NCBI GenBank assembly: GCA_942492815.1
Contig: OW818658.1
Span: 3,862,059-3,926,058, forward strand
Source of the DNA: Candidatus Hydrogenedentales bacterium
Lineage (GTDB): Bacteria > Hydrogenedentota > Hydrogenedentia > Hydrogenedentales > JAEUWI01
Direction: 5' to 3'
Length of the DNA stretch: 64,000 nucleotides
Of the stretch, positions 1 to 64,000 are shown piece by piece. Position numbers and translations under genes: made by a program. How positions within the stretch are numbered: the first letter of the stretch is position 1; every line of letters starts with the position of its first letter. The notes under the pieces are model-generated. The model did no database searches. It was not told the DNA's origin and saw only the letters and a list, made by a program, of their open reading frames with translations.

Positions 1-2
1 GA

Positions 3-413
3 AATCGCTACTGGTACCGTCACCTGCACCGGCTGGTGCCGGAAGTGGAGACCCTGGCGCTGCGCGCGCGAAAGTCCCAGGGAGAAATTGCTCTGTCTCA
101 CGGGACTACCCGATTGATCGAGGCTATCGACGCCAAGGCCGATGAACTGAGTGTGCTTCGGGCCACGCGCGCCCTGGCAGCGAGGGCCACAGCGGTCAAG
201 CGCGACATTGAAGCGCAGATGAACAGCGTGGTGCTGCTGGTGGAATACGGGGATCACGAGGACCCCGCCGACGCCCTTGATCGCGCCCTGCGCCAGCACT
301 TGCCGGCGCTGTTCGGTATCGAAAAGGCCGTGGAAGATATCGTCGGCGACGATCTTCTACCTCTCGTGCGCCGTGTGCTGCCGGTGGGCTCCGAGATTAT
401 GCCCCTCATCTGA
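3..413 (+). CDS. hypothetical protein, probable C-terminal fragment of a gene starting upstream of the window
   Basis: Reading frame is open from position 3 through the stop at 411-413; the listed ORF 36..413 is only its first ATG. No recognisable motifs. It overlaps nothing on the + strand and is convergent with the DUF4280 gene. Confidence 0.3.
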   Translation, partial: NRYWYRHLHRLVPEVETLALRARKSQGEIALSHGTTRLIEAIDAKADELSVLRATRALAARATAVKRDIEAQMNSVVLLVEYGDHEDPADALDRALRQHLPALFGIEKAVEDIVGDDLLPLVRRVLPVGSEIMPLI

Positions 414-433
414 ACATTGCCACCGGACAACCT

Positions 434-823
434 TCAGGCGATGGTTTCTTTCTTCACGCCGGGATCTACGATTGAGATGCTGCCGCCGAAGGCACACGTG
501 CACTTGCTGGTGTTGTTCAGCGCGGGCAATTTGCCCACCGTAACCGTGCCGCTGCCGGGTGCCCAGGGGGCGGGAATCACAGGAACGCACGGCATGGGCG
601 TGAGCACCCCCAAGGCGGCGGCGGTCGCCGAAGCCACCGTGGGATTGGAGGGGGTAATGCAGTTCCCGAAACCGGTGATGTTCTTCATCGGCACGAAATC
701 CATGATGTTCGCCGCGGGAACGCCCTCCATGGTAACCATGCTGGCGGGAGGTACGATCAAGCTGCACGGGGCGGTACCCATGGTGCAAAGCAGTTTCGCG
801 CCGTTTACGACGGGCATGGCCAT
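434..823 (-). CDS. DUF4280 (PAAR-like) domain protein, likely T6SS spike-tip protein
   Basis: Translation MPVVNGAKLLCTMGTAPCSLIVPPASMVTMEGVPAANIMDFVPMKNITGFGNCITPSNP..LTPMPCVPVIPAPWAPGSGTV...SKCTCAFGGSISI matches the DUF4280 hallmark (VxxGAxLxCxxGTAPxxL ... NIxxFGxC ... PC.P...PW.PGS ... SKC.C..GG.I.I). The overlapping + ORF 417..911 has no features and is judged a shadow. Confidence 0.7.
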   Translation of the reverse strand: MAMPVVNGAKLLCTMGTAPCSLIVPPASMVTMEGVPAANIMDFVPMKNITGFGNCITPSNPTVASATAAALGVLTPMPCVPVIPAPWAPGSGTVTVGKLPALNNTSKCTCAFGGSISIVDPGVKKETIA

Positions 824-1136
824 GGCGGGTATCTCCTGTGGGTTTCTGGACTCGAAAAATTATACGAAAGCCTTGCCCGCAGTACAAGGCGCCGTCACGC
901 GGCGTGGATGAAGGCCTCGATATCGGCGTCGGGTACGTTTGGCCCCTGATTGAAGTGGGCAAGCCTGGGGCGTCTCCTGATGCGAACATGACACTGTATC
1001 TCATCCTCCTGCCAATGCCTGAGGTGCGGGAGTGACCGGTCCGCAATTTGACGCTCTTCTTTTGCAATGGTCTTCATGTTCCAGTAGCATTGGGCGGTAT
1101 CAGGCCCGGCCGTTTTGCAGATGGAGTATTGGTCTC

Positions 1137-2264
1137 ATGCGTGATGACATACCCGGAAGGCCGATTCGCTTCGTCATGCTCGGCGGATTTCTTGGTGCGG
1201 GAAAGACCACGGCGCTGCTACGCCTGGCCCAACACTATGCGCGCCTGAACCTGCGCGTGGGAATCATTACCAACGATCAGGCCGAGGGCCTTGTGGATAC
1301 CCTGACCTTTCGTGCGGCCGGGCTCACCACGGAGGAGATCCCATCGGGCTGCTTTTGCTGCCACTTCGAGAAGCTGCTGGAGGCTTCCGGGCGCCTGGCC
1401 GATGGACTGCATCCGGATGTGATTCTGGCGGAGCCCGTGGGGAGCTGTACGGATCTGGTCAATGCGGTCATCACGCCACTGCGCAAGCTCTACACGGATC
1501 GCTTCTCGGTCGCGCCTTACGCCGTGGTACTGGACCCCGAGCGCGCTCTGGAGGCACTGACAGGTCGGGGCGCCCGCGGCTTTTCGAGTAAAGTCACCTA
1601 CATCTACAAGATGCAGCAGAACGAGGCCGACATCATCGCCGTAAACAAAGTGGACCGAATCACGCCGGTGGAACTGGATACGGTGATGCGCCTGGTGCGC
1701 CAGAATTTTCCGAACGCCGCCCATCTGGCCGTCTCGGCGCGGACGGGCGAAGGGTTCGACGAGCTCACGGAATTGATCGATGGCCATGGCGCTTCCGGGC
1801 GGCATCCGGCGACCGTAGACTATGCGATTTACACTGAGGGCGAAGCGGCGCTGGGCTGGCTGAATGCGCGGGTGAATTTGTCCGGGGATGTGGCGTGGGA
1901 CGGCGACGCGGCCCTGGAATTGCTGGCGAGGCGGGTTCACGAGTCTCTGGTGGCCGCGGGTGCGGAGGTTGCGCATTTCAAGATGCGGCTGCTCGATGGC
2001 GCGCGGGAAGCGGGTATTCATGCCACCAGCAATCTGCGCGGCTGTGAAGTGGTCCGTCGGCTGGATGGGTCACTCGTTGACGGAAACCTGGTGGTGAATC
2101 TGCGGGCGGAAGCGGGCCCCGATACAATCGAGCAGATTTTCCTGGAGGCGATTGATGCTGTTGCCGCCGAACGCGGGTTGACGCATGAGGTGGTATCCCT
2201 GGAGGCCTTCGCGCCGAGCCCGCCCGTCCCGCCACCACCGAGTCGGAACACCGTGCGGGTATAG
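1137..2264 (+). CDS. COG0523 / CobW-family G3E GTPase (putative zinc metallochaperone)
   Basis: Walker A GFLGAGKTT, conserved GCFCC metal-binding motif (CxCC), downstream NKVD G4-like motif (the NKxD nucleotide-specificity motif), and a C-terminal CobW_C-like domain. Start chosen at MRDDIPGRPIRFVMLGG (internal ATG of ORF 1032..2264). Confidence 0.8.
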   Translation: MRDDIPGRPIRFVMLGGFLGAGKTTALLRLAQHYARLNLRVGIITNDQAEGLVDTLTFRAAGLTTEEIPSGCFCCHFEKLLEASGRLADGLHPDVILAEPVGSCTDLVNAVITPLRKLYTDRFSVAPYAVVLDPERALEALTGRGARGFSSKVTYIYKMQQNEADIIAVNKVDRITPVELDTVMRLVRQNFPNAAHLAVSARTGEGFDELTELIDGHGASGRHPATVDYAIYTEGEAALGWLNARVNLSGDVAWDGDAALELLARRVHESLVAAGAEVAHFKMRLLDGAREAGIHATSNLRGCEVVRRLDGSLVDGNLVVNLRAEAGPDTIEQIFLEAIDAVAAERGLTHEVVSLEAFAPSPPVPPPPSRNTVRV

Positions 2265-2309
2265 GGGCGCATTGGCGTGTGCTTCGAGGGGAGTTCGAAG
2301 TTGTTCTTA

Positions 2310-2366
2310 TCCGTGCCAATCCGTGTCATCCGTGGTCTACATTTGTTTTGTTTCTGACCACGGATG
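2310..2366. repeat. palindromic REP/MITE-like hairpin repeat, family 1 (CCGTG x3 - GGTC - loop - GACCACGGATG), partial right arm
   Basis: atccgtgccaatccgtgtcatccgtggtc...gaccacggatgg. The left arm is nearly identical to the left arm at 29471-29497. Confidence 0.5.
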
Positions 2367-2607
2367 GCTTGGTGCAGCCTCAGGCCGCAACCAAATGTTT
2401 CACCACGAAGGCCACGAAGAGCACGAAGAAGAAAGAGGGAAGGAAGCGTTCCGCAACTATGATTCCCCCCCTGCAGTCCAAGCAAGACCTGATTGAACTC
2501 GCACCCCAATTGTCTTTGCGACTTCGAGCGTTTGCGTGGAAGCCATCAGGAAGAATGCATACCAAGGGAGACTAAACGACCGCCGAAGTCCCTGCAACGC
2601 AGCAAAC

Positions 2608-2680
2608 TCTTTTCTCTTCGTGTTCTTCGTGCCTTCGTGGTCAAAAAAAGAGTATTGACCACGGAGGACACTGAGGCACG
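2608..2680. repeat. family 1 hairpin repeat, TTCGTG variant
   Basis: tcttcgtgttcttcgtgccttcgtggtcaa-aaaaagagta-ttgaccacggaggacactgaggcacggag. Also part of a larger inverted repeat with 2395-2440 (caccacgaaggccacgaagagcacgaagaagaaagag versus ctcttttctcttcgtgttcttcgtgccttcgtggtc). Confidence 0.5.
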
Positions 2681-2842
2681 GAGAATTGAATGGGGGATTG
2701 ATGCCCAAACCCAAAGATACCCTTCCATTACGACCGGCGTCCTCGCAACTCATTTTTTCTCCGCGCCTCCGTGGTCCAAATCGTTGGCCGCAACCAAAAG
2801 AGCTGAACCGCAAATTTACGCAGATTCTCGCAAATTAATGAA

Positions 2843-4179
2843 GGTTCCTCACAAGAATTTGTGCAGTAAAAAAGTTGAGATGCATGTCCTTCCCCCTGTA
2901 TTTCCAATGGTGTCAAAGCCTTGGAATAGACGGAGGACAGGACATGCAGTTGAAGAGTATCATTCGTTCGACTCTTGGAGTCAAACATCACATGGTCAAG
3001 GACGTGCGGGGTGACACGGGAGGCATCGATGTTTTCATGGAGCTTCGCTCGAAGCGCCGAGTTCCATGCGGCACTTGCGGGACGCTTGGCCGAGTGCGAG
3101 ATCGGCTGGCTGTACGCCATTGGCGGCACGTTCCGCTTTGGGGCATTGACGTGACACTTTCGTATGCGCCCGCTCGTGTCGATTGCGCGTGTTGCGGCAA
3201 GATTCGCGTGGAGGCTATTCCGTGGAGCCGAGGCAAGTGCCGGCTTTCGACGGGCCTGATCTGGCTGCTGGCCACATGGTGCAAGCTGCTTCCGTGGGAT
3301 CAGGTGGCACGGCTCTATGGCGTTCATTGGAACACGGTGGCGACCGCGGTCCGCGAGGCGGTAAGTTATGGACTCGCCCATCGCAAACTGGGTTCGGTGC
3401 TCTACATCGGCATCGACGAAATATCGCGCCGGAAGGGCCATGTCTACGTGACCAACGTCTATGACCTCGAAGAGAAACGGCTGCTCTGGTCGGGCGAGGG
3501 CCGCAGCAAGGAAACCCTTGAAGCCTTCTTCAAGGAGCACGGAGAAGCCCTTAAACAAAGCGTAAAAGCGGTTTGTTGCGACATGTGGACCCCCTACATA
3601 GACACGGTCAAGGCCCATCTTCCCGAGGCCACTCTGGTCTTCGACAAATTCCACATTGTCCAGCACCTGCTCAAAGCCGTCGACGAGGTTCGGCGCGACG
3701 AAGCGCGCGAACTGAAGAAAAGCAACCCGGAACTGCTCAAGCGGACCCGGTTCATTTGGTTGAGAAACCCGGAGAACCTCACGGACAAGCAACGGGCGCG
3801 CCTGGGGCATCTGGAAAAGCTCAATCTGCGATGCAACCGAGCCTATTTGCTCAAAGAAAGCTTTCGCGAGTTCTGGAACTACGAGCGCAAAGGCTGGGCC
3901 AGGAAGTACCTGAAAAAGTGGTTCTGGTGGGCGACCCATTCGAGGCTCCAACCCCTGCGCGATTTCGCCTGGATGCTGCGCAGACACGAAGACGGAATCC
4001 TAAACTACTTCGACGAACGAATCAGCAACGGGGCTGTAGAAGGCATGAACAACAAAGCAAAAGTCGTCAGCCATCGATGCTACGGATTCAGAACCGTGAA
4101 AACCTACATCACTGCGCTATACCATTGCCTCGGGAAGCTCCCAGAGCCTGAAACTATGCACAGATTCTTGTGAGGAGCC
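2843..4179 (+). mobile_element. ISL3-family insertion sequence (1337 bp) with 23-bp imperfect terminal inverted repeats and 8-bp target site duplication TTAATGAA
   Basis: Left inverted repeat ggttcctcacaagaatttgtgca (2843-2865). Right inverted repeat tgcacagattcttgtgaggagcc (4157-4179), which is the reverse complement with 2 mismatches. Direct repeats ttaatgaa at 2835-2842 and 4180-4187. A single transposase ORF fills the element. An uninterrupted paralog of the flanking sequence at 13.70-13.80 kb reconstructs the empty site. Confidence 0.8.
2944..4173 (+). CDS. ISL3-family transposase (zf-ISL3 N-terminus plus DDE_Tnp_ISL3)
   Basis: The N-terminus MQLKSIIRSTLGVKHHMVKDV is typical of ISL3 transposases. 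Cys-rich zinc-finger region (CGTCGT...CACCG), then a long DDE region (IGIDEISRRKGHVYVTNVYDLE...). The stop falls inside the right inverted repeat, as is common for ISL3. Confidence 0.85.
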   Translation: MQLKSIIRSTLGVKHHMVKDVRGDTGGIDVFMELRSKRRVPCGTCGTLGRVRDRLAVRHWRHVPLWGIDVTLSYAPARVDCACCGKIRVEAIPWSRGKCRLSTGLIWLLATWCKLLPWDQVARLYGVHWNTVATAVREAVSYGLAHRKLGSVLYIGIDEISRRKGHVYVTNVYDLEEKRLLWSGEGRSKETLEAFFKEHGEALKQSVKAVCCDMWTPYIDTVKAHLPEATLVFDKFHIVQHLLKAVDEVRRDEARELKKSNPELLKRTRFIWLRNPENLTDKQRARLGHLEKLNLRCNRAYLLKESFREFWNYERKGWARKYLKKWFWWATHSRLQPLRDFAWMLRRHEDGILNYFDERISNGAVEGMNNKAKVVSHRCYGFRTVKTYITALYHCLGKLPEPETMHRFL

Positions 4180-4286
4180 TTAATGAAGAAGAAAATGAAA
4201 GAGATTTGAACCGCGAATAGACGCGAATATTCAGTTATCTTTTGCCTCTACGAATGGGGCCTTCCTGTAGTGTATTAAACATGTTC

Positions 4287-4363
4287 GTTTCCGTGAATTT
4301 CCGTGCCCTTCCTTGGTCAACAGCGGAGGATTGACCACAGAAGAGCACGGATGGACACGGATG
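4287..4363. repeat. family 1 hairpin repeat
   Basis: ttccgtgaatttccgtgcccttccttggtcaa-cagcggagga-ttgaccacagaagagcacggatggacacggatg: triple CCGTG left arm and triple CACGG right arm. Confidence 0.5.
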
Positions 4364-4512
4364 AGTGTATGGGAACTTCGATGAGGTTCACGTCCCGCTT
4401 CCAGTATCCACTGGGACATGCCGCCGCGTTGCCGTGTGCTTCGTTGGACCAGGTGGCGGCGGGGCTTGAGGTCTGCCGCTTAGTGTTGGGGGCCCGTGCG
4501 GCGGTACGTCCC

Positions 4513-6153
4513 TCAGCCGCCCTGGAGCGTCGTGCGGAATTGCTTTCGCTGGCCATCGCGATAGACGCTGAGTACAACGGTTTCGAAGGGATTGGTTTCG
4601 ATCAGATGATCGAGATCCTGACTGTTGAGCACGTCGGCCCCATCGAACTTGTAGATGAAGTCTCCCTGCTGAAGCCCGCTCTGCTGGGCGGGAGCGTCCT
4701 TGTAGCAGGAGAGGATGACGGCCCCGTACTGTTCCGGCCAGCCCTTGGCCGCACGCAGTGCGGCTTCCGTGGGATCGCCCTCCAACTGGGCGACGTGGGA
4801 AGGGTCGTCGTGATAGATACCGAGATAGCCCTCGGGCGCGCGATCACCGCCCTGCTTACGGAAGGTGACGGGGAACCATTCGTCGGTGGGGACGCCGTTT
4901 ACCTTGGGGCGGGCGTGACGCCAGCGACGCCGGCCCTGGGCGTCGCGACCGTCGAGGGTGAGTTCATAGTCCTCGTAGGCGAATTTGGAGTCCTTGTCCG
5001 CATGGAAGGTGGGAATGATACTCCCCTTCTTCCGCGAGAACATCTGGAGTGCGGAGAGGGTGTAGCGCCGCGAGAACTTCAGCGTGAAGTCGTGGACCGA
5101 GGCATCGACGATTTCCAGTTCCTTCTCGCCGGAATACACGCGCAGGGTCCACTTGCCGTCGGTATTCATGAGTTCGAAGCCGAGTTCGCCGTCCTCGCCA
5201 TAAATGAACTGGCGGTACTCTCCGGCGAGTTTGATGGCCCGATCTTCATCGCCCTGGCGGGCATGAGCATTCTTGTAGTAATAGAGGGCGATTTCGTTTT
5301 TGGGGTCGAGGTAGAGGGCCTGGAGCATGGTGTAGAGGCAGCGGGTGTACTGGGCGGATTCGTACTGCTTCTCGCCCTGATGAAGGAGAAGCTCGAGACC
5401 CCGCTTCTGGTAGTCCTCCTTGCGGATGTTTTCCGTGGCGCGGGTTTTCAGCAGGGCCATGTTGTCCTGTCGCGCGGTCTCGCGCTCGGATTCCGCTTTC
5501 TCCCGCCAGCCCTCGGACTGCATTTCCCGAATGGTGCGCAGCCCGATATCGGTCATTTCACCGCGCTGGATGTCTACCATGATGTGGGTGGTCTGGTTGG
5601 GCTGGATGCTGATGATTTCCTTGTGCTCTACGCCCATGGCGGAGAAGGTGGCCAGGTAGCGGCCGGCGCGCACGCCGTTGGTGGTCCACCGGTCCTGAGT
5701 CTTGACGATTTCCTCATCATTGCCGGTGAGCCCCACGCCGAAGAGCGTTACGAGGCACTCGACGGGAATGGTCTGGATTACCAGACTGCCCGTGCCGCGG
5801 GCGATCTCCTCGTTCTCATCGGACTCGGGTTCCAGCGCCGCTTCCATCTTGCCCGCTTCGAAGCGGTAGACCTGATCGGCTTCCAGGAGAAAGGTGTCGC
5901 TGTTCTGCGGCTGATAGGTGTCTTTTTCGATCCGCACCACGTGGGGGCCGACGGGCACCTGGCGCAGGAAAAGGCCGTTCACATCGGACACGCCGACGAA
6001 CTTGTTGTCGAGAAAGACCTTGATGTCGGCTTCGCAACGGACCTCAATATGGCCGAAGCGCTCCTGGGCACGGGCTGCGGCCGCCGGCACGATGATGCCG
6101 ATCAAGAGGATCAGGGCCCCTAACACGGGCTTATATCTGTCGAAGGGCATCAT
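4513..6153 (-). CDS. secreted protein with two PEGA domains, a TPR-like middle region and a C-terminal PDZ domain
   Basis: N-terminal signal peptide MMPFDRYKPVLGALILLIGIIVPAAAARA. PEGA-like blocks (GHIEVRCEADIKVFLDNKFVG...VRIEKDTY, and GSLVIQTIPVECLVTLFGVGL...AGRYLATFSAMG). C-terminal PDZ-like segment (GAVILSCYKDAPAQQSGLQQGDFIYKFDGADVLNSQDL). Starts 32 bp downstream of the PKD lipoprotein gene stop, so it is likely co-transcribed. Confidence 0.65.
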   Translation of the reverse strand: MMPFDRYKPVLGALILLIGIIVPAAAARAQERFGHIEVRCEADIKVFLDNKFVGVSDVNGLFLRQVPVGPHVVRIEKDTYQPQNSDTFLLEADQVYRFEAGKMEAALEPESDENEEIARGTGSLVIQTIPVECLVTLFGVGLTGNDEEIVKTQDRWTTNGVRAGRYLATFSAMGVEHKEIISIQPNQTTHIMVDIQRGEMTDIGLRTIREMQSEGWREKAESERETARQDNMALLKTRATENIRKEDYQKRGLELLLHQGEKQYESAQYTRCLYTMLQALYLDPKNEIALYYYKNAHARQGDEDRAIKLAGEYRQFIYGEDGELGFELMNTDGKWTLRVYSGEKELEIVDASVHDFTLKFSRRYTLSALQMFSRKKGSIIPTFHADKDSKFAYEDYELTLDGRDAQGRRRWRHARPKVNGVPTDEWFPVTFRKQGGDRAPEGYLGIYHDDPSHVAQLEGDPTEAALRAAKGWPEQYGAVILSCYKDAPAQQSGLQQGDFIYKFDGADVLNSQDLDHLIETNPFETVVLSVYRDGQRKQFRTTLQGG

Positions 6154-6184
6154 CTATCGCCTGCTGAGGTTTGGTGGGCGTGAA

Positions 6185-9100
6185 TCATGGCACGCTGAGG
6201 TCCGGGTTGAGACGTAGCAGGTAGTCACGCCCTTCGGTCTCGCTGATATCATCGACCGTGAGAACCAAGCTTCCATCGGGACTCTCGTCGATGTCGACGG
6301 CCTCGTCGTCATGGGGGCCGCCATGCCAGGTTAAGATCTCGTTCTCGCCGAGCGCGTCCGTGGTGAGCACAAGCGCGTCGAAGCCTCCGTGGGAGCCTGG
6401 GGAACTGCTGGCGCCCGCAAGGGCCAGGCCGTTGCCGCGCAGCTCGACCACGGCATTGGCCCGGTCATCGCCTGTTCCGCCGAATTCGCGAGCCCACAGA
6501 AGTTCGCCGACGCCATCGACCTTAAGCAGCAGGGCACTGGAATCCGGTCCATCGCCCACGCTGGACTCGCCGACAATGACATAGCCGCCGTCGCGAGTCG
6601 CCGCCAGGCCAAGACCCTGCTGATCACCTGCACCGCCAAAATAGCGGGGCCAGCCCGGTAGCGCCTTTGCCTCCGCGTCCGTCGCGACCAGGATGACGTC
6701 GAGCCCGTTCTCACCGCCCGTGTCGGCGGTACCCACGAGCATGTAGCCACCGGGGACCGGGATCCAGGCATGGCCGGTATCGCTCTCGCGACCGTCGAAC
6801 CAGGCCGTCAGGGGGTTGATACCGACGTTGATGGTGATGGCGGAACTGCGGGCCGAGCCCAGTTCCGTGGCAATTTGGAGGGTCACGTCGTAGGTGCCCG
6901 GTGCTTCATAGGTGTGGCTCCCTGTGCTGTCCGAGGTACCATCATCGTAATTCCAGGTTCTTCCAACGAGAGACAGCGTTCCCATCGCCGTTGTGTCGGT
7001 GAAGGACACCTTGAGCGGTGCGGTCCCTTCCGATTGATCGACGGTGAAGGTCGGTGCGGGCGGCACTTCCACCAAGCGCTCGACGGTACCGGACAGGGGA
7101 CCCAGTGATGTCAAGAGATCGAGGCCGACGTCATAGGCCCCAGGCGTATCATAGGCGTGTACAGGACTATCTTCCGCGCTCGCTTCCGAACCATCGCCGA
7201 AATTCCAGACGCGCCCGAGAACGGTCGCCTCGCCAACGTCGGTTGCATCCACAAAACTCACGGCGCCGTTTTCGTCACTCTTCCCGTCAACTACACTGGC
7301 CACGATTTTGATGATGGGCGTGGCGACGATGGCATCCTGATCGACGAAGGTCCGGTTGCCCTGGGCCGTCGTCACGGTCAGGCTCACGTCGAAGCTGCCA
7401 CCCGTAGTGTAAGTGTGAAAAGGATTCTGGTCGGTGGAGGCCGCCGTGCCGTCGCCAAAGTCCCAGGAGTAACCCGTGATGGTGAGGGAACCCGGATCGG
7501 TCGCATCGGTAAACTGGACAGAAAGCGGCGCGGCGCCGCTGCTGACATCGGTGGTGAACGCCACCACGGGTGCGACCTGAATATAATCCGCGACGGTGGT
7601 GGTCACGACGCCCTGACTCGTAGTCAGCGTCAGTGTGACATCGTAGTTTCCGGGATCGGTATAGGCATGAATCGGGCTCGCCGCTTCGCTGGTGGTGCCA
7701 TCGCCGAAATCCCAGAGTCGGCCTGTAATGGTGAGTCCGCCGAGATCGGTAAGATTCGTGAACGCGGTCGTCAGGGGCGGCGGTCCCGAGGTGAGATTCG
7801 CCGAGAAGGCCGGAATCGGGCGCACCACGATCAGGTTGGACTGTGTTGCCGTCTGCGACCCCGCCGCGGTCGTCACGGTCAGGGTAACGGTGTAAGTACC
7901 CGGCTCCGTGTAGGTGTGAGAGGGATTGGCGGTCTGGCTCGTGGTTCCGTCGCCGAAGTTCCACAGGACGCCGATGGCGTCGAGGGAGCCCAACTCGGTC
8001 TCATCCGTAAAGTTGACTTGAAGGGTGCCGTCGCCCTGAACGACATTGGCGCTGAAGGCTGGCTGGGGGCGAACGATGATGAGGCCCGCCTTTGTCCGCG
8101 CATCGGTCTGGCCATCCAGGCTGGTCTGCAGCGTAAGGGTCACATCGTAGATGCCGGGTTCGCTGTAGATATGGACGGGACTGGCCTCGGTGCTGGCCGC
8201 GCTGCCGTCGCCAAAGTTCCACGAACGGGAGGTAACATTCAACGAGCCGACCGGAGTCGTGTCGACAAACGAAACGGACAGGCTTCCCGCGCCGGTGGTG
8301 GGCGACGCGGTGAAATTGACCGCGGGGCGGACCGTCAGGTAGGCGGATTTGGTTTCGGTATCACTGCCAACACTGGAGGAGGCCGTAAGAGACACTGTGT
8401 AGATGCCGGGGGTTGCGTAGACCTTGCTCGGGTTCTGCAGACCGCTTGTGGTGCCGTCGCCGAAGTCCCACTGCCAACCGGTAAGCGCCTCACTTCCGCT
8501 GGTGCTCTCGTCCGCAAAGAGCACGGTCAAGGGGGCGGAGCCGGTGGTGACGTTCGATGTGAAGTCTGTCGACGGCAACTGACGCACCGTGATATGGTTG
8601 GCCCTGGTGATGGTGCCGGTACCGGCGGCGGAGGTGACGGTGAGCTTTACGGTATACACGCCGGGCTGGTTGTAGGTCTTGGAGGGATTTTGCTGGGAGC
8701 TGCTCGTCCCATCGCCGAAGTCCCAGGCCCAGGTGGTTATCTCAGAGGAGCCGGGCGTGGACTGATCGGCGAAGACCACGGTCAAGGGGGCGGCACCGCT
8801 CGTAGGCGTTGCTGTGAAGGCGGCCACGGGCTTCTGCTCTACGGTGATGTAGTTTACCTGTGTCGCGGTATCGCTACCCACCGCCGTGGACACACCGAGA
8901 GTCACCGTGTAGCGTCCGGGCCGTGTGTACGAGTGGAAGGGGTTGCGATCCACGCTGGTGCTTCCGTCGCCGAAGTCCCACTGCCAACTGGTGATCGGAG
9001 CGGAGCCGGGATCGCTCAGGTCGGTGAATTGCACGGTCAGGGGCGCCTCGCCATTACGCGGCGTGGCGCTGAAAGCGGCGTCGGGCGATTGTTGGGCCGT

Positions 9101-10189
9101 GATAAAACCGGCCTTGGTCAGTGTGTGAGATTTTCCGGAGGAAGTGGTCACGGTGAGGGAGACGTCGTAGACGCCGTCGCTGGCGTAGCGGTGACTGGGG
9201 CTGGGCAGGGTGCTGCTCGTGCTGTCGCCAAAGTCCCAGAGCCATTCGGTGATGACGTCGGAACCGCCGGACGAGAGGTCGGTGAAATTGACGTTCAACG
9301 GTGCGGGCCCGGAGGTCGGGGAAGCGCTGAAATTCGCCTTGGGGAGTTCCTCGACCTCGATAAAGTTCAACTGGGAGGCGATGGGGCTCTGGCCCACGGC
9401 GGTGGTGACGGAAAGAGACACAGTATAGGCGCCGGCAGCCGTGTAGGTGTGCTGGGGGTTCTGGCGGGTATCGGAGGTGCCATCGCCAAAATCCCAGAAC
9501 CACTGGGTGATGGGCGAGGAGCCCGGATCGGAGGTATCGGTGAACTGCACGGCCAGGGGCGAGGCTCCCGCGCGTGGCGAGGCCGTAAAGGAGGCGGTGG
9601 CCCGTTCCTGCACGTTGATCAAATTGGCTTTGGTTTCCGTGTTGTCGCCGATTGCGGTGGTGACCTTGAGTTTCACGGTGTAGGTGCCGGGGTCTTCGTA
9701 GATGTGAACGGGGTTAACATCTTCACTGGTATTGCCGTCTCCGAAGTCCCACTCGTAGAGCGTAATCGGTGCGGCGCCCGCGATGGAGGCGTCGGTAAAG
9801 GTGACTTGGAGGGGGCCTTCGCCCGCCTGGGGCGAGGCGGTGAAATCGGCGTCGGGCAGTTTTCGAACGGTGATATAGTCGATCTTGGTCTCGGTATCGT
9901 TGCCGAGGCGGCTCGTGACCGTGAGAGTAACGCGGTAGACTCCGGGCGCGCTGTAGACGTGGCTTGGATTCTGGGCGGTGCTGCTGAGTCCGTCGCCGAA
10001 ATCCCAGAGCCAGTTGGTGAGGTCGGTGGAACCGGGCTGGGACTGATCGACGAAGAGAACCGTAAGGGGTGCGTTACCTTCGGTCGGGGTCGCCGTGAAC
10101 GCGGATTCGGGGCTCTCGAAGAGCGGACAGCCCATCAGCGTCACGGACAGGGCCAGACAAATAACCCCGGCTACCAGTTTCTCACGCAT
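6185..10189 (-). CDS. large surface lipoprotein with about 14 tandem PKD domains and a C-terminal SBBP-type beta-propeller
   Basis: Lipoprotein signal MREKLVAGVICLALSVTLMGC. Repeated PKD signature WDFGDG(T/S)xS...NPxHxY...PGxYxVxLTVT about every 90 aa. C-terminal FGGxGDDxAxAV...DGGxVxxG repeats typical of SBBP beta-propeller blades. Confidence 0.8.
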   Translation of the reverse strand: MREKLVAGVICLALSVTLMGCPLFESPESAFTATPTEGNAPLTVLFVDQSQPGSTDLTNWLWDFGDGLSSTAQNPSHVYSAPGVYRVTLTVTSRLGNDTETKIDYITVRKLPDADFTASPQAGEGPLQVTFTDASIAGAAPITLYEWDFGDGNTSEDVNPVHIYEDPGTYTVKLKVTTAIGDNTETKANLINVQERATASFTASPRAGASPLAVQFTDTSDPGSSPITQWFWDFGDGTSDTRQNPQHTYTAAGAYTVSLSVTTAVGQSPIASQLNFIEVEELPKANFSASPTSGPAPLNVNFTDLSSGGSDVITEWLWDFGDSTSSTLPSPSHRYASDGVYDVSLTVTTSSGKSHTLTKAGFITAQQSPDAAFSATPRNGEAPLTVQFTDLSDPGSAPITSWQWDFGDGSTSVDRNPFHSYTRPGRYTVTLGVSTAVGSDTATQVNYITVEQKPVAAFTATPTSGAAPLTVVFADQSTPGSSEITTWAWDFGDGTSSSQQNPSKTYNQPGVYTVKLTVTSAAGTGTITRANHITVRQLPSTDFTSNVTTGSAPLTVLFADESTSGSEALTGWQWDFGDGTTSGLQNPSKVYATPGIYTVSLTASSSVGSDTETKSAYLTVRPAVNFTASPTTGAGSLSVSFVDTTPVGSLNVTSRSWNFGDGSAASTEASPVHIYSEPGIYDVTLTLQTSLDGQTDARTKAGLIIVRPQPAFSANVVQGDGTLQVNFTDETELGSLDAIGVLWNFGDGTTSQTANPSHTYTEPGTYTVTLTVTTAAGSQTATQSNLIVVRPIPAFSANLTSGPPPLTTAFTNLTDLGGLTITGRLWDFGDGTTSEAASPIHAYTDPGNYDVTLTLTTSQGVVTTTVADYIQVAPVVAFTTDVSSGAAPLSVQFTDATDPGSLTITGYSWDFGDGTAASTDQNPFHTYTTGGSFDVSLTVTTAQGNRTFVDQDAIVATPIIKIVASVVDGKSDENGAVSFVDATDVGEATVLGRVWNFGDGSEASAEDSPVHAYDTPGAYDVGLDLLTSLGPLSGTVERLVEVPPAPTFTVDQSEGTAPLKVSFTDTTAMGTLSLVGRTWNYDDGTSDSTGSHTYEAPGTYDVTLQIATELGSARSSAITINVGINPLTAWFDGRESDTGHAWIPVPGGYMLVGTADTGGENGLDVILVATDAEAKALPGWPRYFGGAGDQQGLGLAATRDGGYVIVGESSVGDGPDSSALLLKVDGVGELLWAREFGGTGDDRANAVVELRGNGLALAGASSSPGSHGGFDALVLTTDALGENEILTWHGGPHDDEAVDIDESPDGSLVLTVDDISETEGRDYLLRLNPDLSVP

Positions 10190-10613
10190 TACCTTCCCTT
10201 TCGGAATTCAGGGCCCGGCCTGTGGCCCTCAGTCGTTGTACTGCAACGTGTTTCACTCGCCTGGCCCGGCCGTTCGCACACCCGCTCTCGCATCGGGTAC
10301 GGGACCGCGCGCCCATGGGAATCGGCTGCTGAATTGGCCCGCCGTGGGGGCCGGGGCGCACCGGCTCAGGGGAACCTTATCTTGTCACCAGCATGCTTGT
10401 CAACCGCAATCCTGCGGGTGGTTTACGCGGTGAATCGCGCGACTTTATCACCGGCGAAGTCTTTGCAATTCAACAGGCAACCCTGTATCTTAATCCATGG
10501 TTTGAACGGTTCGGGAAGCAAGCTGGGCGGGTGTTGCCAGCGACGATCTCAACCCTTCACCCCGGGCGCGGCGGCATGCGCGCACTTTCGATGCAGGGAC
10601 CCAGGAATACAGA

Positions 10614-11630
10614 ATGGTGCGTACAATTCGAAGAGCCGGTTGCGGGCTGTTGATTGCCCTTTGCTGCTGTCAGTGTGGCCGGGCTCCAGAGCCCGGTAAG
10701 ACAGCAGCCACCCTGCCTGAGGACGCACCCGCCGCAGCAGCACACACCGAACCCATTCTCCCCATTCCCGCGCCCCCCGATGTCGCGCCGGAGAAGCTGG
10801 AGCTGGGCAAGCAGCTTTTCCACGAGACGGCGCTTTCGGGCGCGTCGCGCAAGGTGAGTTGCGCCACGTGCCATGATCTGGAAAAGGGCGGCACGACGGG
10901 CAAGCCGCCCGCCGTGACCGGCGAGGCCGAGCCTTATGATATCCCTACGGTATTTAACGCCGCCCACCAGTTTGCTCATTTCTGGAATGGCCGCGCCCAA
11001 AGCCTGGAAGCGGTGATACAGGCGTCGATTCGGGCGGAGAATGTCATGGACGGATCGTGGGACGAGATCATTCCTGCGCTCGCGGAAAACCCGGACTACG
11101 TCGCCCGCTTTGAGCGAGTTTACCCGGAAGCTGGCCTTACGGAGTCGTCCGTTGAGGACGCCCTGACGAGTTACGTGCGCAGTCTGTCCACACCCAATTC
11201 CGCCTTTGACCGCTGGCTCGCGGGGGGCGAATTGACTGAGGAAGCCCGAGAAGGCTATGAACGCTTCAAGGAACTGGGGTGCGTCCGGTGCCATCAGGGC
11301 GCCGGGGTCGGCGGCAATCTCTTTGCGTCGTTCGGCTCGTATCTTGCAGCCCGGGAGCGCGTCAGCAACAGCGATCTCGGCCGATTCAATGTGACGAATG
11401 ACGAATCCCACCGCTATCAGTTTAAAGTTCCCGGTCTCCGCAATGTCGTGCTGACGGCACCCTATTTTCATGACGGTTCCGCCGCAAAATTGGAGGATGC
11501 GGTCCGCGCGATGGCCCAACATCAACTCGGGAAGACTCTTTCCGATGAAGAGGTGCGGTCGCTCGTTTCATTTCTGGAAACGTTGACCGGAAGCGCGCTC
11601 CTCGGTGCGACTGGGGGGACCCAGCCATGA
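10614..11630 (+). CDS. di-heme cytochrome c peroxidase (CCP/MauG family)
   Basis: Two heme-binding CxxCH motifs (CATCH and CVRCH) and the conserved PGLRNVVLTAPYFHDGS block. N-terminal signal/lipoprotein-like sequence. Confidence 0.85.
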   Translation: MVRTIRRAGCGLLIALCCCQCGRAPEPGKTAATLPEDAPAAAAHTEPILPIPAPPDVAPEKLELGKQLFHETALSGASRKVSCATCHDLEKGGTTGKPPAVTGEAEPYDIPTVFNAAHQFAHFWNGRAQSLEAVIQASIRAENVMDGSWDEIIPALAENPDYVARFERVYPEAGLTESSVEDALTSYVRSLSTPNSAFDRWLAGGELTEEAREGYERFKELGCVRCHQGAGVGGNLFASFGSYLAARERVSNSDLGRFNVTNDESHRYQFKVPGLRNVVLTAPYFHDGSAAKLEDAVRAMAQHQLGKTLSDEEVRSLVSFLETLTGSALLGATGGTQP

Positions 11631-12943
11631 AACGTCGACTCAGTCTTTATTACGGCGCGCTCCTCGTACTCCTGGGACTGACGCTGGGGGTCGTGGGCTT
11701 TGGCCTGGCGACCACGGCCCGGCCCTCGGGCCACGCCTACGAACAGGCTCTCCTCGATTTTGTCGATGCCGAACGAATCATGGACGCTGAACTGAGAAAG
11801 CTTGAGATTGGCGCGGGGAATCACTTCGACGGGCTCAAGGAAGCGGTACTCGCGGTGCGACGGGCGGAAGTGCCGTTGAGCACGATCCCCCGCTATCTCA
11901 GTTCCGCGGCCGCCTTCAACGAAGCCCGGCTGCAACTTGCCGTCATGGTTAACGAGCGGCTTGCACTGGTGGAGGAATTCAAGACCGGCCTCTCCGCCCT
12001 GCAGGTCAGTCTGGACGCGCTTCCAGAGAAGATCGAGGCGGCGCAACAGGAGCGTGTCGATGCGGGAAACTCCGGCGATATGCTGCTGGCGCGCGCGGCG
12101 GGGAATCTGGCGCGGCTGGTCAGTCACCCCGGTGACACAGTGGACGCTCAGCTTTCCAGCGAACTTTCCGCCCTCGCGGCGGAAGCGGGCGAGGAAGTGA
12201 ACGCGTCGTTCAAGCCCGGTCTGGCGGCCTTCGTGAAGCAGGGCGAAACGATTCGCGCGCGAAATAAAGCCCTGGATGAAATACTTGTCAAGCTGGCGGC
12301 GGCGCCCCTCTCCGGACATGCGGTCGATCTGGTCGAACTTTACGAGGCGGTCGAACTCAAGCACCGACAGCGCACGGCCTATATCCTGGGCGGTGTAACG
12401 GTCGTGCTGGTGCTGGGCCTGGCGGCCCTCTTCTTTGCCGGGCTGCGTCGCGCTCAGGTGCGGTTGGACAGTGCTCTGGCGGATCAGGCCGCTCTAAAGA
12501 GCGCGCTCAAAGAGGCGAAGGCACAGTCTGAAACGGTCAAGCGTGGTGAACGAGAACAATCGGCGCTGCTGGCGGAAGAACGGCATAACGCCCTTGTCCT
12601 CCATGCGTTTGACCTGATGGCCATTCTCTCGCGCCAGGAAAATTACATCCACGTGTCCCCCGCCTGTGAGGCCTTTTTCGGGCTGACCGATAAGGAGATG
12701 ATCGGCAAGAGCGTTTACGAGGGCATCCATGCCGACGATATCATCAAAGTTCAGGATTATCTGGCCCGCGCACAACGCGAGCTTCCCACAGAGCAGACGA
12801 TCCAGTACCGCGTGATGGACGCCTTCGGCAAGTGGCACCTCGTGGAGACCTTTGCTTCGAACCAGGCGAGTAATCCGGCGGTCCGGGGCATGGTGCTCAA
12901 CACGCGGCGTCTGGGCATGGCGCCCGATTCGAAGGCGCGGTGA
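11627..12943 (+). CDS. membrane sensor protein: two transmembrane helices flanking a periplasmic domain, then a cytoplasmic PAS domain; no kinase or other output domain
   Basis: TM1 LSLYYGALLVLLGLTLGVVGF and TM2 AYILGGVTVVLVLGLAALFFAGL. C-terminal PAS-like region (LHAFDLMAILSRQENYIHVSPACEAFFGLTDKEMIGKSVYEGIHADD...). Its ATG overlaps the CCP stop (ATGA), implying translational coupling. Confidence 0.65.
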   Translation: MKRRLSLYYGALLVLLGLTLGVVGFGLATTARPSGHAYEQALLDFVDAERIMDAELRKLEIGAGNHFDGLKEAVLAVRRAEVPLSTIPRYLSSAAAFNEARLQLAVMVNERLALVEEFKTGLSALQVSLDALPEKIEAAQQERVDAGNSGDMLLARAAGNLARLVSHPGDTVDAQLSSELSALAAEAGEEVNASFKPGLAAFVKQGETIRARNKALDEILVKLAAAPLSGHAVDLVELYEAVELKHRQRTAYILGGVTVVLVLGLAALFFAGLRRAQVRLDSALADQAALKSALKEAKAQSETVKRGEREQSALLAEERHNALVLHAFDLMAILSRQENYIHVSPACEAFFGLTDKEMIGKSVYEGIHADDIIKVQDYLARAQRELPTEQTIQYRVMDAFGKWHLVETFASNQASNPAVRGMVLNTRRLGMAPDSKAR

Positions 12944-12974
12944 TGGTGCGCGACGCAATGAGGAAGGTTTTGAC

Positions 12975-13643
12975 ATGAGTAATTCGGGCGATCCGTCCAA
13001 GCCCGTGGGCACGGGCAGCTATGTGGTCAAAGAAGACGACTGCATGTCGTCCATCGCCGAGGCCACGGGCCATTTCTGGCAGACCATCTGGGATGATCCG
13101 GCCAATGCAACGCTGAAGGAGATCAGGAAGGATCCGAACGTGCTGCTGCCCGGCGACAAGGTGACGGTCAAGCCGATCACGAAGAAGACGGTATCGAAGG
13201 CGACGAACGCGAGTTACCGCTTCCGCCGGAAGGGCGTCCCCGCCAAGCTGCATCTGCGACTCTTGAAGTATGGCGAGCCCCGGGCGAACGAGTCGTACCG
13301 TGTGGATATCGACGGCAAGCTCTCGAAGGGCGTGACCGACGGCCAGGGCTACGTGGACCTCTACATTCCGTGCAACGCGAAGAAGGGAAAGCTCTGGGTG
13401 GGCCCCCCCGAAGACGAGAAGATGTACACGCTCCAGCTCGGCCACACCCTGCCCGTGGCGACCGTCAAGGGTGTCAAGCAGCGCCTCCGAAATATTGGCA
13501 TGTATGGCGGGCTCATCGACGACGAACTAACCCTGGCCTACAAGGATGCCGTGCGCGCATTTCAGAAAGAAAACGCGCTCCCGGAAACGGGCGAGACCGA
13601 CGAAGCGACGCGCCAAAAACTGGTTGAAGTCCACCGTTCTTAA
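12975..13643 (+). CDS. LysM-like (phage tail protein X-like) N-terminal domain plus C-terminal peptidoglycan-binding (PG_binding_1-like) domain protein
   Basis: N-terminus YVVKEDDCMSSIAEATGHFWQTIWDDPANATLKEIRKDPNVLLPGDKVTV is a LysM/gpX-like fold. C-terminus LRNIGMYGGLIDDELTLAYKDAVRAFQKENALPETGETDEATRQKL matches the peptidoglycan-binding helical repeat. Shine-Dalgarno aggaagg lies 8 nt upstream of the ATG at 12975. Confidence 0.7.
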   Translation: MSNSGDPSKPVGTGSYVVKEDDCMSSIAEATGHFWQTIWDDPANATLKEIRKDPNVLLPGDKVTVKPITKKTVSKATNASYRFRRKGVPAKLHLRLLKYGEPRANESYRVDIDGKLSKGVTDGQGYVDLYIPCNAKKGKLWVGPPEDEKMYTLQLGHTLPVATVKGVKQRLRNIGMYGGLIDDELTLAYKDAVRAFQKENALPETGETDEATRQKLVEVHRS

Positions 13644-13654
13644 CGAATTTTTAA

Positions 13655-13800
13655 CCACGAATGGACTTAGCGCAGCCGCTGGCCGCAACCGAAAGAGTTG
13701 AACCGCAAATTTACGCAAATTCTCGCAAATTGAATGGGAAGAGAACGAAAGAGATTTGGACCGCGAATGAACGCGAATGGACGCGAATATCCTGTTACTC
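13655..13800. repeat. small repetitive element, intact paralog of the sequence interrupted by the ISL3 insertion at 2.8/4.2 kb
   Basis: ggccgcaaccgaaagagttgaaccgcaaatttacgcaaattctcgcaaattgaatgggaagagaacgaaagagatttggaccgcgaatgaacgcgaat aligns to 2790-2842 plus 4180-4225 once one TSD copy and the IS are removed. Confidence 0.5.
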
Positions 13801-13859
13801 TGGACGAACACGCATGGGCCATCCTTCAGCGTATTGAACGCGTTCGCTTCGTAAATTGC

Positions 13860-14110
13860 TTCATGGCATGTGGTTATAAGCATATTGGAAAAATAAACTT
13901 GCCAAAAGACTAGATACTGACGGATAGTAGTACGAAACTACATAAATAAACAAATCGGTATTTACCTTATGATATCGGCTACTTCGTAAGCCCGCAGCTT
14001 GGATTTCAAGAAACAAGAAGGGGGGTAGACTTCAAAGAGCTCAAAGCGCTCCAACGTGGACTTATTATCGTTCTATTTGAGTCCTTTGAGGTTAAATGTT
14101 TTTCTTGTTT
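13860..14110. other. AT-rich island (far below the local GC content) in the intergenic region upstream of the amidohydrolase-fold gene
   Basis: Sequence such as tggttataagcatattggaaaaataaacttgccaaaagactagatactgacggatagtagtacgaaactacataaataaacaaatcgg is strikingly AT-rich in a ~65% GC context. Likely promoter/regulatory or foreign-origin DNA. Confidence 0.5.
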
Positions 14111-14241
14111 TCCTATTCGTGTGAATTCGTATCCATTCGTGGTCTGTTCTTTTGTTGTAGCCAACATGCACCGTAACTTTCCCGAAAGTGCCGAAAAAGT
14201 ATCCTCAAACCAGATGAACCAAAAAGGCAGAGAGACTCACG

Positions 14242-16380
14242 ATGGATAGCGGCCCCAACAGCCCGAACACCGACACCGGAACGCCCCCGTCAACACTCGA
14301 GGAAGCCGAGGAACTCGTCAATTTGACGGTTCCCGAAGATCCCGAAGAGCTTTTTGAAGAGATACTCGTCGATGGAACGCTGGACATCGATACTGTCCGG
14401 CGCGATGACAGTACCGTCGATCCGACCGGCGAGGGCACAACCCAATCCGTGGCGCGGGCGACGAGCGACGGAAGCAAGACGGCGTCCACGTTGGACGAGC
14501 CGTTGCCGAAGCTCCCTGTTGTGGATATCCACTGCCACATTCACGGCGTGAGTCTTTCCAAGACGAAGTCGGCCTTGAAGGACTTCAAGCAGCACGGCCT
14601 GTTTCACGGCAACGATCTGAAGACGCCGAAAAAACGCGAAGCATTCCAGAAATCGCTGAACGAGTATTACGAGAAGAAGGAAGAAAAATACAAGTCGCGG
14701 CTCAATCCGGCGCTGCAACTGGGGCACTGGAATTTCCTCGACGACCCGTGGGTCGCCAAGAAGATCATCACCAGCACGCAGAGCTTTCAGGACGCCACGG
14801 AGCGGCAGGACATCGGCAACCCGATTATCATCACGCCGATGTTGCTGGATTTCGGCTACACGCCCCTGGGCACCTCGGTCGCCAGCAAGGCGGCCAAGGT
14901 CAAGGGCTCGGGCGACAGCATGAACGAGACGAAGGCGCGCCAGGAGGAACTGGCGGATACGGGGATCTATTACTTCTCCAAATCGGCAAAGACGCAGCGC
15001 GACCACCGTTTCTTCACGCGGGACGATTCCATGTTCCGCCATCAGGTCGAGATTCTCCATATGATGGCGACGCTCTGGCCCGGCCAGATCATGCCCTTCT
15101 GCCCCTATGACCCGCGGCGGCCCAATTGTCTTGACGTGGTGAAGGCGGCCATGGATACGCAGGCCTATGTGGGCGTTAAGCTCTATGCTCGCTGCGGGTG
15201 GATGCCCGCGAACAACGCGGCGCTTCACGGCACGGCGGTCGGCAAGATCCTTGATGATCGGCTGGATGAGTTATACGCCTACGTGACGGCCAACGACATT
15301 CCGATTCTTAACCACACAAGCCCAACGGGGCATCCGCCGGAGGGTGCCCTGGTATTCCCCTGGCGCATGACGGCGGAGGCCACCGCCGATGATCGCGCGC
15401 CCGCGTCATCCGCCGCGCCTTCGAGTTATCCCCCGAGCAACTGGACCCAGCCGGATATGTTCGTAAAGGGCCGATCAAAGAAAGAGCGGTCCCTGGAGAA
15501 GATGAACTTTGAGCTGACGGGCTTTGGCTATTACTGCCTCTACGATCAGTTGACCACCTCGCCCTATAGTTGGGAGCCCGTACTGAAGAAATATCCCAAG
15601 CTCCGTCTCTGCTTCGCCCACTTCGGTTCCAAGCTGGGCGCCTATGTCCGCTACAACTTGAAGACCGGCGCCGCCGTGGCGGATTGCGACCTGCTGCTGC
15701 AAAAGAACCCCATGATATCCGGGGCCACAGGAGATCGCAGTTTCAAAGATTATTTCATGATGGGCGCAATCCGGAATCGCTACGACAAGAAAATAAAAGA
15801 CGACTTTGCGCAGGAGTCGGCGGAGAAATTGCTCGCGCCCGCGACGGAGTGGGACGACTGGCTGAACAAGTGGGCCGCGGCCTATCCCGATGATTGGAGC
15901 ACGCGGATCACGAAGCTGGTCACGGACTACGAGAATGTGTATACCGACATCTCGTTTATCACGGGGAACAGCTCGTCATTCAACGATATCGTGGGGCCGA
16001 TCTTTCAGGATGCGCTCGAACAGCGGAAGGGCGCGGGCAGACTCTTTGACAAGTGTATGATCGGCACGGACTGGTACATGACGGAAATGGCAAGCCTCAG
16101 TCCCGGCGGCTTCTGGCGGCTGGTGGAGAAGGCCTGCAAGATGGACAAAGCAACCTTCAGCCAGCTTCCCGAGCCGGAACGCGTCAAGCGCGCCAAGGTA
16201 TGGGATCTGTGGGCGACGAAGAATGCCCTCCGGTACTTGAACGTGAAGCCCCGTCTCGGCGGCACCGGCATGGACAAGCTGGTGAATGCCTACGGCTGCA
16301 CGGTTGACAAATTACCCCCCTGGTGGAAGACGCTGGAGAAATTCTACGACAAGCCCGAGAAGATCGAGCCGCCGAAGTGA
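14242..16380 (+). CDS. amidohydrolase-2 (TIM-barrel metal-dependent hydrolase) superfamily protein with about 100-aa acidic disordered N-terminal extension
   Basis: N-terminal metal ligands VVDIHCHIHG (HxH), later LNHTSP, CFAHFG (H-x-G) and MIGTDWYM (Asp of the GxDxP block). Acidic low-complexity N-terminus (EEAEELVNLTVPEDPEELFEEILVDG...). No signal peptide. Convergent with the T6SS operon. Confidence 0.7.
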   Translation: MDSGPNSPNTDTGTPPSTLEEAEELVNLTVPEDPEELFEEILVDGTLDIDTVRRDDSTVDPTGEGTTQSVARATSDGSKTASTLDEPLPKLPVVDIHCHIHGVSLSKTKSALKDFKQHGLFHGNDLKTPKKREAFQKSLNEYYEKKEEKYKSRLNPALQLGHWNFLDDPWVAKKIITSTQSFQDATERQDIGNPIIITPMLLDFGYTPLGTSVASKAAKVKGSGDSMNETKARQEELADTGIYYFSKSAKTQRDHRFFTRDDSMFRHQVEILHMMATLWPGQIMPFCPYDPRRPNCLDVVKAAMDTQAYVGVKLYARCGWMPANNAALHGTAVGKILDDRLDELYAYVTANDIPILNHTSPTGHPPEGALVFPWRMTAEATADDRAPASSAAPSSYPPSNWTQPDMFVKGRSKKERSLEKMNFELTGFGYYCLYDQLTTSPYSWEPVLKKYPKLRLCFAHFGSKLGAYVRYNLKTGAAVADCDLLLQKNPMISGATGDRSFKDYFMMGAIRNRYDKKIKDDFAQESAEKLLAPATEWDDWLNKWAAAYPDDWSTRITKLVTDYENVYTDISFITGNSSSFNDIVGPIFQDALEQRKGAGRLFDKCMIGTDWYMTEMASLSPGGFWRLVEKACKMDKATFSQLPEPERVKRAKVWDLWATKNALRYLNVKPRLGGTGMDKLVNAYGCTVDKLPPWWKTLEKFYDKPEKIEPPK

Positions 16381-16547
16381 CAAGGGACGGGACCGTCTTG
16401 GATGGGTGGTGCCTCAGGATGGTGAACGAGGCCACGGGACCTTTACGATCACTCCGGCATAGAAAACACACTACGCGTTCGGGACCGTCCCGCGTTTAAA
16501 AAGCGTGGGACAGTCCTGTATTCAGGCCCCCTCCATACGTAGCTTAC

Positions 16548-16720
16548 ACCCTTGGTTTCTGGTGGCACTTCCTTATTCAGAATACGCTTTGTCGGACAGT
16601 CCCATTGAAATGCGTGGGACAGTCCTATGCTCAGACCCTCATCATCCGTGGATTGCCCCCCTTATTTCTGATGGCCCTTGTTATTCAGCGTATACGTTGT
16701 CGGACAGTCCCATCGGTTAT
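16548..16720. repeat. imperfect tandem duplication (about 115-bp unit) plus dispersed GGGACAGTCC motifs between convergent genes
   Basis: ttattcagaatacgctttgtcggacagtcccat and ttattcagcgtatacgttgtcggacagtcccat about 115 bp apart. gcgtgggacagtcct occurs at 16502 and 16611. gggaccgtc at 16386 and 16481. Confidence 0.5.
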
Positions 16721-17055
16721 ATTCTCGGTGTCGTCTGGACGGTGGATTGGGCCGTGATCTGACCGAGATCAGCGAGGGACTCGACGGGTTTCCAGGGGTC
16801 TTCCGTGTGCGTGGTGGCGCGCTGGTCGCGGACGTGGAGCTTGCCCGCGTCGTCCACCATGAAGAGTAAATCTTCGATTCGGATGGTCTTGTCGGCGCCG
16901 CAGAGGCCAATGGAGGCCGCCTCGAAGGTGTCCAGTTCCTCGTCCTTCACACCGAATCGCTCGTGAAGTATCTGGCGCGTCGTGCGGATTTTCTCCGCCA
17001 GGATTTCCTCCTGACGGGCCTCAAAGGCCTCCCTGGCCCGCTGTCTTAGGCCCAT
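16717..17055 (-). CDS. hypothetical protein (112 aa), last gene of the T6SS minus-strand operon
   Basis: ATG at 17055-17053 with Shine-Dalgarno AAAGGAATC 8 nt upstream. Protein MGLRQRAREAFEARQEEILAEKIRTTRQILHERFGVKDEELDTFEAASIGLCGADK... has no recognised domain. The longer ORF 16717..17304 is an in-frame upstream extension without support. Confidence 0.4.
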   Translation of the reverse strand: MGLRQRAREAFEARQEEILAEKIRTTRQILHERFGVKDEELDTFEAASIGLCGADKTIRIEDLLFMVDDAGKLHVRDQRATTHTEDPWKPVESLADLGQITAQSTVQTTPRI

Positions 17056-17080
17056 GGCGATGATTCCTTTCTGAGCAGAT

Positions 17081-18226
17081 TTATGGCTTGAGCGTGGTTG
17101 TGCTTTGGGGACGGCCAAAGAGGGGCGGCGCGGAAACACCGGGCTCAACCTCTCGGGGCGCGCGCCGGGCGGGCCCGTAGTCGCGATGGAAAGGTTCCGA
17201 AGCCACGTTTGGATTCCCGATCTGATCGGTGGCGACCCCGGCTGGAATGGACAGGGTAACGGGGCCCCGGTCCTGGCGCATGTCGATGATGAAGGTCTTG
17301 CCATCCGGCTCTGCGGAGAAATTGATCATCTTCCCATAGGCCACGGCGACATCGCCCCGCTCGAATCCCTGCACGGGCTCGCTGAACTCCGCGCGCACGC
17401 GAATGAGGCGGGCATTGCTTGCGCCGGGTGTCTCGAAGGAAGTGAGGGCGACTTCGGGGCCCGCGCTGTCCACCACAATCGAAAAGGCGGGCGAGGCTTC
17501 GTTGCCATTGCCGACGGCGTCGTACGCCACGTCTTCCGGGATCTGGAAAGCGATGGTGCCGTCCTGTGCGGGGGTAACGGAGAAGAGATAGATGGCGTCA
17601 CCATCGGCGCCCGCCTTGCGCTTGAGCTCGGCGTTTTCCATGGAAAGACTTTCGTCCTTCAACCCGAAGACGGGCTCGGAGAAGCCGAGCGCGATTTCCA
17701 TGGTGGCGTTGTTAACCACGCCAGCGGCCTCGCTGTGGACGAGACAGGTCGGGCGGGAACCATCGAAGACGACAACGCCGTCTTCGGCTGTGGAGGGGAC
17801 ATTGAGATTACCAAAGAGGTCGGCGCACAGGCCATCGGGAACGCTGACCTCGATGGCGCCGTCGTGCTCGGCGGAGAGGATGGCGACGCGATAGGTGTCG
17901 CGTGCGCCCTCGACGGTGTAGCGCAGCCCGGAGGCTGTGCCCGACATCACAATACCCGGCGCATTGGCCCCGGTGGGAAAATCCACCACGGGCTCGTCGA
18001 TCTTGATGTCGAAGTAGATGGGAAACTGATTAGTCGGATCGGGTTGGTCCGGAGCCTGCCGCACAACAATCTTCGGGCGGTCGTACTGGTTCAGAATCGC
18101 CGGGTTAGAGAGACGTCGATCATCCTTCTTTCGTTCCGAGCGCGTCTCGACGACGGTTACCGGTCCGGTCGGCCCCGGCTTACTCGTCGCTCCTGCGGGG
18201 GATCCAGGCCCGGATCGGTTTTTTTT
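17081..18226 (-). CDS. Ig-like repeat protein encoded in the -1 frame of tssM; probable C-terminal extension of TssM via frameshift/slippage at a poly-A(10) run (or homopolymer sequencing error)
   Basis: Frame is open from the TAA at 18227-18229 (inside the A10 run 18219-18228) down to the stop at 17081. It contains only a GTG (18064) with no ATG and a weak Shine-Dalgarno. Protein has three repeats of an Ig-like motif (VSVPDGLCADLFGNLNVPS / IAFQIPEDVAYDAVGNGNEAS / LSIPAGVATDQIGNPNVAS). Confidence 0.4.
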   Translation of the reverse strand, partial: KKNRSGPGSPAGATSKPGPTGPVTVVETRSERKKDDRRLSNPAILNQYDRPKIVVRQAPDQPDPTNQFPIYFDIKIDEPVVDFPTGANAPGIVMSGTASGLRYTVEGARDTYRVAILSAEHDGAIEVSVPDGLCADLFGNLNVPSTAEDGVVVFDGSRPTCLVHSEAAGVVNNATMEIALGFSEPVFGLKDESLSMENAELKRKAGADGDAIYLFSVTPAQDGTIAFQIPEDVAYDAVGNGNEASPAFSIVVDSAGPEVALTSFETPGASNARLIRVRAEFSEPVQGFERGDVAVAYGKMINFSAEPDGKTFIIDMRQDRGPVTLSIPAGVATDQIGNPNVASEPFHRDYGPARRAPREVEPGVSAPPLFGRPQSTTTLKP

Positions 18227-21200
18227 TTAATCTTCTTGCCGCCATAGCCCGGTCCCGTGCTCTCGGTGTAGGGTTCGGCGACCGCATCGCGACTCGCGGC
18301 CGGGGCCGAGGGCGCACCGATAATCGGAGGCTCGGGCGCGGCACCGTTCACGGGTTCGCGGGGCGTGGTAAAGGTCACTTCGGTGGTATAGAGCGGCCGC
18401 TCCGGTGCGGGCACGATCGCAGGCGGGCGCTTGATGGGCTCGGTGCGTACCGCGGGCATGGCGGGCTGCGGCGCGGGGGCCGGCGCGACGGGGGCCGGGG
18501 CAGGCGCGGGGAGCGCCTGCGGGAGGGGGCGCGTCATGACGGGCTGGGACTGGGGTGCCGGCGCGATTTCGCCGGGAAGGGTGTAGTCTGGTGCGGTGAC
18601 CTCGACGGCGGGCGCGTGGGCAATGTCCTGTTCGGGTTGCGGCGCGGCAGGCATTTCAGCCGGTACGGCTTCGGTCACCTCTCCCCCGCGAACCGGAGTG
18701 CTTGGGTTGTCCAGGGTAAACACGCGGGGCGATTCGGCCGCAGGCTTGTAGCTGTAGGCACCGTTGGGCATGGGAGCCGATCCGGTGGAGGACGGTGCGG
18801 CGATTGGCGCAGATTCAGGCGCGGGCAACGGCGTCACTTCCGGTGCCGGGGCCGGCGCAGGCGTGGACGGATCACCCGACCCCGTAATGAGGACTTCCTT
18901 GATCTTGTCGCTGATCTGAACGGATGTGGCGTTGGTCTGTACGGGTTCAGGGATCTCCGCTTCGCGAACCAAGGGCAGCAGGGGTGCTTCGGGATTGACG
19001 AATTGTCCACCTTCGGCGTCTTCGGGGTAGGACTCGCCCAGGGAGCGAGGCATGCGGCGAAGGCTGGGCCAATTGTAGGCCGAAGGCCAGCCCTTGAGAT
19101 CGGGGATCGGCTTGTTGAACTTGAAACCGAGCCAGTAGTAATACTCGCTGTCTTTGTGCTCGGCATTGTCCACCACGCGGAAGGGCACGGCGCAGGTCAT
19201 TTTGTCCTCAAGGACCACGGAATCACCCATGTGGAGGACGACGATGGGCAGCCAATCCATCTCCAGCCCCCCCACGCCGCTCGGGCGGGCGAAGCTGTTC
19301 ACACCGGGATTAAGATCCTCGGAGGTGTAGTAGAAGTGGAGGGCGAGCTTGTTGGACACGGGGGCCAGCGGATAGGTCTTGGCCGCCTCGCCCACCACGT
19401 AGGTCGTGGGTTCGGTGTTGAAGGCTTCGCCGTTGACGCGCATGTAGCGGTAGACCCAGGGGGCCGCGCCATAGACCTTGCTGGTGGGCATGGGCTCGGG
19501 GAAGCGCGGCGGGCGCTTCTCCTGCATTTCGCGCGGCAGAATCACCAGCTCGCAGGTCAGAGGCGTGTCGCCGCCGATAAAATCCATCACGGCCACGATT
19601 TGGTCGAACCATTCGCGCTCATACTCCGTGCGAATGACCTTGTCGCCCTGGAGGCGATCAATTTCCTTGTCCACGTCGGGCCAGCCGGTTCGCTCACCCG
19701 TCATCAGGGATTCTGCCTTTTCAGGCTTGGGCTGCTGCTTGATATGGCGCACGAGTTCCACGGCTTCGTCGAATTGCTCCGGCGTCAGGGGCGGCGTGGC
19801 GGTGTCGTTGATAAGGGGGAAGCCCCGATAGCGTGTGGCCAGATTGACGAGGTAGTAGCGGGACAGGTGCTCGCCCTCGTCGGCCAACAGACGAACGGCC
19901 TGGGTACAGAGGCTGCTCCAGAAGGCGAAGTTGGCCTTGTTCACACTGTTGTCGAGGAGCGAGAGGTAACCGCTCTTGAAGGCGTCCGCCTTCATGACAA
20001 GAAGATTGTTCACCACGTCGCGGTCGATCTTCTCGATGGCCTTCCATGCGTTGAGAATACGAAGGCACTCCGCGTCGAAGTCCTCACCCAGGCCCTTGAG
20101 CTTGAGGGTGAGGTCGAGGTGGGCGTCGGTCTGGCCCGGGTGGGTGTCGGGCACAATATCCACAGCATAAAGCGCGGTCTCGTAGAGCATGCGCAGCTTA
20201 TGGTTGACGTTGTACACCTCCAGATTGTTCAGCTCGGCGTGAAATTCCTTCCACGTGGCGTACTGGACCATTTCGGTGTTCTGGTCCACCATGCGCGACC
20301 AGTAGTTCACATACTCGGTGATGTAGTTGGTGAAGACCTGGTTCTTCTCCTTGAAACTGCGCTGGAGCCGGTCGATATCGGGCAGGGCGTCTTTGCCGAG
20401 CTTTTCCTGGCCGAGAATCTCCTTCATGTGGGACCAAAGCGTCAGAAGGTCGTAGACCACTTCGGTGTTGAAGCCGTCGTCGAACTGCTGCATTTCGCCG
20501 GTGGGCGTGAGGGGGATTTCGGGCTTCTCCAACCACTGGGCCTCGACGCGTGAGGCCACAAGACGGGCGAAGTCGGAGGTGTTGACCGGGAGCGCTTCCA
20601 CAATCTCGGCTACGACTTTGAAGCGCTGCTGGCGGTAGATCAGGGCCAGCATAGCCTCGGCCGCCTCACGACCGCTGTTAAAGCTGTCGGAGTTCGTGTC
20701 GAAATCGGCGATGTTGCGCACACTCTCGTCGAAGGCCTTCTGGAGCTCTTCGAGATCGAGGAGGTAGTCGAAGGGATCGTAAACATCCTCGCCCACCACA
20801 TAGTCCGACTCCTGAAGGAAGCCATAGACGTGGTTGCGCAACTGGTAGCCGCGCATGTCCTGGAAATCTGTCTTGGCGAGAAATTCGCGGTCGGCGCGGA
20901 GCGCGTCGAAGTCGGCGAGAAACTTTTCGGCCGACTGGGCCACGAGGGCATCGGTCGAGGTCTTGTCCGCGGCGAGGCGGTTCTTCACGTCTTGAATGTG
21001 CAGGCCCGTTTCGTCCTCTTTGATGGGCACGACCTTGTCGAGCTCCTGCGTGAGGATTCGATAGTCCTGATTTACCTTGTCTTGAACTTTTTCTCGTTCG
21101 TCCTCGCAGAGCTTTTTTATATCAACTTCGCGATCGGTGAAGAGGCGAGCGATGACGTCATCCAGCGCTTTGCGCTTCACGGTGAGCTTTTCCACGTCTT

Positions 21201-23451
21201 CTCGCCATGATGCGAGGATGACATCGATCTCGTGAACACTGTTGGGGCTTCCACCTTCCTGGGCGTTCTTCCAGAGGAGGGATTCCGCGTCACGGAAATC
21301 GGTCAAGGCCGTGAGCAACGCGCGAAGGTCGGCAAAGGCCGCGCCTTCGGAGACGTAGGTGTCAATGTGCTTCTTGAACTGGGCCGTACCGCTGTCGACC
21401 GCCTCATGGAGCCGCTCTTTTGCGCCCGCCTCAAAGAAAATTCTCGGCGGCCAAGCCTGGGATGTGGGCGGGTCGTAGAGGTCTTTGACGTATTCATTGT
21501 AGAACTTGTCGTGCTCCGCGTACTGGGCTTTATCCTCGACAGCATAGGCCAGGAAATTGTTCAGCTCGACCTTGCGCCCCTGAGAGCCGAGGTCGGGGGC
21601 GAAGCCGTCCTCCGTCATGGCCTCGATGCGCAATAGTTGGCCAAGGGCCAGGGTGGCTTCGTCGCGCCAGACGGGCTCGTCCTTGATGATGCGATCCTGT
21701 GCCGCTACGGCGAGGGGCGCCACGTAGCGATACTCGAAGATGCTGCGGTAGGCATCGAGCATGTCGGTGCGGAGGCGGCGATTGACGAGATCGAAGGGCT
21801 TGAAAACCCAGGGCGTGTTGACTTCCTGAACCCAGTGGGTTTCCATGACCTCGGGCAACTTGGCCATGAGAACGCCGGAAGCGTACTCCTCGGGCAGCTT
21901 GAGTCCCGCCAGGTCCACATTGAGGTCGCCATTGTACTCATAGTCCACGCCGCTGCCGGGGGTGACGATTGCGTCGCTCTTGGCCAGCCAGGCGTTGACC
22001 ACGTTCCAGTTTTGGCGCATCTGTTCCATGTCATTGCGCCACTGGTTGGACTCCCACATCATGTAGGCAAAGAGGCACATGAGGAGGCCGAGGCAGATCA
22101 GTACGAGGCGGGCCCGGGAGCGCTTGCGCTGGTAGCGCGGATCCTGTTTCCACGTAACCAGCCCGCCCTCGCAGAAGACCTTGTCGTTCAGCATTTCCTT
22201 GAGAAAATAGCTGTCTTCGGTGTGGCGCGTTTCGGCGGCGGGCAATTCCGACAGGGGCTTCGACAGGGCTCTGGCCAGCGAGGGATCAAGCTCGGTGTCG
22301 CGCTGGATGGCCGAGGTGTAGTAGGCGCCGCGGAGGAAAAAGGTCGCGCAGTACCAGGAGTCCGGTTCGAAAATACGTTCGAGATAGGTGCCAAGCCGAC
22401 GGGCGGTCTGCTGAAAACTCCGGGGAAACTCGTAGAGGTGGTTCACCTGTACGCGGCGCTTGTAGGCCAGGCTCTTGGACTCGATGGAATATTGGAGCAG
22501 GGAATCGCGACGGTGCCGGAGGCGGTTGAACACGCCTTCCATATCGTTCCGAAACTTGTCCGGGCCGAAGGGTGTTTCCAGGGTATCGGGATTGGACCAG
22601 CCGAAGATCTGATCGCGGTTGCCACCTTCTTTCAGGTCGGAGAAGTACTCCAGAAAGCCGCAGAGGCGATCGCTCTTGGTAACCATGACGAAGACGGGCA
22701 CCTGGGTACCCAGGGCGCGATGAACGTTTTCAAAATGCTCCACGAGGCGCGCGGACTTGGTATTCACGTCCTCGTCGGAATCGGCCAGCAACGTTTCGGC
22801 GGAGATGGCGAGGATGATGCCGTTGAGCGGGCTCGCGGGACGAAAATCGGCGATGTGCTTGAGTAGGAGCTTCCACGCACGAGCCTCGGAGGCACCGCCC
22901 CGCCCAAAAAAGTGAGCGCCGGGCAGATCAAGGAGCACGGCCTTGTTGGTGATCCACCAGTCGAGGATCTGGGTGCCGCCCACGCCCTGGGTGGTGTCGG
23001 TGAGGCCTGCGGGGAAGCCGATGCCGCTGCGGCGGATGGCCTCGGACTTGCCGCAGCCTTTCTCCCCCACCACCAGATAGAGGGGCAGCTTGTAGGGATC
23101 TTTGCGGAAGCTGGCGAGATCGGCCACGCCCTTGTCGAACTTGCGGGCAAGCTCACGGCGGAATTCGTCGTCGGAGATGGAAGGGACTTCTTCTTCCGGC
23201 ATCGCTCCGTCGGTCGGGACTTCGGCGGCGGCTTTCTTCGCCCGCCAGCGCCGCCAGTTCTTCACACAAAAGTAGATGAGGCTGGCGATTGCAGCGATAA
23301 TGGCCAAAATCAAGAGGGGCTTGCGAAGCGGCTCTGGAAACCACGAGAATGCATCCGTGACCAATCCGAAAATCGCCATTACCGGGATGATCAGATATTG
23401 CCAATCCCCGATCTCTTCCATGAAGCCGTATACTTTGCTAATCGGATTCAC
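18157..23451 (-). CDS. tssM: type VI secretion system membrane subunit TssM (IcmF family)
   Basis: Two N-terminal transmembrane helices, cytoplasmic P-loop NTPase (VVGEKGCGKSE Walker A, VLLDLPG Walker B), third transmembrane helix (RLVLICLGLLMCLFAYMMW), long periplasmic IcmF-related domain, Pro/Ala-rich C-terminal region. Immediately downstream of tssL. Confidence 0.9.
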   Translation of the reverse strand: MNPISKVYGFMEEIGDWQYLIIPVMAIFGLVTDAFSWFPEPLRKPLLILAIIAAIASLIYFCVKNWRRWRAKKAAAEVPTDGAMPEEEVPSISDDEFRRELARKFDKGVADLASFRKDPYKLPLYLVVGEKGCGKSEAIRRSGIGFPAGLTDTTQGVGGTQILDWWITNKAVLLDLPGAHFFGRGGASEARAWKLLLKHIADFRPASPLNGIILAISAETLLADSDEDVNTKSARLVEHFENVHRALGTQVPVFVMVTKSDRLCGFLEYFSDLKEGGNRDQIFGWSNPDTLETPFGPDKFRNDMEGVFNRLRHRRDSLLQYSIESKSLAYKRRVQVNHLYEFPRSFQQTARRLGTYLERIFEPDSWYCATFFLRGAYYTSAIQRDTELDPSLARALSKPLSELPAAETRHTEDSYFLKEMLNDKVFCEGGLVTWKQDPRYQRKRSRARLVLICLGLLMCLFAYMMWESNQWRNDMEQMRQNWNVVNAWLAKSDAIVTPGSGVDYEYNGDLNVDLAGLKLPEEYASGVLMAKLPEVMETHWVQEVNTPWVFKPFDLVNRRLRTDMLDAYRSIFEYRYVAPLAVAAQDRIIKDEPVWRDEATLALGQLLRIEAMTEDGFAPDLGSQGRKVELNNFLAYAVEDKAQYAEHDKFYNEYVKDLYDPPTSQAWPPRIFFEAGAKERLHEAVDSGTAQFKKHIDTYVSEGAAFADLRALLTALTDFRDAESLLWKNAQEGGSPNSVHEIDVILASWREDVEKLTVKRKALDDVIARLFTDREVDIKKLCEDEREKVQDKVNQDYRILTQELDKVVPIKEDETGLHIQDVKNRLAADKTSTDALVAQSAEKFLADFDALRADREFLAKTDFQDMRGYQLRNHVYGFLQESDYVVGEDVYDPFDYLLDLEELQKAFDESVRNIADFDTNSDSFNSGREAAEAMLALIYRQQRFKVVAEIVEALPVNTSDFARLVASRVEAQWLEKPEIPLTPTGEMQQFDDGFNTEVVYDLLTLWSHMKEILGQEKLGKDALPDIDRLQRSFKEKNQVFTNYITEYVNYWSRMVDQNTEMVQYATWKEFHAELNNLEVYNVNHKLRMLYETALYAVDIVPDTHPGQTDAHLDLTLKLKGLGEDFDAECLRILNAWKAIEKIDRDVVNNLLVMKADAFKSGYLSLLDNSVNKANFAFWSSLCTQAVRLLADEGEHLSRYYLVNLATRYRGFPLINDTATPPLTPEQFDEAVELVRHIKQQPKPEKAESLMTGERTGWPDVDKEIDRLQGDKVIRTEYEREWFDQIVAVMDFIGGDTPLTCELVILPREMQEKRPPRFPEPMPTSKVYGAAPWVYRYMRVNGEAFNTEPTTYVVGEAAKTYPLAPVSNKLALHFYYTSEDLNPGVNSFARPSGVGGLEMDWLPIVVLHMGDSVVLEDKMTCAVPFRVVDNAEHKDSEYYYWLGFKFNKPIPDLKGWPSAYNWPSLRRMPRSLGESYPEDAEGGQFVNPEAPLLPLVREAEIPEPVQTNATSVQISDKIKEVLITGSGDPSTPAPAPAPEVTPLPAPESAPIAAPSSTGSAPMPNGAYSYKPAAESPRVFTLDNPSTPVRGGEVTEAVPAEMPAAPQPEQDIAHAPAVEVTAPDYTLPGEIAPAPQSQPVMTRPLPQALPAPAPAPVAPAPAPQPAMPAVRTEPIKRPPAIVPAPERPLYTTEVTFTTPREPVNGAAPEPPIIGAPSAPAASRDAVAEPYTESTGPGYGGKKIKKKTDPGLDPPQERRVSRGRPDR

Positions 23452-23457
23452 GCGCGG

Positions 23458-24183
23458 TTACTCCTGCACTACCGCGGTGGCGGGTTTGAGCATCTTGGCG
23501 GACTCGCCATCGGCGAACTCGGTAATGCTGTCCAGGGTGCGACGCAATTCTCCGGAGCTGGAGTAGTAAAGGTAAACGTTGGTCCCCAGGACGGCCAGAA
23601 TCGCCGCGATGAGGGCCCAGCGCACGTGCTTGTAGCGCTTCAAGGGGCGTGTGGCCAGGGGCTGTTCGTCGATGTGCTCGTAGGCCGTGGGGGTCAACTG
23701 CGCGGAGAGCTCGAAGCGATCGCCGAAGGCCTTCGCGTCCATGTCGCTGTGCAACTGGCGGATGTATTTCCAGTCGTCGCTGTAGCAGCCGGTAAAGCCG
23801 AGGCGGAGGCATTCGCGGAACACGGTGAGCTGCTGGAGGGCGACCTCCGTGTTCTGCGCCAGGGTCTGCTCCAGCAGATCGAAAAACTGCTCGTCACCGG
23901 CGAGTTCCTGTTCGTCGAAGGCCAGCTCCACCCATTCCTGTGCGATGTTCAGGTCGCTTTCCTTGATCATGAAATCGACATAAAAAATGAGAATCAGATT
24001 GATGGTGCGGTCGTACTGGTAGGCCAGTGAAGGGTGGGCCTCCGCCTTGATGCGGATGTCGGCGAAGATGCCGATGATCTCGCGCCGCACCTGCTCGACG
24101 TCAAACTCCGTCTTGTGCTCCGCCGCGCGGGTAAGGCAACCCACGTAGAGGAAAAGGGGCTCGGTCAGTTGCACCAGGTTCAT
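23458..24183 (-). CDS. tssL: type VI secretion system protein TssL (DotU family), C-terminal single transmembrane anchor
   Basis: DotU-like cytoplasmic domain (MNLVQLTEPLFLYVGCL...IIGIFADIRIKAE...) and one C-terminal transmembrane helix VRWALIAAILAVLGTNVYLYY. Position between tssK and tssM. Confidence 0.8.
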   Translation of the reverse strand: MNLVQLTEPLFLYVGCLTRAAEHKTEFDVEQVRREIIGIFADIRIKAEAHPSLAYQYDRTINLILIFYVDFMIKESDLNIAQEWVELAFDEQELAGDEQFFDLLEQTLAQNTEVALQQLTVFRECLRLGFTGCYSDDWKYIRQLHSDMDAKAFGDRFELSAQLTPTAYEHIDEQPLATRPLKRYKHVRWALIAAILAVLGTNVYLYYSSSGELRRTLDSITEFADGESAKMLKPATAVVQE

Positions 24184-24186
24184 GGC

Positions 24187-25563
24187 CTACTCCCCCACGT
24201 CGCTGTAGGTGGTGTAGAGGGTGAACTTGTAGTCCACGGGCTCCGACACGGTGAAGCGAATGGCCATGGTGTTTTCCACGATGATGCGGCGCCAGAGGGC
24301 GCGGTTGTCTTCGGGGTCGATACGGAAATAGTGGAGGCCGGGCTTCGCGGGGAGATCCAGGGGCACTTCGCGCTCTTCGCGCAGGGTCAGGCCGCGCACG
24401 CGCTGGTGAATGTTGCTCTTGGCCATGGCCTTGAAGCGGTCCTGTGCCTCGACGAGCTTGACGAGGGTCCGGGGATCCTCCTCGGTCTCCACCGCGAGAA
24501 AGCAGACGGAAGCTTCGGTGAGATTGACGACGGTAAGCTCGGCGACGTAGATTTCATCTTCCTCGCGGAATTCGACCCGGCGGAATTTCTGGTTGGCGAT
24601 GAGGGCGAGCAACTCGCGGATCTTGTCGCTCAACTCGCGGAACACGACAGCGGGCCGGTCGTGGTCGTAGGCGGCCACTTCCATGGCGTCGTAGCCCGGC
24701 ACGAGGGTGGCCAGTTCGCCGAGCAGGTCGCGCAACTCCAGATACATGTCAAAGGGTGTGATGCCGGGTGCCTTGATGAGGGTGGACAGGCGGCCGCTGA
24801 ACTTGTTGAGGGTCTGGAGGAAGAAAATGTGCTCAGACTGAAACTTCGACTCGCGGGAGGTCTCGCCCCGGGTACCGCCCCGGGAGACGCGGGTCACGAG
24901 ATCGCGACGGTTGGCATCGACCTGGTTCGAGAGATCGCGAACGATGGCCATCAGCGGTGCGTAGCCATGGAGCAGTAGACACGGTGGAATAAAAAGGGGA
25001 TCGAGACTCGGCAGGCCCGCGCTATCGGCGGTGGACCTGGTGATCCGCACGAGGGGGAGCACTTCCAGGCCGCCGATGTCGTCGGTGCTGAGGAGCAGGC
25101 GCGCATTGATGCGGCGCACGAGCATGGGGTGGGAATGGACCCCGGTATTCTCGTCGGGCCGCTCGATTTCATTGAGTTTGTAGATGCGGCGGCTCTTCCA
25201 GCCCTCGTTGCCCTCGGCGGTAACGACGTTTGCGCCGTTGGGGTCCCAGAGCGGAACGCCTATCATGACGGTGACGGATTCCGCGCCCGAGTCAAAGACA
25301 TTCTGCAGGTTGAGCGGGGGCACATCCGCGCTGGAGGGATAGTCGACCTCCGTTCCGCTGGGCATGACCACGCGGAGCTGCTTGAACTGGACGAGTAGAT
25401 TGCGGAGGGCGTCCTCGGAGAGTTCGGATTCGATGACGCCGTAGGGATAGGTAAAGCGCAGACGCCGCTCGGAGCGGATCTGGGTGATGATGTTCTGTTG
25501 CATCTGCTGCAGGTGATGGGGCTGGAGGAAGAGCCCTTCATGCCAATGGATATGCTGCGTCAT
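24187..25563 (-). CDS. tssK: type VI secretion system baseplate subunit TssK
   Basis: Canonical N-terminus MTQHIHWHEGLFLQPHHLQQ (TssK/VasE signature). Size 458 aa. Synteny with tssJ-like and tssL. Confidence 0.9.
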   Translation of the reverse strand: MTQHIHWHEGLFLQPHHLQQMQQNIITQIRSERRLRFTYPYGVIESELSEDALRNLLVQFKQLRVVMPSGTEVDYPSSADVPPLNLQNVFDSGAESVTVMIGVPLWDPNGANVVTAEGNEGWKSRRIYKLNEIERPDENTGVHSHPMLVRRINARLLLSTDDIGGLEVLPLVRITRSTADSAGLPSLDPLFIPPCLLLHGYAPLMAIVRDLSNQVDANRRDLVTRVSRGGTRGETSRESKFQSEHIFFLQTLNKFSGRLSTLIKAPGITPFDMYLELRDLLGELATLVPGYDAMEVAAYDHDRPAVVFRELSDKIRELLALIANQKFRRVEFREEDEIYVAELTVVNLTEASVCFLAVETEEDPRTLVKLVEAQDRFKAMAKSNIHQRVRGLTLREEREVPLDLPAKPGLHYFRIDPEDNRALWRRIIVENTMAIRFTVSEPVDYKFTLYTTYSDVGE

Positions 25564-25642
25564 CGTGGTCTTTCTCTATCCAGGAGCGGGTCGCCTTCGG
25601 GGGCGATCCGCCGGTCATCTCGCATGCCTTCCGCGCACGAAC

Positions 25643-26284
25643 TCATTGCCGCCGCTGGGTGGTTTCGCAAACCAGTCCGCTGGGTTGAATCACTACGCTC
25701 AGGGTCTTGGTACGGGGCGTGAAAAATCCATTGGGCCACGCGGTCCTGTCCAGAGGCAGGGCGAGCACCGAGCGGGTCTGCACCAGCTCCGGGCTTTCTC
25801 CCGGCTTTCGAGGCAGGTTGGCGATTACATACACGGTCCGAGCGCCCTTCCGTTTCCAGTCGTCCCACTGCTTGCTTCGGCGGGACAGCTTCTTGGGCGC
25901 GGAATCCTGATTGGTGAATCGGGAACTGAAGGCGCCGACGCCCTGGCGATAGGGGTTGTTCGTATCGAAGTACTCGCCGACCTTCATGGTTTTCATGATG
26001 CCGTCTTCGGATGCGTTCGCGGCGAAGACATCCACATCGATGGAGGGAAGTTCGCCGGTCTTTTCGTTGCGGAAGGTGTCCACGTCCATGGTCAGTTTCA
26101 CGTTGAAGGCGTCGCGCTTCTTCGAGGCGCAACCGGGCATGCCGGCCAGGACGACCAGCACGGCGAGCGACAACAGCGCGCGAGAAAGGCCCGCGCCCAG
26201 TCGGGCAAACGCGGCCCCACCGGCCCGTGTATTCGCAGCTAGAGCCCAACGATACAACACGTTCTCCTTCGCATTATTCTGCAC
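25643..26284 (-). CDS. tssJ: lipoprotein, probable T6SS TssJ-like subunit
   Basis: Lipobox LAGMPGCAS preceded by a hydrophobic h-region. Small beta-rich mature domain. Located directly upstream of tssK-tssL-tssM, as tssJ usually is. The true start is probably internal to the listed ORF, because the N-terminal 30 aa precede the signal h-region. Confidence 0.5.
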   Translation of the reverse strand: MQNNAKENVLYRWALAANTRAGGAAFARLGAGLSRALLSLAVLVVLAGMPGCASKKRDAFNVKLTMDVDTFRNEKTGELPSIDVDVFAANASEDGIMKTMKVGEYFDTNNPYRQGVGAFSSRFTNQDSAPKKLSRRSKQWDDWKRKGARTVYVIANLPRKPGESPELVQTRSVLALPLDRTAWPNGFFTPRTKTLSVVIQPSGLVCETTQRRQ

Positions 26285-26459
26285 GATCTGCGTCCGTCCG
26301 GGCGCCTGTCACCGACGCCGACACCGGACCCCGCCCACACCTCAGGGGAAACGGGACCCAAGCCCGTTTCAGCCCGTTACCCAAGCCCTTGAACCATCCC
26401 CATGGTACACATCCGGCGATAGGCCATGTCAAGGCAATTCTCCAACTTTCGCACCATTC

Positions 26460-27011
26460 TCAGCCCGGCTGAACCTCTTCCCAGGCGGACTGATCCAGGG
26501 AGGGAAAGGTGATCTGGCAATTCCCCGCCATGAGTCCCGTGAGGCGGGCTTTTCCCTTGGAATCGGTGGTGCCTTTGTCGACGGTCTTCCCGTCGGGCAG
26601 CACGATCTCATAGGGCATGCCCGCGATGGGGCTGTCATCCATACCGACCAGTTCGATCTCGATCCAATCGGTCTTTTTCTGCACCGCCTTCTCCTGCACG
26701 ATGGCGGCCTGCTCCAGTTGGGCCTCTTCTTCGGCGGCCTCCTCGGAGATCTCCTGATCCGCCTGCTGGCGGGCCTGCTCCTGGCGCTGCTCCTGCTGGG
26801 CCGCCTGACCGGCGGCGGCCTCCTGCTCTTCGGCAGTGGGCGGCTTGTAGGGCGTGACCTTCTGGGTACCGTACTTCCCGGTCTGGCTCTGGATCTGCTC
26901 CGCCTTGATCTCCTGGATTTTTCCCGGATCAGCCTCGTCCGCGGGTTCGGGGGCCACGGCGTCGGCCGGGGCCACCGCGCTGCCGGCGGTACCGTCTTTA
27001 GGTGTGGGCAT
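26460..27011 (-). CDS. hypothetical protein: acidic/Gln-rich low-complexity N-terminus and small C-terminal beta domain, encoded immediately downstream of vgrG
   Basis: MPTPKDGTAGS...EQEAAAGQAAQQEQRQEQARQQADQE... then WIEIELVGMDDSPIAGMPYEIVLPDGKTVDKGTTDSKGKARLTGLMAGNCQITFP. No match to known VgrG adaptor families (DUF4123/DUF1795/DUF2169) that I can recognise. Confidence 0.45.
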   Translation of the reverse strand: MPTPKDGTAGSAVAPADAVAPEPADEADPGKIQEIKAEQIQSQTGKYGTQKVTPYKPPTAEEQEAAAGQAAQQEQRQEQARQQADQEISEEAAEEEAQLEQAAIVQEKAVQKKTDWIEIELVGMDDSPIAGMPYEIVLPDGKTVDKGTTDSKGKARLTGLMAGNCQITFPSLDQSAWEEVQPG

Positions 27012-27089
27012 GGTGTCTTAACTCCCTTTGGCGCAGGCGATGCCCGCAGCCCGAATACTACTTTTTGTTCTGGCCGACTTCGAAGGTCA

Positions 27090-27161
27090 CAGGGACGGCA
27101 GAGACTTCAGGGACAGCAGGTTTATCGGTGCCTGCCGTCTCTGATGTCTCTGCGGCCCCTG
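27090..27161. repeat. hairpin repeat family 2 (CAGGGACGGCAGAGAC core), imperfect copy between vgrG stop and orf183 start
   Basis: cagggacggcagagacttcagggacagcag (27090-27119) is nearly identical to 33161-33190, and is followed by the partly complementary gtctctgcggcccctg. Confidence 0.45.
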
Positions 27162-27199
27162 CGCGCGAAGGAACTCCACTTCAAACCAACTCGAAGACA

Positions 27200-29302
27200 T
27201 TAGTTTATCGCAACCATACCGCCCTTGAGGGTCAGGCTGCCATCGCCGCTTACGGTCGTGGAGGCGCCCTTGAGCTCGGAGGTTGCGGGACTCTCCAGCG
27301 CGAGGCCGCCGGTGCCCTTGAAGGAACCTTTGCCCGTGGCCGTCACTTCGGTGTTTCCTCCGGACTCGATGGTGATATCGCCATCGGCCTTCAGTTCGAT
27401 CTTGCCGGTGGTGCCGATGGTGATGCCGCTGGATTCAATGGCGATATAAGAATCCCCCACTTTGATGGTGACGTTGGTGGCGGCTTCGATAACGATATTG
27501 TCGCCCTTGAGGTAATAGTCCGCCGTTACTTCGATGGACTGTTTGGCCTTGTACACCTGGATGACATCGCCTTCGACGGTGTGACTGTGGGTGCCGGTGA
27601 CTTTGAGCGCTTCCTTGCCCTTGATGGTCAGGTTGTGGTCTCGGGTAATGGTCTCAATGTGATCCCGGCCCACGGTCTCGTGCTTGTCGTTATCCACCTT
27701 TTCCTTGCGATCGTTGATCACCTGCAGATGGTGATCATTGCCGATCCAGGTGAAGGAATCGTTCAGAATTCTCTTGTCGAAATTCTTCTGGCCATGAACG
27801 AAGATCTGCTCGCTGTCTTTTTTGTCTTCAAAGCGGATCTCATTGAAGCCCTCGCCCCCTTTGCTGGAGCTGCTTTTCATGACCGACATGGTCATATTGG
27901 TCGGCAGGGCATAGGGTGGTTTGTTTTCCTCGTTGTACAGCGCTCCGACAACGATCGGGCGGTCGGGGTCCCCTTCGAGGAACTCCACCACGACCTCCTG
28001 ACCCATGCGGGGCAGGACGACGGCACCCCAGTTTTTCCCCGCCCACGATTGGGCGAGGCGGATAAAGCAGGAGCTGTCGGCGTCGGACTTTCCGTAGCGG
28101 TCCCAGTGAAACTGGACTTTGATGCGACCATACTCGTCCGTGTAGATTTCCTCGCCACTGGGGCCCACGACAATGGCGGTCTGAGGCCCGTGGACGAAGG
28201 GCCTGGGAGTCAGGCTCTGGCTCCGGAACTGGGACGTTTTCCGGATGGCCGTGAAGCTGCACTTGAAGGGATCCAGCTTCTGGCCCTCGATGGGCGTGGA
28301 GGTGTAATCCTCCCCCACCACGTTAATGGTCGTGGAAGTAATGATATAGTCCGTGTTCTGTGATGCCAGCGGATAGTCCGCCATGGCATAGAGCGCGCCG
28401 CAGGCCGTGCCGCGAATCACGCATTCCCCCCGGAAGGTCTGGTAGTCCGCCTGAAACTCTTCGATTCGGTTTTTCGCGTACTTGGTGCCGTCCGCCGCGA
28501 CCGTGAACTGCCCTGGATAGTCGAAGCGCTCCAGATTGGCCTTGGCGTTTGGCCGCGCAATTTCCGACTGGGCTTTGAGGGGACTCTTGGGCGTCTTGAG
28601 ATTGAAGTCCGCATAGGCGAAGCGGCCGCTTTCGAACTGGCCCATTTCGATCCAGTAGAAGATGCTGTTCTGCTCGATGGAGCCCTTGTCCTTGAGCACG
28701 AACTTCATGGTCTCGTAGCCGGGAATGGCCTCGTGGAGGCTGGACGCGTTGATCAGCACAAGGGTGTGGACACCGTCCGCGTGCTTGAAATAGTAATAGA
28801 TGCCTTCCTGCTCCATGAGCCGGCTGATGAAGTCGAAGTAGGACTCACGGTACATGACGCAGAATTCGCGCTTGGGATACGTGACACTGCCCAGCTTGTA
28901 TTCAACGTCAGAGATGCCCTGTTCACCGAGGATCTCCTTGATGATGGCGACGGCATCTTTATTTTGAAAGATGCGGCAATCCCGGGTGCGCGTCAGGAAC
29001 CAGAGAGAAGGGACGATGGTGGCCTGGTAGTAGGTCAGATCTTCGACTTCCTGGGTTCGCGCGAAGCGATTAATGACGCCATTGATAAATCGCGCGCCCG
29101 AGTCCGAATAGTTCATCCGGACAGTCACATTCTGGCCAATGATCTGATCGAAGGTGATGTTGGGGTCTTCGCTGCACAGCTCGACTTCGTATTGGAAAAT
29201 GCGACCCAACTCCTCCACACCGGCCATGCGGCGGAAGAGCAGTTTATCTTTTCCCAGCGGCGTGGCGATGCTGGCCCATCGGGTGTCTTGTGTTCTAGGC
29301 AT
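27200..29302 (-). CDS. vgrG: type VI secretion system spike protein VgrG (TssI), no C-terminal effector extension
   Basis: 700 aa. N-terminal gp27-like region (LLFRRMAGVEELGRIFQYEVELCSED), gp5-like OB/beta-helix repeats (HETVGRDHIETITRDHNLTIKGKEALKVTGTHSHTVEGD...), canonical C-terminal end KGGMVAIN. Confidence 0.9.
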   Translation of the reverse strand: MPRTQDTRWASIATPLGKDKLLFRRMAGVEELGRIFQYEVELCSEDPNITFDQIIGQNVTVRMNYSDSGARFINGVINRFARTQEVEDLTYYQATIVPSLWFLTRTRDCRIFQNKDAVAIIKEILGEQGISDVEYKLGSVTYPKREFCVMYRESYFDFISRLMEQEGIYYYFKHADGVHTLVLINASSLHEAIPGYETMKFVLKDKGSIEQNSIFYWIEMGQFESGRFAYADFNLKTPKSPLKAQSEIARPNAKANLERFDYPGQFTVAADGTKYAKNRIEEFQADYQTFRGECVIRGTACGALYAMADYPLASQNTDYIITSTTINVVGEDYTSTPIEGQKLDPFKCSFTAIRKTSQFRSQSLTPRPFVHGPQTAIVVGPSGEEIYTDEYGRIKVQFHWDRYGKSDADSSCFIRLAQSWAGKNWGAVVLPRMGQEVVVEFLEGDPDRPIVVGALYNEENKPPYALPTNMTMSVMKSSSSKGGEGFNEIRFEDKKDSEQIFVHGQKNFDKRILNDSFTWIGNDHHLQVINDRKEKVDNDKHETVGRDHIETITRDHNLTIKGKEALKVTGTHSHTVEGDVIQVYKAKQSIEVTADYYLKGDNIVIEAATNVTIKVGDSYIAIESSGITIGTTGKIELKADGDITIESGGNTEVTATGKGSFKGTGGLALESPATSELKGASTTVSGDGSLTLKGGMVAIN

Positions 29303-29467
29303 ATGCTAAGCACCTGTTTTCGATTCGGAGCGACATTCAAAGTATTGGGCACTGGGATAAAATAAACCACGTATGAACATCAACCCGCAAGAATAGAGAC
29401 TTCTCATCTCGGCAATCGAAGCGAGCATTCGATACGACAAGGTAGTAACCACCCATCAAATACTTTT

Positions 29468-29544
29468 CATCCGTGGGTATCCGTGTAATCCGTGGTCAAG
29501 CATCCTTTTTTTTGACCACGGATTACACGGAAAGGCACGGATGA
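29468..29544. repeat. family 1 hairpin repeat, near-perfect 20-bp stem, in the 384-bp gap between tssG and vgrG
   Basis: catccgtgggtatccgtgtaatccgtggtcaa-gcatccttttttt-ttgaccacggattacacggaaaggcacggatg: arms 29480-29499 and 29513-29532 are perfectly complementary, and the outer catccgtg/cacggatg also pair. Confidence 0.6.
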
Positions 29545-29685
29545 AAGGGGTCTGTGCACGGTCCGAAATTCAGAAGGTAGCTTGACTCCATTCCTGTTCG
29601 TTTCAACGTCTCAGTCGTGTTTCGTGGTTCAATTTTCTCCTGCGGCCAACGGCCACGCTATGTAGTTCATGGTACGTTTGCCGAC

Positions 29686-30747
29686 TTAGCCCTGCGACCC
29701 CGAGGTCTGGCGGAACCACGACACGAGGGTCATTCGATCCATCCGCAAGTCCGCGGGATCGTGATCAAATTCATAATCCTTGCCCTTCAGCCAGGTGGTC
29801 CAGCCCAATTGGCCCTGACTCCCGAGGCAGACCTGGGGTACTTCCTCGCGGCGCAGGACAAGGCAGACGTCCCATTCCAGCTCTTCGCCCACGTAGTTGC
29901 GAACCCAGTCGATTAGGTGCTCCAGGCGATCGCCCGAAGGCAGCATGCTGAGATAGCGCTGCCAGTCCATGGCCCCGAGGCGGATACAAAATTTCTGCTG
30001 CCGGTCCCAGAAGCGCTTGCCGATAATGAGATTCTGACCGATTTTGCCAGTGAGGCGCGTCTCGCCCAGTCGGCATCGGCAATCTTCGGGAACGTCGATC
30101 CACTGGCCGATAAACTCTTCGACCTCTGCGGGGGTACCGAAATACTCGCCGAGTATTGCGCAGAGGCCTTCCGCGTTGCGCGTCTGCATGGCCAGCCACG
30201 AAGAATAGTAGCGCTTCGCATCGTCGCGGATGGAATCGCGCTCCTGAAAGACGGGCGCGCCGATACCCACCAGGCTCGATACATACTTTGAGAAGGAGCC
30301 ATGGCGGGTGCGCTCGTAGGACGCGGTCATCTGACATTCGGCCCAGCTCCGGTGAAAGAGGGCGATGATGCGACTCTGCAACGCGTCCAGGAACTCGGGA
30401 TGGGCCCGGTCCTTGTCATGGAGGAGGCGCTCGTAGATCGATTCCGTGAAATTGAGCGGCATGGGGCCGGTGGGCCCAAGCAGGCCAAGGAAATTGACCT
30501 TCATGCGCGGGGGCGCGCCGCCCTCGCCCGGATCGAATGAATCGATGGACCCCGCCTCGAAAGTCAGACCGATATGCTGGCTGAAGCGCACGACATCATC
30601 GTGCAGGTGGTGCGCATAGCCCACGCGCGCCTTGCCCGGCTGCTCGCTCTCCAGCCGGCGGATGGCCTGGAAAAAATTGGCCGAACCGGGCTTCTTCGCG
30701 AGACGGTTCTTTATACCAGCTTCCGCTGTCCCATTCTCGCTTTCCAC
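29686..30747 (-). CDS. tssG: type VI secretion system baseplate subunit TssG
   Basis: N-terminal FFQAIRRLE motif characteristic of TssG. About 350 aa. Overlaps the tssF stop by 37 nt (translational coupling). Confidence 0.85.
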   Translation of the reverse strand: MESENGTAEAGIKNRLAKKPGSANFFQAIRRLESEQPGKARVGYAHHLHDDVVRFSQHIGLTFEAGSIDSFDPGEGGAPPRMKVNFLGLLGPTGPMPLNFTESIYERLLHDKDRAHPEFLDALQSRIIALFHRSWAECQMTASYERTRHGSFSKYVSSLVGIGAPVFQERDSIRDDAKRYYSSWLAMQTRNAEGLCAILGEYFGTPAEVEEFIGQWIDVPEDCRCRLGETRLTGKIGQNLIIGKRFWDRQQKFCIRLGAMDWQRYLSMLPSGDRLEHLIDWVRNYVGEELEWDVCLVLRREEVPQVCLGSQGQLGWTTWLKGKDYEFDHDPADLRMDRMTLVSWFRQTSGSQG

Positions 30748-32591
30748 CGTTTAAGCTCTCCTTGTTCCGGCGTTTGAATCACGGTTTCCGTGAAGGAATT
30801 CAACGATACATGCTTGGCGAAGAAGCGTTCGAGCACCGCGCCCAGCAGGAAGGTGCCCGCGCCCTCCACCGATTCCTCCTCCATCGTCACCTGGATCTCC
30901 AAGCCCCGGGCGAAGGCGATCTGGCCCGGTCCCTCGACGCGACGCGTAATCGGCACGCTCCGGACCTGGCGCAGGCTGTTGATCTGCTTGCGGATGCCCG
31001 GGTCCGAGACCGAGCCGTAAAGCCCAAGCAATTCGCGCAGGGCGGAGGCGGCATCGCCCTCTTCCGTGTCCATCAGGGACAGGTAATTGAGGGAAAGGTG
31101 ATTGATAATGCGCCAGGTGAAGGCCCCTTCGGCCAGGGAAGCTCGGGGTGTGGTGGGGCCGGCCACGACGCGAATACCTTCGACGGGCGCGTGGGCATCC
31201 AGGGTAAAGTCGGAGTTCAACACGCCTGTCTGCATGAGCAGCGGCAGGTCCCGGTTGGTACACAGGGTTTCCAGGGCGAGCTGGCGGATGTCCGGGCTGT
31301 AGGGAGCGGCATTTGCATCGACCAGGGAGACATAGACCTCGCTTCCCGAGTAGCCCGAGCGGGTCCCGTGGTTGAGCTCGCGCTCGCTCAGACGGCGTGG
31401 CATTCGTTGGGTCGAAAAGTAGGCGCGACTCTCGGAGTCATAGCCCTTGGCGGAATAGAAGGGCTCGAAAATCTGGCGGTCCCCCATCTGGGTGCCGTAG
31501 CCCGTGATGCGGTTGACCTGGTAGATCTCGAAATCCAGGGGACGTGTACGATCACCCACGATGTGGAACCGCGATACTGTGTCGGAAACGTCAACGCGGT
31601 CGGGCTCCAGCGGAAACAGATTGATGGCCGGGGCGCAATTGAGCACGAAATTATTTGCCGCCACTTCATTCTCCAGCCGGGGATCGCCCTGCTTGAGGAG
31701 GATGAAGATGTCGAGCTCCGTCGTGACGGCGCTGCCGATGTATTTGTTCAGCCCGCCGATCTCAAAAAACATGTAGCGCTGGGGAAAGGCGAAGTACTCG
31801 TGGAGCAGGCGGTAGCCCTGAAAGGAGCGGGAGCCGTAGGGCAGGAGATGTTCATCGTCCCCGAAGCCCACCTGGCGAATCCGCTCGGCCGAGAGGGTGC
31901 GCTGCCAGGCCGGTGCGCTGCCCGTGGGCCGCATGACCACGCCCACGCCATGGGAGAATATCGCTTCGTAGAGCCGGGCCCCCACATCGCCGCCGCCGCG
32001 GATGAACAGGGTAAGCTTGTTCAGATCGATGTCGCTGAACAGCAACCCGCCCATGGTCTTCAGCCGGAGGCGGATACCGGCGCTCACATCGCGCCGATCG
32101 GGGAGGCCGAGGGAGCTGATTTCCCGGGTGTAGTACTCCGCCTCGGTCAACACGATGGGCCACAGGGTTACGTCGTGGCCCGTGCGGTACTGGCAAGAAT
32201 AGTCGTCGCCGATACCGCCACCGCTGCGGATGACGGAATCGCGCGGAATGGTTACCCCTTCGGCCAGCGAAGGCTCGGCAAAATCGGGCTGAAACTGGAC
32301 CACGGTCATAGAGGGGGTGGGGCAAAGATAGTGGGGATAGACCGTCTCCACCAGGCTCTGGGTGAAGTTGGGAAACTCGTCATCCAGCTTCATGCGCACG
32401 CGGGCGGTGAGAAAGGCCACACCTTCGAGAAGCCGCTCGACATAGGGGTCGGCGCACTCGAAGGAATCGAGACCGAGGCGGCCCGCCACCTTCGGGTTCT
32501 CCCGGGCGAAGACCTCGCCCATTTCCCGCAGGTACTGTAATTCTTCGTTGTAATAGTCCAGGCGGCGGCGGCTGTTGGAGATTCTATCCAT
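30711..32591 (-). CDS. tssF: type VI secretion system baseplate subunit TssF
   Basis: N-terminus LDYYNEELQYLREMGEVFARENPKVAGRLGL...DPYVERLLEGVAFLTARV is the TssF signature. 626 aa. Overlaps the tssE stop by 8 nt. Confidence 0.9.
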   Translation of the reverse strand: MDRISNSRRRLDYYNEELQYLREMGEVFARENPKVAGRLGLDSFECADPYVERLLEGVAFLTARVRMKLDDEFPNFTQSLVETVYPHYLCPTPSMTVVQFQPDFAEPSLAEGVTIPRDSVIRSGGGIGDDYSCQYRTGHDVTLWPIVLTEAEYYTREISSLGLPDRRDVSAGIRLRLKTMGGLLFSDIDLNKLTLFIRGGGDVGARLYEAIFSHGVGVVMRPTGSAPAWQRTLSAERIRQVGFGDDEHLLPYGSRSFQGYRLLHEYFAFPQRYMFFEIGGLNKYIGSAVTTELDIFILLKQGDPRLENEVAANNFVLNCAPAINLFPLEPDRVDVSDTVSRFHIVGDRTRPLDFEIYQVNRITGYGTQMGDRQIFEPFYSAKGYDSESRAYFSTQRMPRRLSERELNHGTRSGYSGSEVYVSLVDANAAPYSPDIRQLALETLCTNRDLPLLMQTGVLNSDFTLDAHAPVEGIRVVAGPTTPRASLAEGAFTWRIINHLSLNYLSLMDTEEGDAASALRELLGLYGSVSDPGIRKQINSLRQVRSVPITRRVEGPGQIAFARGLEIQVTMEEESVEGAGTFLLGAVLERFFAKHVSLNSFTETVIQTPEQGELKRWKARMGQRKLV

Positions 32592-33111
32592 TGCGCCATT
32601 CCTTTACGATCACGCTGGCCTTGTGCATGTCGACGCTGGTGAGAATGTAAACATTTTCGGAATAGGGCTTGGCCCAGAGCTCCGCGTTAATTTCGATATC
32701 CAGGTTGCGCATGGCGGTGTCGCTGGCGGATTCCACCGGGGAGACGCGCACGCGCAGTGTTTCTCTGTTGACCCGAGGTTCGAATCGCGTGATGGCCTCT
32801 CGAATGGCCTGCTCGACCATTTGGGGCTTCATGGCTACGTCGGCCATGCCGAGGAGGTTGGGCATGCCGTAGTTCAACACGGAACGCTGCACTTCGGGAT
32901 GTTCCGCGTACTCGGCCAGCTCCGGCTGAAGCCCGTAGGAGAGCAGTCGCATAAGATCCCGCTGGAAGCCGGCCCGGTATTCCTGAAAACTCATGGCTTG
33001 CGGGCGGGGGGCCTCCAGCCGCCGGTCCGGCTCTTGGTCGGTCAGGCGGTCCATCAGCGATGGCAGGTAGCGGACATACAACGGGATGACCTCGCAATCG
33101 GATACGGACAT
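32584..33111 (-). CDS. tssE: type VI secretion system baseplate subunit TssE (gp25-like)
   Basis: 175 aa with the SLMDRLTD motif and gp25/lysozyme-like size. Position between hcp and tssF. Confidence 0.8.
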   Translation of the reverse strand: MSVSDCEVIPLYVRYLPSLMDRLTDQEPDRRLEAPRPQAMSFQEYRAGFQRDLMRLLSYGLQPELAEYAEHPEVQRSVLNYGMPNLLGMADVAMKPQMVEQAIREAITRFEPRVNRETLRVRVSPVESASDTAMRNLDIEINAELWAKPYSENVYILTSVDMHKASVIVKEWRNG

Positions 33112-33160
33112 GGCCCGCGACCCGGCTTCTCTCGACAGTTAAAGGGTGCTTCGCGATTCT

Positions 33161-33233
33161 CAGGGACGGCAGAGACGCCAGGGACAGCAGGTGGATATCA
33201 TTTCTGCTGTCCCTGAAGTCTCTGCCGTCCCTG
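33161..33233. repeat. hairpin repeat family 2: 30-bp inverted repeat (2 mismatches) with 13-nt loop, in the 241-bp gap downstream of hcp and upstream of tssE
   Basis: cagggacggcagagacgccagggacagcag-gtggatatcattt-ctgctgtccctgaagtctctgccgtccctg. No U-tract follows on the transcript strand, so it is not a canonical intrinsic terminator. Confidence 0.6.
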
Positions 33234-33352
33234 TAACCGCGAGCGAGGCACTGGTTCGTTTGGAAAATCTGGCCTTTGGTGGAATTGCAACGCGGCCGGG
33301 CTTGCCCCACGGCAAGCCCGGTCGCGGTCATTCATGTTCAAATCGCCGTGAA

Positions 33353-33844
33353 TCAGGTCTGGCGGTTGGTCAGGCGGTTCCAGGTCGAGCTGAAGGTATC
33401 GCCCATCTTGCCGTCCGGCTTCACCATGGTGTATTCCCACTTGATGGTGGTGAAGGCGAGGGAGCCTTCTTCGGTGGGCAGTTCACCGTCGCTGCCGGTC
33501 GTGTTGATGCTGGCAACGATGCTGTTGGTCAGCGTGATCCGGAAGTAGACTTCGGCCTTTTCCGTGGGGCGGACGGCTTCGATCACGATCGTGGGAATCA
33601 CTTTGGCCGTCAGGCAGTACTGGAAAAGCTGGACGCTGGAGCGGTCCATGGCTTTGTTGAAGCTCATGACTTCCAGCGTTGCGCCGCCGGTGGTGAAACC
33701 GCCGGCCGCGGAGGGCGTGCCGCCGCCTTCAATGTCGTGGGCCATTTCCTGGCCAAATTCGGTGATTTCCAGCCATCCCTTGTGGCTTTCGTCTTCGGAT
33801 TCACCCGTGATCCCGTCAATCTTCATGAAGAATGCGTTTGCCAT
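33353..33844 (-). CDS. hcp: type VI secretion system tube protein Hcp (TssD)
   Basis: MANAFFMKIDGITGESEDESHKGWLEI... is the classic Hcp1 N-terminus. 163 aa. Flanked by long intergenic gaps (154 bp upstream, 241 bp downstream), consistent with its own expression control. Confidence 0.9.
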   Translation of the reverse strand: MANAFFMKIDGITGESEDESHKGWLEITEFGQEMAHDIEGGGTPSAAGGFTTGGATLEVMSFNKAMDRSSVQLFQYCLTAKVIPTIVIEAVRPTEKAEVYFRITLTNSIVASINTTGSDGELPTEEGSLAFTTIKWEYTMVKPDGKMGDTFSSTWNRLTNRQT

Positions 33845-33998
33845 GCCGTATAGCTCCTTGTTTGATTAGGTTGCGCGCGGTATTGCCACCCCGACGTAAC
33901 ACGTTTAACTTTAAGTACAGTACCCATTTGAAATCCGGTGCGGACCGCCGCGATGGCGGCCCGCTCCGGCACGAAACATTTCAACGAACTTCTGGCGC

Positions 33999-35468
33999 TC
34001 AGCCCTTTTCCGTGGGGAGCTTGGAAACCAGCCGGAGCGATGCCGACAGGCCTTCCAACTGGTAGTGGGGGCGCAGGTAGAACACGGCCGAATAATAGCC
34101 CGGGTTGCCTTCCACATCCGCCACCACGACTTCGGCGGCGGCCAGCGGGCGGCGAGCCTTGGCTTCATTCGACGCATTCGCGGGATCGGGCTCGACGTAC
34201 TGGCGGATCCAGTTGTTCAGCCAGGTCTCCATGTCGGAGCGCTCGGCGAAGGATCCCACCTTGTCGCGCACGATGCACTTGAGATAGTGGGCGAAGCGGC
34301 AGGTCGAGAACAGGTAGGGCAGGCGCGCGCTGAGGTTCGCGTTGGCCGTCGCATCCGGATCATCATATTCCTGAGGCTTCTGCAGCGACTGGGCACCGAT
34401 AAACACGGCGTAGTCGGTATTCTTAAAGTAAGACAGGGGCATCAGGCCGCACTTGGCCAGCTCGGCCTCGCGACGGTCGGTGATGGCGATCTCGGTCGGG
34501 CAGGTCATGTCCACGCCGCCATCGTCCGTCGGGAAGGTGTAGCAGGGCAGTCCCTCGACGGAACCGCCGCTTTCCACGCCCCGGATCTGGGAACACCAGC
34601 CGTAGAGCTTGAAGGAGCGGGTGATGTTCGCGCCCATGGCGTAGGCGGCGTTCGCCCAGGTGAAATTCGCCTGGTCGTTGTTGACCACTTCTTCAAAGTC
34701 GAAATCGTCGACGGGGTTGGTCTGGGCACCGTAGGGCAGGCGGGACAGGAAGCGCGGCAGGGTCAAACCCAGGTAGCGCGCATCTTCCGACTCGCGGAGG
34801 GAGCGCCAGGGGGCGTACTCCGGCGAGGTGAAGAGCTTGTTGATATCACTCGGATTGGCCAGCTCCTGCCAGCTATCCATGTTCATCAACTTGGGCGAGG
34901 CGGCGGCGATAAAGGGTGTGTGCGCCGCGGCCGCGACCTGGGACAGGCCCTGGAGAATTTCGACATCCGGGGCGCTGTGGTCGAATTCATAGTCGCCCAC
35001 GATACAGCCAAAGGGCTCGCCGCCCGGGGTGCCGTACTCTTCTTCGTACATCTTCTTGAAGAGGGGGCTCTGTTCCCACGCGGTGCCCTTGAATTTCTTC
35101 AACACCTTCGCTATCTCTTTTTTGGAGATGTTCAGCACGCGAATTTTCAGTTGCTCGTCGGTCTCGGTATTGGCAACCATGTACTGGAGGCCGCGCCATG
35201 AACCTTCAAGCCGCTGGAAGTCCTCGTGGTGGATGATCTGGTTCACCTGAGCGGAGAGCTTGTCGTCCAGACTCTTGATGATGAACTTAATGGTCGCCGT
35301 GGGATCCGCGGGATCGACCTCACCCTCCTTGAGGGCCTGGCGGGCCAGGGTGTTGATGGATTTCTGGATGGTCTCGCGGGCGGCCGAGGATTTCGGCTTG
35401 AATTGCGAGTCGATCAGGCTGTCGATCTGGGTTACTTCCAATGCGCCTTCGTCAAGTGCTTCGGCCAT
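33999..35468 (-). CDS. tssC: type VI secretion system contractile sheath large subunit TssC (VipB)
   Basis: 489 aa. Conserved TssC blocks (PFGCIVGDYEFDHSAPDVEILQGLSQVAAAAHTPFIAAASP ... PRFLSRLPYG ... YLRPHYQLEG). Starts 2 nt after the tssB stop. Confidence 0.9.
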   Translation of the reverse strand: MAEALDEGALEVTQIDSLIDSQFKPKSSAARETIQKSINTLARQALKEGEVDPADPTATIKFIIKSLDDKLSAQVNQIIHHEDFQRLEGSWRGLQYMVANTETDEQLKIRVLNISKKEIAKVLKKFKGTAWEQSPLFKKMYEEEYGTPGGEPFGCIVGDYEFDHSAPDVEILQGLSQVAAAAHTPFIAAASPKLMNMDSWQELANPSDINKLFTSPEYAPWRSLRESEDARYLGLTLPRFLSRLPYGAQTNPVDDFDFEEVVNNDQANFTWANAAYAMGANITRSFKLYGWCSQIRGVESGGSVEGLPCYTFPTDDGGVDMTCPTEIAITDRREAELAKCGLMPLSYFKNTDYAVFIGAQSLQKPQEYDDPDATANANLSARLPYLFSTCRFAHYLKCIVRDKVGSFAERSDMETWLNNWIRQYVEPDPANASNEAKARRPLAAAEVVVADVEGNPGYYSAVFYLRPHYQLEGLSASLRLVSKLPTEKG

Positions 35469-35470
35469 GA

Positions 35471-35959
35471 TTATTCACCTCCGCCCAGGGCTTCAAGTGC
35501 GGCCTTGTCACCCAGGATCTTGCCCAGCAGGTTTTCCGCGCCACTCTTTCCGTCCATGTAGGAAAGGAGGTTGGAAAGGTCCCGGCGGGCGGTTAACAGC
35601 TCGTTCAGCTCTTCCACGTTTTCGGCTACTTTGCCTGGGGAAAAGTCATCCATCGATTCAAAGGTCATTTCGACGCTCAGGTTGCCTTCGCCCGACAGGG
35701 TATTGGGCACTTTAAACGCCACGCGCGGCTTCATCGCTTTGAGGCGGGTATTGAAATTCTCGGCGTCGATCTCCAGCAGATCGCGATCACTCACGGGCGG
35801 AAGGGCTTCGGCCGGGTTTCCCGAGAGGTCCGCCATCACGCCCATGACAAAGGGCAGGTTAATCTTCTTCTCGGCCCCGTACAGTTCAACATCGTACTCG
35901 ATCTGAACCCGGGGGGCTTTGTTACGAGCAATAAATTTTTGACCACTCTGTTTTGCCAT
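35471..35959 (-). CDS. tssB: type VI secretion system contractile sheath small subunit TssB (VipA)
   Basis: MAKQSGQKFIARNKAPRVQIEYDVELYGAEKKINLPFVMGVMADLSG is the TssB signature. Start taken at the internal ATG (MAKQ...), because the upstream 17 codons of ORF 35471..36010 look like a spurious extension. Confidence 0.85.
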   Translation of the reverse strand: MAKQSGQKFIARNKAPRVQIEYDVELYGAEKKINLPFVMGVMADLSGNPAEALPPVSDRDLLEIDAENFNTRLKAMKPRVAFKVPNTLSGEGNLSVEMTFESMDDFSPGKVAENVEELNELLTARRDLSNLLSYMDGKSGAENLLGKILGDKAALEALGGGE

Positions 35960-36058
35960 GGTGCTCCTCGCCCTTTCTCTGTACAGCGACTCCGGTGCCC
36001 GCGCGGGCAACGGCCCCGCTGCCGTTAAGATTCTCTACACCCGGACTCGCCGGTTCCC

Positions 36059-37174
36059 TTAATTGTCATCCTCCGATGAGCCTCCCCCGGCGTTCATGGA
36101 ACCCGAGAGCGACGTGCCGGTGATGGTCTGGATATCCGAAAGCGCGCCGGGCGACAAGTCGGAAATAATGTCGAAAAAATTCGCCGTAACCAGGCGCTCG
36201 GCCCGCTTCATGATGAGCGGTACGGGGCTGGACGGTTCATTCTTGTTGTAGTACTTGTAGATGAGGTCGAAAGCCTTGAGTACGTCCTGCCGGGTATTGA
36301 TGCCGGCCGAACCCATGTCGCCGCGTTTTGCGGCCGCTTCACCACCACCACCACCGCCCGCCTCCTCGCCATCACCGGTGTCATCTGATTCTTCGGTGGC
36401 GCTTGCATCGGAAAAATAGCCGCGCCGGTCAAGCTCATTGTGGACCGGCTTCTTCATATCCTGCAACATACCGGCCAGGTTCGCAAAGGTGGGCGGCGTG
36501 CTCTCCGTCAACTTCTCTCGAAGTGCGCCCTTGATGCCATCCAGCGTGGCCAGCGACTCGGTCAGCGCGCCGTACATGGCCTCCAAATCGGCCAGGGGCG
36601 TGTCTTCAAAGGCCCCGAGAATCAGGGCCATCTTGGGCGCATCGCTCGATTCGTCACTACCTGCGGCCAGCGCGGCCTGAATATCGCGAAGGGAAAAGCG
36701 GCCTAACTGGCGAGAACTGGTCAGGGGCGTTTCCCGGAGGCGTTGCAGGAACTTCATCGTGTCGCCGGCCGTGCTGAGGGGGGCGCTCATGTCGTTCAGG
36801 ATATTCTCCCGCTCCATCCAGCCGTCCGGGTCGCCCATGCTCTCGTCGGGGTCCAGCGATGGGTACATGCTGTCCCAGTATCGCTCAATCATGCCCCGGG
36901 TCAACAGCAGGCCATCACGAAACCCGGTCACACCCTGCCGCTTCATGGCGGCAAGGCTCAGAAACAGGGCGGTTCGAAGGTGCTTGCAGGATTTGAAGTG
37001 CTCCAGCGCTTTTTCATTCAGATCGAGCCAATTGGGCTCCACGGCGTCGATTTCGGCACCGGCGATGACCCCCACCCCTTGTTCCTTGACGATCTCCTCC
37101 AGCGCAAAGAGGGAACCTTCCTCTCCACATGGATTATCACCGGGAATGGGCTCTAATAACTGGTCTAAATCCAT
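36059..37174 (-). CDS. tssA: type VI secretion system protein TssA (ImpA N-terminal domain family, short form)
   Basis: ImpA_N-like start MDLDQLLEPIPGDNPCGEEGSLFALEEIVKEQ. About 371 aa with an acidic/Gly-rich linker (DDTGDGEEAGGGGGGEAAAKRGD). First gene of the minus-strand operon. The listed ORF extends 79 codons further upstream without support, and the start could alternatively be the ATG 11 codons upstream (MCVLL...). Confidence 0.75.
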   Translation of the reverse strand: MDLDQLLEPIPGDNPCGEEGSLFALEEIVKEQGVGVIAGAEIDAVEPNWLDLNEKALEHFKSCKHLRTALFLSLAAMKRQGVTGFRDGLLLTRGMIERYWDSMYPSLDPDESMGDPDGWMERENILNDMSAPLSTAGDTMKFLQRLRETPLTSSRQLGRFSLRDIQAALAAGSDESSDAPKMALILGAFEDTPLADLEAMYGALTESLATLDGIKGALREKLTESTPPTFANLAGMLQDMKKPVHNELDRRGYFSDASATEESDDTGDGEEAGGGGGGEAAAKRGDMGSAGINTRQDVLKAFDLIYKYYNKNEPSSPVPLIMKRAERLVTANFFDIISDLSPGALSDIQTITGTSLSGSMNAGGGSSEDDN

Positions 37175-37612
37175 CAGCGCTCCTGCAGGGCTCAACAAGA
37201 CACACATGCGGCGCACAAATGGGGGATCCCTCGCTGCATGTAGTCGGTAAACAGTTGACCACGTGATTAAACCTGAAAAGTACAGGCAAGTCAAGATCGA
37301 TTTTGACCGGCCGGTGCGCCTGCCAGAATCCCCAACGCACCACGTGTCACAAGGGTAGACAAGGCCTGATCGCGTGGGTATCATAGTGATTGTGGCGGCG
37401 AAATGGAGCATGATCGGCGCGCCTCCTTCCTGTATAGTGGTCGGCAGAGGATCGTGCGGTCGCGAGATGCCTGGACCTTTGGCGCAACAGAGGTCTAAGG
37501 CTGCTCTATGCTCCTTTCCAAGGCGGGATGGTCAGGCTGTGGCCATCGCGGAGTTGGCGTCCACACACCCGGGTTACCCTACCCTGTTCGCAACGTGTAG
37601 CTGGAGTTTCAA
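37175..37612. promoter_or_regulatory. divergent intergenic region between tssA (minus) and the giant EF-hand/cadherin gene (plus); expected to hold promoters for both
   Basis: 438 bp, non-coding in all frames with convincing support. GGAG Shine-Dalgarno 11 nt upstream of the ATG at 37613. No promoter elements could be assigned confidently by eye. Confidence 0.4.
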
Positions 37613-40600
37613 ATGATTCTATTGCCCGGTGGGCGGCGGCTGTTCGATCCGCGCCTGGTTTCCAGTTTGCTCCTGGGGTTTGGCTCCTGCCTGGGGGCCT
37701 TGCCCGCATGGGCCGCATCCCCCTCGCCCGGCGGCGATATCACGGCCACGGCTCCCGGTGGAGGCGCGACGTCGATCACCGAAGACGACACCGCGCCCGG
37801 CGCCGCGAACGTTCGCTTTACTCCCACGACACTTAGCGACGCCGACATGGGCGAAACGCCCGACTCCATCCGGCTGGTATCCATCTCCGGCGGCACGATT
37901 GCCCAGGGGGATGGCACGGCCATCACCGTAAGCACTTCCGGCACAGTATTGGCCCTGACCGCCGGCGATCTCGACGCGCGCTTCACGCCAGACCCCGACC
38001 GCGATACGGCGGCGACCATCCAGTACCGCGTGGTGGACGAGGGCGGCGGCGCGGACTCCACATCCTCCACCATAACCATTGATATTTCCCCAGCAGACGA
38101 CGACGCTCCGGATGCCGGTGGGGCCGTGACCGCGACGAACACGAGCGGTGGCGCGATCAGTATCAGCGAAGACGCGGCGGCACCCGGCGCGGCCAACATC
38201 CGGGTCACGCCTACGACCTTGAATGACCCGGATACGGTGGATGATCCGCCGACAGCCATTCGGCTTCTGGCATTCACCGGCGGTACCGTGGCCCAATCGA
38301 ACGGCTCAGCCATCACCCTGGGCGCCGGTGGCACGGCCCTTACGCTGACTTCGGGCCGGGTCGACCTGCGATTTACGCCCACGGCCAACCGCGACACGGC
38401 GGTAACTATCCCGTATGTCGTGGTGGACCCTTCGGGTGTGAACGATTCGTCGTCGTCCAACATTACCGTTAATATTACGGCAAGCGCGGACCCGCCGAGC
38501 GCTGGGGGCAACGTCACCGCCACGGCACCCGGCGGCGGCGCAACGTCGATCACGGAAGACGACTCGGCCCCCGGCGCAGCCAACATCCGCGTTACCCCCA
38601 CGCCCCTGAGCGATCCGGACAATGGCCAGACGCCCGCATCCGTCCGCTTGATCAGCGTCGCTGGCGGAACCGTAACCCAGAGCGGCGGGGCGGGTATTAC
38701 GCTGGGGGCCTCCGGCACGGTTCTCGCCTTGTCTGCGGGAAATCTGGATCTCCGCTTCACCCCGACGGCCGATCGCGATACGGCGGCCACCATCAGCTAT
38801 GTCGTGGTCGATCCAGGCGGCATCAGCGATTCCGCGCAGTCCACCATAACCGTCAATATCACCCCCGACGCTGACGCGCCCTCCGCAGGTGGCAATATAA
38901 CCGCGACCGCACCCGGCGGCGGCGCGATCAGTATTACCGAAGACGCCGCCGCACCCGGTGCGGCCAATATCCGCGTAACGCCGACGACTTTGACCGATGT
39001 TGACGCCGGAGAGACGCCCGATTCCATTCGCCTGCTGGCCTTCACGGGCGGCACGGTTGCTCAGGGCGATGGTTCTGCCATCGTGCTCGGCGCTTCGGGG
39101 ACGATTCTCGCTCTCACGAGCGGCAACCTGGATCTCCGCTTTACCCCTGCGGCGAACCGCGATACCGCCGTAACGATTCCCTACGTCGTCGTGGATCCCG
39201 GCGGCGTGACCGATTCGAGCCCGTCCAACATCACCGTAAACATTACGGCGGTGAATGACGCGCCCACGGCCTCGAATGGCACGCTGGCCTCCATCGCGGA
39301 GGACGCAACAAATCCGGCGGGCGCAACGGTAAGCGCCTTGTTCGGCGGATCCTTCAGTGACGTGGAAGGCACCTTCGCAGGTATCGCCGTCACCGCGAAT
39401 CCACAACTCGCGTCGGAAGGGGTCTGGGAGTATTCGCCCCCCGCAAGCCCCGGCAATACCTGGTTCCCCATCGGAGCGGTCACCGACACCGCTTCCGCGC
39501 CCAACGCCCTGGTCCTGGGCACCACCACGATGCTGCGTTTCGTACCCACGACCGACTTCGGCGGCACGGTGACCTCCATCAGCGTTCGGGTCCTCGACAA
39601 CACCTACGCCGGCCTTTTCTCCTCGCGCACGGGAGGCACACAGAACCGGGTCACGCTCAACACGGCGACCAACGGCACACCCACAGCCATAAGCGGCGCG
39701 ACCAACACGATTTCCCACACGGTGATCTCCGACAACGACACGCCGTCGTCCGCGCAGAACAATCTACTGACGCTGAATCAGGGTGACGCGGCGACGATCT
39801 CGAGCGCCCTGCTGTCCTACACCGACACCGACGACGTTGCGGCCAATTTGACGTACACGGTGGTCGCGGGACCAACCAATGGTGCGCTGAACCTCGGCGC
39901 CTCGTTTACCCAGGCTGCCATCAACGCCAATTCGCTGACCTACACCCACAATGGTACGGTGACGCAGTCCGACAGCTTCACCTTTAACGTCAAAGATGAC
40001 GAGAACGCCACGACGGCCAACGCGACGTTCAACATCACAGTAAACCTTACCCCGACGGTAACGACACCGATTGCGGATGTGCTGGTCAACGAAAGCGCCC
40101 CCAACTCAGTCATCAGCCTGCTCTCCAGTTTCGACGACGCAGAAGACGGCGCGGGCGGACTGACGTACTCGGTCCAAAGCACGACAGGCTCTATTTTCAA
40201 TGGAACTCCGTCCATAGCCGGGAGCAATCTCACCGTTGCCTACCCCGCGAACACGCCGGGTATCGGCACCATTACGATCCGTGCGACGGACAGTGGCGGC
40301 GATTCCATCGAGGACACCTTTCAGGTCACCGTCAATGATCGGCCCGCCGCCGCTGCGGACAGCGGCAACACCAACGAGGGCACGGCAGTTACCATCGATG
40401 TCCTGCTGAACGACGGCGACACGGATGGCACCCTGACCCCGGCCAGCGTCACCGTGACCAGCGCGCCCGCCAATGGCTCCACGTCGGTCAACACGAGCAA
40501 CGGCCGGATCACCTATACGCCTTCCGGGAACTTCAACGGCACGAATACGTTTCAATACACGGTGAACGACAACCGGGCCGCAACGTCGAACGCCGCCACG

Positions 40601-43600
40601 GTCACGGTAACCGTAAATGCGGTAAACGATGGCCCCATCCTGACCGTCCCCGGAACCACGCAGGATGTCGCCGAGGGGGCCTCTCTCGTATTCAGTACGG
40701 CGAACGGCAACCCGATTACCGTGGCCGACGTGGACGCCGACGAAACCGCCATGCCGACGGGGGGGGTGAATGTTACCCTCGCGGCGACCAAGGGCACCTT
40801 CACCCTCGCCTCGACGGCGGGGCTGGTCAATCTCACAGGCAACAGCTCGGCCAGCGTGAGCTTCGACGCCACCATCGCCAACGCCAGTCTGGCGCTGAAC
40901 GGCTTGACGTATACCCCGACGGCCCTGCTGAACGGCGCGGAAACGCTCACGGTGACCGTAAGCGACAAAGGCAATACCGGCGCGGGCGGTGTGCTCACCG
41001 ACAGCGATACCATCGACGTGAGCATCGCATCCACCAACAATCCGCCCGTAATCACGGTGCCGGGCGGGCAATCGGTCAACGAAGACGCGACCACCGGAAT
41101 TTCGGGCATCAGCATCGCCGACCCCGACGCCGGCGGCGGCTCCCTGACTGTGACGCTGGGCGTCGCCCAGGGCCGCATCGCGGTGAACACTGCCGCATCG
41201 GGCGGGGTGACCGCGGGCAACATTACCGGCAATAATTCGGCCTCGGTAACCCTCGCGGGCACCTTGACGCAATTGAACAATACCCTGCCGACCCTCACCT
41301 TCACCACGGCATCCAACCTGGTCACGACTCAGACGCTCACCATCGGCGCCAATGACAACGGCAACTCCGGCGGCGCGGCGGAAACAGACTCGGAAACGGT
41401 CACGCTAACGATCACGCCGCAGAACGACAACCCGTCCTTCAGCAATTTCCCCGGCGCGCAATCGGTAAATGAAGACACCAACCTCGTGTTCAACGCGGCC
41501 AATGGCAATCGCATCACGGCGGCCGATGTGGACGTCCAGGAGAATAACCCCGGCGGCACCCTCCGGGCATCCCTGAGTGTGGGCAGTGGCACGCTCACGC
41601 TGGGCGGCACGACCGGCCTGACCTCCGTCACGGGCAACGGCACGGCTACGGTTGTCGTGGTCGGCTCCTTGACCAACGTGAACAATGCACTGAACGGCCT
41701 CACCTATCGCGGTACCCAGCATTACAATGGACCGGACACCCTGAGCGCCACGCTTAACGACCTCGGTAATACCGGTACCGGTGGCGGCGGCGATATCGCA
41801 CAGAGTGTTTCCCTAACCGTGAACGCCATCAACGACCCGCCCGAGCTCACCGTGCCCGGCGCGCAGACGGCCGACGAGAACGTCAACTTTCCTTTCAGCG
41901 CGACAGACGGCAATGCGATCGTTATTGATGACCCGGACGCCGACGAGGCTCCCGGAGAACTGGTGGCCAGCCTTTCCGTACTCCAAGGAACGCTCACCCT
42001 CGCCAACGGTGCCGGCCTGCTTGCCAGCAGCGGCAGTGGCACGGCGACACTGAACATGACCGGCACGCTGGCGGCGCTGGAAGCGGCGCTGGACGGCCTG
42101 GTCTACCGGGGCAACCTGAACTTCAACGGCGGCGATACCCTCTCCATCTCAGTGGACGATCAGGGAAATTCAGGCAGCGGCGGCGCGGGAACGGACAGCG
42201 CGGCGGTGGAAATCACCGTGGACGCGGTCAACAATGCGCCCCAACTGGTCCTTCCCGGCGCACAGACCATTGATGAAGACGCCACGGCTTCCATCACCGG
42301 CATCTCGGTAAGTGACGTGGACGCGGCTGCGGGCACGCTGGTTGTTTCTCTGGGCGTGGGCGCGGGCCGACTCCAGGTGGACGGCACGATAGCGGGCGGC
42401 GTTCAGGCCCTGGCCATAGGCAACAACAACACCAATTCGGTTACCTTGACGGGAACGCTGGGACAATTGAACACCACCCTCCCCTCACTGCGCTTTACTT
42501 CGGCCTTGAACAACCGCACGAACCAGACCCTCACCGTTAGTGTGAACGATCAAGGCAATACGGGACAGGGCGGCAGCCAGATCGCAACGGGCACCGTGGC
42601 CCTGAACATCTCAGCGCTGAATGACGACCCAAGCCTCAGCCTGCCCGGCACCCAGACCATCAACGAAGAGACCAGCCTGACCTTCGGCATCGCCAATGGG
42701 AACGCACTGAGCGTTTCCGATCCCGATGTGGCCGAAACACCGGGCCAACTCCGCGTGACCCTGGCCGTCGCCCGGGGCCGATTGAGTCTGGCGACTACCA
42801 GCGGGATCGCGCTGGTCAACGGCACGGGCACCAATGACACCTCCGTCACCTTCACCGGTGTCGCCACGGCATTGAACACCGCGCTGAACGGATTTTCCTA
42901 TCAACCCGATGCCAACGTTAATACGGAGTCCGGCGCGGCGGAATCTTTGTCCGTCACGGTGAACGATCAGGGCTTTACCGGCAATGGCGGTGGTGGAAAC
43001 ATCACGGGTGCCGTTCCCATCACGATCCTGGCCGTCAATGATGCCCCGGAACTTGCGGTGCCAGGCGCCCGAACGGTGAATGAAGATATCGACCTTGTTT
43101 TCGCGGGCAGTATTTCCGCCAGCGACGTTGATGTGGATGAAGCCACGGATGGCACGCTGGAAATATCGCTCGCGGTAACGAAGGGTACGTTGACCCTTTC
43201 CGGCACGGCCGGTCTTACCATCGACGCCCCGGCAACGGGCACGGCGGACATGACCATCACCTTCCGGGGCTCGCTGAGCGATGTAAACGCCGCCTTGAAC
43301 GGGTTGCGCTATCGCGGAAACGCCGACGTCAATGGCAGCGACACCCTCAGCCTGTCTGTCAGCGACCTCGGCAACACCGGGATCGGCGGTGACCTGGACG
43401 ACTCGGCTACGGTCGCCATCACCGTTACCCCGATCAATGACGCGCCAGTAGCGAGTAACGCTGCCCTCACACCGGTCGAGCCCCTGCGCAATGAGAATCT
43501 GAACGCAGCCTATACCTATACCGACGTGGACACCGATACCGAATCGGGCACCATCATCCGCTGGTTCCGCAATGATGTACTCCAGCCTGCCTTCAACAAC

Positions 43601-46600
43601 CTAACCGAAGTTCCCGGGGCCTCCACGGTCGAGGGCGAAGTCTGGTATTTCCAGGTGACGCCCGGCGATGGCACCATCACCGGTGCGGTCGTGCAGTCCA
43701 ACAGCGTCACGATTCGCCCTGTCGCGGACCTCCAGCTCTTCATCACACGCGAACCCAATGTCGTGGTGCCCGGCGAGGGCGTGGCCTACACCTTCCAGGT
43801 GCGCAATCTGGGCCCAAGCCCGGTGGCCGCCGCCGAAGTCTCCACCGTGCTGCCCGCAGCGCTCCAGAATGCAACCTGGACCTGCGACGCATGCGGCACC
43901 AGCGGCACCGGCGCCATCAATGAGACGGTCGACCTCGCTTCCGGCGAAACGGTCGAGTATCTGCTCGCGGCCGATATCGATGCCGCCGCCACGGGCGCAC
44001 TGGTGGTGTCCGGCTCGGTGCTCGCCCCCGCGCTGGTCTTTGAAACGGACAACTCGAGCAACAGCCGCACCAACAGCGCGACCCTGGTGCCGGAGGCGAC
44101 ACTCAATGTAACCATGACCGCGGATCGCGAGACGGCGCAGCCCGGCGATACGGTGGCGTACACCGTCACAGCCACAAACGGCGGCCCGTCGGACGCGCGC
44201 GGCGTCTTCTTCAGCGATGCGCCTGATCCCAACTCTTCACTCATTGCCGGAAGCGTCACCACGACGCTGGGCTCCGTGGTGAGCAGCGGAATCGGCGGCG
44301 TCGTCGTCAATGTGGGCGCCTTGCCCCTGGGCGACTCTGTGACCATCCGGTACGCCGTTTCCGTGAATGCCCCCTTCCCAGCGGAAGGCCGCGAGCAGAT
44401 CTGCACCCGCGGACTCTTCTCCGGCGAGCCCAACAACCCCGATGTGAATTTCCCCGATACGACACCTGACCAGGAGGTCTGCACCGCCGTAACCGCGGTG
44501 ATTGAACTGGGTGCAAGCAACACCGACACGCTGACCTTCGATGCGAACGCCGACGGCGTGGTCAATCCGGGCGACACGATTCGCTACACCGTTGACATTT
44601 CAAACCTCGGAAACGGCGGCGCGAACAATGTCACCTATACGCAGCCAGCCATCACCAATGGAAGCCTTATCGAGGACTCCGTCACGGCTTCGACGCCGGG
44701 GTCCGTCGTGGTTATCGACGCGGGGGCGCTCACGGTCAATCTTGGAAGCATCCAGGGTGACGGGAGCCCCGGAAGTACCGCCCGGATCACCTTTGACCTT
44801 GCTGTCGCGAACCCGCTTCCGCCGGGAACTGCGTTTCTTGTGAATCAGGGTTCCCTGGACTTTGAAGAGCGCCCGTCCGAGACCGCTCCCGTGCTTACGG
44901 ATGATCCAGGCGCCGTGGTGATCGAAGGATCGGACATCATCCAGGTGGATGGCGACGGCAACATCGTGCGCCCGGCACCGACCGTTACACCTGTTTTTGC
45001 GGCGCCCGCCCTTGTGGTGCGTCAGGGTGACGACATCACGCGCGCCGAAGAAAAGCAGCCCGGCGATGTGATCCAGTATTCGGTATCCATCGAGAATCGC
45101 GGTGATCTCGGGGCCCTCAATTTGTCCTACCGGGTACCCTTCCGCGACAGCGAGATTTCCGAACTGGAACTCGAGCAGGTCGACGGCGGCAATCCCCTCA
45201 GCGACGTGGCCGCCGCGCTTCTGGGCAATTTTGCCGTCCTGGACGTGGATGAAAGCGCCGGCCTCTCCAGCGCGGAGTTGAACGGCTCGCTCTTCGCACT
45301 GACCGAGCAACAGTTCAACGAACTCGACACGGGTGACGCGCGGGTCACTCTCGATGAAGACTCCATTCTGGTCAATGGAACGGCCCGTACAAACGAAGGC
45401 GGAGTATCGGAGCTGCTCCTCAATCTTGGTTCGCTGAATGGGCGCAATCCGGTGTTCACCAACGGCCCCACCATCACCATCACATTCGCCGTCGATATCA
45501 ACCCTGTTTTGCGCGCCGGCACAAACGTCATTCGCTATCAGGGCGTCGCGGACGGAGAAAACCACGCACCGGTTGTCTCTGATGACCCGGAAACCATCAA
45601 CACCGCGGCTGACGCGACTCAGACCAGCGTCCGGGCCGTTCCGTCACTCGCCGTCGTACCCGAGATTCTCACCATCGACTTCGGCGACCAGGACATTGAC
45701 GACGGCCCGACGGCCACCCGTACCGTGGAAATCACCAACACCGCAACGGCAACCGCCAACCTGAGCCTGGGCTTTGTGGGCCTTGAGGGTGCCTCCCTGA
45801 GTGACTTCACCATTGTCAGCGACACGGACGAAGACACGCTCGCTCCCGGACAGACCCGGTTGATCGCGCTCGCGTTTGACCCGCGTTCGATCGGCGGCAA
45901 ACGGGCGAGCCTGCGTGTGGAATCAGACGACCCCGATGATGCCGCCGTCGACGTGAACCTCTCCGGGCGCGCACTGGACAGCGACATCCGCGTGACCCCG
46001 AGCACGCTCGATTTCGGGAAACGCAACCTACTCGCGGGGCCCAGTAGTCCACAGTCCGTCAGCATTATCAACGACGGCCTCGGCGACCTGACGCTGGACA
46101 GCGTGAGCCTTGCCTGCGGACCCGACATCTTCCCCGTCATGACCCAGGCTCGCTTCGATGAGCTGGATATCAATGGCGACGGCGCGTTGAGCCGGGGCGT
46201 GGGACTCCGCCGCGAACTGGAAGACGCCATCGACCTCTTCGATCTCGCGGAAGAGATCATCAGCCGCTTCAGCGCGCTCGACGTCGATACATCCCTGGAC
46301 ATTAGTCCCGAAGAGATGGACCTCCAGTTCCCCTTCCTGACCGACCCGCGCTTTGAAGCCCTGGACGGCGACTCCTCAGGCGAGCTTGAATCCGCCGAGC
46401 TGGCCGCCGCCGTACGGCTGGCCGGTTTCGCCGAGAGCCTCCTGAACAGCTTTGACGACTTCGACACCAGCCTCCCCGCAGGCCTTGACTTCACTGAAGC
46501 GCAGAGCATACTTCCCGACCTCACTGAGCTGGAGTTCCTGGATCTCGATGGCGATGGCGATGGTGTTCTCAGCCGGACCGAGCTCGAAGAGCGCTTGAAG

Positions 46601-49600
46601 CTCGCCCTCCTCGCTACGCAACTCCAGGTGGACTTCACGGGACTGGACGCCAATCGCGACGAGGCCCTGACTATCGACGAGATCAGCGCCTTCGTGCCGC
46701 TTCTAACCCCCGGCCGCTTCGCCGCCATTGATGAAGACGGTGATGAAGAACTTACGGAGCAGGAACTCGGCGCGGTGGAATCTGTGCTCGCTGTTTCCCT
46801 CCTCACCCAGTTCACGACGCTGGACACGGATGGAAGCGATGGGCTGACCTCGGAGGAAATTAACGCGACCTGCGCCTTCGAGATCCTTTCCGACTCCGGC
46901 GAAGACACGCTGGAAACGGCACAGTCCCGCCTGGTCCGTATTGTATTCGACCCTTCGACCGAGGGCGCGAAAGTCGGCACCCTGCGCGTCGAGGCCAACC
47001 AGCAGGGACAGGGCACACCCATCGTATCCAAAGTCAGTCTCTTTGGCATCGGCAATCGTACCCCGCGGATCGTGGGGCAGAATCCCGTCGCCACAACCGA
47101 AGACACGCCCGTGACGATTATCCTGGATAACCTGGTGGTCGATGCGCCCCTCCTGGACTTCCCGGACGAGATTACGCTGGCATTCCAGCCCCTCCCGGCC
47201 GATGCCAACTACACCCGCGAAGGCACATCAATTATCCCAAACAAGGACTTCAACGGCGTCCTCTTCGTGCCCGTAACGGTGCGCGACGGAAACATCGACA
47301 GCAACGTGTGGAATCTCCGCGTGGACGTTTCCAAAGTAAACGACCCTCCGACCGGCGTGTCCCTGGATGCCAACACGATCCTGGAGAATCAGGTGCTGGA
47401 CACCGTGATTGGTCGCTTCTCCACGGCGGACCCCGATCTGGGTGACCTGCACCTCTACAGCCTCGTTCCCGACGATCCGTCCACGGACGACGATGACTTC
47501 GTGGACAACGAGTTCTTCGGCATCGTGGCCAATCAGCTCGTGAGCCGCGTCGTGTTCGACTTCGAAACTCGGAGCGGGTACACCATCCTCATCCAGAGCC
47601 GGGATCCTCAGGGCCAGACCTTTGAGCGGGCCTTCGGAGTCACGATCGTGGATCAGCCCGACGACGAGGACAATGCGGTGGCTGCCGAGGTTCTCCTCGA
47701 CAACTTTGACAGCATCGACGCGAATCAGGATGGCATACTCGAGTTCGACGAAGCCCTGATTCTTCTCCCCGGCTTCACCCGCGAGCGCTTCGATTCGCTG
47801 AACTTGGAAGTCGAGGTCTCCCTCACTGAAATTCAGGGGGGCATCGGATACACCGCCTCGGCGCAGACCCTCTTCGACAATTTCGACCTGGCCGATGGCG
47901 ATGGCGATGGTCTGCTCACGCTGGCCGAAGCCCGGACCCGCGTGCCCGGCCTTACCGAGGAGGCGTTCGACTACATGGACCTCGATTCGGCCATGCCCCT
48001 GACGCCGTCGGAGCTCCAGACGGCAATTCTGATCTTCGGCGATCTGGATTTCATCCGCGAGAACTTCGAGACGCTCGACGCGGATGGCAGCGGGAGTCTT
48101 ACGCTGGACGAACTGCCCGATTCGCTCTCGGCACTGACGAGGGCAACCTTCGAAGCACTGGACCTGAACCCCGGCCTCTCGCCCCGGGAACTGGAGTCCC
48201 AGGTCGTATGCGTTATCCGCGAAGACGGTGTTCGCTTGATCCAGCCCACCGGCGACCTCCTGGCCCCGCCCGGCGTTCAGGCGCTCGATGTGACCTTCAA
48301 CGCCGAAGCGGACGTTAACATTCAGGGTGCCTGCAGTGCCGACGATATCGAGTTCAGCTTTGACATCGGTGCGGAGAGTATCCTGATCACGGATCTCGCC
48401 GAGTACTTCCTGCAGAACTTCGACGCCCTGGATGCCGACTTCAACGGTGTCCTGGCGGAGTCGGAAGTAGCTTCCAGCCGCATTGGCCTCACCAGCGGCC
48501 GCTTCGTTACGCTCGATTTCGATGGCAACAGCCAGCTCTCCGTTGAGGAGCTGGAGGCGGCAGTCATCCTCTCGGATATCGCCTCTGCCCTTCTGGTCGA
48601 CTTTGCGGCGCTCAATACCGATAACAGCACGGGACTTTCCATTGCCGAGACTCAGGCCACGGCGCTCGACATCGATCAGCTCCGCTACAACTTGCTCGAC
48701 CTCAATCGCAACAGCGTGCTTACCCGCGAGGAGCTTTCGGCGGAAGAGGACCTCCCCGGCTTGCTGCTGGAAAACTTCCAGTCCCTGGATACAGATAGCA
48801 GCGAAACCCTTGACTTGGCCGAAGTTCGCGATCTCCTTCCGGGCCTCTCCGAGGTTCGTTTCGACAACCTCGACGGTGATCGCAACGGTGGACTCGCGCC
48901 GGAAGAGCTACAGGTTGCCGATGATTTCGGTCGGGGCTCAGCGCCTGCCAACCGGAACGGGCAAACCGCGGAATTCAACAAGCAGATTCGCGGCGACACG
49001 CCGGCGGTCTTCACGCTTCCGGTGGACACGGCCTACCGCGTCCGCGTGACGGCCACCCTCACAAGCACCGGCCAGACGGTCCAGTCCGACGACGTTACCT
49101 TCGAGATCCGCAACGGCTCGGACGGGGACGACAACGGTTACCTCGACTTCCCCTTCGAAGAGCTCTTCAACGACGGATCGCGCTGGGAGCGCACGGTCAC
49201 CAGCGTGGGCTGCGAGCGCACCGTGCTGCTCCACGCGTGGCACGGGGCCAACATCCCTGGCCGCGATATTGAGGCCGCATTGGTAAACCCGGCCAATCCG
49301 CAGCAAAGCATCCAACTAACCGTGCCACACGGTCTGGCGGCGGACGGCGAGGAAGCTATTCTCATTGCCGCCATCGCGTGCAGTCCTGAGGCACTCTTTA
49401 CGCGCCAGCAGGCCGACGAAATCGAGGCGTTACCGGAGGACGAGGTAAGCGGCACGCCGTGGATCGCCCTGGAGGTGATCGTCCGTGAAATCGGCGCTGC
49501 CGAGTTTGCCCCGGTGAGCGTGGCCCGGCTGGATGCGCGGCCCGTGACCATTTCCCTCAACCAGCTCGACTTCTCTCCGGAAGATCAGGCGACCTTCTTC

Positions 49601-50212
49601 GTCAACGGGGTGTCGGTTCTCTCGGACGAGATCACCGGCCTCTCGGTCGTACCGGGCGGCGGTTCCTGGACCTCCTCCAACACGGACGAAGCGGTATCGG
49701 ACTTCGGCACCCTCACAGCCACCGTCTCACGGCTGGGCACGCTGGTGGCGCTGGAGTCGCTGAAGCCCCCTATCTTCTCCAGCACCCCCGACATCGACGA
49801 AACCATCAGCCTGGGCGAGGTCCGGGTCAATGAATCTGTGGAGAAGCTCATCACCATTACCAACGACGGTGGCGAGCGCCTGATAGGCACGGCGGAGCTT
49901 CGCGATGCCACGGGCGTGTTCGCTCTGGTCGGCGAAGCGAGCTACAACCTCGGCCACGGCGAGACCCACCAGTTTCTCATACGCTTTTCGCCCCGGGACG
50001 ACACGGCCTACGCCGCCGCCATTACATTTTCCGGCGACCCCGGTGGCCTCCTGACGGCGGCGCTGTCGGGTACGGGCACGCCCGCCAAGGGACTGGGTTG
50101 CGGCCCGGTGGATCGCCCCGGCGAGTGGCCTTGGGGGAATACGCTGGTCGTGGCCCTGACTTTCGCCGGATTGTTGCTCGGGCAACGGCGGTCTTCGAAG
50201 CGTGCCGGGTAA
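37613..50212 (+). CDS. giant (4199 aa) secreted surface protein: N-terminal signal (RR-x-F, Tat-like), 5 near-identical ~127-aa tandem repeats, about 9 cadherin/VCBS-like ~97-aa repeats (VNDAP/VNDGP spacing), a DUF11-like region, an array of more than 20 EF-hand/dockerin-like Ca-binding loops, and a C-terminal hydrophobic helix plus basic tail (sorting-signal-like)
   Basis: Single uninterrupted ORF. Repeats PSAGGN(V/I)TATAPGGGA(T/I)SITEDD(S/A)APGAANIRVTPT... (37.7-39.2 kb). ...TVNAVNDGP/...TPQNDNP/...VNAINDPP periodicity (39.2-43.5 kb). DUF11-like ATLNVTMTADRETAQPGDTVAYTVTATNGGPSDA. EF loops such as DINGDGALS, DLDGDGDGVLSRTELEE, DANQDGILEFDE, DADGSGSLTLDE. C-terminus GEWPWGNTLVVALTFAGLLLGQRRSSKRAG. 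Confidence 0.85.
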   Translation: MILLPGGRRLFDPRLVSSLLLGFGSCLGALPAWAASPSPGGDITATAPGGGATSITEDDTAPGAANVRFTPTTLSDADMGETPDSIRLVSISGGTIAQGDGTAITVSTSGTVLALTAGDLDARFTPDPDRDTAATIQYRVVDEGGGADSTSSTITIDISPADDDAPDAGGAVTATNTSGGAISISEDAAAPGAANIRVTPTTLNDPDTVDDPPTAIRLLAFTGGTVAQSNGSAITLGAGGTALTLTSGRVDLRFTPTANRDTAVTIPYVVVDPSGVNDSSSSNITVNITASADPPSAGGNVTATAPGGGATSITEDDSAPGAANIRVTPTPLSDPDNGQTPASVRLISVAGGTVTQSGGAGITLGASGTVLALSAGNLDLRFTPTADRDTAATISYVVVDPGGISDSAQSTITVNITPDADAPSAGGNITATAPGGGAISITEDAAAPGAANIRVTPTTLTDVDAGETPDSIRLLAFTGGTVAQGDGSAIVLGASGTILALTSGNLDLRFTPAANRDTAVTIPYVVVDPGGVTDSSPSNITVNITAVNDAPTASNGTLASIAEDATNPAGATVSALFGGSFSDVEGTFAGIAVTANPQLASEGVWEYSPPASPGNTWFPIGAVTDTASAPNALVLGTTTMLRFVPTTDFGGTVTSISVRVLDNTYAGLFSSRTGGTQNRVTLNTATNGTPTAISGATNTISHTVISDNDTPSSAQNNLLTLNQGDAATISSALLSYTDTDDVAANLTYTVVAGPTNGALNLGASFTQAAINANSLTYTHNGTVTQSDSFTFNVKDDENATTANATFNITVNLTPTVTTPIADVLVNESAPNSVISLLSSFDDAEDGAGGLTYSVQSTTGSIFNGTPSIAGSNLTVAYPANTPGIGTITIRATDSGGDSIEDTFQVTVNDRPAAAADSGNTNEGTAVTIDVLLNDGDTDGTLTPASVTVTSAPANGSTSVNTSNGRITYTPSGNFNGTNTFQYTVNDNRAATSNAATVTVTVNAVNDGPILTVPGTTQDVAEGASLVFSTANGNPITVADVDADETAMPTGGVNVTLAATKGTFTLASTAGLVNLTGNSSASVSFDATIANASLALNGLTYTPTALLNGAETLTVTVSDKGNTGAGGVLTDSDTIDVSIASTNNPPVITVPGGQSVNEDATTGISGISIADPDAGGGSLTVTLGVAQGRIAVNTAASGGVTAGNITGNNSASVTLAGTLTQLNNTLPTLTFTTASNLVTTQTLTIGANDNGNSGGAAETDSETVTLTITPQNDNPSFSNFPGAQSVNEDTNLVFNAANGNRITAADVDVQENNPGGTLRASLSVGSGTLTLGGTTGLTSVTGNGTATVVVVGSLTNVNNALNGLTYRGTQHYNGPDTLSATLNDLGNTGTGGGGDIAQSVSLTVNAINDPPELTVPGAQTADENVNFPFSATDGNAIVIDDPDADEAPGELVASLSVLQGTLTLANGAGLLASSGSGTATLNMTGTLAALEAALDGLVYRGNLNFNGGDTLSISVDDQGNSGSGGAGTDSAAVEITVDAVNNAPQLVLPGAQTIDEDATASITGISVSDVDAAAGTLVVSLGVGAGRLQVDGTIAGGVQALAIGNNNTNSVTLTGTLGQLNTTLPSLRFTSALNNRTNQTLTVSVNDQGNTGQGGSQIATGTVALNISALNDDPSLSLPGTQTINEETSLTFGIANGNALSVSDPDVAETPGQLRVTLAVARGRLSLATTSGIALVNGTGTNDTSVTFTGVATALNTALNGFSYQPDANVNTESGAAESLSVTVNDQGFTGNGGGGNITGAVPITILAVNDAPELAVPGARTVNEDIDLVFAGSISASDVDVDEATDGTLEISLAVTKGTLTLSGTAGLTIDAPATGTADMTITFRGSLSDVNAALNGLRYRGNADVNGSDTLSLSVSDLGNTGIGGDLDDSATVAITVTPINDAPVASNAALTPVEPLRNENLNAAYTYTDVDTDTESGTIIRWFRNDVLQPAFNNLTEVPGASTVEGEVWYFQVTPGDGTITGAVVQSNSVTIRPVADLQLFITREPNVVVPGEGVAYTFQVRNLGPSPVAAAEVSTVLPAALQNATWTCDACGTSGTGAINETVDLASGETVEYLLAADIDAAATGALVVSGSVLAPALVFETDNSSNSRTNSATLVPEATLNVTMTADRETAQPGDTVAYTVTATNGGPSDARGVFFSDAPDPNSSLIAGSVTTTLGSVVSSGIGGVVVNVGALPLGDSVTIRYAVSVNAPFPAEGREQICTRGLFSGEPNNPDVNFPDTTPDQEVCTAVTAVIELGASNTDTLTFDANADGVVNPGDTIRYTVDISNLGNGGANNVTYTQPAITNGSLIEDSVTASTPGSVVVIDAGALTVNLGSIQGDGSPGSTARITFDLAVANPLPPGTAFLVNQGSLDFEERPSETAPVLTDDPGAVVIEGSDIIQVDGDGNIVRPAPTVTPVFAAPALVVRQGDDITRAEEKQPGDVIQYSVSIENRGDLGALNLSYRVPFRDSEISELELEQVDGGNPLSDVAAALLGNFAVLDVDESAGLSSAELNGSLFALTEQQFNELDTGDARVTLDEDSILVNGTARTNEGGVSELLLNLGSLNGRNPVFTNGPTITITFAVDINPVLRAGTNVIRYQGVADGENHAPVVSDDPETINTAADATQTSVRAVPSLAVVPEILTIDFGDQDIDDGPTATRTVEITNTATATANLSLGFVGLEGASLSDFTIVSDTDEDTLAPGQTRLIALAFDPRSIGGKRASLRVESDDPDDAAVDVNLSGRALDSDIRVTPSTLDFGKRNLLAGPSSPQSVSIINDGLGDLTLDSVSLACGPDIFPVMTQARFDELDINGDGALSRGVGLRRELEDAIDLFDLAEEIISRFSALDVDTSLDISPEEMDLQFPFLTDPRFEALDGDSSGELESAELAAAVRLAGFAESLLNSFDDFDTSLPAGLDFTEAQSILPDLTELEFLDLDGDGDGVLSRTELEERLKLALLATQLQVDFTGLDANRDEALTIDEISAFVPLLTPGRFAAIDEDGDEELTEQELGAVESVLAVSLLTQFTTLDTDGSDGLTSEEINATCAFEILSDSGEDTLETAQSRLVRIVFDPSTEGAKVGTLRVEANQQGQGTPIVSKVSLFGIGNRTPRIVGQNPVATTEDTPVTIILDNLVVDAPLLDFPDEITLAFQPLPADANYTREGTSIIPNKDFNGVLFVPVTVRDGNIDSNVWNLRVDVSKVNDPPTGVSLDANTILENQVLDTVIGRFSTADPDLGDLHLYSLVPDDPSTDDDDFVDNEFFGIVANQLVSRVVFDFETRSGYTILIQSRDPQGQTFERAFGVTIVDQPDDEDNAVAAEVLLDNFDSIDANQDGILEFDEALILLPGFTRERFDSLNLEVEVSLTEIQGGIGYTASAQTLFDNFDLADGDGDGLLTLAEARTRVPGLTEEAFDYMDLDSAMPLTPSELQTAILIFGDLDFIRENFETLDADGSGSLTLDELPDSLSALTRATFEALDLNPGLSPRELESQVVCVIREDGVRLIQPTGDLLAPPGVQALDVTFNAEADVNIQGACSADDIEFSFDIGAESILITDLAEYFLQNFDALDADFNGVLAESEVASSRIGLTSGRFVTLDFDGNSQLSVEELEAAVILSDIASALLVDFAALNTDNSTGLSIAETQATALDIDQLRYNLLDLNRNSVLTREELSAEEDLPGLLLENFQSLDTDSSETLDLAEVRDLLPGLSEVRFDNLDGDRNGGLAPEELQVADDFGRGSAPANRNGQTAEFNKQIRGDTPAVFTLPVDTAYRVRVTATLTSTGQTVQSDDVTFEIRNGSDGDDNGYLDFPFEELFNDGSRWERTVTSVGCERTVLLHAWHGANIPGRDIEAALVNPANPQQSIQLTVPHGLAADGEEAILIAAIACSPEALFTRQQADEIEALPEDEVSGTPWIALEVIVREIGAAEFAPVSVARLDARPVTISLNQLDFSPEDQATFFVNGVSVLSDEITGLSVVPGGGSWTSSNTDEAVSDFGTLTATVSRLGTLVALESLKPPIFSSTPDIDETISLGEVRVNESVEKLITITNDGGERLIGTAELRDATGVFALVGEASYNLGHGETHQFLIRFSPRDDTAYAAAITFSGDPGGLLTAALSGTGTPAKGLGCGPVDRPGEWPWGNTLVVALTFAGLLLGQRRSSKRAG

Positions 50213-50443
50213 CTTCGGAACGGAATACGGGCCCGGACCTCGCCGGTGATCGGTTTGCGCCGCGCACTATAGTATGATAGAGTCGTTCAGAAGATTGTGC
50301 CCGTGTTGGCCGACATGCGCCAGCGGGCGGGCCGGGTGCGCCATGAAGGGCGCATCGGGCGGTTTGGGAGAATGTGGTGCGCGGTGTCCGGCGGCCTCGG
50401 GTCGTTTATTCGGGCCACGGACCTGACATTGAAGGACTCGGCA

Positions 50444-51601
50444 ATGGACTTACGCGTCATCCAGAAAAAGCCCGCCCGCTTCGGAATCGGACTCATGTCG
50501 GGCAGTTCGTGCGATGGTGTCGATGCCGCGCTGGTGCGCATCAAAGGCACGGGCAAGAGCCTGGTGATGAAGCTCATTGCGCACAAGACCTTCCCCTACC
50601 CCGGCTCCTTCAAGAACCGCCTTCTGGACGAGCATCTGTCCGCACGGGATCTCTGCGTGCTCGATTTCGAGCTGGGAGAGCGCCTCGCGGAGGCGGCCCA
50701 GGAACTCATCGCCGAAGCGCCTGAAGATGAAGTATCCGTGGACTTCATCGCCTCCCACGGACACACCGTGGCCCACATCCCCCCCCGCGCCAACGAAAAG
50801 TACGGCACCCTGCAGATCGGCCAGTCCGCTATCATCGCGGAACGCACGGGGCTGCCGGTCATCTCTGATTTTCGCCCGCGCGACATGGCGGCCGGCGGCC
50901 AGGGTGCCCCGCTGGTCCCCTATGCCGACTGGCTCCTCTTCCACAAGCTCAACCGTCCCGTATCGTGCCTCAACATCGGCGGCATCGCCAATTTCACGTG
51001 CGTAACTCCTGATTTCCGCAATGTGCTCGCCTTCGACTCGGGGCCCGGCAACATGGCTATCGACGGCGCCGTGCGCATTCTCACGCGCGGCCTCCAGGAA
51101 ATGGACGAAGACGGGGAGATGGCGTCGAAGGGCATGATCATCGATGAGTTTCTGAACTACTTGCTGGATCACCCCTTCTTTGCCAAGGTACCGCCCAAGA
51201 GCACGGGCCGTGAGGAATTCGGGGTGAACGTCTACCTGCGGGATGCCCTGGCCAGCCGCTCGGAGCACACGCCAGAAGATCTCGTTGCCACGATTACCGA
51301 GGCTGTGTCGCGGAGCATTATCCAGGCCTATGACCGCTTCATCAAGCCGGAGAATCCCGCCGAGCACATCATCGTCGGCGGTGGCGGCGCCCACAACAAG
51401 ACGCTACTGAAGAAACTGAAGGATGGCTTCCGCGACTGCCAGGTCTTCACCAGCGATCAGTACGGCATCCCGACGGACGCGCGCGAAGCCATCGCCTTTG
51501 CGATCCTGGGCAACGAGTGCATCATGGGAACCCCCGCCAACGTGCCCCATGCCACCGGCGCCGAAAAGCGTGTCGTGCTCGGGAAGATTACGCCGGCGTA
51601 A
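50444..51601 (+). CDS. anmK: anhydro-N-acetylmuramic acid kinase
   Basis: N-terminal GIGLMSGSSCDGVDAALV signature of AnmK, plus the remaining conserved blocks. Shine-Dalgarno gaaggac upstream of the ATG at 50444. The listed ORF 50297 start is an unsupported upstream extension. Confidence 0.85.
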   Translation: MDLRVIQKKPARFGIGLMSGSSCDGVDAALVRIKGTGKSLVMKLIAHKTFPYPGSFKNRLLDEHLSARDLCVLDFELGERLAEAAQELIAEAPEDEVSVDFIASHGHTVAHIPPRANEKYGTLQIGQSAIIAERTGLPVISDFRPRDMAAGGQGAPLVPYADWLLFHKLNRPVSCLNIGGIANFTCVTPDFRNVLAFDSGPGNMAIDGAVRILTRGLQEMDEDGEMASKGMIIDEFLNYLLDHPFFAKVPPKSTGREEFGVNVYLRDALASRSEHTPEDLVATITEAVSRSIIQAYDRFIKPENPAEHIIVGGGGAHNKTLLKKLKDGFRDCQVFTSDQYGIPTDAREAIAFAILGNECIMGTPANVPHATGAEKRVVLGKITPA

Positions 51602-51639
51602 GGGGAAGCGCGAACACGTTGCTCAAAGGGGATCGGGCG

Positions 51640-52410
51640 ATGGGCGAGAAACCGTACAATCCGTCGTCTTCAGGACCAGGAGGTCTCCGACCAAGCGGCG
51701 GCTACCGCGAACTGCGGAGCTTTCAGGTCGTCACAATAGTCTACGATGCGACAGTTCTGTTCTGCGAGCGATTTGTTGACCGGCGCTCCCGCACCGTGGA
51801 CCAGATGGTCCAAGCGGCTCGCAGCGTGAGACAGAATATAGCGGAGGGCAGCCGGGCGTCAGCCACTTCGAGCCAGACTGAACTCCATTTGGTGAATGTT
51901 GCCCGATCCAGCCTGGATGAGTTGCTGCTTGACTACGAAGATTTCTTGAGACAACGGAGACTTGCCGCTTGGACCAAGCATAGCCCGGAGGCTATGCGGG
52001 TGCGCGCAATCGGGCGGGACTACAAACACAACCCCTCCGAAGCGGTTGACCCGAATGATCCCGCTACGCAGTTTGGCCCCTATGCGCCGTACATTTGTTC
52101 CGACGACCCTGCGGTGGCGGCGAACACACTGATATGCCTGATCCACCAGGCCAATTACCTGCTGAATCGGCAAATCGCTGGACTGGAAGCTCAATTCATC
52201 AAAGAGGGCGGCTATAGCGAACGTCTCGCGGTCGCAAGAATCGCCTATCGCGCCCAGGCGTCAGGGACTGCGCGCGGTCCGGCGTGCCCGCAATGCGATC
52301 GGCCCATGGCACTGCGCACCGCCCGGAAGGGCCCGAATGCGGGCAGGCAATTCTGGGGGTGCTCGGGCTATCCCGAATGCAAGGGGACGCGCCCACTGGA
52401 CGTGCCGTGA
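51640..52410 (+). CDS. four-helix-bundle protein (23S rRNA intervening-sequence-protein-like, TIGR02436 type) fused to a C-terminal topoisomerase-type C4 zinc finger
   Basis: VRQNIAEGSRASATSSQTELHLVNVARSSLDELL matches the NIAEG...GSxxEL core of four-helix-bundle proteins. C-terminus CPQCDRPMALRTARKGPNAGRQFWGCSGYPECKGTR is a zf-C4_Topoisom-like module. Confidence 0.65.
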   Translation: MGEKPYNPSSSGPGGLRPSGGYRELRSFQVVTIVYDATVLFCERFVDRRSRTVDQMVQAARSVRQNIAEGSRASATSSQTELHLVNVARSSLDELLLDYEDFLRQRRLAAWTKHSPEAMRVRAIGRDYKHNPSEAVDPNDPATQFGPYAPYICSDDPAVAANTLICLIHQANYLLNRQIAGLEAQFIKEGGYSERLAVARIAYRAQASGTARGPACPQCDRPMALRTARKGPNAGRQFWGCSGYPECKGTRPLDVP

Positions 52411-52710
52411 CGTCAAGCGGCCACTGGAGATTCGCCGGGGCTTTCCCTTGGGCTATCGGACGGATCGGTCGGATCGGACCGATCGGATGAGCGAGGCGGC
52501 CTTGGCAAATTGAATAGCCCGCCGAATGATTAAGGGATTCCTCGCCCAAGCCTCCCCTCACACTTCCGGCGCACGTGTGCAAAGGCAAGCAAGCCCCCAG
52601 ACCTCCGATACGCCCGATCCGACCGATCTGTCCGATCTCCCCCTCGCGCAGCTTGAGTTCCCCGATCCTGCGGCGTATCATTTGGCGGCCCCACTCAGGA
52701 GACCCTCGCC

Positions 52711-53844
52711 ATGGGAAAGAAAAAGTACCCCACCCCGCAAGCCCCCGCCTCTGCCCGCGTCCTTTCGGTCGATGCCCTGCGCGGCTTCGACATGTTCTGG
52801 ATTATCGGCGCGGATCACCTGGCCCGTTCTATCGGAAAGGACGCCGCCGAAGGTACCCTCGCCCATGGCATCGCCGCCCAGCTCAAGCACGTCTCGTGGG
52901 ATGGCTTCGTGTTCTACGATCTTATCTTCCCTCTGTTCGTATTCATGCTGGGGATGTCCACCGTCTTTTCCCTGCCCAAATATGTCGAGCAGAACGGCAA
53001 GCGCGCCGCCTACTTTCACATCCTGCGCCGCTTCGTTCTGCTTTTCCTGCTGGGTGCTTTTCGCGATGGAGGTATCGCGGATCTGGCGGGTGAGAGTCCT
53101 TTCAGTGGCGTGCTCCAGCGCATGGCCTGGTGTTATCTGGGCGCTTCGCTCATCTTCCTCAACGTTCGCACCAAGGGCATCGCGGCCATCTTCGTGTTCA
53201 TCCTGATTGCGTACTGGGCCTTGCTCACCTTCGTGCCCCATCCCGATCTTGGCGCCGAAGGCACCACCTTCAACCGCAAAGAGAATATCGTGGACTGGGT
53301 GGACTACAAATTCCTGCCCATGAAGGAAGAAGGGCAATACGCCGAGTCCGAAGGGCTACTGAGTACCTTCCCGGCGATCGCCACCGCTCTGCTGGGTATT
53401 TTCGCCGCGCTGCTGCTTCGTGAAAAGCGCCTGACCGACTGGCAGCGCGTAGGGGTCTATATTGGGGCGGGCGTGTTGATGGTGGCGCTGGGATACCTGT
53501 GGGGACTTCAGTTCCCCGTCATCAAGAAAATGTGGACCTCCAGCTTCGTGCTGGTTGCAGGCGGCTACAGTTGCATTCTGCTGGGCGTTTTTTACGCCAT
53601 TGTCGATGTCTGGAAGGCGCAGCGGTGGTGTGTGCCCCTGATCTGGATTGGCGCCAACCCCTTGATGATCTACATGTGCAGCGAGTTCATTGAGTTCGAA
53701 AAGATCGCCCCCCGCATCGCCGGTGGCCCCGTGGCCGCTATGTTCGGGGACTACGCCCCCCTCTTTGTGAACGCGGTTGCCATTGTCCTGGTCTTCGCCT
53801 TCGCCCGATTCCTCTACGTGCGAAAGATTTTCCTGCGCGTTTAA
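52711..53844 (+). CDS. integral membrane acyltransferase-family protein (DUF5009/DUF1624, heparan-alpha-glucosaminide N-acetyltransferase-like)
   Basis: N-terminal SVDALRGFDMFWIIG motif typical of this family. About 10 predicted transmembrane helices. Confidence 0.65.
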   Translation: MGKKKYPTPQAPASARVLSVDALRGFDMFWIIGADHLARSIGKDAAEGTLAHGIAAQLKHVSWDGFVFYDLIFPLFVFMLGMSTVFSLPKYVEQNGKRAAYFHILRRFVLLFLLGAFRDGGIADLAGESPFSGVLQRMAWCYLGASLIFLNVRTKGIAAIFVFILIAYWALLTFVPHPDLGAEGTTFNRKENIVDWVDYKFLPMKEEGQYAESEGLLSTFPAIATALLGIFAALLLREKRLTDWQRVGVYIGAGVLMVALGYLWGLQFPVIKKMWTSSFVLVAGGYSCILLGVFYAIVDVWKAQRWCVPLIWIGANPLMIYMCSEFIEFEKIAPRIAGGPVAAMFGDYAPLFVNAVAIVLVFAFARFLYVRKIFLRV

Positions 53845-53929
53845 GGTGAGTCCGCACCATTATGAACAACGCGGGAGTTCAGCCCATCAGGTACGCTGAA
53901 CTCCCGCGACTTTTCTGTCTGTTCCGGCC

Positions 53930-56512
53930 CTATCCCTCCAGGGACTCCACGTTGATAATCGCGGGACCATCCTTGTCGGTGTTGAGCAATTGCTCGGAAA
54001 CCGCGTCTTCGATGTTCTCGACAAACAAGGTGCGCAGAGGACGCGCGCCGAGGAGGGTGTCGAAGCCGTTTTCCACGAGGTAATCGCACACTTCCTTGGC
54101 CAGCGTGATGGAAACGACCACCTCCGTGCCTTCGGGATCTTTGCAGGTCACCGTGCGGACGCCGTCATCCCCCACCTTCACCTCAAACCACTTGTTGCAC
54201 TCGCTCCGCTCGGGCGGCAGAATTATTTTGCGCGCGAGGGCGACTCGCTCGCACAAATCGCGCATGAGCTTGTTCAGGATATTGGACTGCTCCGCCATGC
54301 CCAGCGCGCCGAAGACGAGGGGGCGTCCCATGCGACCGAAAAGTTCCGGGGGAAGGCCCGGCACGGCCAGCATGGCCTGCTTCACGATCTCTTCCGCTGA
54401 AGGTGCCTCCTCCGCATCGCCTTCCGCCTCGTCCAGCAGGCGGTTGGCCTCGCCCTGAAGAATGGCCAGGGTCTGGGGGGTCAGGTTCGGCGTGGTGGAG
54501 GCAATTTCCTGCAGGATAATCTTCACCACCTGATTCTGGACTTCCGCCGTGGCCTCGGGATTGGCCGCAAGCCAGCCCTTGATCCGGTGGCGCAGTTCAC
54601 CGAGCTGGGCCAGGATCGCCGCACCCACGTTGGTCGTGATGATGATCACCGTATTCTGGAAGTCGATATTGCGTCCCATGGAATCGGTCAGACGCGCCTC
54701 GTCAAACAACTGCAGGAAGATGCGCCAAATGTTCGGATGGGCCTTTTCGAACTCGTCAAGGAGCACCAGTGAATAAGGCTTGCGCCGCACGGCTTCGGTG
54801 AGCATGCCTCCCTCTTCCGCGCCCTGGTATCCGCGATCGGAACCGATGAGACGGTTGCGGGCCGTTTCCGTTCCGTACTCGGACAGGTCGATGCGGACCA
54901 GCGCGTCTTCGCTGCCATACCACTCGGCGGCGATGGCCTTGGCCAGCTCCGTCTTGCCCACACCCGAGGGTCCGGCAAAGAGAAAGACCGCCTGGGGCTG
55001 CTTGGGTGGCGTGAGGCCAACGAAGGCACGCTTCATGGTCTTCACCACCGCCTTGATGGGCTCGGGCTGACCGAAGACGCGGCGAGAAAGATTCTCGTTG
55101 AGCTTCAGCAGCTTCTGGCGCTGATCTTCCGACATGTTCTCGACGGGGATGTTGGTGCGCTCGGATACGGCCTGGGCCACGTGCGCCCCGGTCACCGGGG
55201 GCTGATAGCCGGGCTCGTGATCCGCCGTCACATGATTGAGGATCACCATGGCACCGGCTTCGTCCAGAATGCCCAGTTCGCGGGCGGGCGAGCGCACTTC
55301 ACCGATGTAGCGCCGCGCGAGGGTGTTCACGCGGTTCAAGGCTTCTTCGGTGTAGTCCACGGTATGGTGCTTGCCATAGACCGGCTTTACGCGGCGCAGG
55401 ATCTCGGCCACGTCCGCCGGACTCTGCTCGGGCACGATGACCGGACTGAAGCGACGGCGCAGGGCGCCGTCCTTTTCAATAGCGCGAAACTCGGAGAAGG
55501 TCGTTGCGCCGATGCACCACAGTTCGCCCCGCGCCAGGGCCGGCTTCATGAGATTGGCCGCGTCCATGCCGCCGCTCTCCCCGGTCTCGCCGAGGCCCAC
55601 CAACTGGTGAATTTCGTCGATGAAGAGAATGACGGAGCCTTTGGCGTTCTGCAGTTCGCGCAAGACCGCCGTGAGGCGCTGTTCGAACTCGCCGCGGTAT
55701 TTGGAGCCGGCCATGATAAGGCCCAGATCAAGGCTGATTATTTTCTTGCCCTTCAGGCGCTCCGGAACGCGATCCTTCACGATGTCCAGCGCGAGGCCCT
55801 CCACGATTTTGGTCTTGCCCACGCCGGGTTCGCCGAGGAGGATGGGGTTGTTGGCTTCCTTCTTCAGCAAAATGCTGGAGAGACGTCGCACTTCATCCGC
55901 GCGGCCGATGACTTCTTCCAGCCCGCCTGCGGCGGCCTTCGCCGTCAAGTCGTAGCCATAGGTCTTCAGGGCTTCGATGGAGGCGGCGGCGGCGGTCTCG
56001 CGGCTCACCGCGCCTGCGGGCACCTGGCGCTCGCCGTCGAGAATGGAGCTGGTGAGGCCGAAATCCGTCGCAATAAAGGAATCAATCGCATGGGTGCGAT
56101 AGTCGATGATGCCGGCCAGCAGATCTTCCCACTCGATCTGGTCCCGCGTCTTCATCTTGGCATTCAAGCCTTCGATGACGCGCTCCAGGCCGTGGCCCGC
56201 CTTGGCGGGTCGGTTTACGAGGAGTGTGCAAAGTTGGTTCAGCTCTTCGGAGTACTGGCCCTTGGCCACCTTCTGCTTGGGAAGGTTGCTGATGAACTGG
56301 TGGTTCAGCGCGACGCGAAACTCGCCGAAGGTGCGCCGTTCCTTGCCGTCATCGCCGTCGAATAACTTGCGTAGCGAGCTTTTCTCCCGATCCATGGCAT
56401 CGACCCAGAGCAGGTGTTGAAAATCGATGGGGCCCAGCCCCAGCGCCCGCGCCTTGTCGAATCGCTGCTCGCGGGTAAACCTGTCAAAACGATCTTCATC
56501 CAATGTGGGCAT
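53930..56512 (-). CDS. clpV: Clp/Hsp100-family double-AAA+ ATPase, probable T6SS ClpV (TssH), with atypical domain spacing
   Basis: Two Clp_N-like repeats at the N-terminus. AAA1 Walker [12 protein letters not shown]2 Walker A GPSGVGKT. No long ClpB-type middle domain between them. GARPLRT sensor motif displaced about 150 aa after AAA2 by an insertion. The only Clp-type ATPase near the T6SS genes. Confidence 0.8.
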
Positions 56513-57010
56513 GAATTAGAGCTCCCTGTGCGGTTACGTAGTACGGTTCCCAACCCTTCGCCAGCGACTAACTTCCTCAGTTTTCGCAGCGCGAGTCCAT
56601 AGACTAAGAAAACGACAGCGGAAATGCAACTACTATCTTTGGTTTTTCGGGTGGCGGGTGGGATCCGGCGCGCTTCGACGTGGTTTTATCTCGCCCCACA
56701 AGGGAAGCGTTTCCCACAGATGGACTCAGATGGACAAAGAGAAGCTGGAGCCGCCCGTTAGAGGCAGACAGGTGAGGTCTATTCAAATCAGGAAAGGGTC
56801 AGCCCATTGGTGAAGATCTCTTTTCGTTTTACCTATGCAGTTCCGTGAGGATCTGTGGGGAAATTTTAATCGAGGCGGTCAAAGGTTGCTTCCATTTCCT
56901 CCGCGGGAATGTTTCGCAGAAAACAGATTTCCGGCTCGCCAATCGTGTAAATTGTTGTACATTCGCGCTTCGGTAAAACACCTGAGCCAAACTATATTGG
57001 GAGCACTTCG

Positions 57011-58687
57011 ATGATTCAGATCTCAGCCACAGTTTGGGCCCACCCGCGCAACGCCATCATGGGAGTCGCGATCTTCGTTAGTGCGTTTTCAAGTCTGGCA
57101 GAGCTCCAGAATGTCAAGATCTCCGGTGACATTCGTATTCGTCCCAACTACTACTCGGACTTGTCTTTATCTTCTCCCCCATCCCCGACCCGCATCGATC
57201 TCCCCGATCCCGAGATCGCCGCGGCCTATGAAGCCGCCGCGACGCAAAACGTCCTCGCCGCCGTGAACCCCGATATCTTCCCGGGCTACTGGTCCGTCTG
57301 CGCCGATGGGATTGGCCATGGCCATGGCAACACCTTCCCCGCGCTGGACGGGCACCAGATGGCCGATGCGTTGCTCTATCTGGGGCAAGTGGAGACGGTG
57401 AAGCTGAATTGGGACTACGTGAAGACCTTCCAGCGGCCCGATGGGCAACTGCCCTTTGCCATCCTCCCCGCATCCGCAGGGAAGCCGATTGGCCCGCCGG
57501 AGGGTGGCATTTCGGTCGATCCCAATGGCGGTCTATACACCCACTGGGTGCCGGACAATCCCCTGCGTGCGCTGGGCTACACGACCTACATCCAGAATGC
57601 CGATGTGCTCTATCGCATGACGGGCGATCTGGCCTGGCTGAAGGAAAACCTTCCCTCGATCAATCTCGCGTCGGACTACTTCGCGGGCATGATCACGCCC
57701 GAGGGCGCGGTGGGCGGTGCGGGCTACTACGTGGAGCGACCCACACGCGTGGAGTATGATGGCGTGACCCAGGGCCATGCCGTAGACGCCTTTCGTCGTC
57801 TCGCGGATTTGAATGAGATCGTGGGTGACACCGAGGCCGCCAAACGCTACCGCACTCTCGCCGATCGCGTGGAGCAGCACTTTCAGACGAAATTCTGGGC
57901 GGGCGAGCACTTCGCGGAGTACATTCACCCGGGGCGCGGCCCCATCTCGAACCACGGCCTCACCGACACGGACTGGACCGCCCTCGCCATGAACGTGGCG
58001 ACTGAAGAGCAACGGGCGAAAGTGTGGCCCCAGCTCCAGCACGAGATGAAGTTCCGTTATGCGGGCATGCCCACGGGCATCGCGACGATGCCGGAGACCT
58101 ATGAAGCCTGGGAATTCAGCCACGACGACCGCATGGACCTCGCCGCCATGGGCCGCGTGTGGTACATCGAGTGCCACGCCCGCGCCAACATGGGCGACGC
58201 CGATGGCCTCGCCGACGCAATTCGTGCGGTGTGCAGGGTGGGCCGGGAAAATGGCTACTACTGGCGCGAACGCTACAACGCCGAGGGCGGCTTCGGCGTG
58301 GAAAAGTATTGTGAGTATCCCGCGAACCTGATCCGCGTGGTCCAGCGCTTTGTGATGGGCGTGGAGTATCGCCTTGATGGCTCGGTGGCGCTGGCACCCA
58401 ATGTGCCTTCGGACTATTGGAAGAAGGGCTTTGGGCAAAACTTAGCCTGGCGCGGGCGGGAACTTAGCTATCGCTTCACGGACACGTCTTTTTCAGCGAC
58501 CTACAAAGGCAACTCGGGACTCAGCATAAGTATTCGCTTCCCGGAAGCGTGGTCCAAAAAGACGCTCGAACTCAAGACAGACGGGCTCGCAGCTGTAATG
58601 AATAGTACAGGCAACTGGGCTGACGTCCAAGTGGTGGTTCCCGAGGGTGCCGAAGCAGGAAGCCTCGTCATTCACCCCTCGGAATAA
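57011..58687 (+). CDS. hypothetical protein, possibly an (alpha/alpha)6-barrel glycoside hydrolase-like enzyme
   Basis: 558-aa ORF with an N-terminal hydrophobic segment (possible signal from the internal ATG at MGVAIFVSAFSSLAEL). No motif recognised with confidence. Confidence 0.5.
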   Translation: MIQISATVWAHPRNAIMGVAIFVSAFSSLAELQNVKISGDIRIRPNYYSDLSLSSPPSPTRIDLPDPEIAAAYEAAATQNVLAAVNPDIFPGYWSVCADGIGHGHGNTFPALDGHQMADALLYLGQVETVKLNWDYVKTFQRPDGQLPFAILPASAGKPIGPPEGGISVDPNGGLYTHWVPDNPLRALGYTTYIQNADVLYRMTGDLAWLKENLPSINLASDYFAGMITPEGAVGGAGYYVERPTRVEYDGVTQGHAVDAFRRLADLNEIVGDTEAAKRYRTLADRVEQHFQTKFWAGEHFAEYIHPGRGPISNHGLTDTDWTALAMNVATEEQRAKVWPQLQHEMKFRYAGMPTGIATMPETYEAWEFSHDDRMDLAAMGRVWYIECHARANMGDADGLADAIRAVCRVGRENGYYWRERYNAEGGFGVEKYCEYPANLIRVVQRFVMGVEYRLDGSVALAPNVPSDYWKKGFGQNLAWRGRELSYRFTDTSFSATYKGNSGLSISIRFPEAWSKKTLELKTDGLAAVMNSTGNWADVQVVVPEGAEAGSLVIHPSE

Positions 58688-58744
58688 ATTCCAGTTTTCC
58701 ATGAGCCACAGGTCGAAGGGGTATCGTTGGCGTAGCGTGGCGTT

Positions 58745-58904
58745 CCGAAGGTGGGTTAAGCTTCCAGCTTGACACAAAGCGCATGTCGGTGGAAAGCGGC
58801 CCCAAGAATGTGTATATCGTTCGTAATCTATCCAACAAGACGCAGTGGTCCTTCGAACATCATCGTCGCTTTTGTGTCAAGCTGGAAGCTTAACCCACCT
58901 TCGG
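58745..58904. repeat. long near-perfect inverted repeat (about 37-bp arms, 86-bp spacer) in the intergenic region; candidate structured RNA or MITE
   Basis: ccgaaggtgggttaagcttccagcttgacacaaagcg (58745-58781) and cgcttttgtgtcaagctggaagcttaacccaccttcgg (58868-58904) are reverse complements apart from one extra T. Confidence 0.6.
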
Positions 58905-58971
58905 TTCACCTCCCTCTGTGTTGATGGTGTCCTGTTACGATTGAACTCTTTACTCCCACACGAGGTATTCC

Positions 58972-59775
58972 ATGCCCATTACCGCCGCCTGTCTCCAATA
59001 CGAAGTCGCCTTCGGTAACTGGTCCCTCAATGCCGCCACCATTCGCCGACTCCTGGCCGGTGCGCCCGAGTTCAATCTCCTTGTCCTGCCCGAGCTGGCC
59101 TTCTCGGGCTATGACTTCCGCGATCGCGACGAGCTCCACGCCCTCGCCGAGCACTTCCACGACGGGCCGACCGCCGACCTGCTGCGTGAGCTGGCACGCA
59201 AACGCAACGCCGTGATCGTTGCGGGCTATGCCGAGCGCGCTCCCGAGGGCTGCTACAACGCGGCTATGCTGGTCTGCCCCGATGGCTCGGCCCACAACTA
59301 CCGCAAGATCCACCTCTTCAATCGCGAGCAGGATGTCTTCCTGCCCGGCGACGCGCCGCCCTTCGTGGTGGACACGCCCGCGGGCCGCATTGGCATGATG
59401 ATCTGCTTCGACTGGTTCTTTCCCGAGACCGCGCGATCCCTGGCCCTGGCGGGCGCGCAGATCATCACCCACCCGAGCAATCTGGTGCTGCCGTGGTGCC
59501 AGCGCGCCATGTTCGCCCGCAGTCTGGAAAATGGTGTCTTCACCATCACCGCGAACCGCATCGGCACCGAAGCGCGCACCGACCGCAGCCTCACCTTCAC
59601 CGGCGCCAGCCAGATCCTGAACACCAAAGGCGAGACCCTCGCCAACGCCCCGACAGATCGCGAAGCGCTGGAAATCGCCACGCTCGATCCGACCCAGGCC
59701 GACAACAAGTCCATCGCGGGGCGCAATGATCTCTTCGGCGATCGGCGCGTCGAGTTTTACGATCGGCTCCACTGA
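58972..59775 (+). CDS. carbon-nitrogen hydrolase (nitrilase superfamily)
   Basis: Catalytic triad context: LPELAFSGY (Glu), YRKIHLF (Lys), MMICFDWFFPE (Cys). Confidence 0.8.
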   Translation: MPITAACLQYEVAFGNWSLNAATIRRLLAGAPEFNLLVLPELAFSGYDFRDRDELHALAEHFHDGPTADLLRELARKRNAVIVAGYAERAPEGCYNAAMLVCPDGSAHNYRKIHLFNREQDVFLPGDAPPFVVDTPAGRIGMMICFDWFFPETARSLALAGAQIITHPSNLVLPWCQRAMFARSLENGVFTITANRIGTEARTDRSLTFTGASQILNTKGETLANAPTDREALEIATLDPTQADNKSIAGRNDLFGDRRVEFYDRLH

Positions 59776-59961
59776 ACACAGCGCCATCCATCCTCTTTTC
59801 GAGCGTCGGCTGACGCAACAATCACGTCCCGCCAGACGCCTCGTTTCTATCGCGAATCCCTCTCCATTCGCGCCGAAAAACCCCGCCACTTGACAATGCG
59901 CTCTTTTAATTGCATAATTCAATCAAGCATTTGAATTGTTCAATTGATAAGGAGATCCAAG

Positions 59962-60597
59962 ATGAAAGACCGTGGACGGGGACATGAGACCCGACAGAAA
60001 ATTCTGGACGAGGCCTGCCGGGTGTTTGCCGAATCGGGCTATCGCGATGCCACGCACGCGGAAATTTGCCGCGCGGCCGGCGCCAACATCGCCTCTATTA
60101 ATTATCACTTTCAGTCGAAAGAAGCGCTTTACCGCGAGGTTTTCGAGCACCTGGAGCAGCGGGTCGAATCGGCGTGGCCGATTGATGGATCGCTACCGGT
60201 CTCCGCCCCTCCGGAACGTCGCCTGAAGGCCTTCATTGTCGCACTTCTCGGTCGCATCTATTCCGATGGTGTCGGTGGCCAACAGCACCGCATCCTCATG
60301 TCGGAACGCTTCTCGCCCACCGGCCTTCTGGACGATCTGCTGGAGGCAACCCTCGCGCGGCATCGCGCCCACATCACCAGCATCCTGCGCGAGTTGCTCG
60401 GCCCCGGTGCGACGGAGGAAACCGTGCTCTGGTGCGAGATGAGCCTCGTGGGGCAGTGCATGATCGGTCATGACGACGCCGACCCACGAGGACCTCGTTC
60501 ACTCTTCGGCATACACGCGGACAATCGTGAGCGCCTCGCGGAGCATCTATATCACTTCTCCCTCGGTGGTATCCGCGCCCTGAAGAAACGGGCTTGA
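59962..60597 (+). CDS. TetR-family transcriptional regulator
   Basis: N-terminal helix-turn-helix TRQKILDEACRVFAESGYRDATHAEICRAAGANIASINYHFQSKEALY. Shine-Dalgarno aaggaga 7 nt upstream of the ATG at 59962. Immediately upstream of the efflux operon. Confidence 0.75.
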   Translation: MKDRGRGHETRQKILDEACRVFAESGYRDATHAEICRAAGANIASINYHFQSKEALYREVFEHLEQRVESAWPIDGSLPVSAPPERRLKAFIVALLGRIYSDGVGGQQHRILMSERFSPTGLLDDLLEATLARHRAHITSILRELLGPGATEETVLWCEMSLVGQCMIGHDDADPRGPRSLFGIHADNRERLAEHLYHFSLGGIRALKKRA

Positions 60598-60686
60598 CAG
60601 CCCAGCCGTCCCTCCTGACTGTAACCATTCCCCCGCACGGCACACAATCTCCCCAAAGATCACTTCGCCGCATAAGGAGACGCAGT

Positions 60687-61978
60687 ATGACCTCCGAACA
60701 CACCCCCACCGAACAGAACATCGCCCAAACCCTGGCGCAGGACCGCAAACGGAGTCGCCGGAGAACGGTCCTGACGATCCTGTTTCTCGTCGCCGTCACC
60801 GGCACCATTGTCGCGCGATTCTACCTCGTCGCGTCCCGCGAACCTGCGGGCCCGAGCTACGTGACCGAGATGATCGCCCGGAGCAACCTGGAGATCACGG
60901 TTTCCGCCACGGGCACCCTGGAGCCGGTCAAGACGGTGGATGTTGGTGTGGAAGTGTCTGGAACCATCAGCAGCGTCGAAGTCGATTTCAATGACCACGT
61001 CGAAGTCGGACAGGTCCTCGCGCGCCTCGACACGGCCATCCTGGAGGCCCAGTCTCTCCAGTCGCAGGCCGCCCTGGAGGCCGCCGAGGCCAAGGTCGGC
61101 CAGGTCAAAGCCACCCTCGCCGAAGCGCAAAGCCAGATGAACCGGCTCGATGAATTGCGCAAATCCACCGAAGGCAAGCTGCCGGCCCAAACGGACTACG
61201 ACGCCCAGCGCGCGACCCTCCAGCGGGCCCTCGCCGACCAGCGCAGCGCCGTGGCCGCCGTCCATCAGGCCCAGGCCACCCTGGATGTGGACAAGTCCAA
61301 TCTGACCAAGGCCGTGATTGTGTCGCCCATCAATGGCATCGTGCTGGATCGCCTCGTGGAGCCTGGCCAGACGGTAGCCGCTCAGTTGCAGACCCCCGTG
61401 CTCTTCACCCTGGCCGAAGATCTCACCCAGATGGAGCTTCAGATCGACGTGGACGAGGCGGATGTCGGCAAGGTGCGCGAGGAACAGGAAGCGACCTTCA
61501 CCGTGGACGCCTACCCCGATCGCCAGTTTCCCGCGCGCACCACCCAGGTCCGATTCGCGCCGGAAACTTCGGATGGCGTCGTGACTTACAAAGCCGTGCT
61601 CGCGGTTGATAATACGGATATGACCCTTCGCCCGGGCATGACGGCGACCGCCGTTCTAACGGTGGATAGCCGGAGCGACGTGCTGCTTGTTTCCAACGCC
61701 GCGCTCCGCTTCAGCCCGCCTGCCGATGAGGAAAGCAACACCGCTGGCGGCGGCAGCATCCTGAGCCGCATCTTGCCCCGGCCGCCCGCAAGAACCGCTG
61801 TTCCCCGGGTCGACGCCAACGCAAATGCCCGGGAACAGAGCGTCTGGATCCTGCGGGAAGGGGCCCTGGAGGCGGTATCCATCACGAAAGGCATGACCGA
61901 CGGGAAGTTTACCGAAGTTACGGAAGGCACCCTGGAAGCGGGGATGGCCGTGGTCACCGATACGAAAGGAACCGCGTC

Positions 61979-61982
<4 letters not shown>
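60687..61982 (+). CDS. efflux transporter periplasmic adaptor subunit (HlyD/MacA family)
   Basis: N-terminal membrane anchor TVLTILFLVAVTGTIVARF, coiled-coil (LEAQSLQSQAALEAAEAKVGQVKATLAEAQSQMNRL), lipoyl and beta-barrel segments. Shine-Dalgarno aaggaga upstream of the ATG at 60687. Confidence 0.75.
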
Positions 61983-62696
<714 letters not shown>

Positions 62697-62707
<11 letters not shown>

Positions 62708-63902
62708 CGCCCTGCTCCTCGCCCTGCGCGAACTGCGCCGCAATGTCATGCGCTCCATCCTCACCATGCTGGGCATCATCATCGGTGTGGCCGCCGTGAT
62801 CATCCTGGTCACCCTGGGCGGCGGCGCAACCCGCCAGGTGACGGAACAAATTTCGAGTCTCGGCAGCAACCTGCTCATGGTCACACCAGGCAAGATGATG
62901 GGCCCCGGCCAGTCTTCCGGGGCCGCGCCCTTCAAGCTGGCCGACGCCGAAGCGCTGACGCGGGAACTCTCGATCCTCCGCACGGTATCGCCCGTCGCCA
63001 GCAGCGGCGCGACCGCCATTTACGGAAACGAGAACTGGTCCACTTCGGTCACCGGGGTAACCGGCCAGTATCTCGATACGCTCAACCGCTCCACGGCCGA
63101 AGGTCGCCCCTTCACCGACAGCGAGTTCCGCTCCGGCGGCGCCGTTTGCCTCATCGGCGATACGGTGCGCGAAAAGCTCTTTGGCGCGCGCAACCCTATT
63201 GGAGAAAAAATTCGTCTCGGCAAGATCTCCTGCGAGGTCGTCGGACTTCTTGCCGCCAAGGGCCAATCTTCCATGGGCACGGATCAGGACGACATCGTCC
63301 TCCTTCCGCTGAACACTTTTCAGCGCCGTTTCGCGGGCAACGACGACGTGTCCATAATCCAGGTTTCCGTCCTTGATGGCGTCTCCACCGACCGGGCCCG
63401 CCGCGACATCGGCTGGGTCATGCGAAACCGGCGACACCTCTCGACGATCGAAGAGGACGATTTCAACGTGATGGACATGAAGGAAATTTCCAACATGCTT
63501 TCCGGCACCACGCGCATGATGACCGCCATGCTCAGCGCCGTCGCGGCGGTCAGCCTCCTCGTCGGTGGCATCGGCATTATGAACATCATGCTCGTCTCGG
63601 TGACCGAGCGAACCCGCGAAATCGGCACGCGCCTCGCCATCGGCGCGCTGGAGCGCGAAGTGCTCCTGCAATTTCTCGTGGAGGCGGTCGTCCTGTCTTC
63701 CCTGGGCGGGGTCATCGGCATCGCCATCGCCCTGAGTTCGTCCTGGTTCCTGGCCGGTCTCCTCGCCATGCCCTTCGTCCTCAATCTCAAAATCGTTGCC
63801 ATCGGATTCGTTTTTTCCGTCGCCGTCGGCGTGGTCTTCGGCTACTTTCCGGCGCGCAAGGCCGCGCGCCTCGACCCGATTGACGCCCTGCGCCACGAAT
63901 AA
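62697..63902 (+). CDS. ABC transporter permease (FtsX/MacB-type, 4 transmembrane helices with large periplasmic loop)
   Basis: N-terminal transmembrane helix ILTMLGIIIGVAAVIILVTLG, long periplasmic domain, and three C-terminal transmembrane helices. Shine-Dalgarno ggaggg upstream of the ATG at 62697. Confidence 0.8.
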
Positions 63903-63915
63903 AGGAGTTTGCTCT

Positions 63916-64000
63916 ATGAAACCAAGCCTCCGAAATCACGCCGCCCTGCTGGCCATCGCAACGCTCATGATCGCGGGCTGTGTCGTCGGCCCCGACTATG
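63916..64000 (+). CDS. efflux outer-membrane factor lipoprotein (NodT family), N-terminal fragment
   Basis: MKPSLRNHAALLAIATLMIAGCVVGPDY: lipobox IAGC and the GPDY motif typical of NodT-family OMFs. Shine-Dalgarno aaaggag upstream. Truncated by the window end. Confidence 0.55.
   Translation, partial: MKPSLRNHAALLAIATLMIAGCVVGPDY

Follow-up and report, generated by a model that had tools for sequence, protein, structure and literature searches.

We identified a complete 12.6-kb gene for a 4199-residue protein in an uncultured Hydrogenedentales bacterium. Its product is predicted to be a cell-surface fibre of ~430 kDa, which is probably an adhesin. From the N-terminus onward, the protein comprises a Sec-type signal peptide, four repeats, a stalk, DUF11 and choice-of-anchor-D Ig domains, about 22 EF-hand units and a C-terminal module (Table 1). 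We propose that it is a modular calcium-binding surface fibre, exported by Sec and anchored through a C-terminal cysteine and transmembrane (TM) helix, with a speculative role in T6SS contact; we put the probability of this explanation as a whole at about 0.7. Throughout, the window refers to the entire 64-kb stretch of DNA that was analysed.

Table 1. Features of the giant gene and its divergent neighbour (nucleotide positions in the window; aa, residues of the 4199-aa protein).
Feature	Position	Strand	Evidence
tssA, first gene of divergent T6SS operon	36059..37174	-	ImpA_N match
Candidate tssA promoter, TTGACT-17-TTTAAT	37266..37294	-	Within most conserved intergenic block
Candidate sigma-70-like promoter of giant gene, TAGACA-17-TATCAT	37356..37384	+	Consensus scan; hexamers conserved
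Complete gene, predicted 4199-aa surface protein	37613..50212	+	ORF listing, translation, colinear independent assemblies
Predicted Sec-type signal peptide, aa 1-34, predicted cleavage after AWA	37613..37714	+	n-region, 20-aa h-region, AxA site
Four tandem 128-129-aa repeats, aa 40-553, weakly Cadherin_5/Big_9-like	37730..39271	+	Pairwise identity
Stalk: Cadherin_3 and Cadherin_4/Big_9 domains plus eight tandem-95 repeats, about aa 712-1900	39746..43312	+	Pfam PF16184, PF17803, PF17963, PF17892; NCBIfam NF012211
DUF11/CARDB-type beta-sandwich domains, about aa 2040-2670	43730..45622	+	Pfam PF01345, PF25549, PF24346; NCBIfam TIGR01451
EF-hand pair, putatively nested in last DUF11/CARDB-type domain, aa 2544-2583	45242..45361	+	EF loops at aa 2544 and 2572
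Intact choice-of-anchor-D/HYDIN-type Ig domain, aa 2670-2785	45620..45967	+	NF012200, PF22544
ASH/HYDIN-type Ig domain split by EF block A	45971..47062	+	In silico excision, family HMM
Pair of cadherin-like modules separating EF block A from block B, about aa 3150-3350	47060..47662	+	Weak Cadherin_5/Big_9 match
EF-hand block B, aa 3355-3530, 6 loops as 3 pairs	47675..48202	+	Profile scores, loop list, PDB matches
Ig-like domain of C-terminal module, split by EF block C	48203..49117	+	Family HMM, two colinear pieces
~220-aa beta-rich domain, aa 3836-4055	49118..49777	+	Conserved motif, Cys pair; AF2
Last choice-of-anchor-D/ASH Ig domain, aa 4056-4155	49778..50077	+	NF012200, PF22073, PF15780
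Sorting-signal-like tail: G-L-G-C(4163)-G-P, ~10-aa spacer, TM helix, QRRSSKRAG	50090..50209	+	Family tails, AF2

The reading frame described in the initial annotation runs without interruption, with a GC3 of 0.77 and a GGAG 8 nt 5' of the ATG. Exact sequence look-ups with the whole giant protein and with a 369-aa tssA gave no match, and a word-indexed search with aa 2840-4199 returned one close relative and otherwise cadherin-only matches. Near the N-terminus, the four repeats show pairwise identities of 56-76% in protein and 62-69% in DNA, and Tandem Repeats Finder detected nothing in this region; the ortholog in locus L012 has five copies, and in the TARA lineage the copies are near-identical. 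The repeats of the window protein had been described as five near-identical 127-aa units at risk of assembly collapse, but there are four, of 128-129 aa, and they are too diverged for such a risk.

Pfam and NCBIfam searches, which the initial annotation had proposed, recovered EF-hand domains and confirmed the cadherin-like, tandem-95, DUF11 and choice-of-anchor-D Ig domains. The tandem-95 profile NF012211 scored 184 bits against a cutoff of 90, over 8 stretches, and residues 2670-2775 align to positions 7-107 of the 108 in the NF012200 profile. The cadherin-like modules that separate EF block A from block B match protocadherin EC domains in the PDB (E=6e-5), which bears out the cadherin-like interruption of the EF-hand array seen at first reading; homologs P0002 and P0003 carry PF00028.

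The long array of calcium loops, placed initially at 46140-48910, was recovered at aa 2852-3765 (nt 46166-48907) as 20 helix-loop-helix units that fall into three blocks (A, 8; B, 6; C, 6); together with the extra pair upstream, at aa 2544/2572, the protein has about 22 EF-hand units. We defined an EF-hand as a loop of 12 residues in which positions 1, 3, 5 and 12 are acidic or polar ligands and position 8 is hydrophobic, with a helix on either side and occurrence in pairs. The Pfam profiles PF13405, PF00036 and PF13499 all scored above their gathering thresholds on the whole protein (EF-hand_6, 69.6 against a cutoff of 25; EF-hand_1, 60.9 against 25.4; EF-hand_7, 51.1 against 30), and the segment aa 3351-3780, which holds blocks B and C, reached 76.5, 67.2 and 57.5 bits, respectively. 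Domain searches thus assign the loops to the EF-hand class and not to a different class of repeat. Fourteen of the loops satisfy a strict pattern and 6 more are degenerate; the 14 strict sites compare with 0.076 expected by chance and a maximum of 2 in 5000 shuffles, and the other 2839 aa contain one. Because the loop spacing alternates between 28 and 30-33 aa, the loops appear to be paired. The AF2 secondary structure places helices on both sides of the loops, at low confidence. Comparison with the 60.6%-identical ortholog P0133 gave 81% identity at the calcium-ligand positions 1, 3, 5 and 12, against 39% at the other loop positions and 60% outside the loops, and this preferential conservation indicates that selection acts on the calcium ligands.

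Profile matches predict that EF-hand blocks A and C, and so at least two of the three, are insertions in loops of Ig-like domains. Block A lies within an insertion of aa 2835-3087 (8 loops) that separates the N-half (aa 2787-2834) from the C-half (aa 3088-3150) of an ASH/HYDIN-type Ig domain, and the bounding residues, Cys2835 and Cys3087, are both conserved in a 60%-identical ortholog. When block A was excised in silico, a single continuous PF22544 match extended across the junction (profile positions 3-91 of 100), with a score of 22 bits that falls slightly below the 25.5-bit gathering cutoff; PF12371 and PF15780 also matched across the junction, and neither half did so alone. A family HMM built from 20 homologs matched only the C-half around block A, from aa 3087. 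For block C (aa 3595-3770, 6 loops), which lies between an N-half at aa 3531-3594 and a C-half at aa 3792-3835, the same HMM aligned in two colinear pieces, positions 23-74 to aa 3532-3585 (E=2e-5) and positions 85-494 to aa 3792-4197 (E=5.5e-107), which places an insert of ~206 aa between HMM positions 74 and 85. An AF2 model of the split Ig domain with block A (aa 2785-3165), made from a 3-row alignment, had a pLDDT of 39.6 and no readable topology, so the nested arrangement is drawn from the profile evidence.

Two other accounts of the gene and its EF-hand array have to be weighed here. A reading frame of this length could be an assembly artefact, a chimera or a repeat collapse, and contigs of several other assemblies do end within the giant gene, which in one MAG is broken into ORFs of 2435 and 1765 aa. 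However, independent assemblies are colinear with the window protein over aa 1-2624 (L004/L005; 92.5% identity, 4 gap positions) and over aa 1991-4199 (L008; 93.9% identity, 0 gaps); locus L007 contains the whole gene, with a single break that makes two ORFs; L014 has an ortholog of 4406 aa that is, by its coordinates, wholly internal to its contig; and the longest stretch of identical sequence common to the internal repeats is 17 nt. An artefact is therefore very improbable. Somewhat less remote, but still improbable, is the possibility that the EF-hand arrays are dockerin-like docking modules and that the protein is a cellulosome-style scaffold that recruits partners. The DxDxDG-type loops, each followed by a helix, and the 28-aa loop spacing, which is shorter than that of calmodulin, would suit such modules, and the initial annotation had used the dockerin-like label. 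The label did not hold, since Dockerin (PF00404), the profile of a duplicated 22-residue segment, found no match at E<=0.01 in the whole protein or in the EF segments, which EF-hand_1, EF-hand_6 and EF-hand_7 recognize above threshold. Moreover, the nearest solved relatives, matched by block B in the PDB, are the EF-hands of NOX5 and CDPK, and no cohesin-like partner was seen within the window.

The C-terminal module of ~400 aa, which consists of an Ig domain, a beta-rich domain and a choice-of-anchor-D Ig domain, forms the very end of at least 38 large proteins that are otherwise different. An exhaustive HMMER search recovered 664 cluster representatives at E<=1e-3, many by the Ig part only; among the top 150 representatives, about 60 have a single ~390-aa match at the extreme C-terminus. 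Ten clusters were looked up and the five that had a source name all came from Hydrogenedentota; the source contigs are Hydrogenedentales MAGs. Related contigs derive from lake and ocean metagenomes. The ~220-aa beta-rich domain has a conserved D-x-D-x-N-G-x-x-D-x-P-F...G-D-x-W motif and a Cys pair (3867/3923) in alignment A1, and in 19 members it gave no Pfam, NCBIfam or PDB-sequence match; a word-indexed search with A1 was swamped by choice-of-anchor-D Ig proteins. The last Ig domain is matched by NF012200 in 19/19 members, and Foldseek related it to Ig domains of HYDIN, CEP192 and VesB; matches to the PDB were dominated by ASH Ig domains, with a weak GAIN/HormR match (4dlo_A) at a query-normalised TM-score of 0.28. 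The AF2 model of the module (pLDDT 85.7) shows the Cys spacer as disordered (residues 391-403 of the modelled segment) and the TM segment as a helix (residues 404-428). The NF012200 family is defined by adjoining varied C-terminal anchors. Both the Ig domain before the tail and aa 2670-2775 match this family, but the anchor that follows in the window protein is not of the catalogued types.

The C-terminal hydrophobic helix and its basic tail (RRSSKR in the window protein), already pointed out in the initial annotation, are conserved in relatives, and the hydrophobic segment is predicted to be helical. In all full-module matches recovered here, the tail follows the module, and no other protein of the window carries it. 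Its cysteine is present in 39/39 family tails, with position -1 occupied by Gly in 34 and position -2 by L or F in 32, giving the consensus [IFVL][LF]-G-C-[GAS]; a spacer leads from this motif to a TM helix, which an Arg cluster follows. The spacer between Cys and TM has a median of 9 aa (range 4-16), is rich in Gly, Ser and Pro and often ends in GD; the last 12 residues include 2-6 R/K, and the Cys lies 32-42 aa from the C-terminus. In the window protein this residue, Cys4163, is the sole unpaired Cys of the mature protein. Among curated CTERM models, none matched the window tail even at E<=10, and family tails reached 7-15 bits against cutoffs of 20-27, with MYXO-CTERM and JDVT-CTERM only (MYXO-CTERM, TIGR03901: 7.2-12.3 bits, cutoff 20). 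The MYXO-CTERM features, an invariant Cys followed by a TM helix and an Arg-rich end, occur in 39/39 family tails. Cleavage of MYXO-CTERM by myxosortase needs its invariant Cys (PMC11980579; bioRxiv 10.1101/2023.06.07.544157), and each of the two signals forms the very end of surface proteins that belong to one lineage but are otherwise unrelated. The family described here differs in belonging to the phylum Hydrogenedentota, in falling below every curated cutoff and in having a 4-16-aa spacer and a lipobox-like motif, whereas the described Cys-type signals have no spacer between motif and TM (10.1101/2023.06.07.544157). The Cys motif, with weak matches only to MYXO-CTERM and JDVT-CTERM, leads us to predict a CPBP/Rce1-type protease rather than an exosortase.

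How the protein is exported and anchored could be explained otherwise. The initial annotation favoured Tat export and exosortase sorting of the PEP-CTERM/IPTL-CTERM type, pointing to the RR-L-F of the window copy and the tripartite shape of the tail. This reading is largely refuted, and we consider it highly improbable. A Tat signal would call for a conserved S/T-R-R-x-F-L-K motif, but RRLFD is limited to the window lineage, the same place reading GGRVRNW in L012 and GGLADFRP in L010, whereas the AxA signal peptidase I site is kept in orthologs (AYA, AHA); the lack of RR conservation argues for Sec and not Tat. The Tat models TIGR01409 and PF10518 did not match the window N-terminus, which has no conserved lipobox, Cys26 not being aligned in orthologs. 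Tat export requires folding in the cytoplasm, where calcium-dependent domains would not fold. The tail contains no PEP motif, the family motif being G-C-[GAS], and family tails have no significant PEP-CTERM (TIGR02595-type) match. A better alternative, though still an unlikely one, is that the C-terminal helix permanently anchors the protein by stop-transfer, so that the protein would be a periplasmic or envelope-spanning fibre on the inner membrane with no sorting enzyme. A sorting protease (CPBP, exosortase or rhombosortase) was not found in the scanned ORFs of the window, a scan that left out several short intergenic gaps, nor was a protease seen in the neighbourhood of the small family member P0172. 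The scores below every curated cutoff and the spacer, unlike that of known intramembrane-processed signals, would also fit a permanent anchor. However, an invariant Cys in a lipobox-like context, its fixed distance from the C-terminus and the Arg cluster are hallmarks of processed tripartite signals; the choice-of-anchor-D domain typically precedes sorting signals; and an adhesin-type ectodomain on a 4199-aa protein would make little functional sense in the periplasm.

We therefore favour Sec export followed by Cys-dependent processing. In this model, the protein would be exported unfolded by Sec, and the C-terminal helix would hold it in the inner membrane. The MYXO-CTERM analogy suggests that the free Cys4163 would then be modified, probably lipidated, and the helix removed by a CPBP/Rce1-type intramembrane protease. 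The giant protein would subsequently reach the cell surface, where extracellular Ca2+ may fold and stiffen the cadherin-like stalk and the EF-hand inserts. A more ambitious proposal is that the last ~400 aa form a Hydrogenedentota-specific anchoring cassette, with a new Cys-dependent class of C-terminal sorting signal and its own enzyme, and that EF arrays looped out of Ig domains could be Ca2+-gated elements of extension or rigidity within a contact-making fibre serving the adjacent T6SS; taken jointly, these points are tentative and rather unlikely to hold together.

The giant gene and tssA (ATG at 37174) are divergent and share a 438-bp intergenic region, as the initial annotation had it, and the tssA call and the spacing agree with loci L001-L007. 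On the minus strand, tssA is followed by tssB, tssC, hcp, tssE, tssF, tssG, vgrG, tssK, tssL and tssM; in the TARA lineage, a clpV-like gene is not downstream. The divergent layout was found in the window, L004-L006, L007, L012, L014 and L010/L011, that is, in every examined locus with a TssA 66-97% identical, but not in L013, the nearest outgroup sampled (TssA 48% identical). Within the intergenic region, two separate conserved sigma-70-like candidate promoters lie back to back. That of the giant gene was the 1 site found by a consensus scan against 0.2 expected, and the diverged loci L012 and L010 keep both hexamers. All five aligned loci carry TGATTAAACCTGAAAA and GCAAGTCAAGATCGA unchanged, and we infer that these blocks represent the tssA promoter. 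The intergenic region matched no Rfam family and yielded no shared operator or regulatory site, and its conserved words have no further occurrence in the window. We hypothesize that the giant gene and the T6SS may be co-regulated.

Since one clade consistently has the giant gene next to the T6SS operon and divergent from it, the giant protein may serve T6SS attack by establishing contact with target cells, a speculative but plausible role modelled on TasL. TasL is a T6SS-associated large lipoprotein of Vibrio fischeri (PMC9040878) that brings about the contact between cells on which T6SS killing in liquid depends, and calcium promotes both aggregation and killing (PMC9769598). TasL and the giant protein are alike in their great size, their predicted surface location and the association of their genes with a T6SS cluster, and the linkage of the giant gene is conserved as expected of a TasL-like protein. 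However, TasL is a predicted outer-membrane lipoprotein with fibronectin-III-like repeats, whereas the window protein, known from sequence alone, has a signal of the SPase I-type Sec class, cadherin, tandem-95 and EF-hand domains and an anchor at its C-terminus.

Calcium-dependent giant adhesins have been described, including RTX adhesins such as MpIBP and LapA, in which tandem beta-sandwich stalks are stiffened by Ca2+ (PMC7493085), and Bap, in which two functional EF-hands act as a Ca2+ switch for aggregation (PMC7785521). These proteins resemble the window protein in being multi-kilodalton and in their tandem beta-sandwich stalks, the stiffening by Ca2+ being a prediction here. In contrast to RTX adhesins, the giant protein has neither RTX repeats nor a T1SS C-terminal signal, and the RTX/HemolysinCabind profiles found no match in it; it differs from both RTX adhesins and Bap in its N-terminal Sec signal and C-terminal Cys/TM tail, and in having ~22 EF-hand units instead of 2-4, in arrays nested in Ig domains.

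Taken together, the observations of the initial annotation were confirmed in part and its interpretation was supported in part, and the protein points to a candidate for a new protein-sorting signal and to a dedicated anchor module, both from an uncultured phylum about which little is known. Phylogenetic profiling, the route that led to the myxosortases, could identify the cognate enzyme of the tail directly. Paired EF-hand arrays placed inside Ig-like domains, about 22 units in a single protein against the two functional EF-hands of Bap, would be an unusual way of giving a bacterial surface fibre Ca2+ dependence. Finally, the giant protein is a second, independent candidate, after TasL, for a T6SS-coupled giant surface protein, and such coupling would bear on how contact-dependent weapons are used in planktonic habitats.

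The giant gene is an uninterrupted ORF, as revealed by the ORF listing and translation, with a GC3 of 0.77 that resembles neighbouring genes and a GGAG 8 nt 5' of the ATG. Its arrangement with tssA also occurs in three independent assemblies, one each from an NCBI MAG, a JGI metagenome and Logan. Of these three, L004 and L005 are colinear with aa 1-2624 of the giant protein (92.5% identity, 4 gap positions) and L006 reaches only its first 333 aa, and a Lake Mendota MAG contig spans aa 1991-4199 (93.9% identity, 0 gaps). These colinear, near-gapless alignments led us to reject an assembly artefact, and the 12.6-kb gene for a 4199-aa protein proposed in the initial annotation was borne out. The L014 ortholog (4406 aa) lies, by coordinates, entirely within its contig. 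L007 (MAG GCA_041859365.1) carries the whole gene, but broken at one point into two ORFs; these were called at 2697-15298 of that locus (2435 and 1765 aa, 4-nt overlap) and reflect either a frameshift through assembly error or a pseudogene.

Five near-identical N-terminal repeats of 127 aa, with a risk of assembly collapse, had been described. We instead found four copies of 128-129 aa, with pairwise identities of 56-76% (protein) and 62-69% (DNA). Given this divergence, a longest common word of 17 nt and no output from Tandem Repeats Finder, there is no collapse risk in the window. Copy number differs among orthologs (five in L012). In the TARA ocean contigs L010 (2-1063) and L011 (2-1516), the ~128-aa repeats look far more alike than those of the window and both contigs break off within them; therefore, the concern about assembly break or collapse holds for the TARA lineage.

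Pfam and NCBIfam searches of the giant protein matched Cadherin_3, Cadherin_4, Cadherin_5, Big_9, eight tandem-95 repeats (184 bits vs a cutoff of 90), DUF11 repeats, and choice-of-anchor D and HYDIN/ASH Ig domains. EF-hand_1, EF-hand_6 and EF-hand_7 each exceeded their Pfam gathering thresholds, confirming the predicted cadherin-type repeats and EF-hands. Models for dockerin, RTX, Tat and PEP-CTERM gave no match, and the dockerin resemblance of the loops is not supported. Nor did the proposed RR-x-F Tat-like signal survive comparison: RRLF is confined to the window's lineage (orthologs have GGRVRNW and GGLADFRP), the AxA cleavage site is kept (AWA, AYA, AHA), and none of the Tat models matches the N-terminus. 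Domains whose folding depends on Ca2+ are consistent with Sec export in an unfolded state.

The EF loops are spaced by 28 residues alternating with 30-33, so every ~60-aa unit is one EF-hand pair, with the consensus A..LL.NF..lD.D.dG.L...E followed by PgLT...F..LD.d..g.L...EL. A strict pattern (hydrophobic at -4 and -1, D at 1, D/N/S at 3, polar at 5, hydrophobic at 8, D/E at 12) found 14 sites within aa 2840-3779, against a mean of 0.076 and a maximum of 2 in 5000 shuffles, and only one in the preceding 2839 aa. The more than 20 calcium-type loops reported earlier were recovered as 20 in blocks A-C plus one pair, and the cadherin-like module said to interrupt them corresponds to modules between blocks A and B with protocadherin EC matches (E=6e-5). 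The nearest solved sequences to the EF-hands are those of NOX5 and CDPK. P0133, an ortholog with 60.6% identity overall, shares 81% of loop ligand positions 1, 3, 5 and 12, 39% of other loop positions and 60% of non-loop positions, which reads as a signature of selection on Ca2+ ligation. About five EF-hand-pair units of the same type (A..LL.NF..D.DGDG.LS..EA...VP.LT...F..LD.DGDG.LS..EL, ~60 aa) sit between cadherin-like and FN3-type domains in P0004, an unrelated large JGI metagenome protein (1489 aa) whose C-terminal membrane region is unlike that of the giant protein; the cassette thus appears mobile among surface proteins.

A new result relative to the initial annotation is that EF blocks are nested within Ig-like domains. 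An HMM of the family, based on the last 500 aa of 20 members, matches the giant protein in two colinear pieces (HMM 23-74 to aa 3532-3585, and 85-494 to aa 3792-4197), and therefore block C (~206 aa with flanks) is inserted in the Ig-like domain with which the C-terminal module opens. Block A is followed by an ASH-type Ig domain of which just the C-terminal half is present, starting exactly at Cys3087. Splicing block A out in silico (aa 2787-2834 joined to aa 3088-3152) produced single junction-spanning matches to PF22544 (profile positions 3-91 of 100), PF12371 (2-82 of 84) and PF15780 (12-95 of 98), none of which either half yields separately. Since PF22544 scored 22 bits, slightly below its 25.5-bit gathering cutoff, the support for predicted nesting of block A is real but modest; an AF2 model of this region (pLDDT 39.6) was too low for reading topology. 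Among the 12 Cys of the giant protein, one lies in the signal peptide and ten form close-spaced or insertion-flanking pairs (2091/2094, 2264/2290, 2835/3087, 3533/3574, 3867/3923), which we infer to be disulfides, with 2835/3087 clamping the base of block A. Cys4163 is the last and lone one; P0133 keeps each Cys from 2091 on.

The main new result concerns the C-terminus. Searching exhaustively with HMMER for relatives of aa 3771-4199 retrieved 664 cluster representatives (E<=1e-3), many aligning to the Ig part alone; among the best 150, ~60 align in one ~390-aa stretch that runs to their C-terminal end, and their N-terminal parts differ widely (DUF5011-type Ig repeats, EGEGEG linkers). The ~220-aa beta-rich domain matched nothing in Pfam, NCBIfam or PDB sequences in 19/19 members. 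AF2 with the family alignment (A1) modelled the module at pLDDT 85.7 and pTM 0.70, with the Cys and spacer disordered before a terminal helix, and Foldseek confidently recognised the ASH Ig domain alone. In Foldseek the C-terminal model also weakly matched the GAIN/HormR domains of BAI3 (4dlo_A; 210 columns, TM-score 0.28 normalised to the 429-aa query), a candidate likeness for aa 3836-4055.

An invariant Cys occurs in all 39 family tails examined, with Gly at -1 in 34, L or F at -2 in 32, and G, A or S at +1 in 35. Between the Cys and a TM helix lie 4-16 spacer residues (median 9, frequently ending in GD), two to six Arg/Lys fall among the final 12 residues, and the chain ends 32-42 residues after the Cys. 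The sorting-type tail noted previously stands, but with a Cys motif ahead of its TM helix and Arg/Lys end, and not as PEP-CTERM: family tails reached only sub-threshold scores with MYXO-CTERM (7-12 bits vs 20) and JDVT-CTERM (15.5 vs 27), and the giant protein's own tail matched no curated sorting-signal model. MYXO-CTERM and JDVT-CTERM are Cys-type signals processed by CPBP/Rce1-like myxosortases (10.1101/2023.06.07.544157; PMC11980579). Thus, the tail is the same kind of signal, yet outside every described family, and its predicted enzyme class is CPBP/Rce1-like rather than exosortase. None of the scanned ORFs of the window encodes such an enzyme.

Features of the giant protein and its surroundings (nt, window position; aa, giant-protein residue)
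Feature	Location	Strand	Details
DUF4280 (PAAR-like) gene	434-823 nt	-	T6SS far side
ISL3 transposase	2875-4173 nt	+	T6SS far side
PKD protein	6185-10189 nt	-	T6SS far side; 1334 aa, 13 PKD domains
LysM/peptidoglycan-binding-like ORF	12852-13643 nt	+	T6SS far side; by eye
Amidohydrolase-like protein	14242-16380 nt	+	T6SS far side; 712 aa
tssM/IcmF homolog	18157-23451 nt	-	1764 aa
Small genes without family assignment	25643-26284, 26460-27011 nt	-	between vgrG and tssK
Candidate sigma-70-like promoter, tssA side	37294-37266 nt	-	TTGACT-17-TTTAAT, conserved
Imperfect palindrome	37290-37307 nt		GTCAAGATCGATTTTGAC; overlaps candidate tssA -35 element
Candidate sigma-70-like promoter, giant gene side	37356-37384 nt	+	TAGACA-17-TATCAT, conserved
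Giant gene	37613-50212 nt	+	4199 codons
Additional EF-hand pair	aa 2544/2572
EF block A	loop starts aa 2852-3071		8 loops
EF block B	loop starts aa 3369-3517		6 loops
EF block C	loop starts aa 3607-3754		6 loops
Module part 1 (A1)			Ig-like domain
Module part 2 (A1)	aa 3836-4055; 49118-49777 nt		~220-aa beta-rich domain; D-x-D-x-N-G-x-x-D-x-P-F...G-D-x-W motif and two conserved Cys
Module part 3 (A1)			choice-of-anchor-D Ig domain
Module part 4 (A1)			C-terminal tail
Four-helix-bundle (23S rRNA IVS-type) protein	51517-52410 nt	+	'suffix domain' and topoisomerase-type zinc ribbon
clpV-like gene	53930-56512 nt	-	ClpB/ClpV-like double-AAA protein, 860 aa

The minus-strand gene 5' of the giant gene is tssA (ImpA_N), followed by tssB, tssC, hcp, tssE, tssF, tssG, vgrG, two unknown genes, tssK, tssL and tssM. 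The divergent orientation claimed initially holds, and the tssA start of public gene calls reproduces the 438-bp gap. This intergenic region has the two promoter candidates back to back; neither an Rfam family nor a repeated operator was found in it. The right half of the palindrome is not kept in L012 or L010. Within the T6SS cluster of the window no TssJ was identified, and the unusually long TssM homolog has only its IcmF-related N-terminal domain recognised. One of the two small genes has a weak prealbumin-like/SpaA match; in L010, L012 and L014, vgrG is likewise followed by genes of about this size (~180 aa, then 190-225 aa). The far-side genes are possible cargo or accessory genes of the T6SS.

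TssA homologs with 65-97% identity group as one clade, and an orthologous giant gene is divergent from tssA at every examined locus within it: L012 (TssA 67%; giant protein of at least 4311 aa with 65% identity across 2993 aa), L014 (TssA 72%) and TARA L010/L011 (TssA 66%; contigs ending in N-terminal fragments of the gene, whose C-terminal part is in L016). In the nearest outgroup sampled (L013, TssA 48%), transposases and an M91 peptidase take its place. Therefore, the giant gene is a clade-specific edge neighbour, not a core component. Its 3' neighbour is anmK in L007 and L016. The window has the clpV-like gene downstream, unlike the TARA lineage (L016); its product scores far too low for the ClpB, ClpA and TssH cutoffs of NCBIfam alike, and the gene is kept next to the T6SS in L007 and L013. 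The four-helix-bundle gene, flanked by anmK and a nagX-like gene, may be a recent insertion because no gene of this kind was called there in L007. A precedent for a functional link exists in Vibrio fischeri TasL, also large and encoded in a T6SS cluster (T6SS2), which mediates the contact needed for killing, with calcium promoting TasL-linked aggregation and killing (PMC9040878, PMC9769598); for the giant protein such a link would be by analogy alone.

Taken together, the initial observation was largely right. Its interpretation as a Ca-binding surface protein that has a sorting tail and lies next to a T6SS was right in outline, but wrong on Tat, PEP-CTERM class, dockerin and repeats. Judged from sequence, the locus appears to encode a giant protein of adhesin type, Ca-dependent and carrying nested EF-hand arrays, that ends in a module with a putative Cys-type sorting signal uncaptured by the curated models searched. 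Five of ten module clusters checked carry a source name, and all five are Candidatus Hydrogenedentota; the window's own relatives are Hydrogenedentales MAGs, and the named examples of the module found all belong to Hydrogenedentota.
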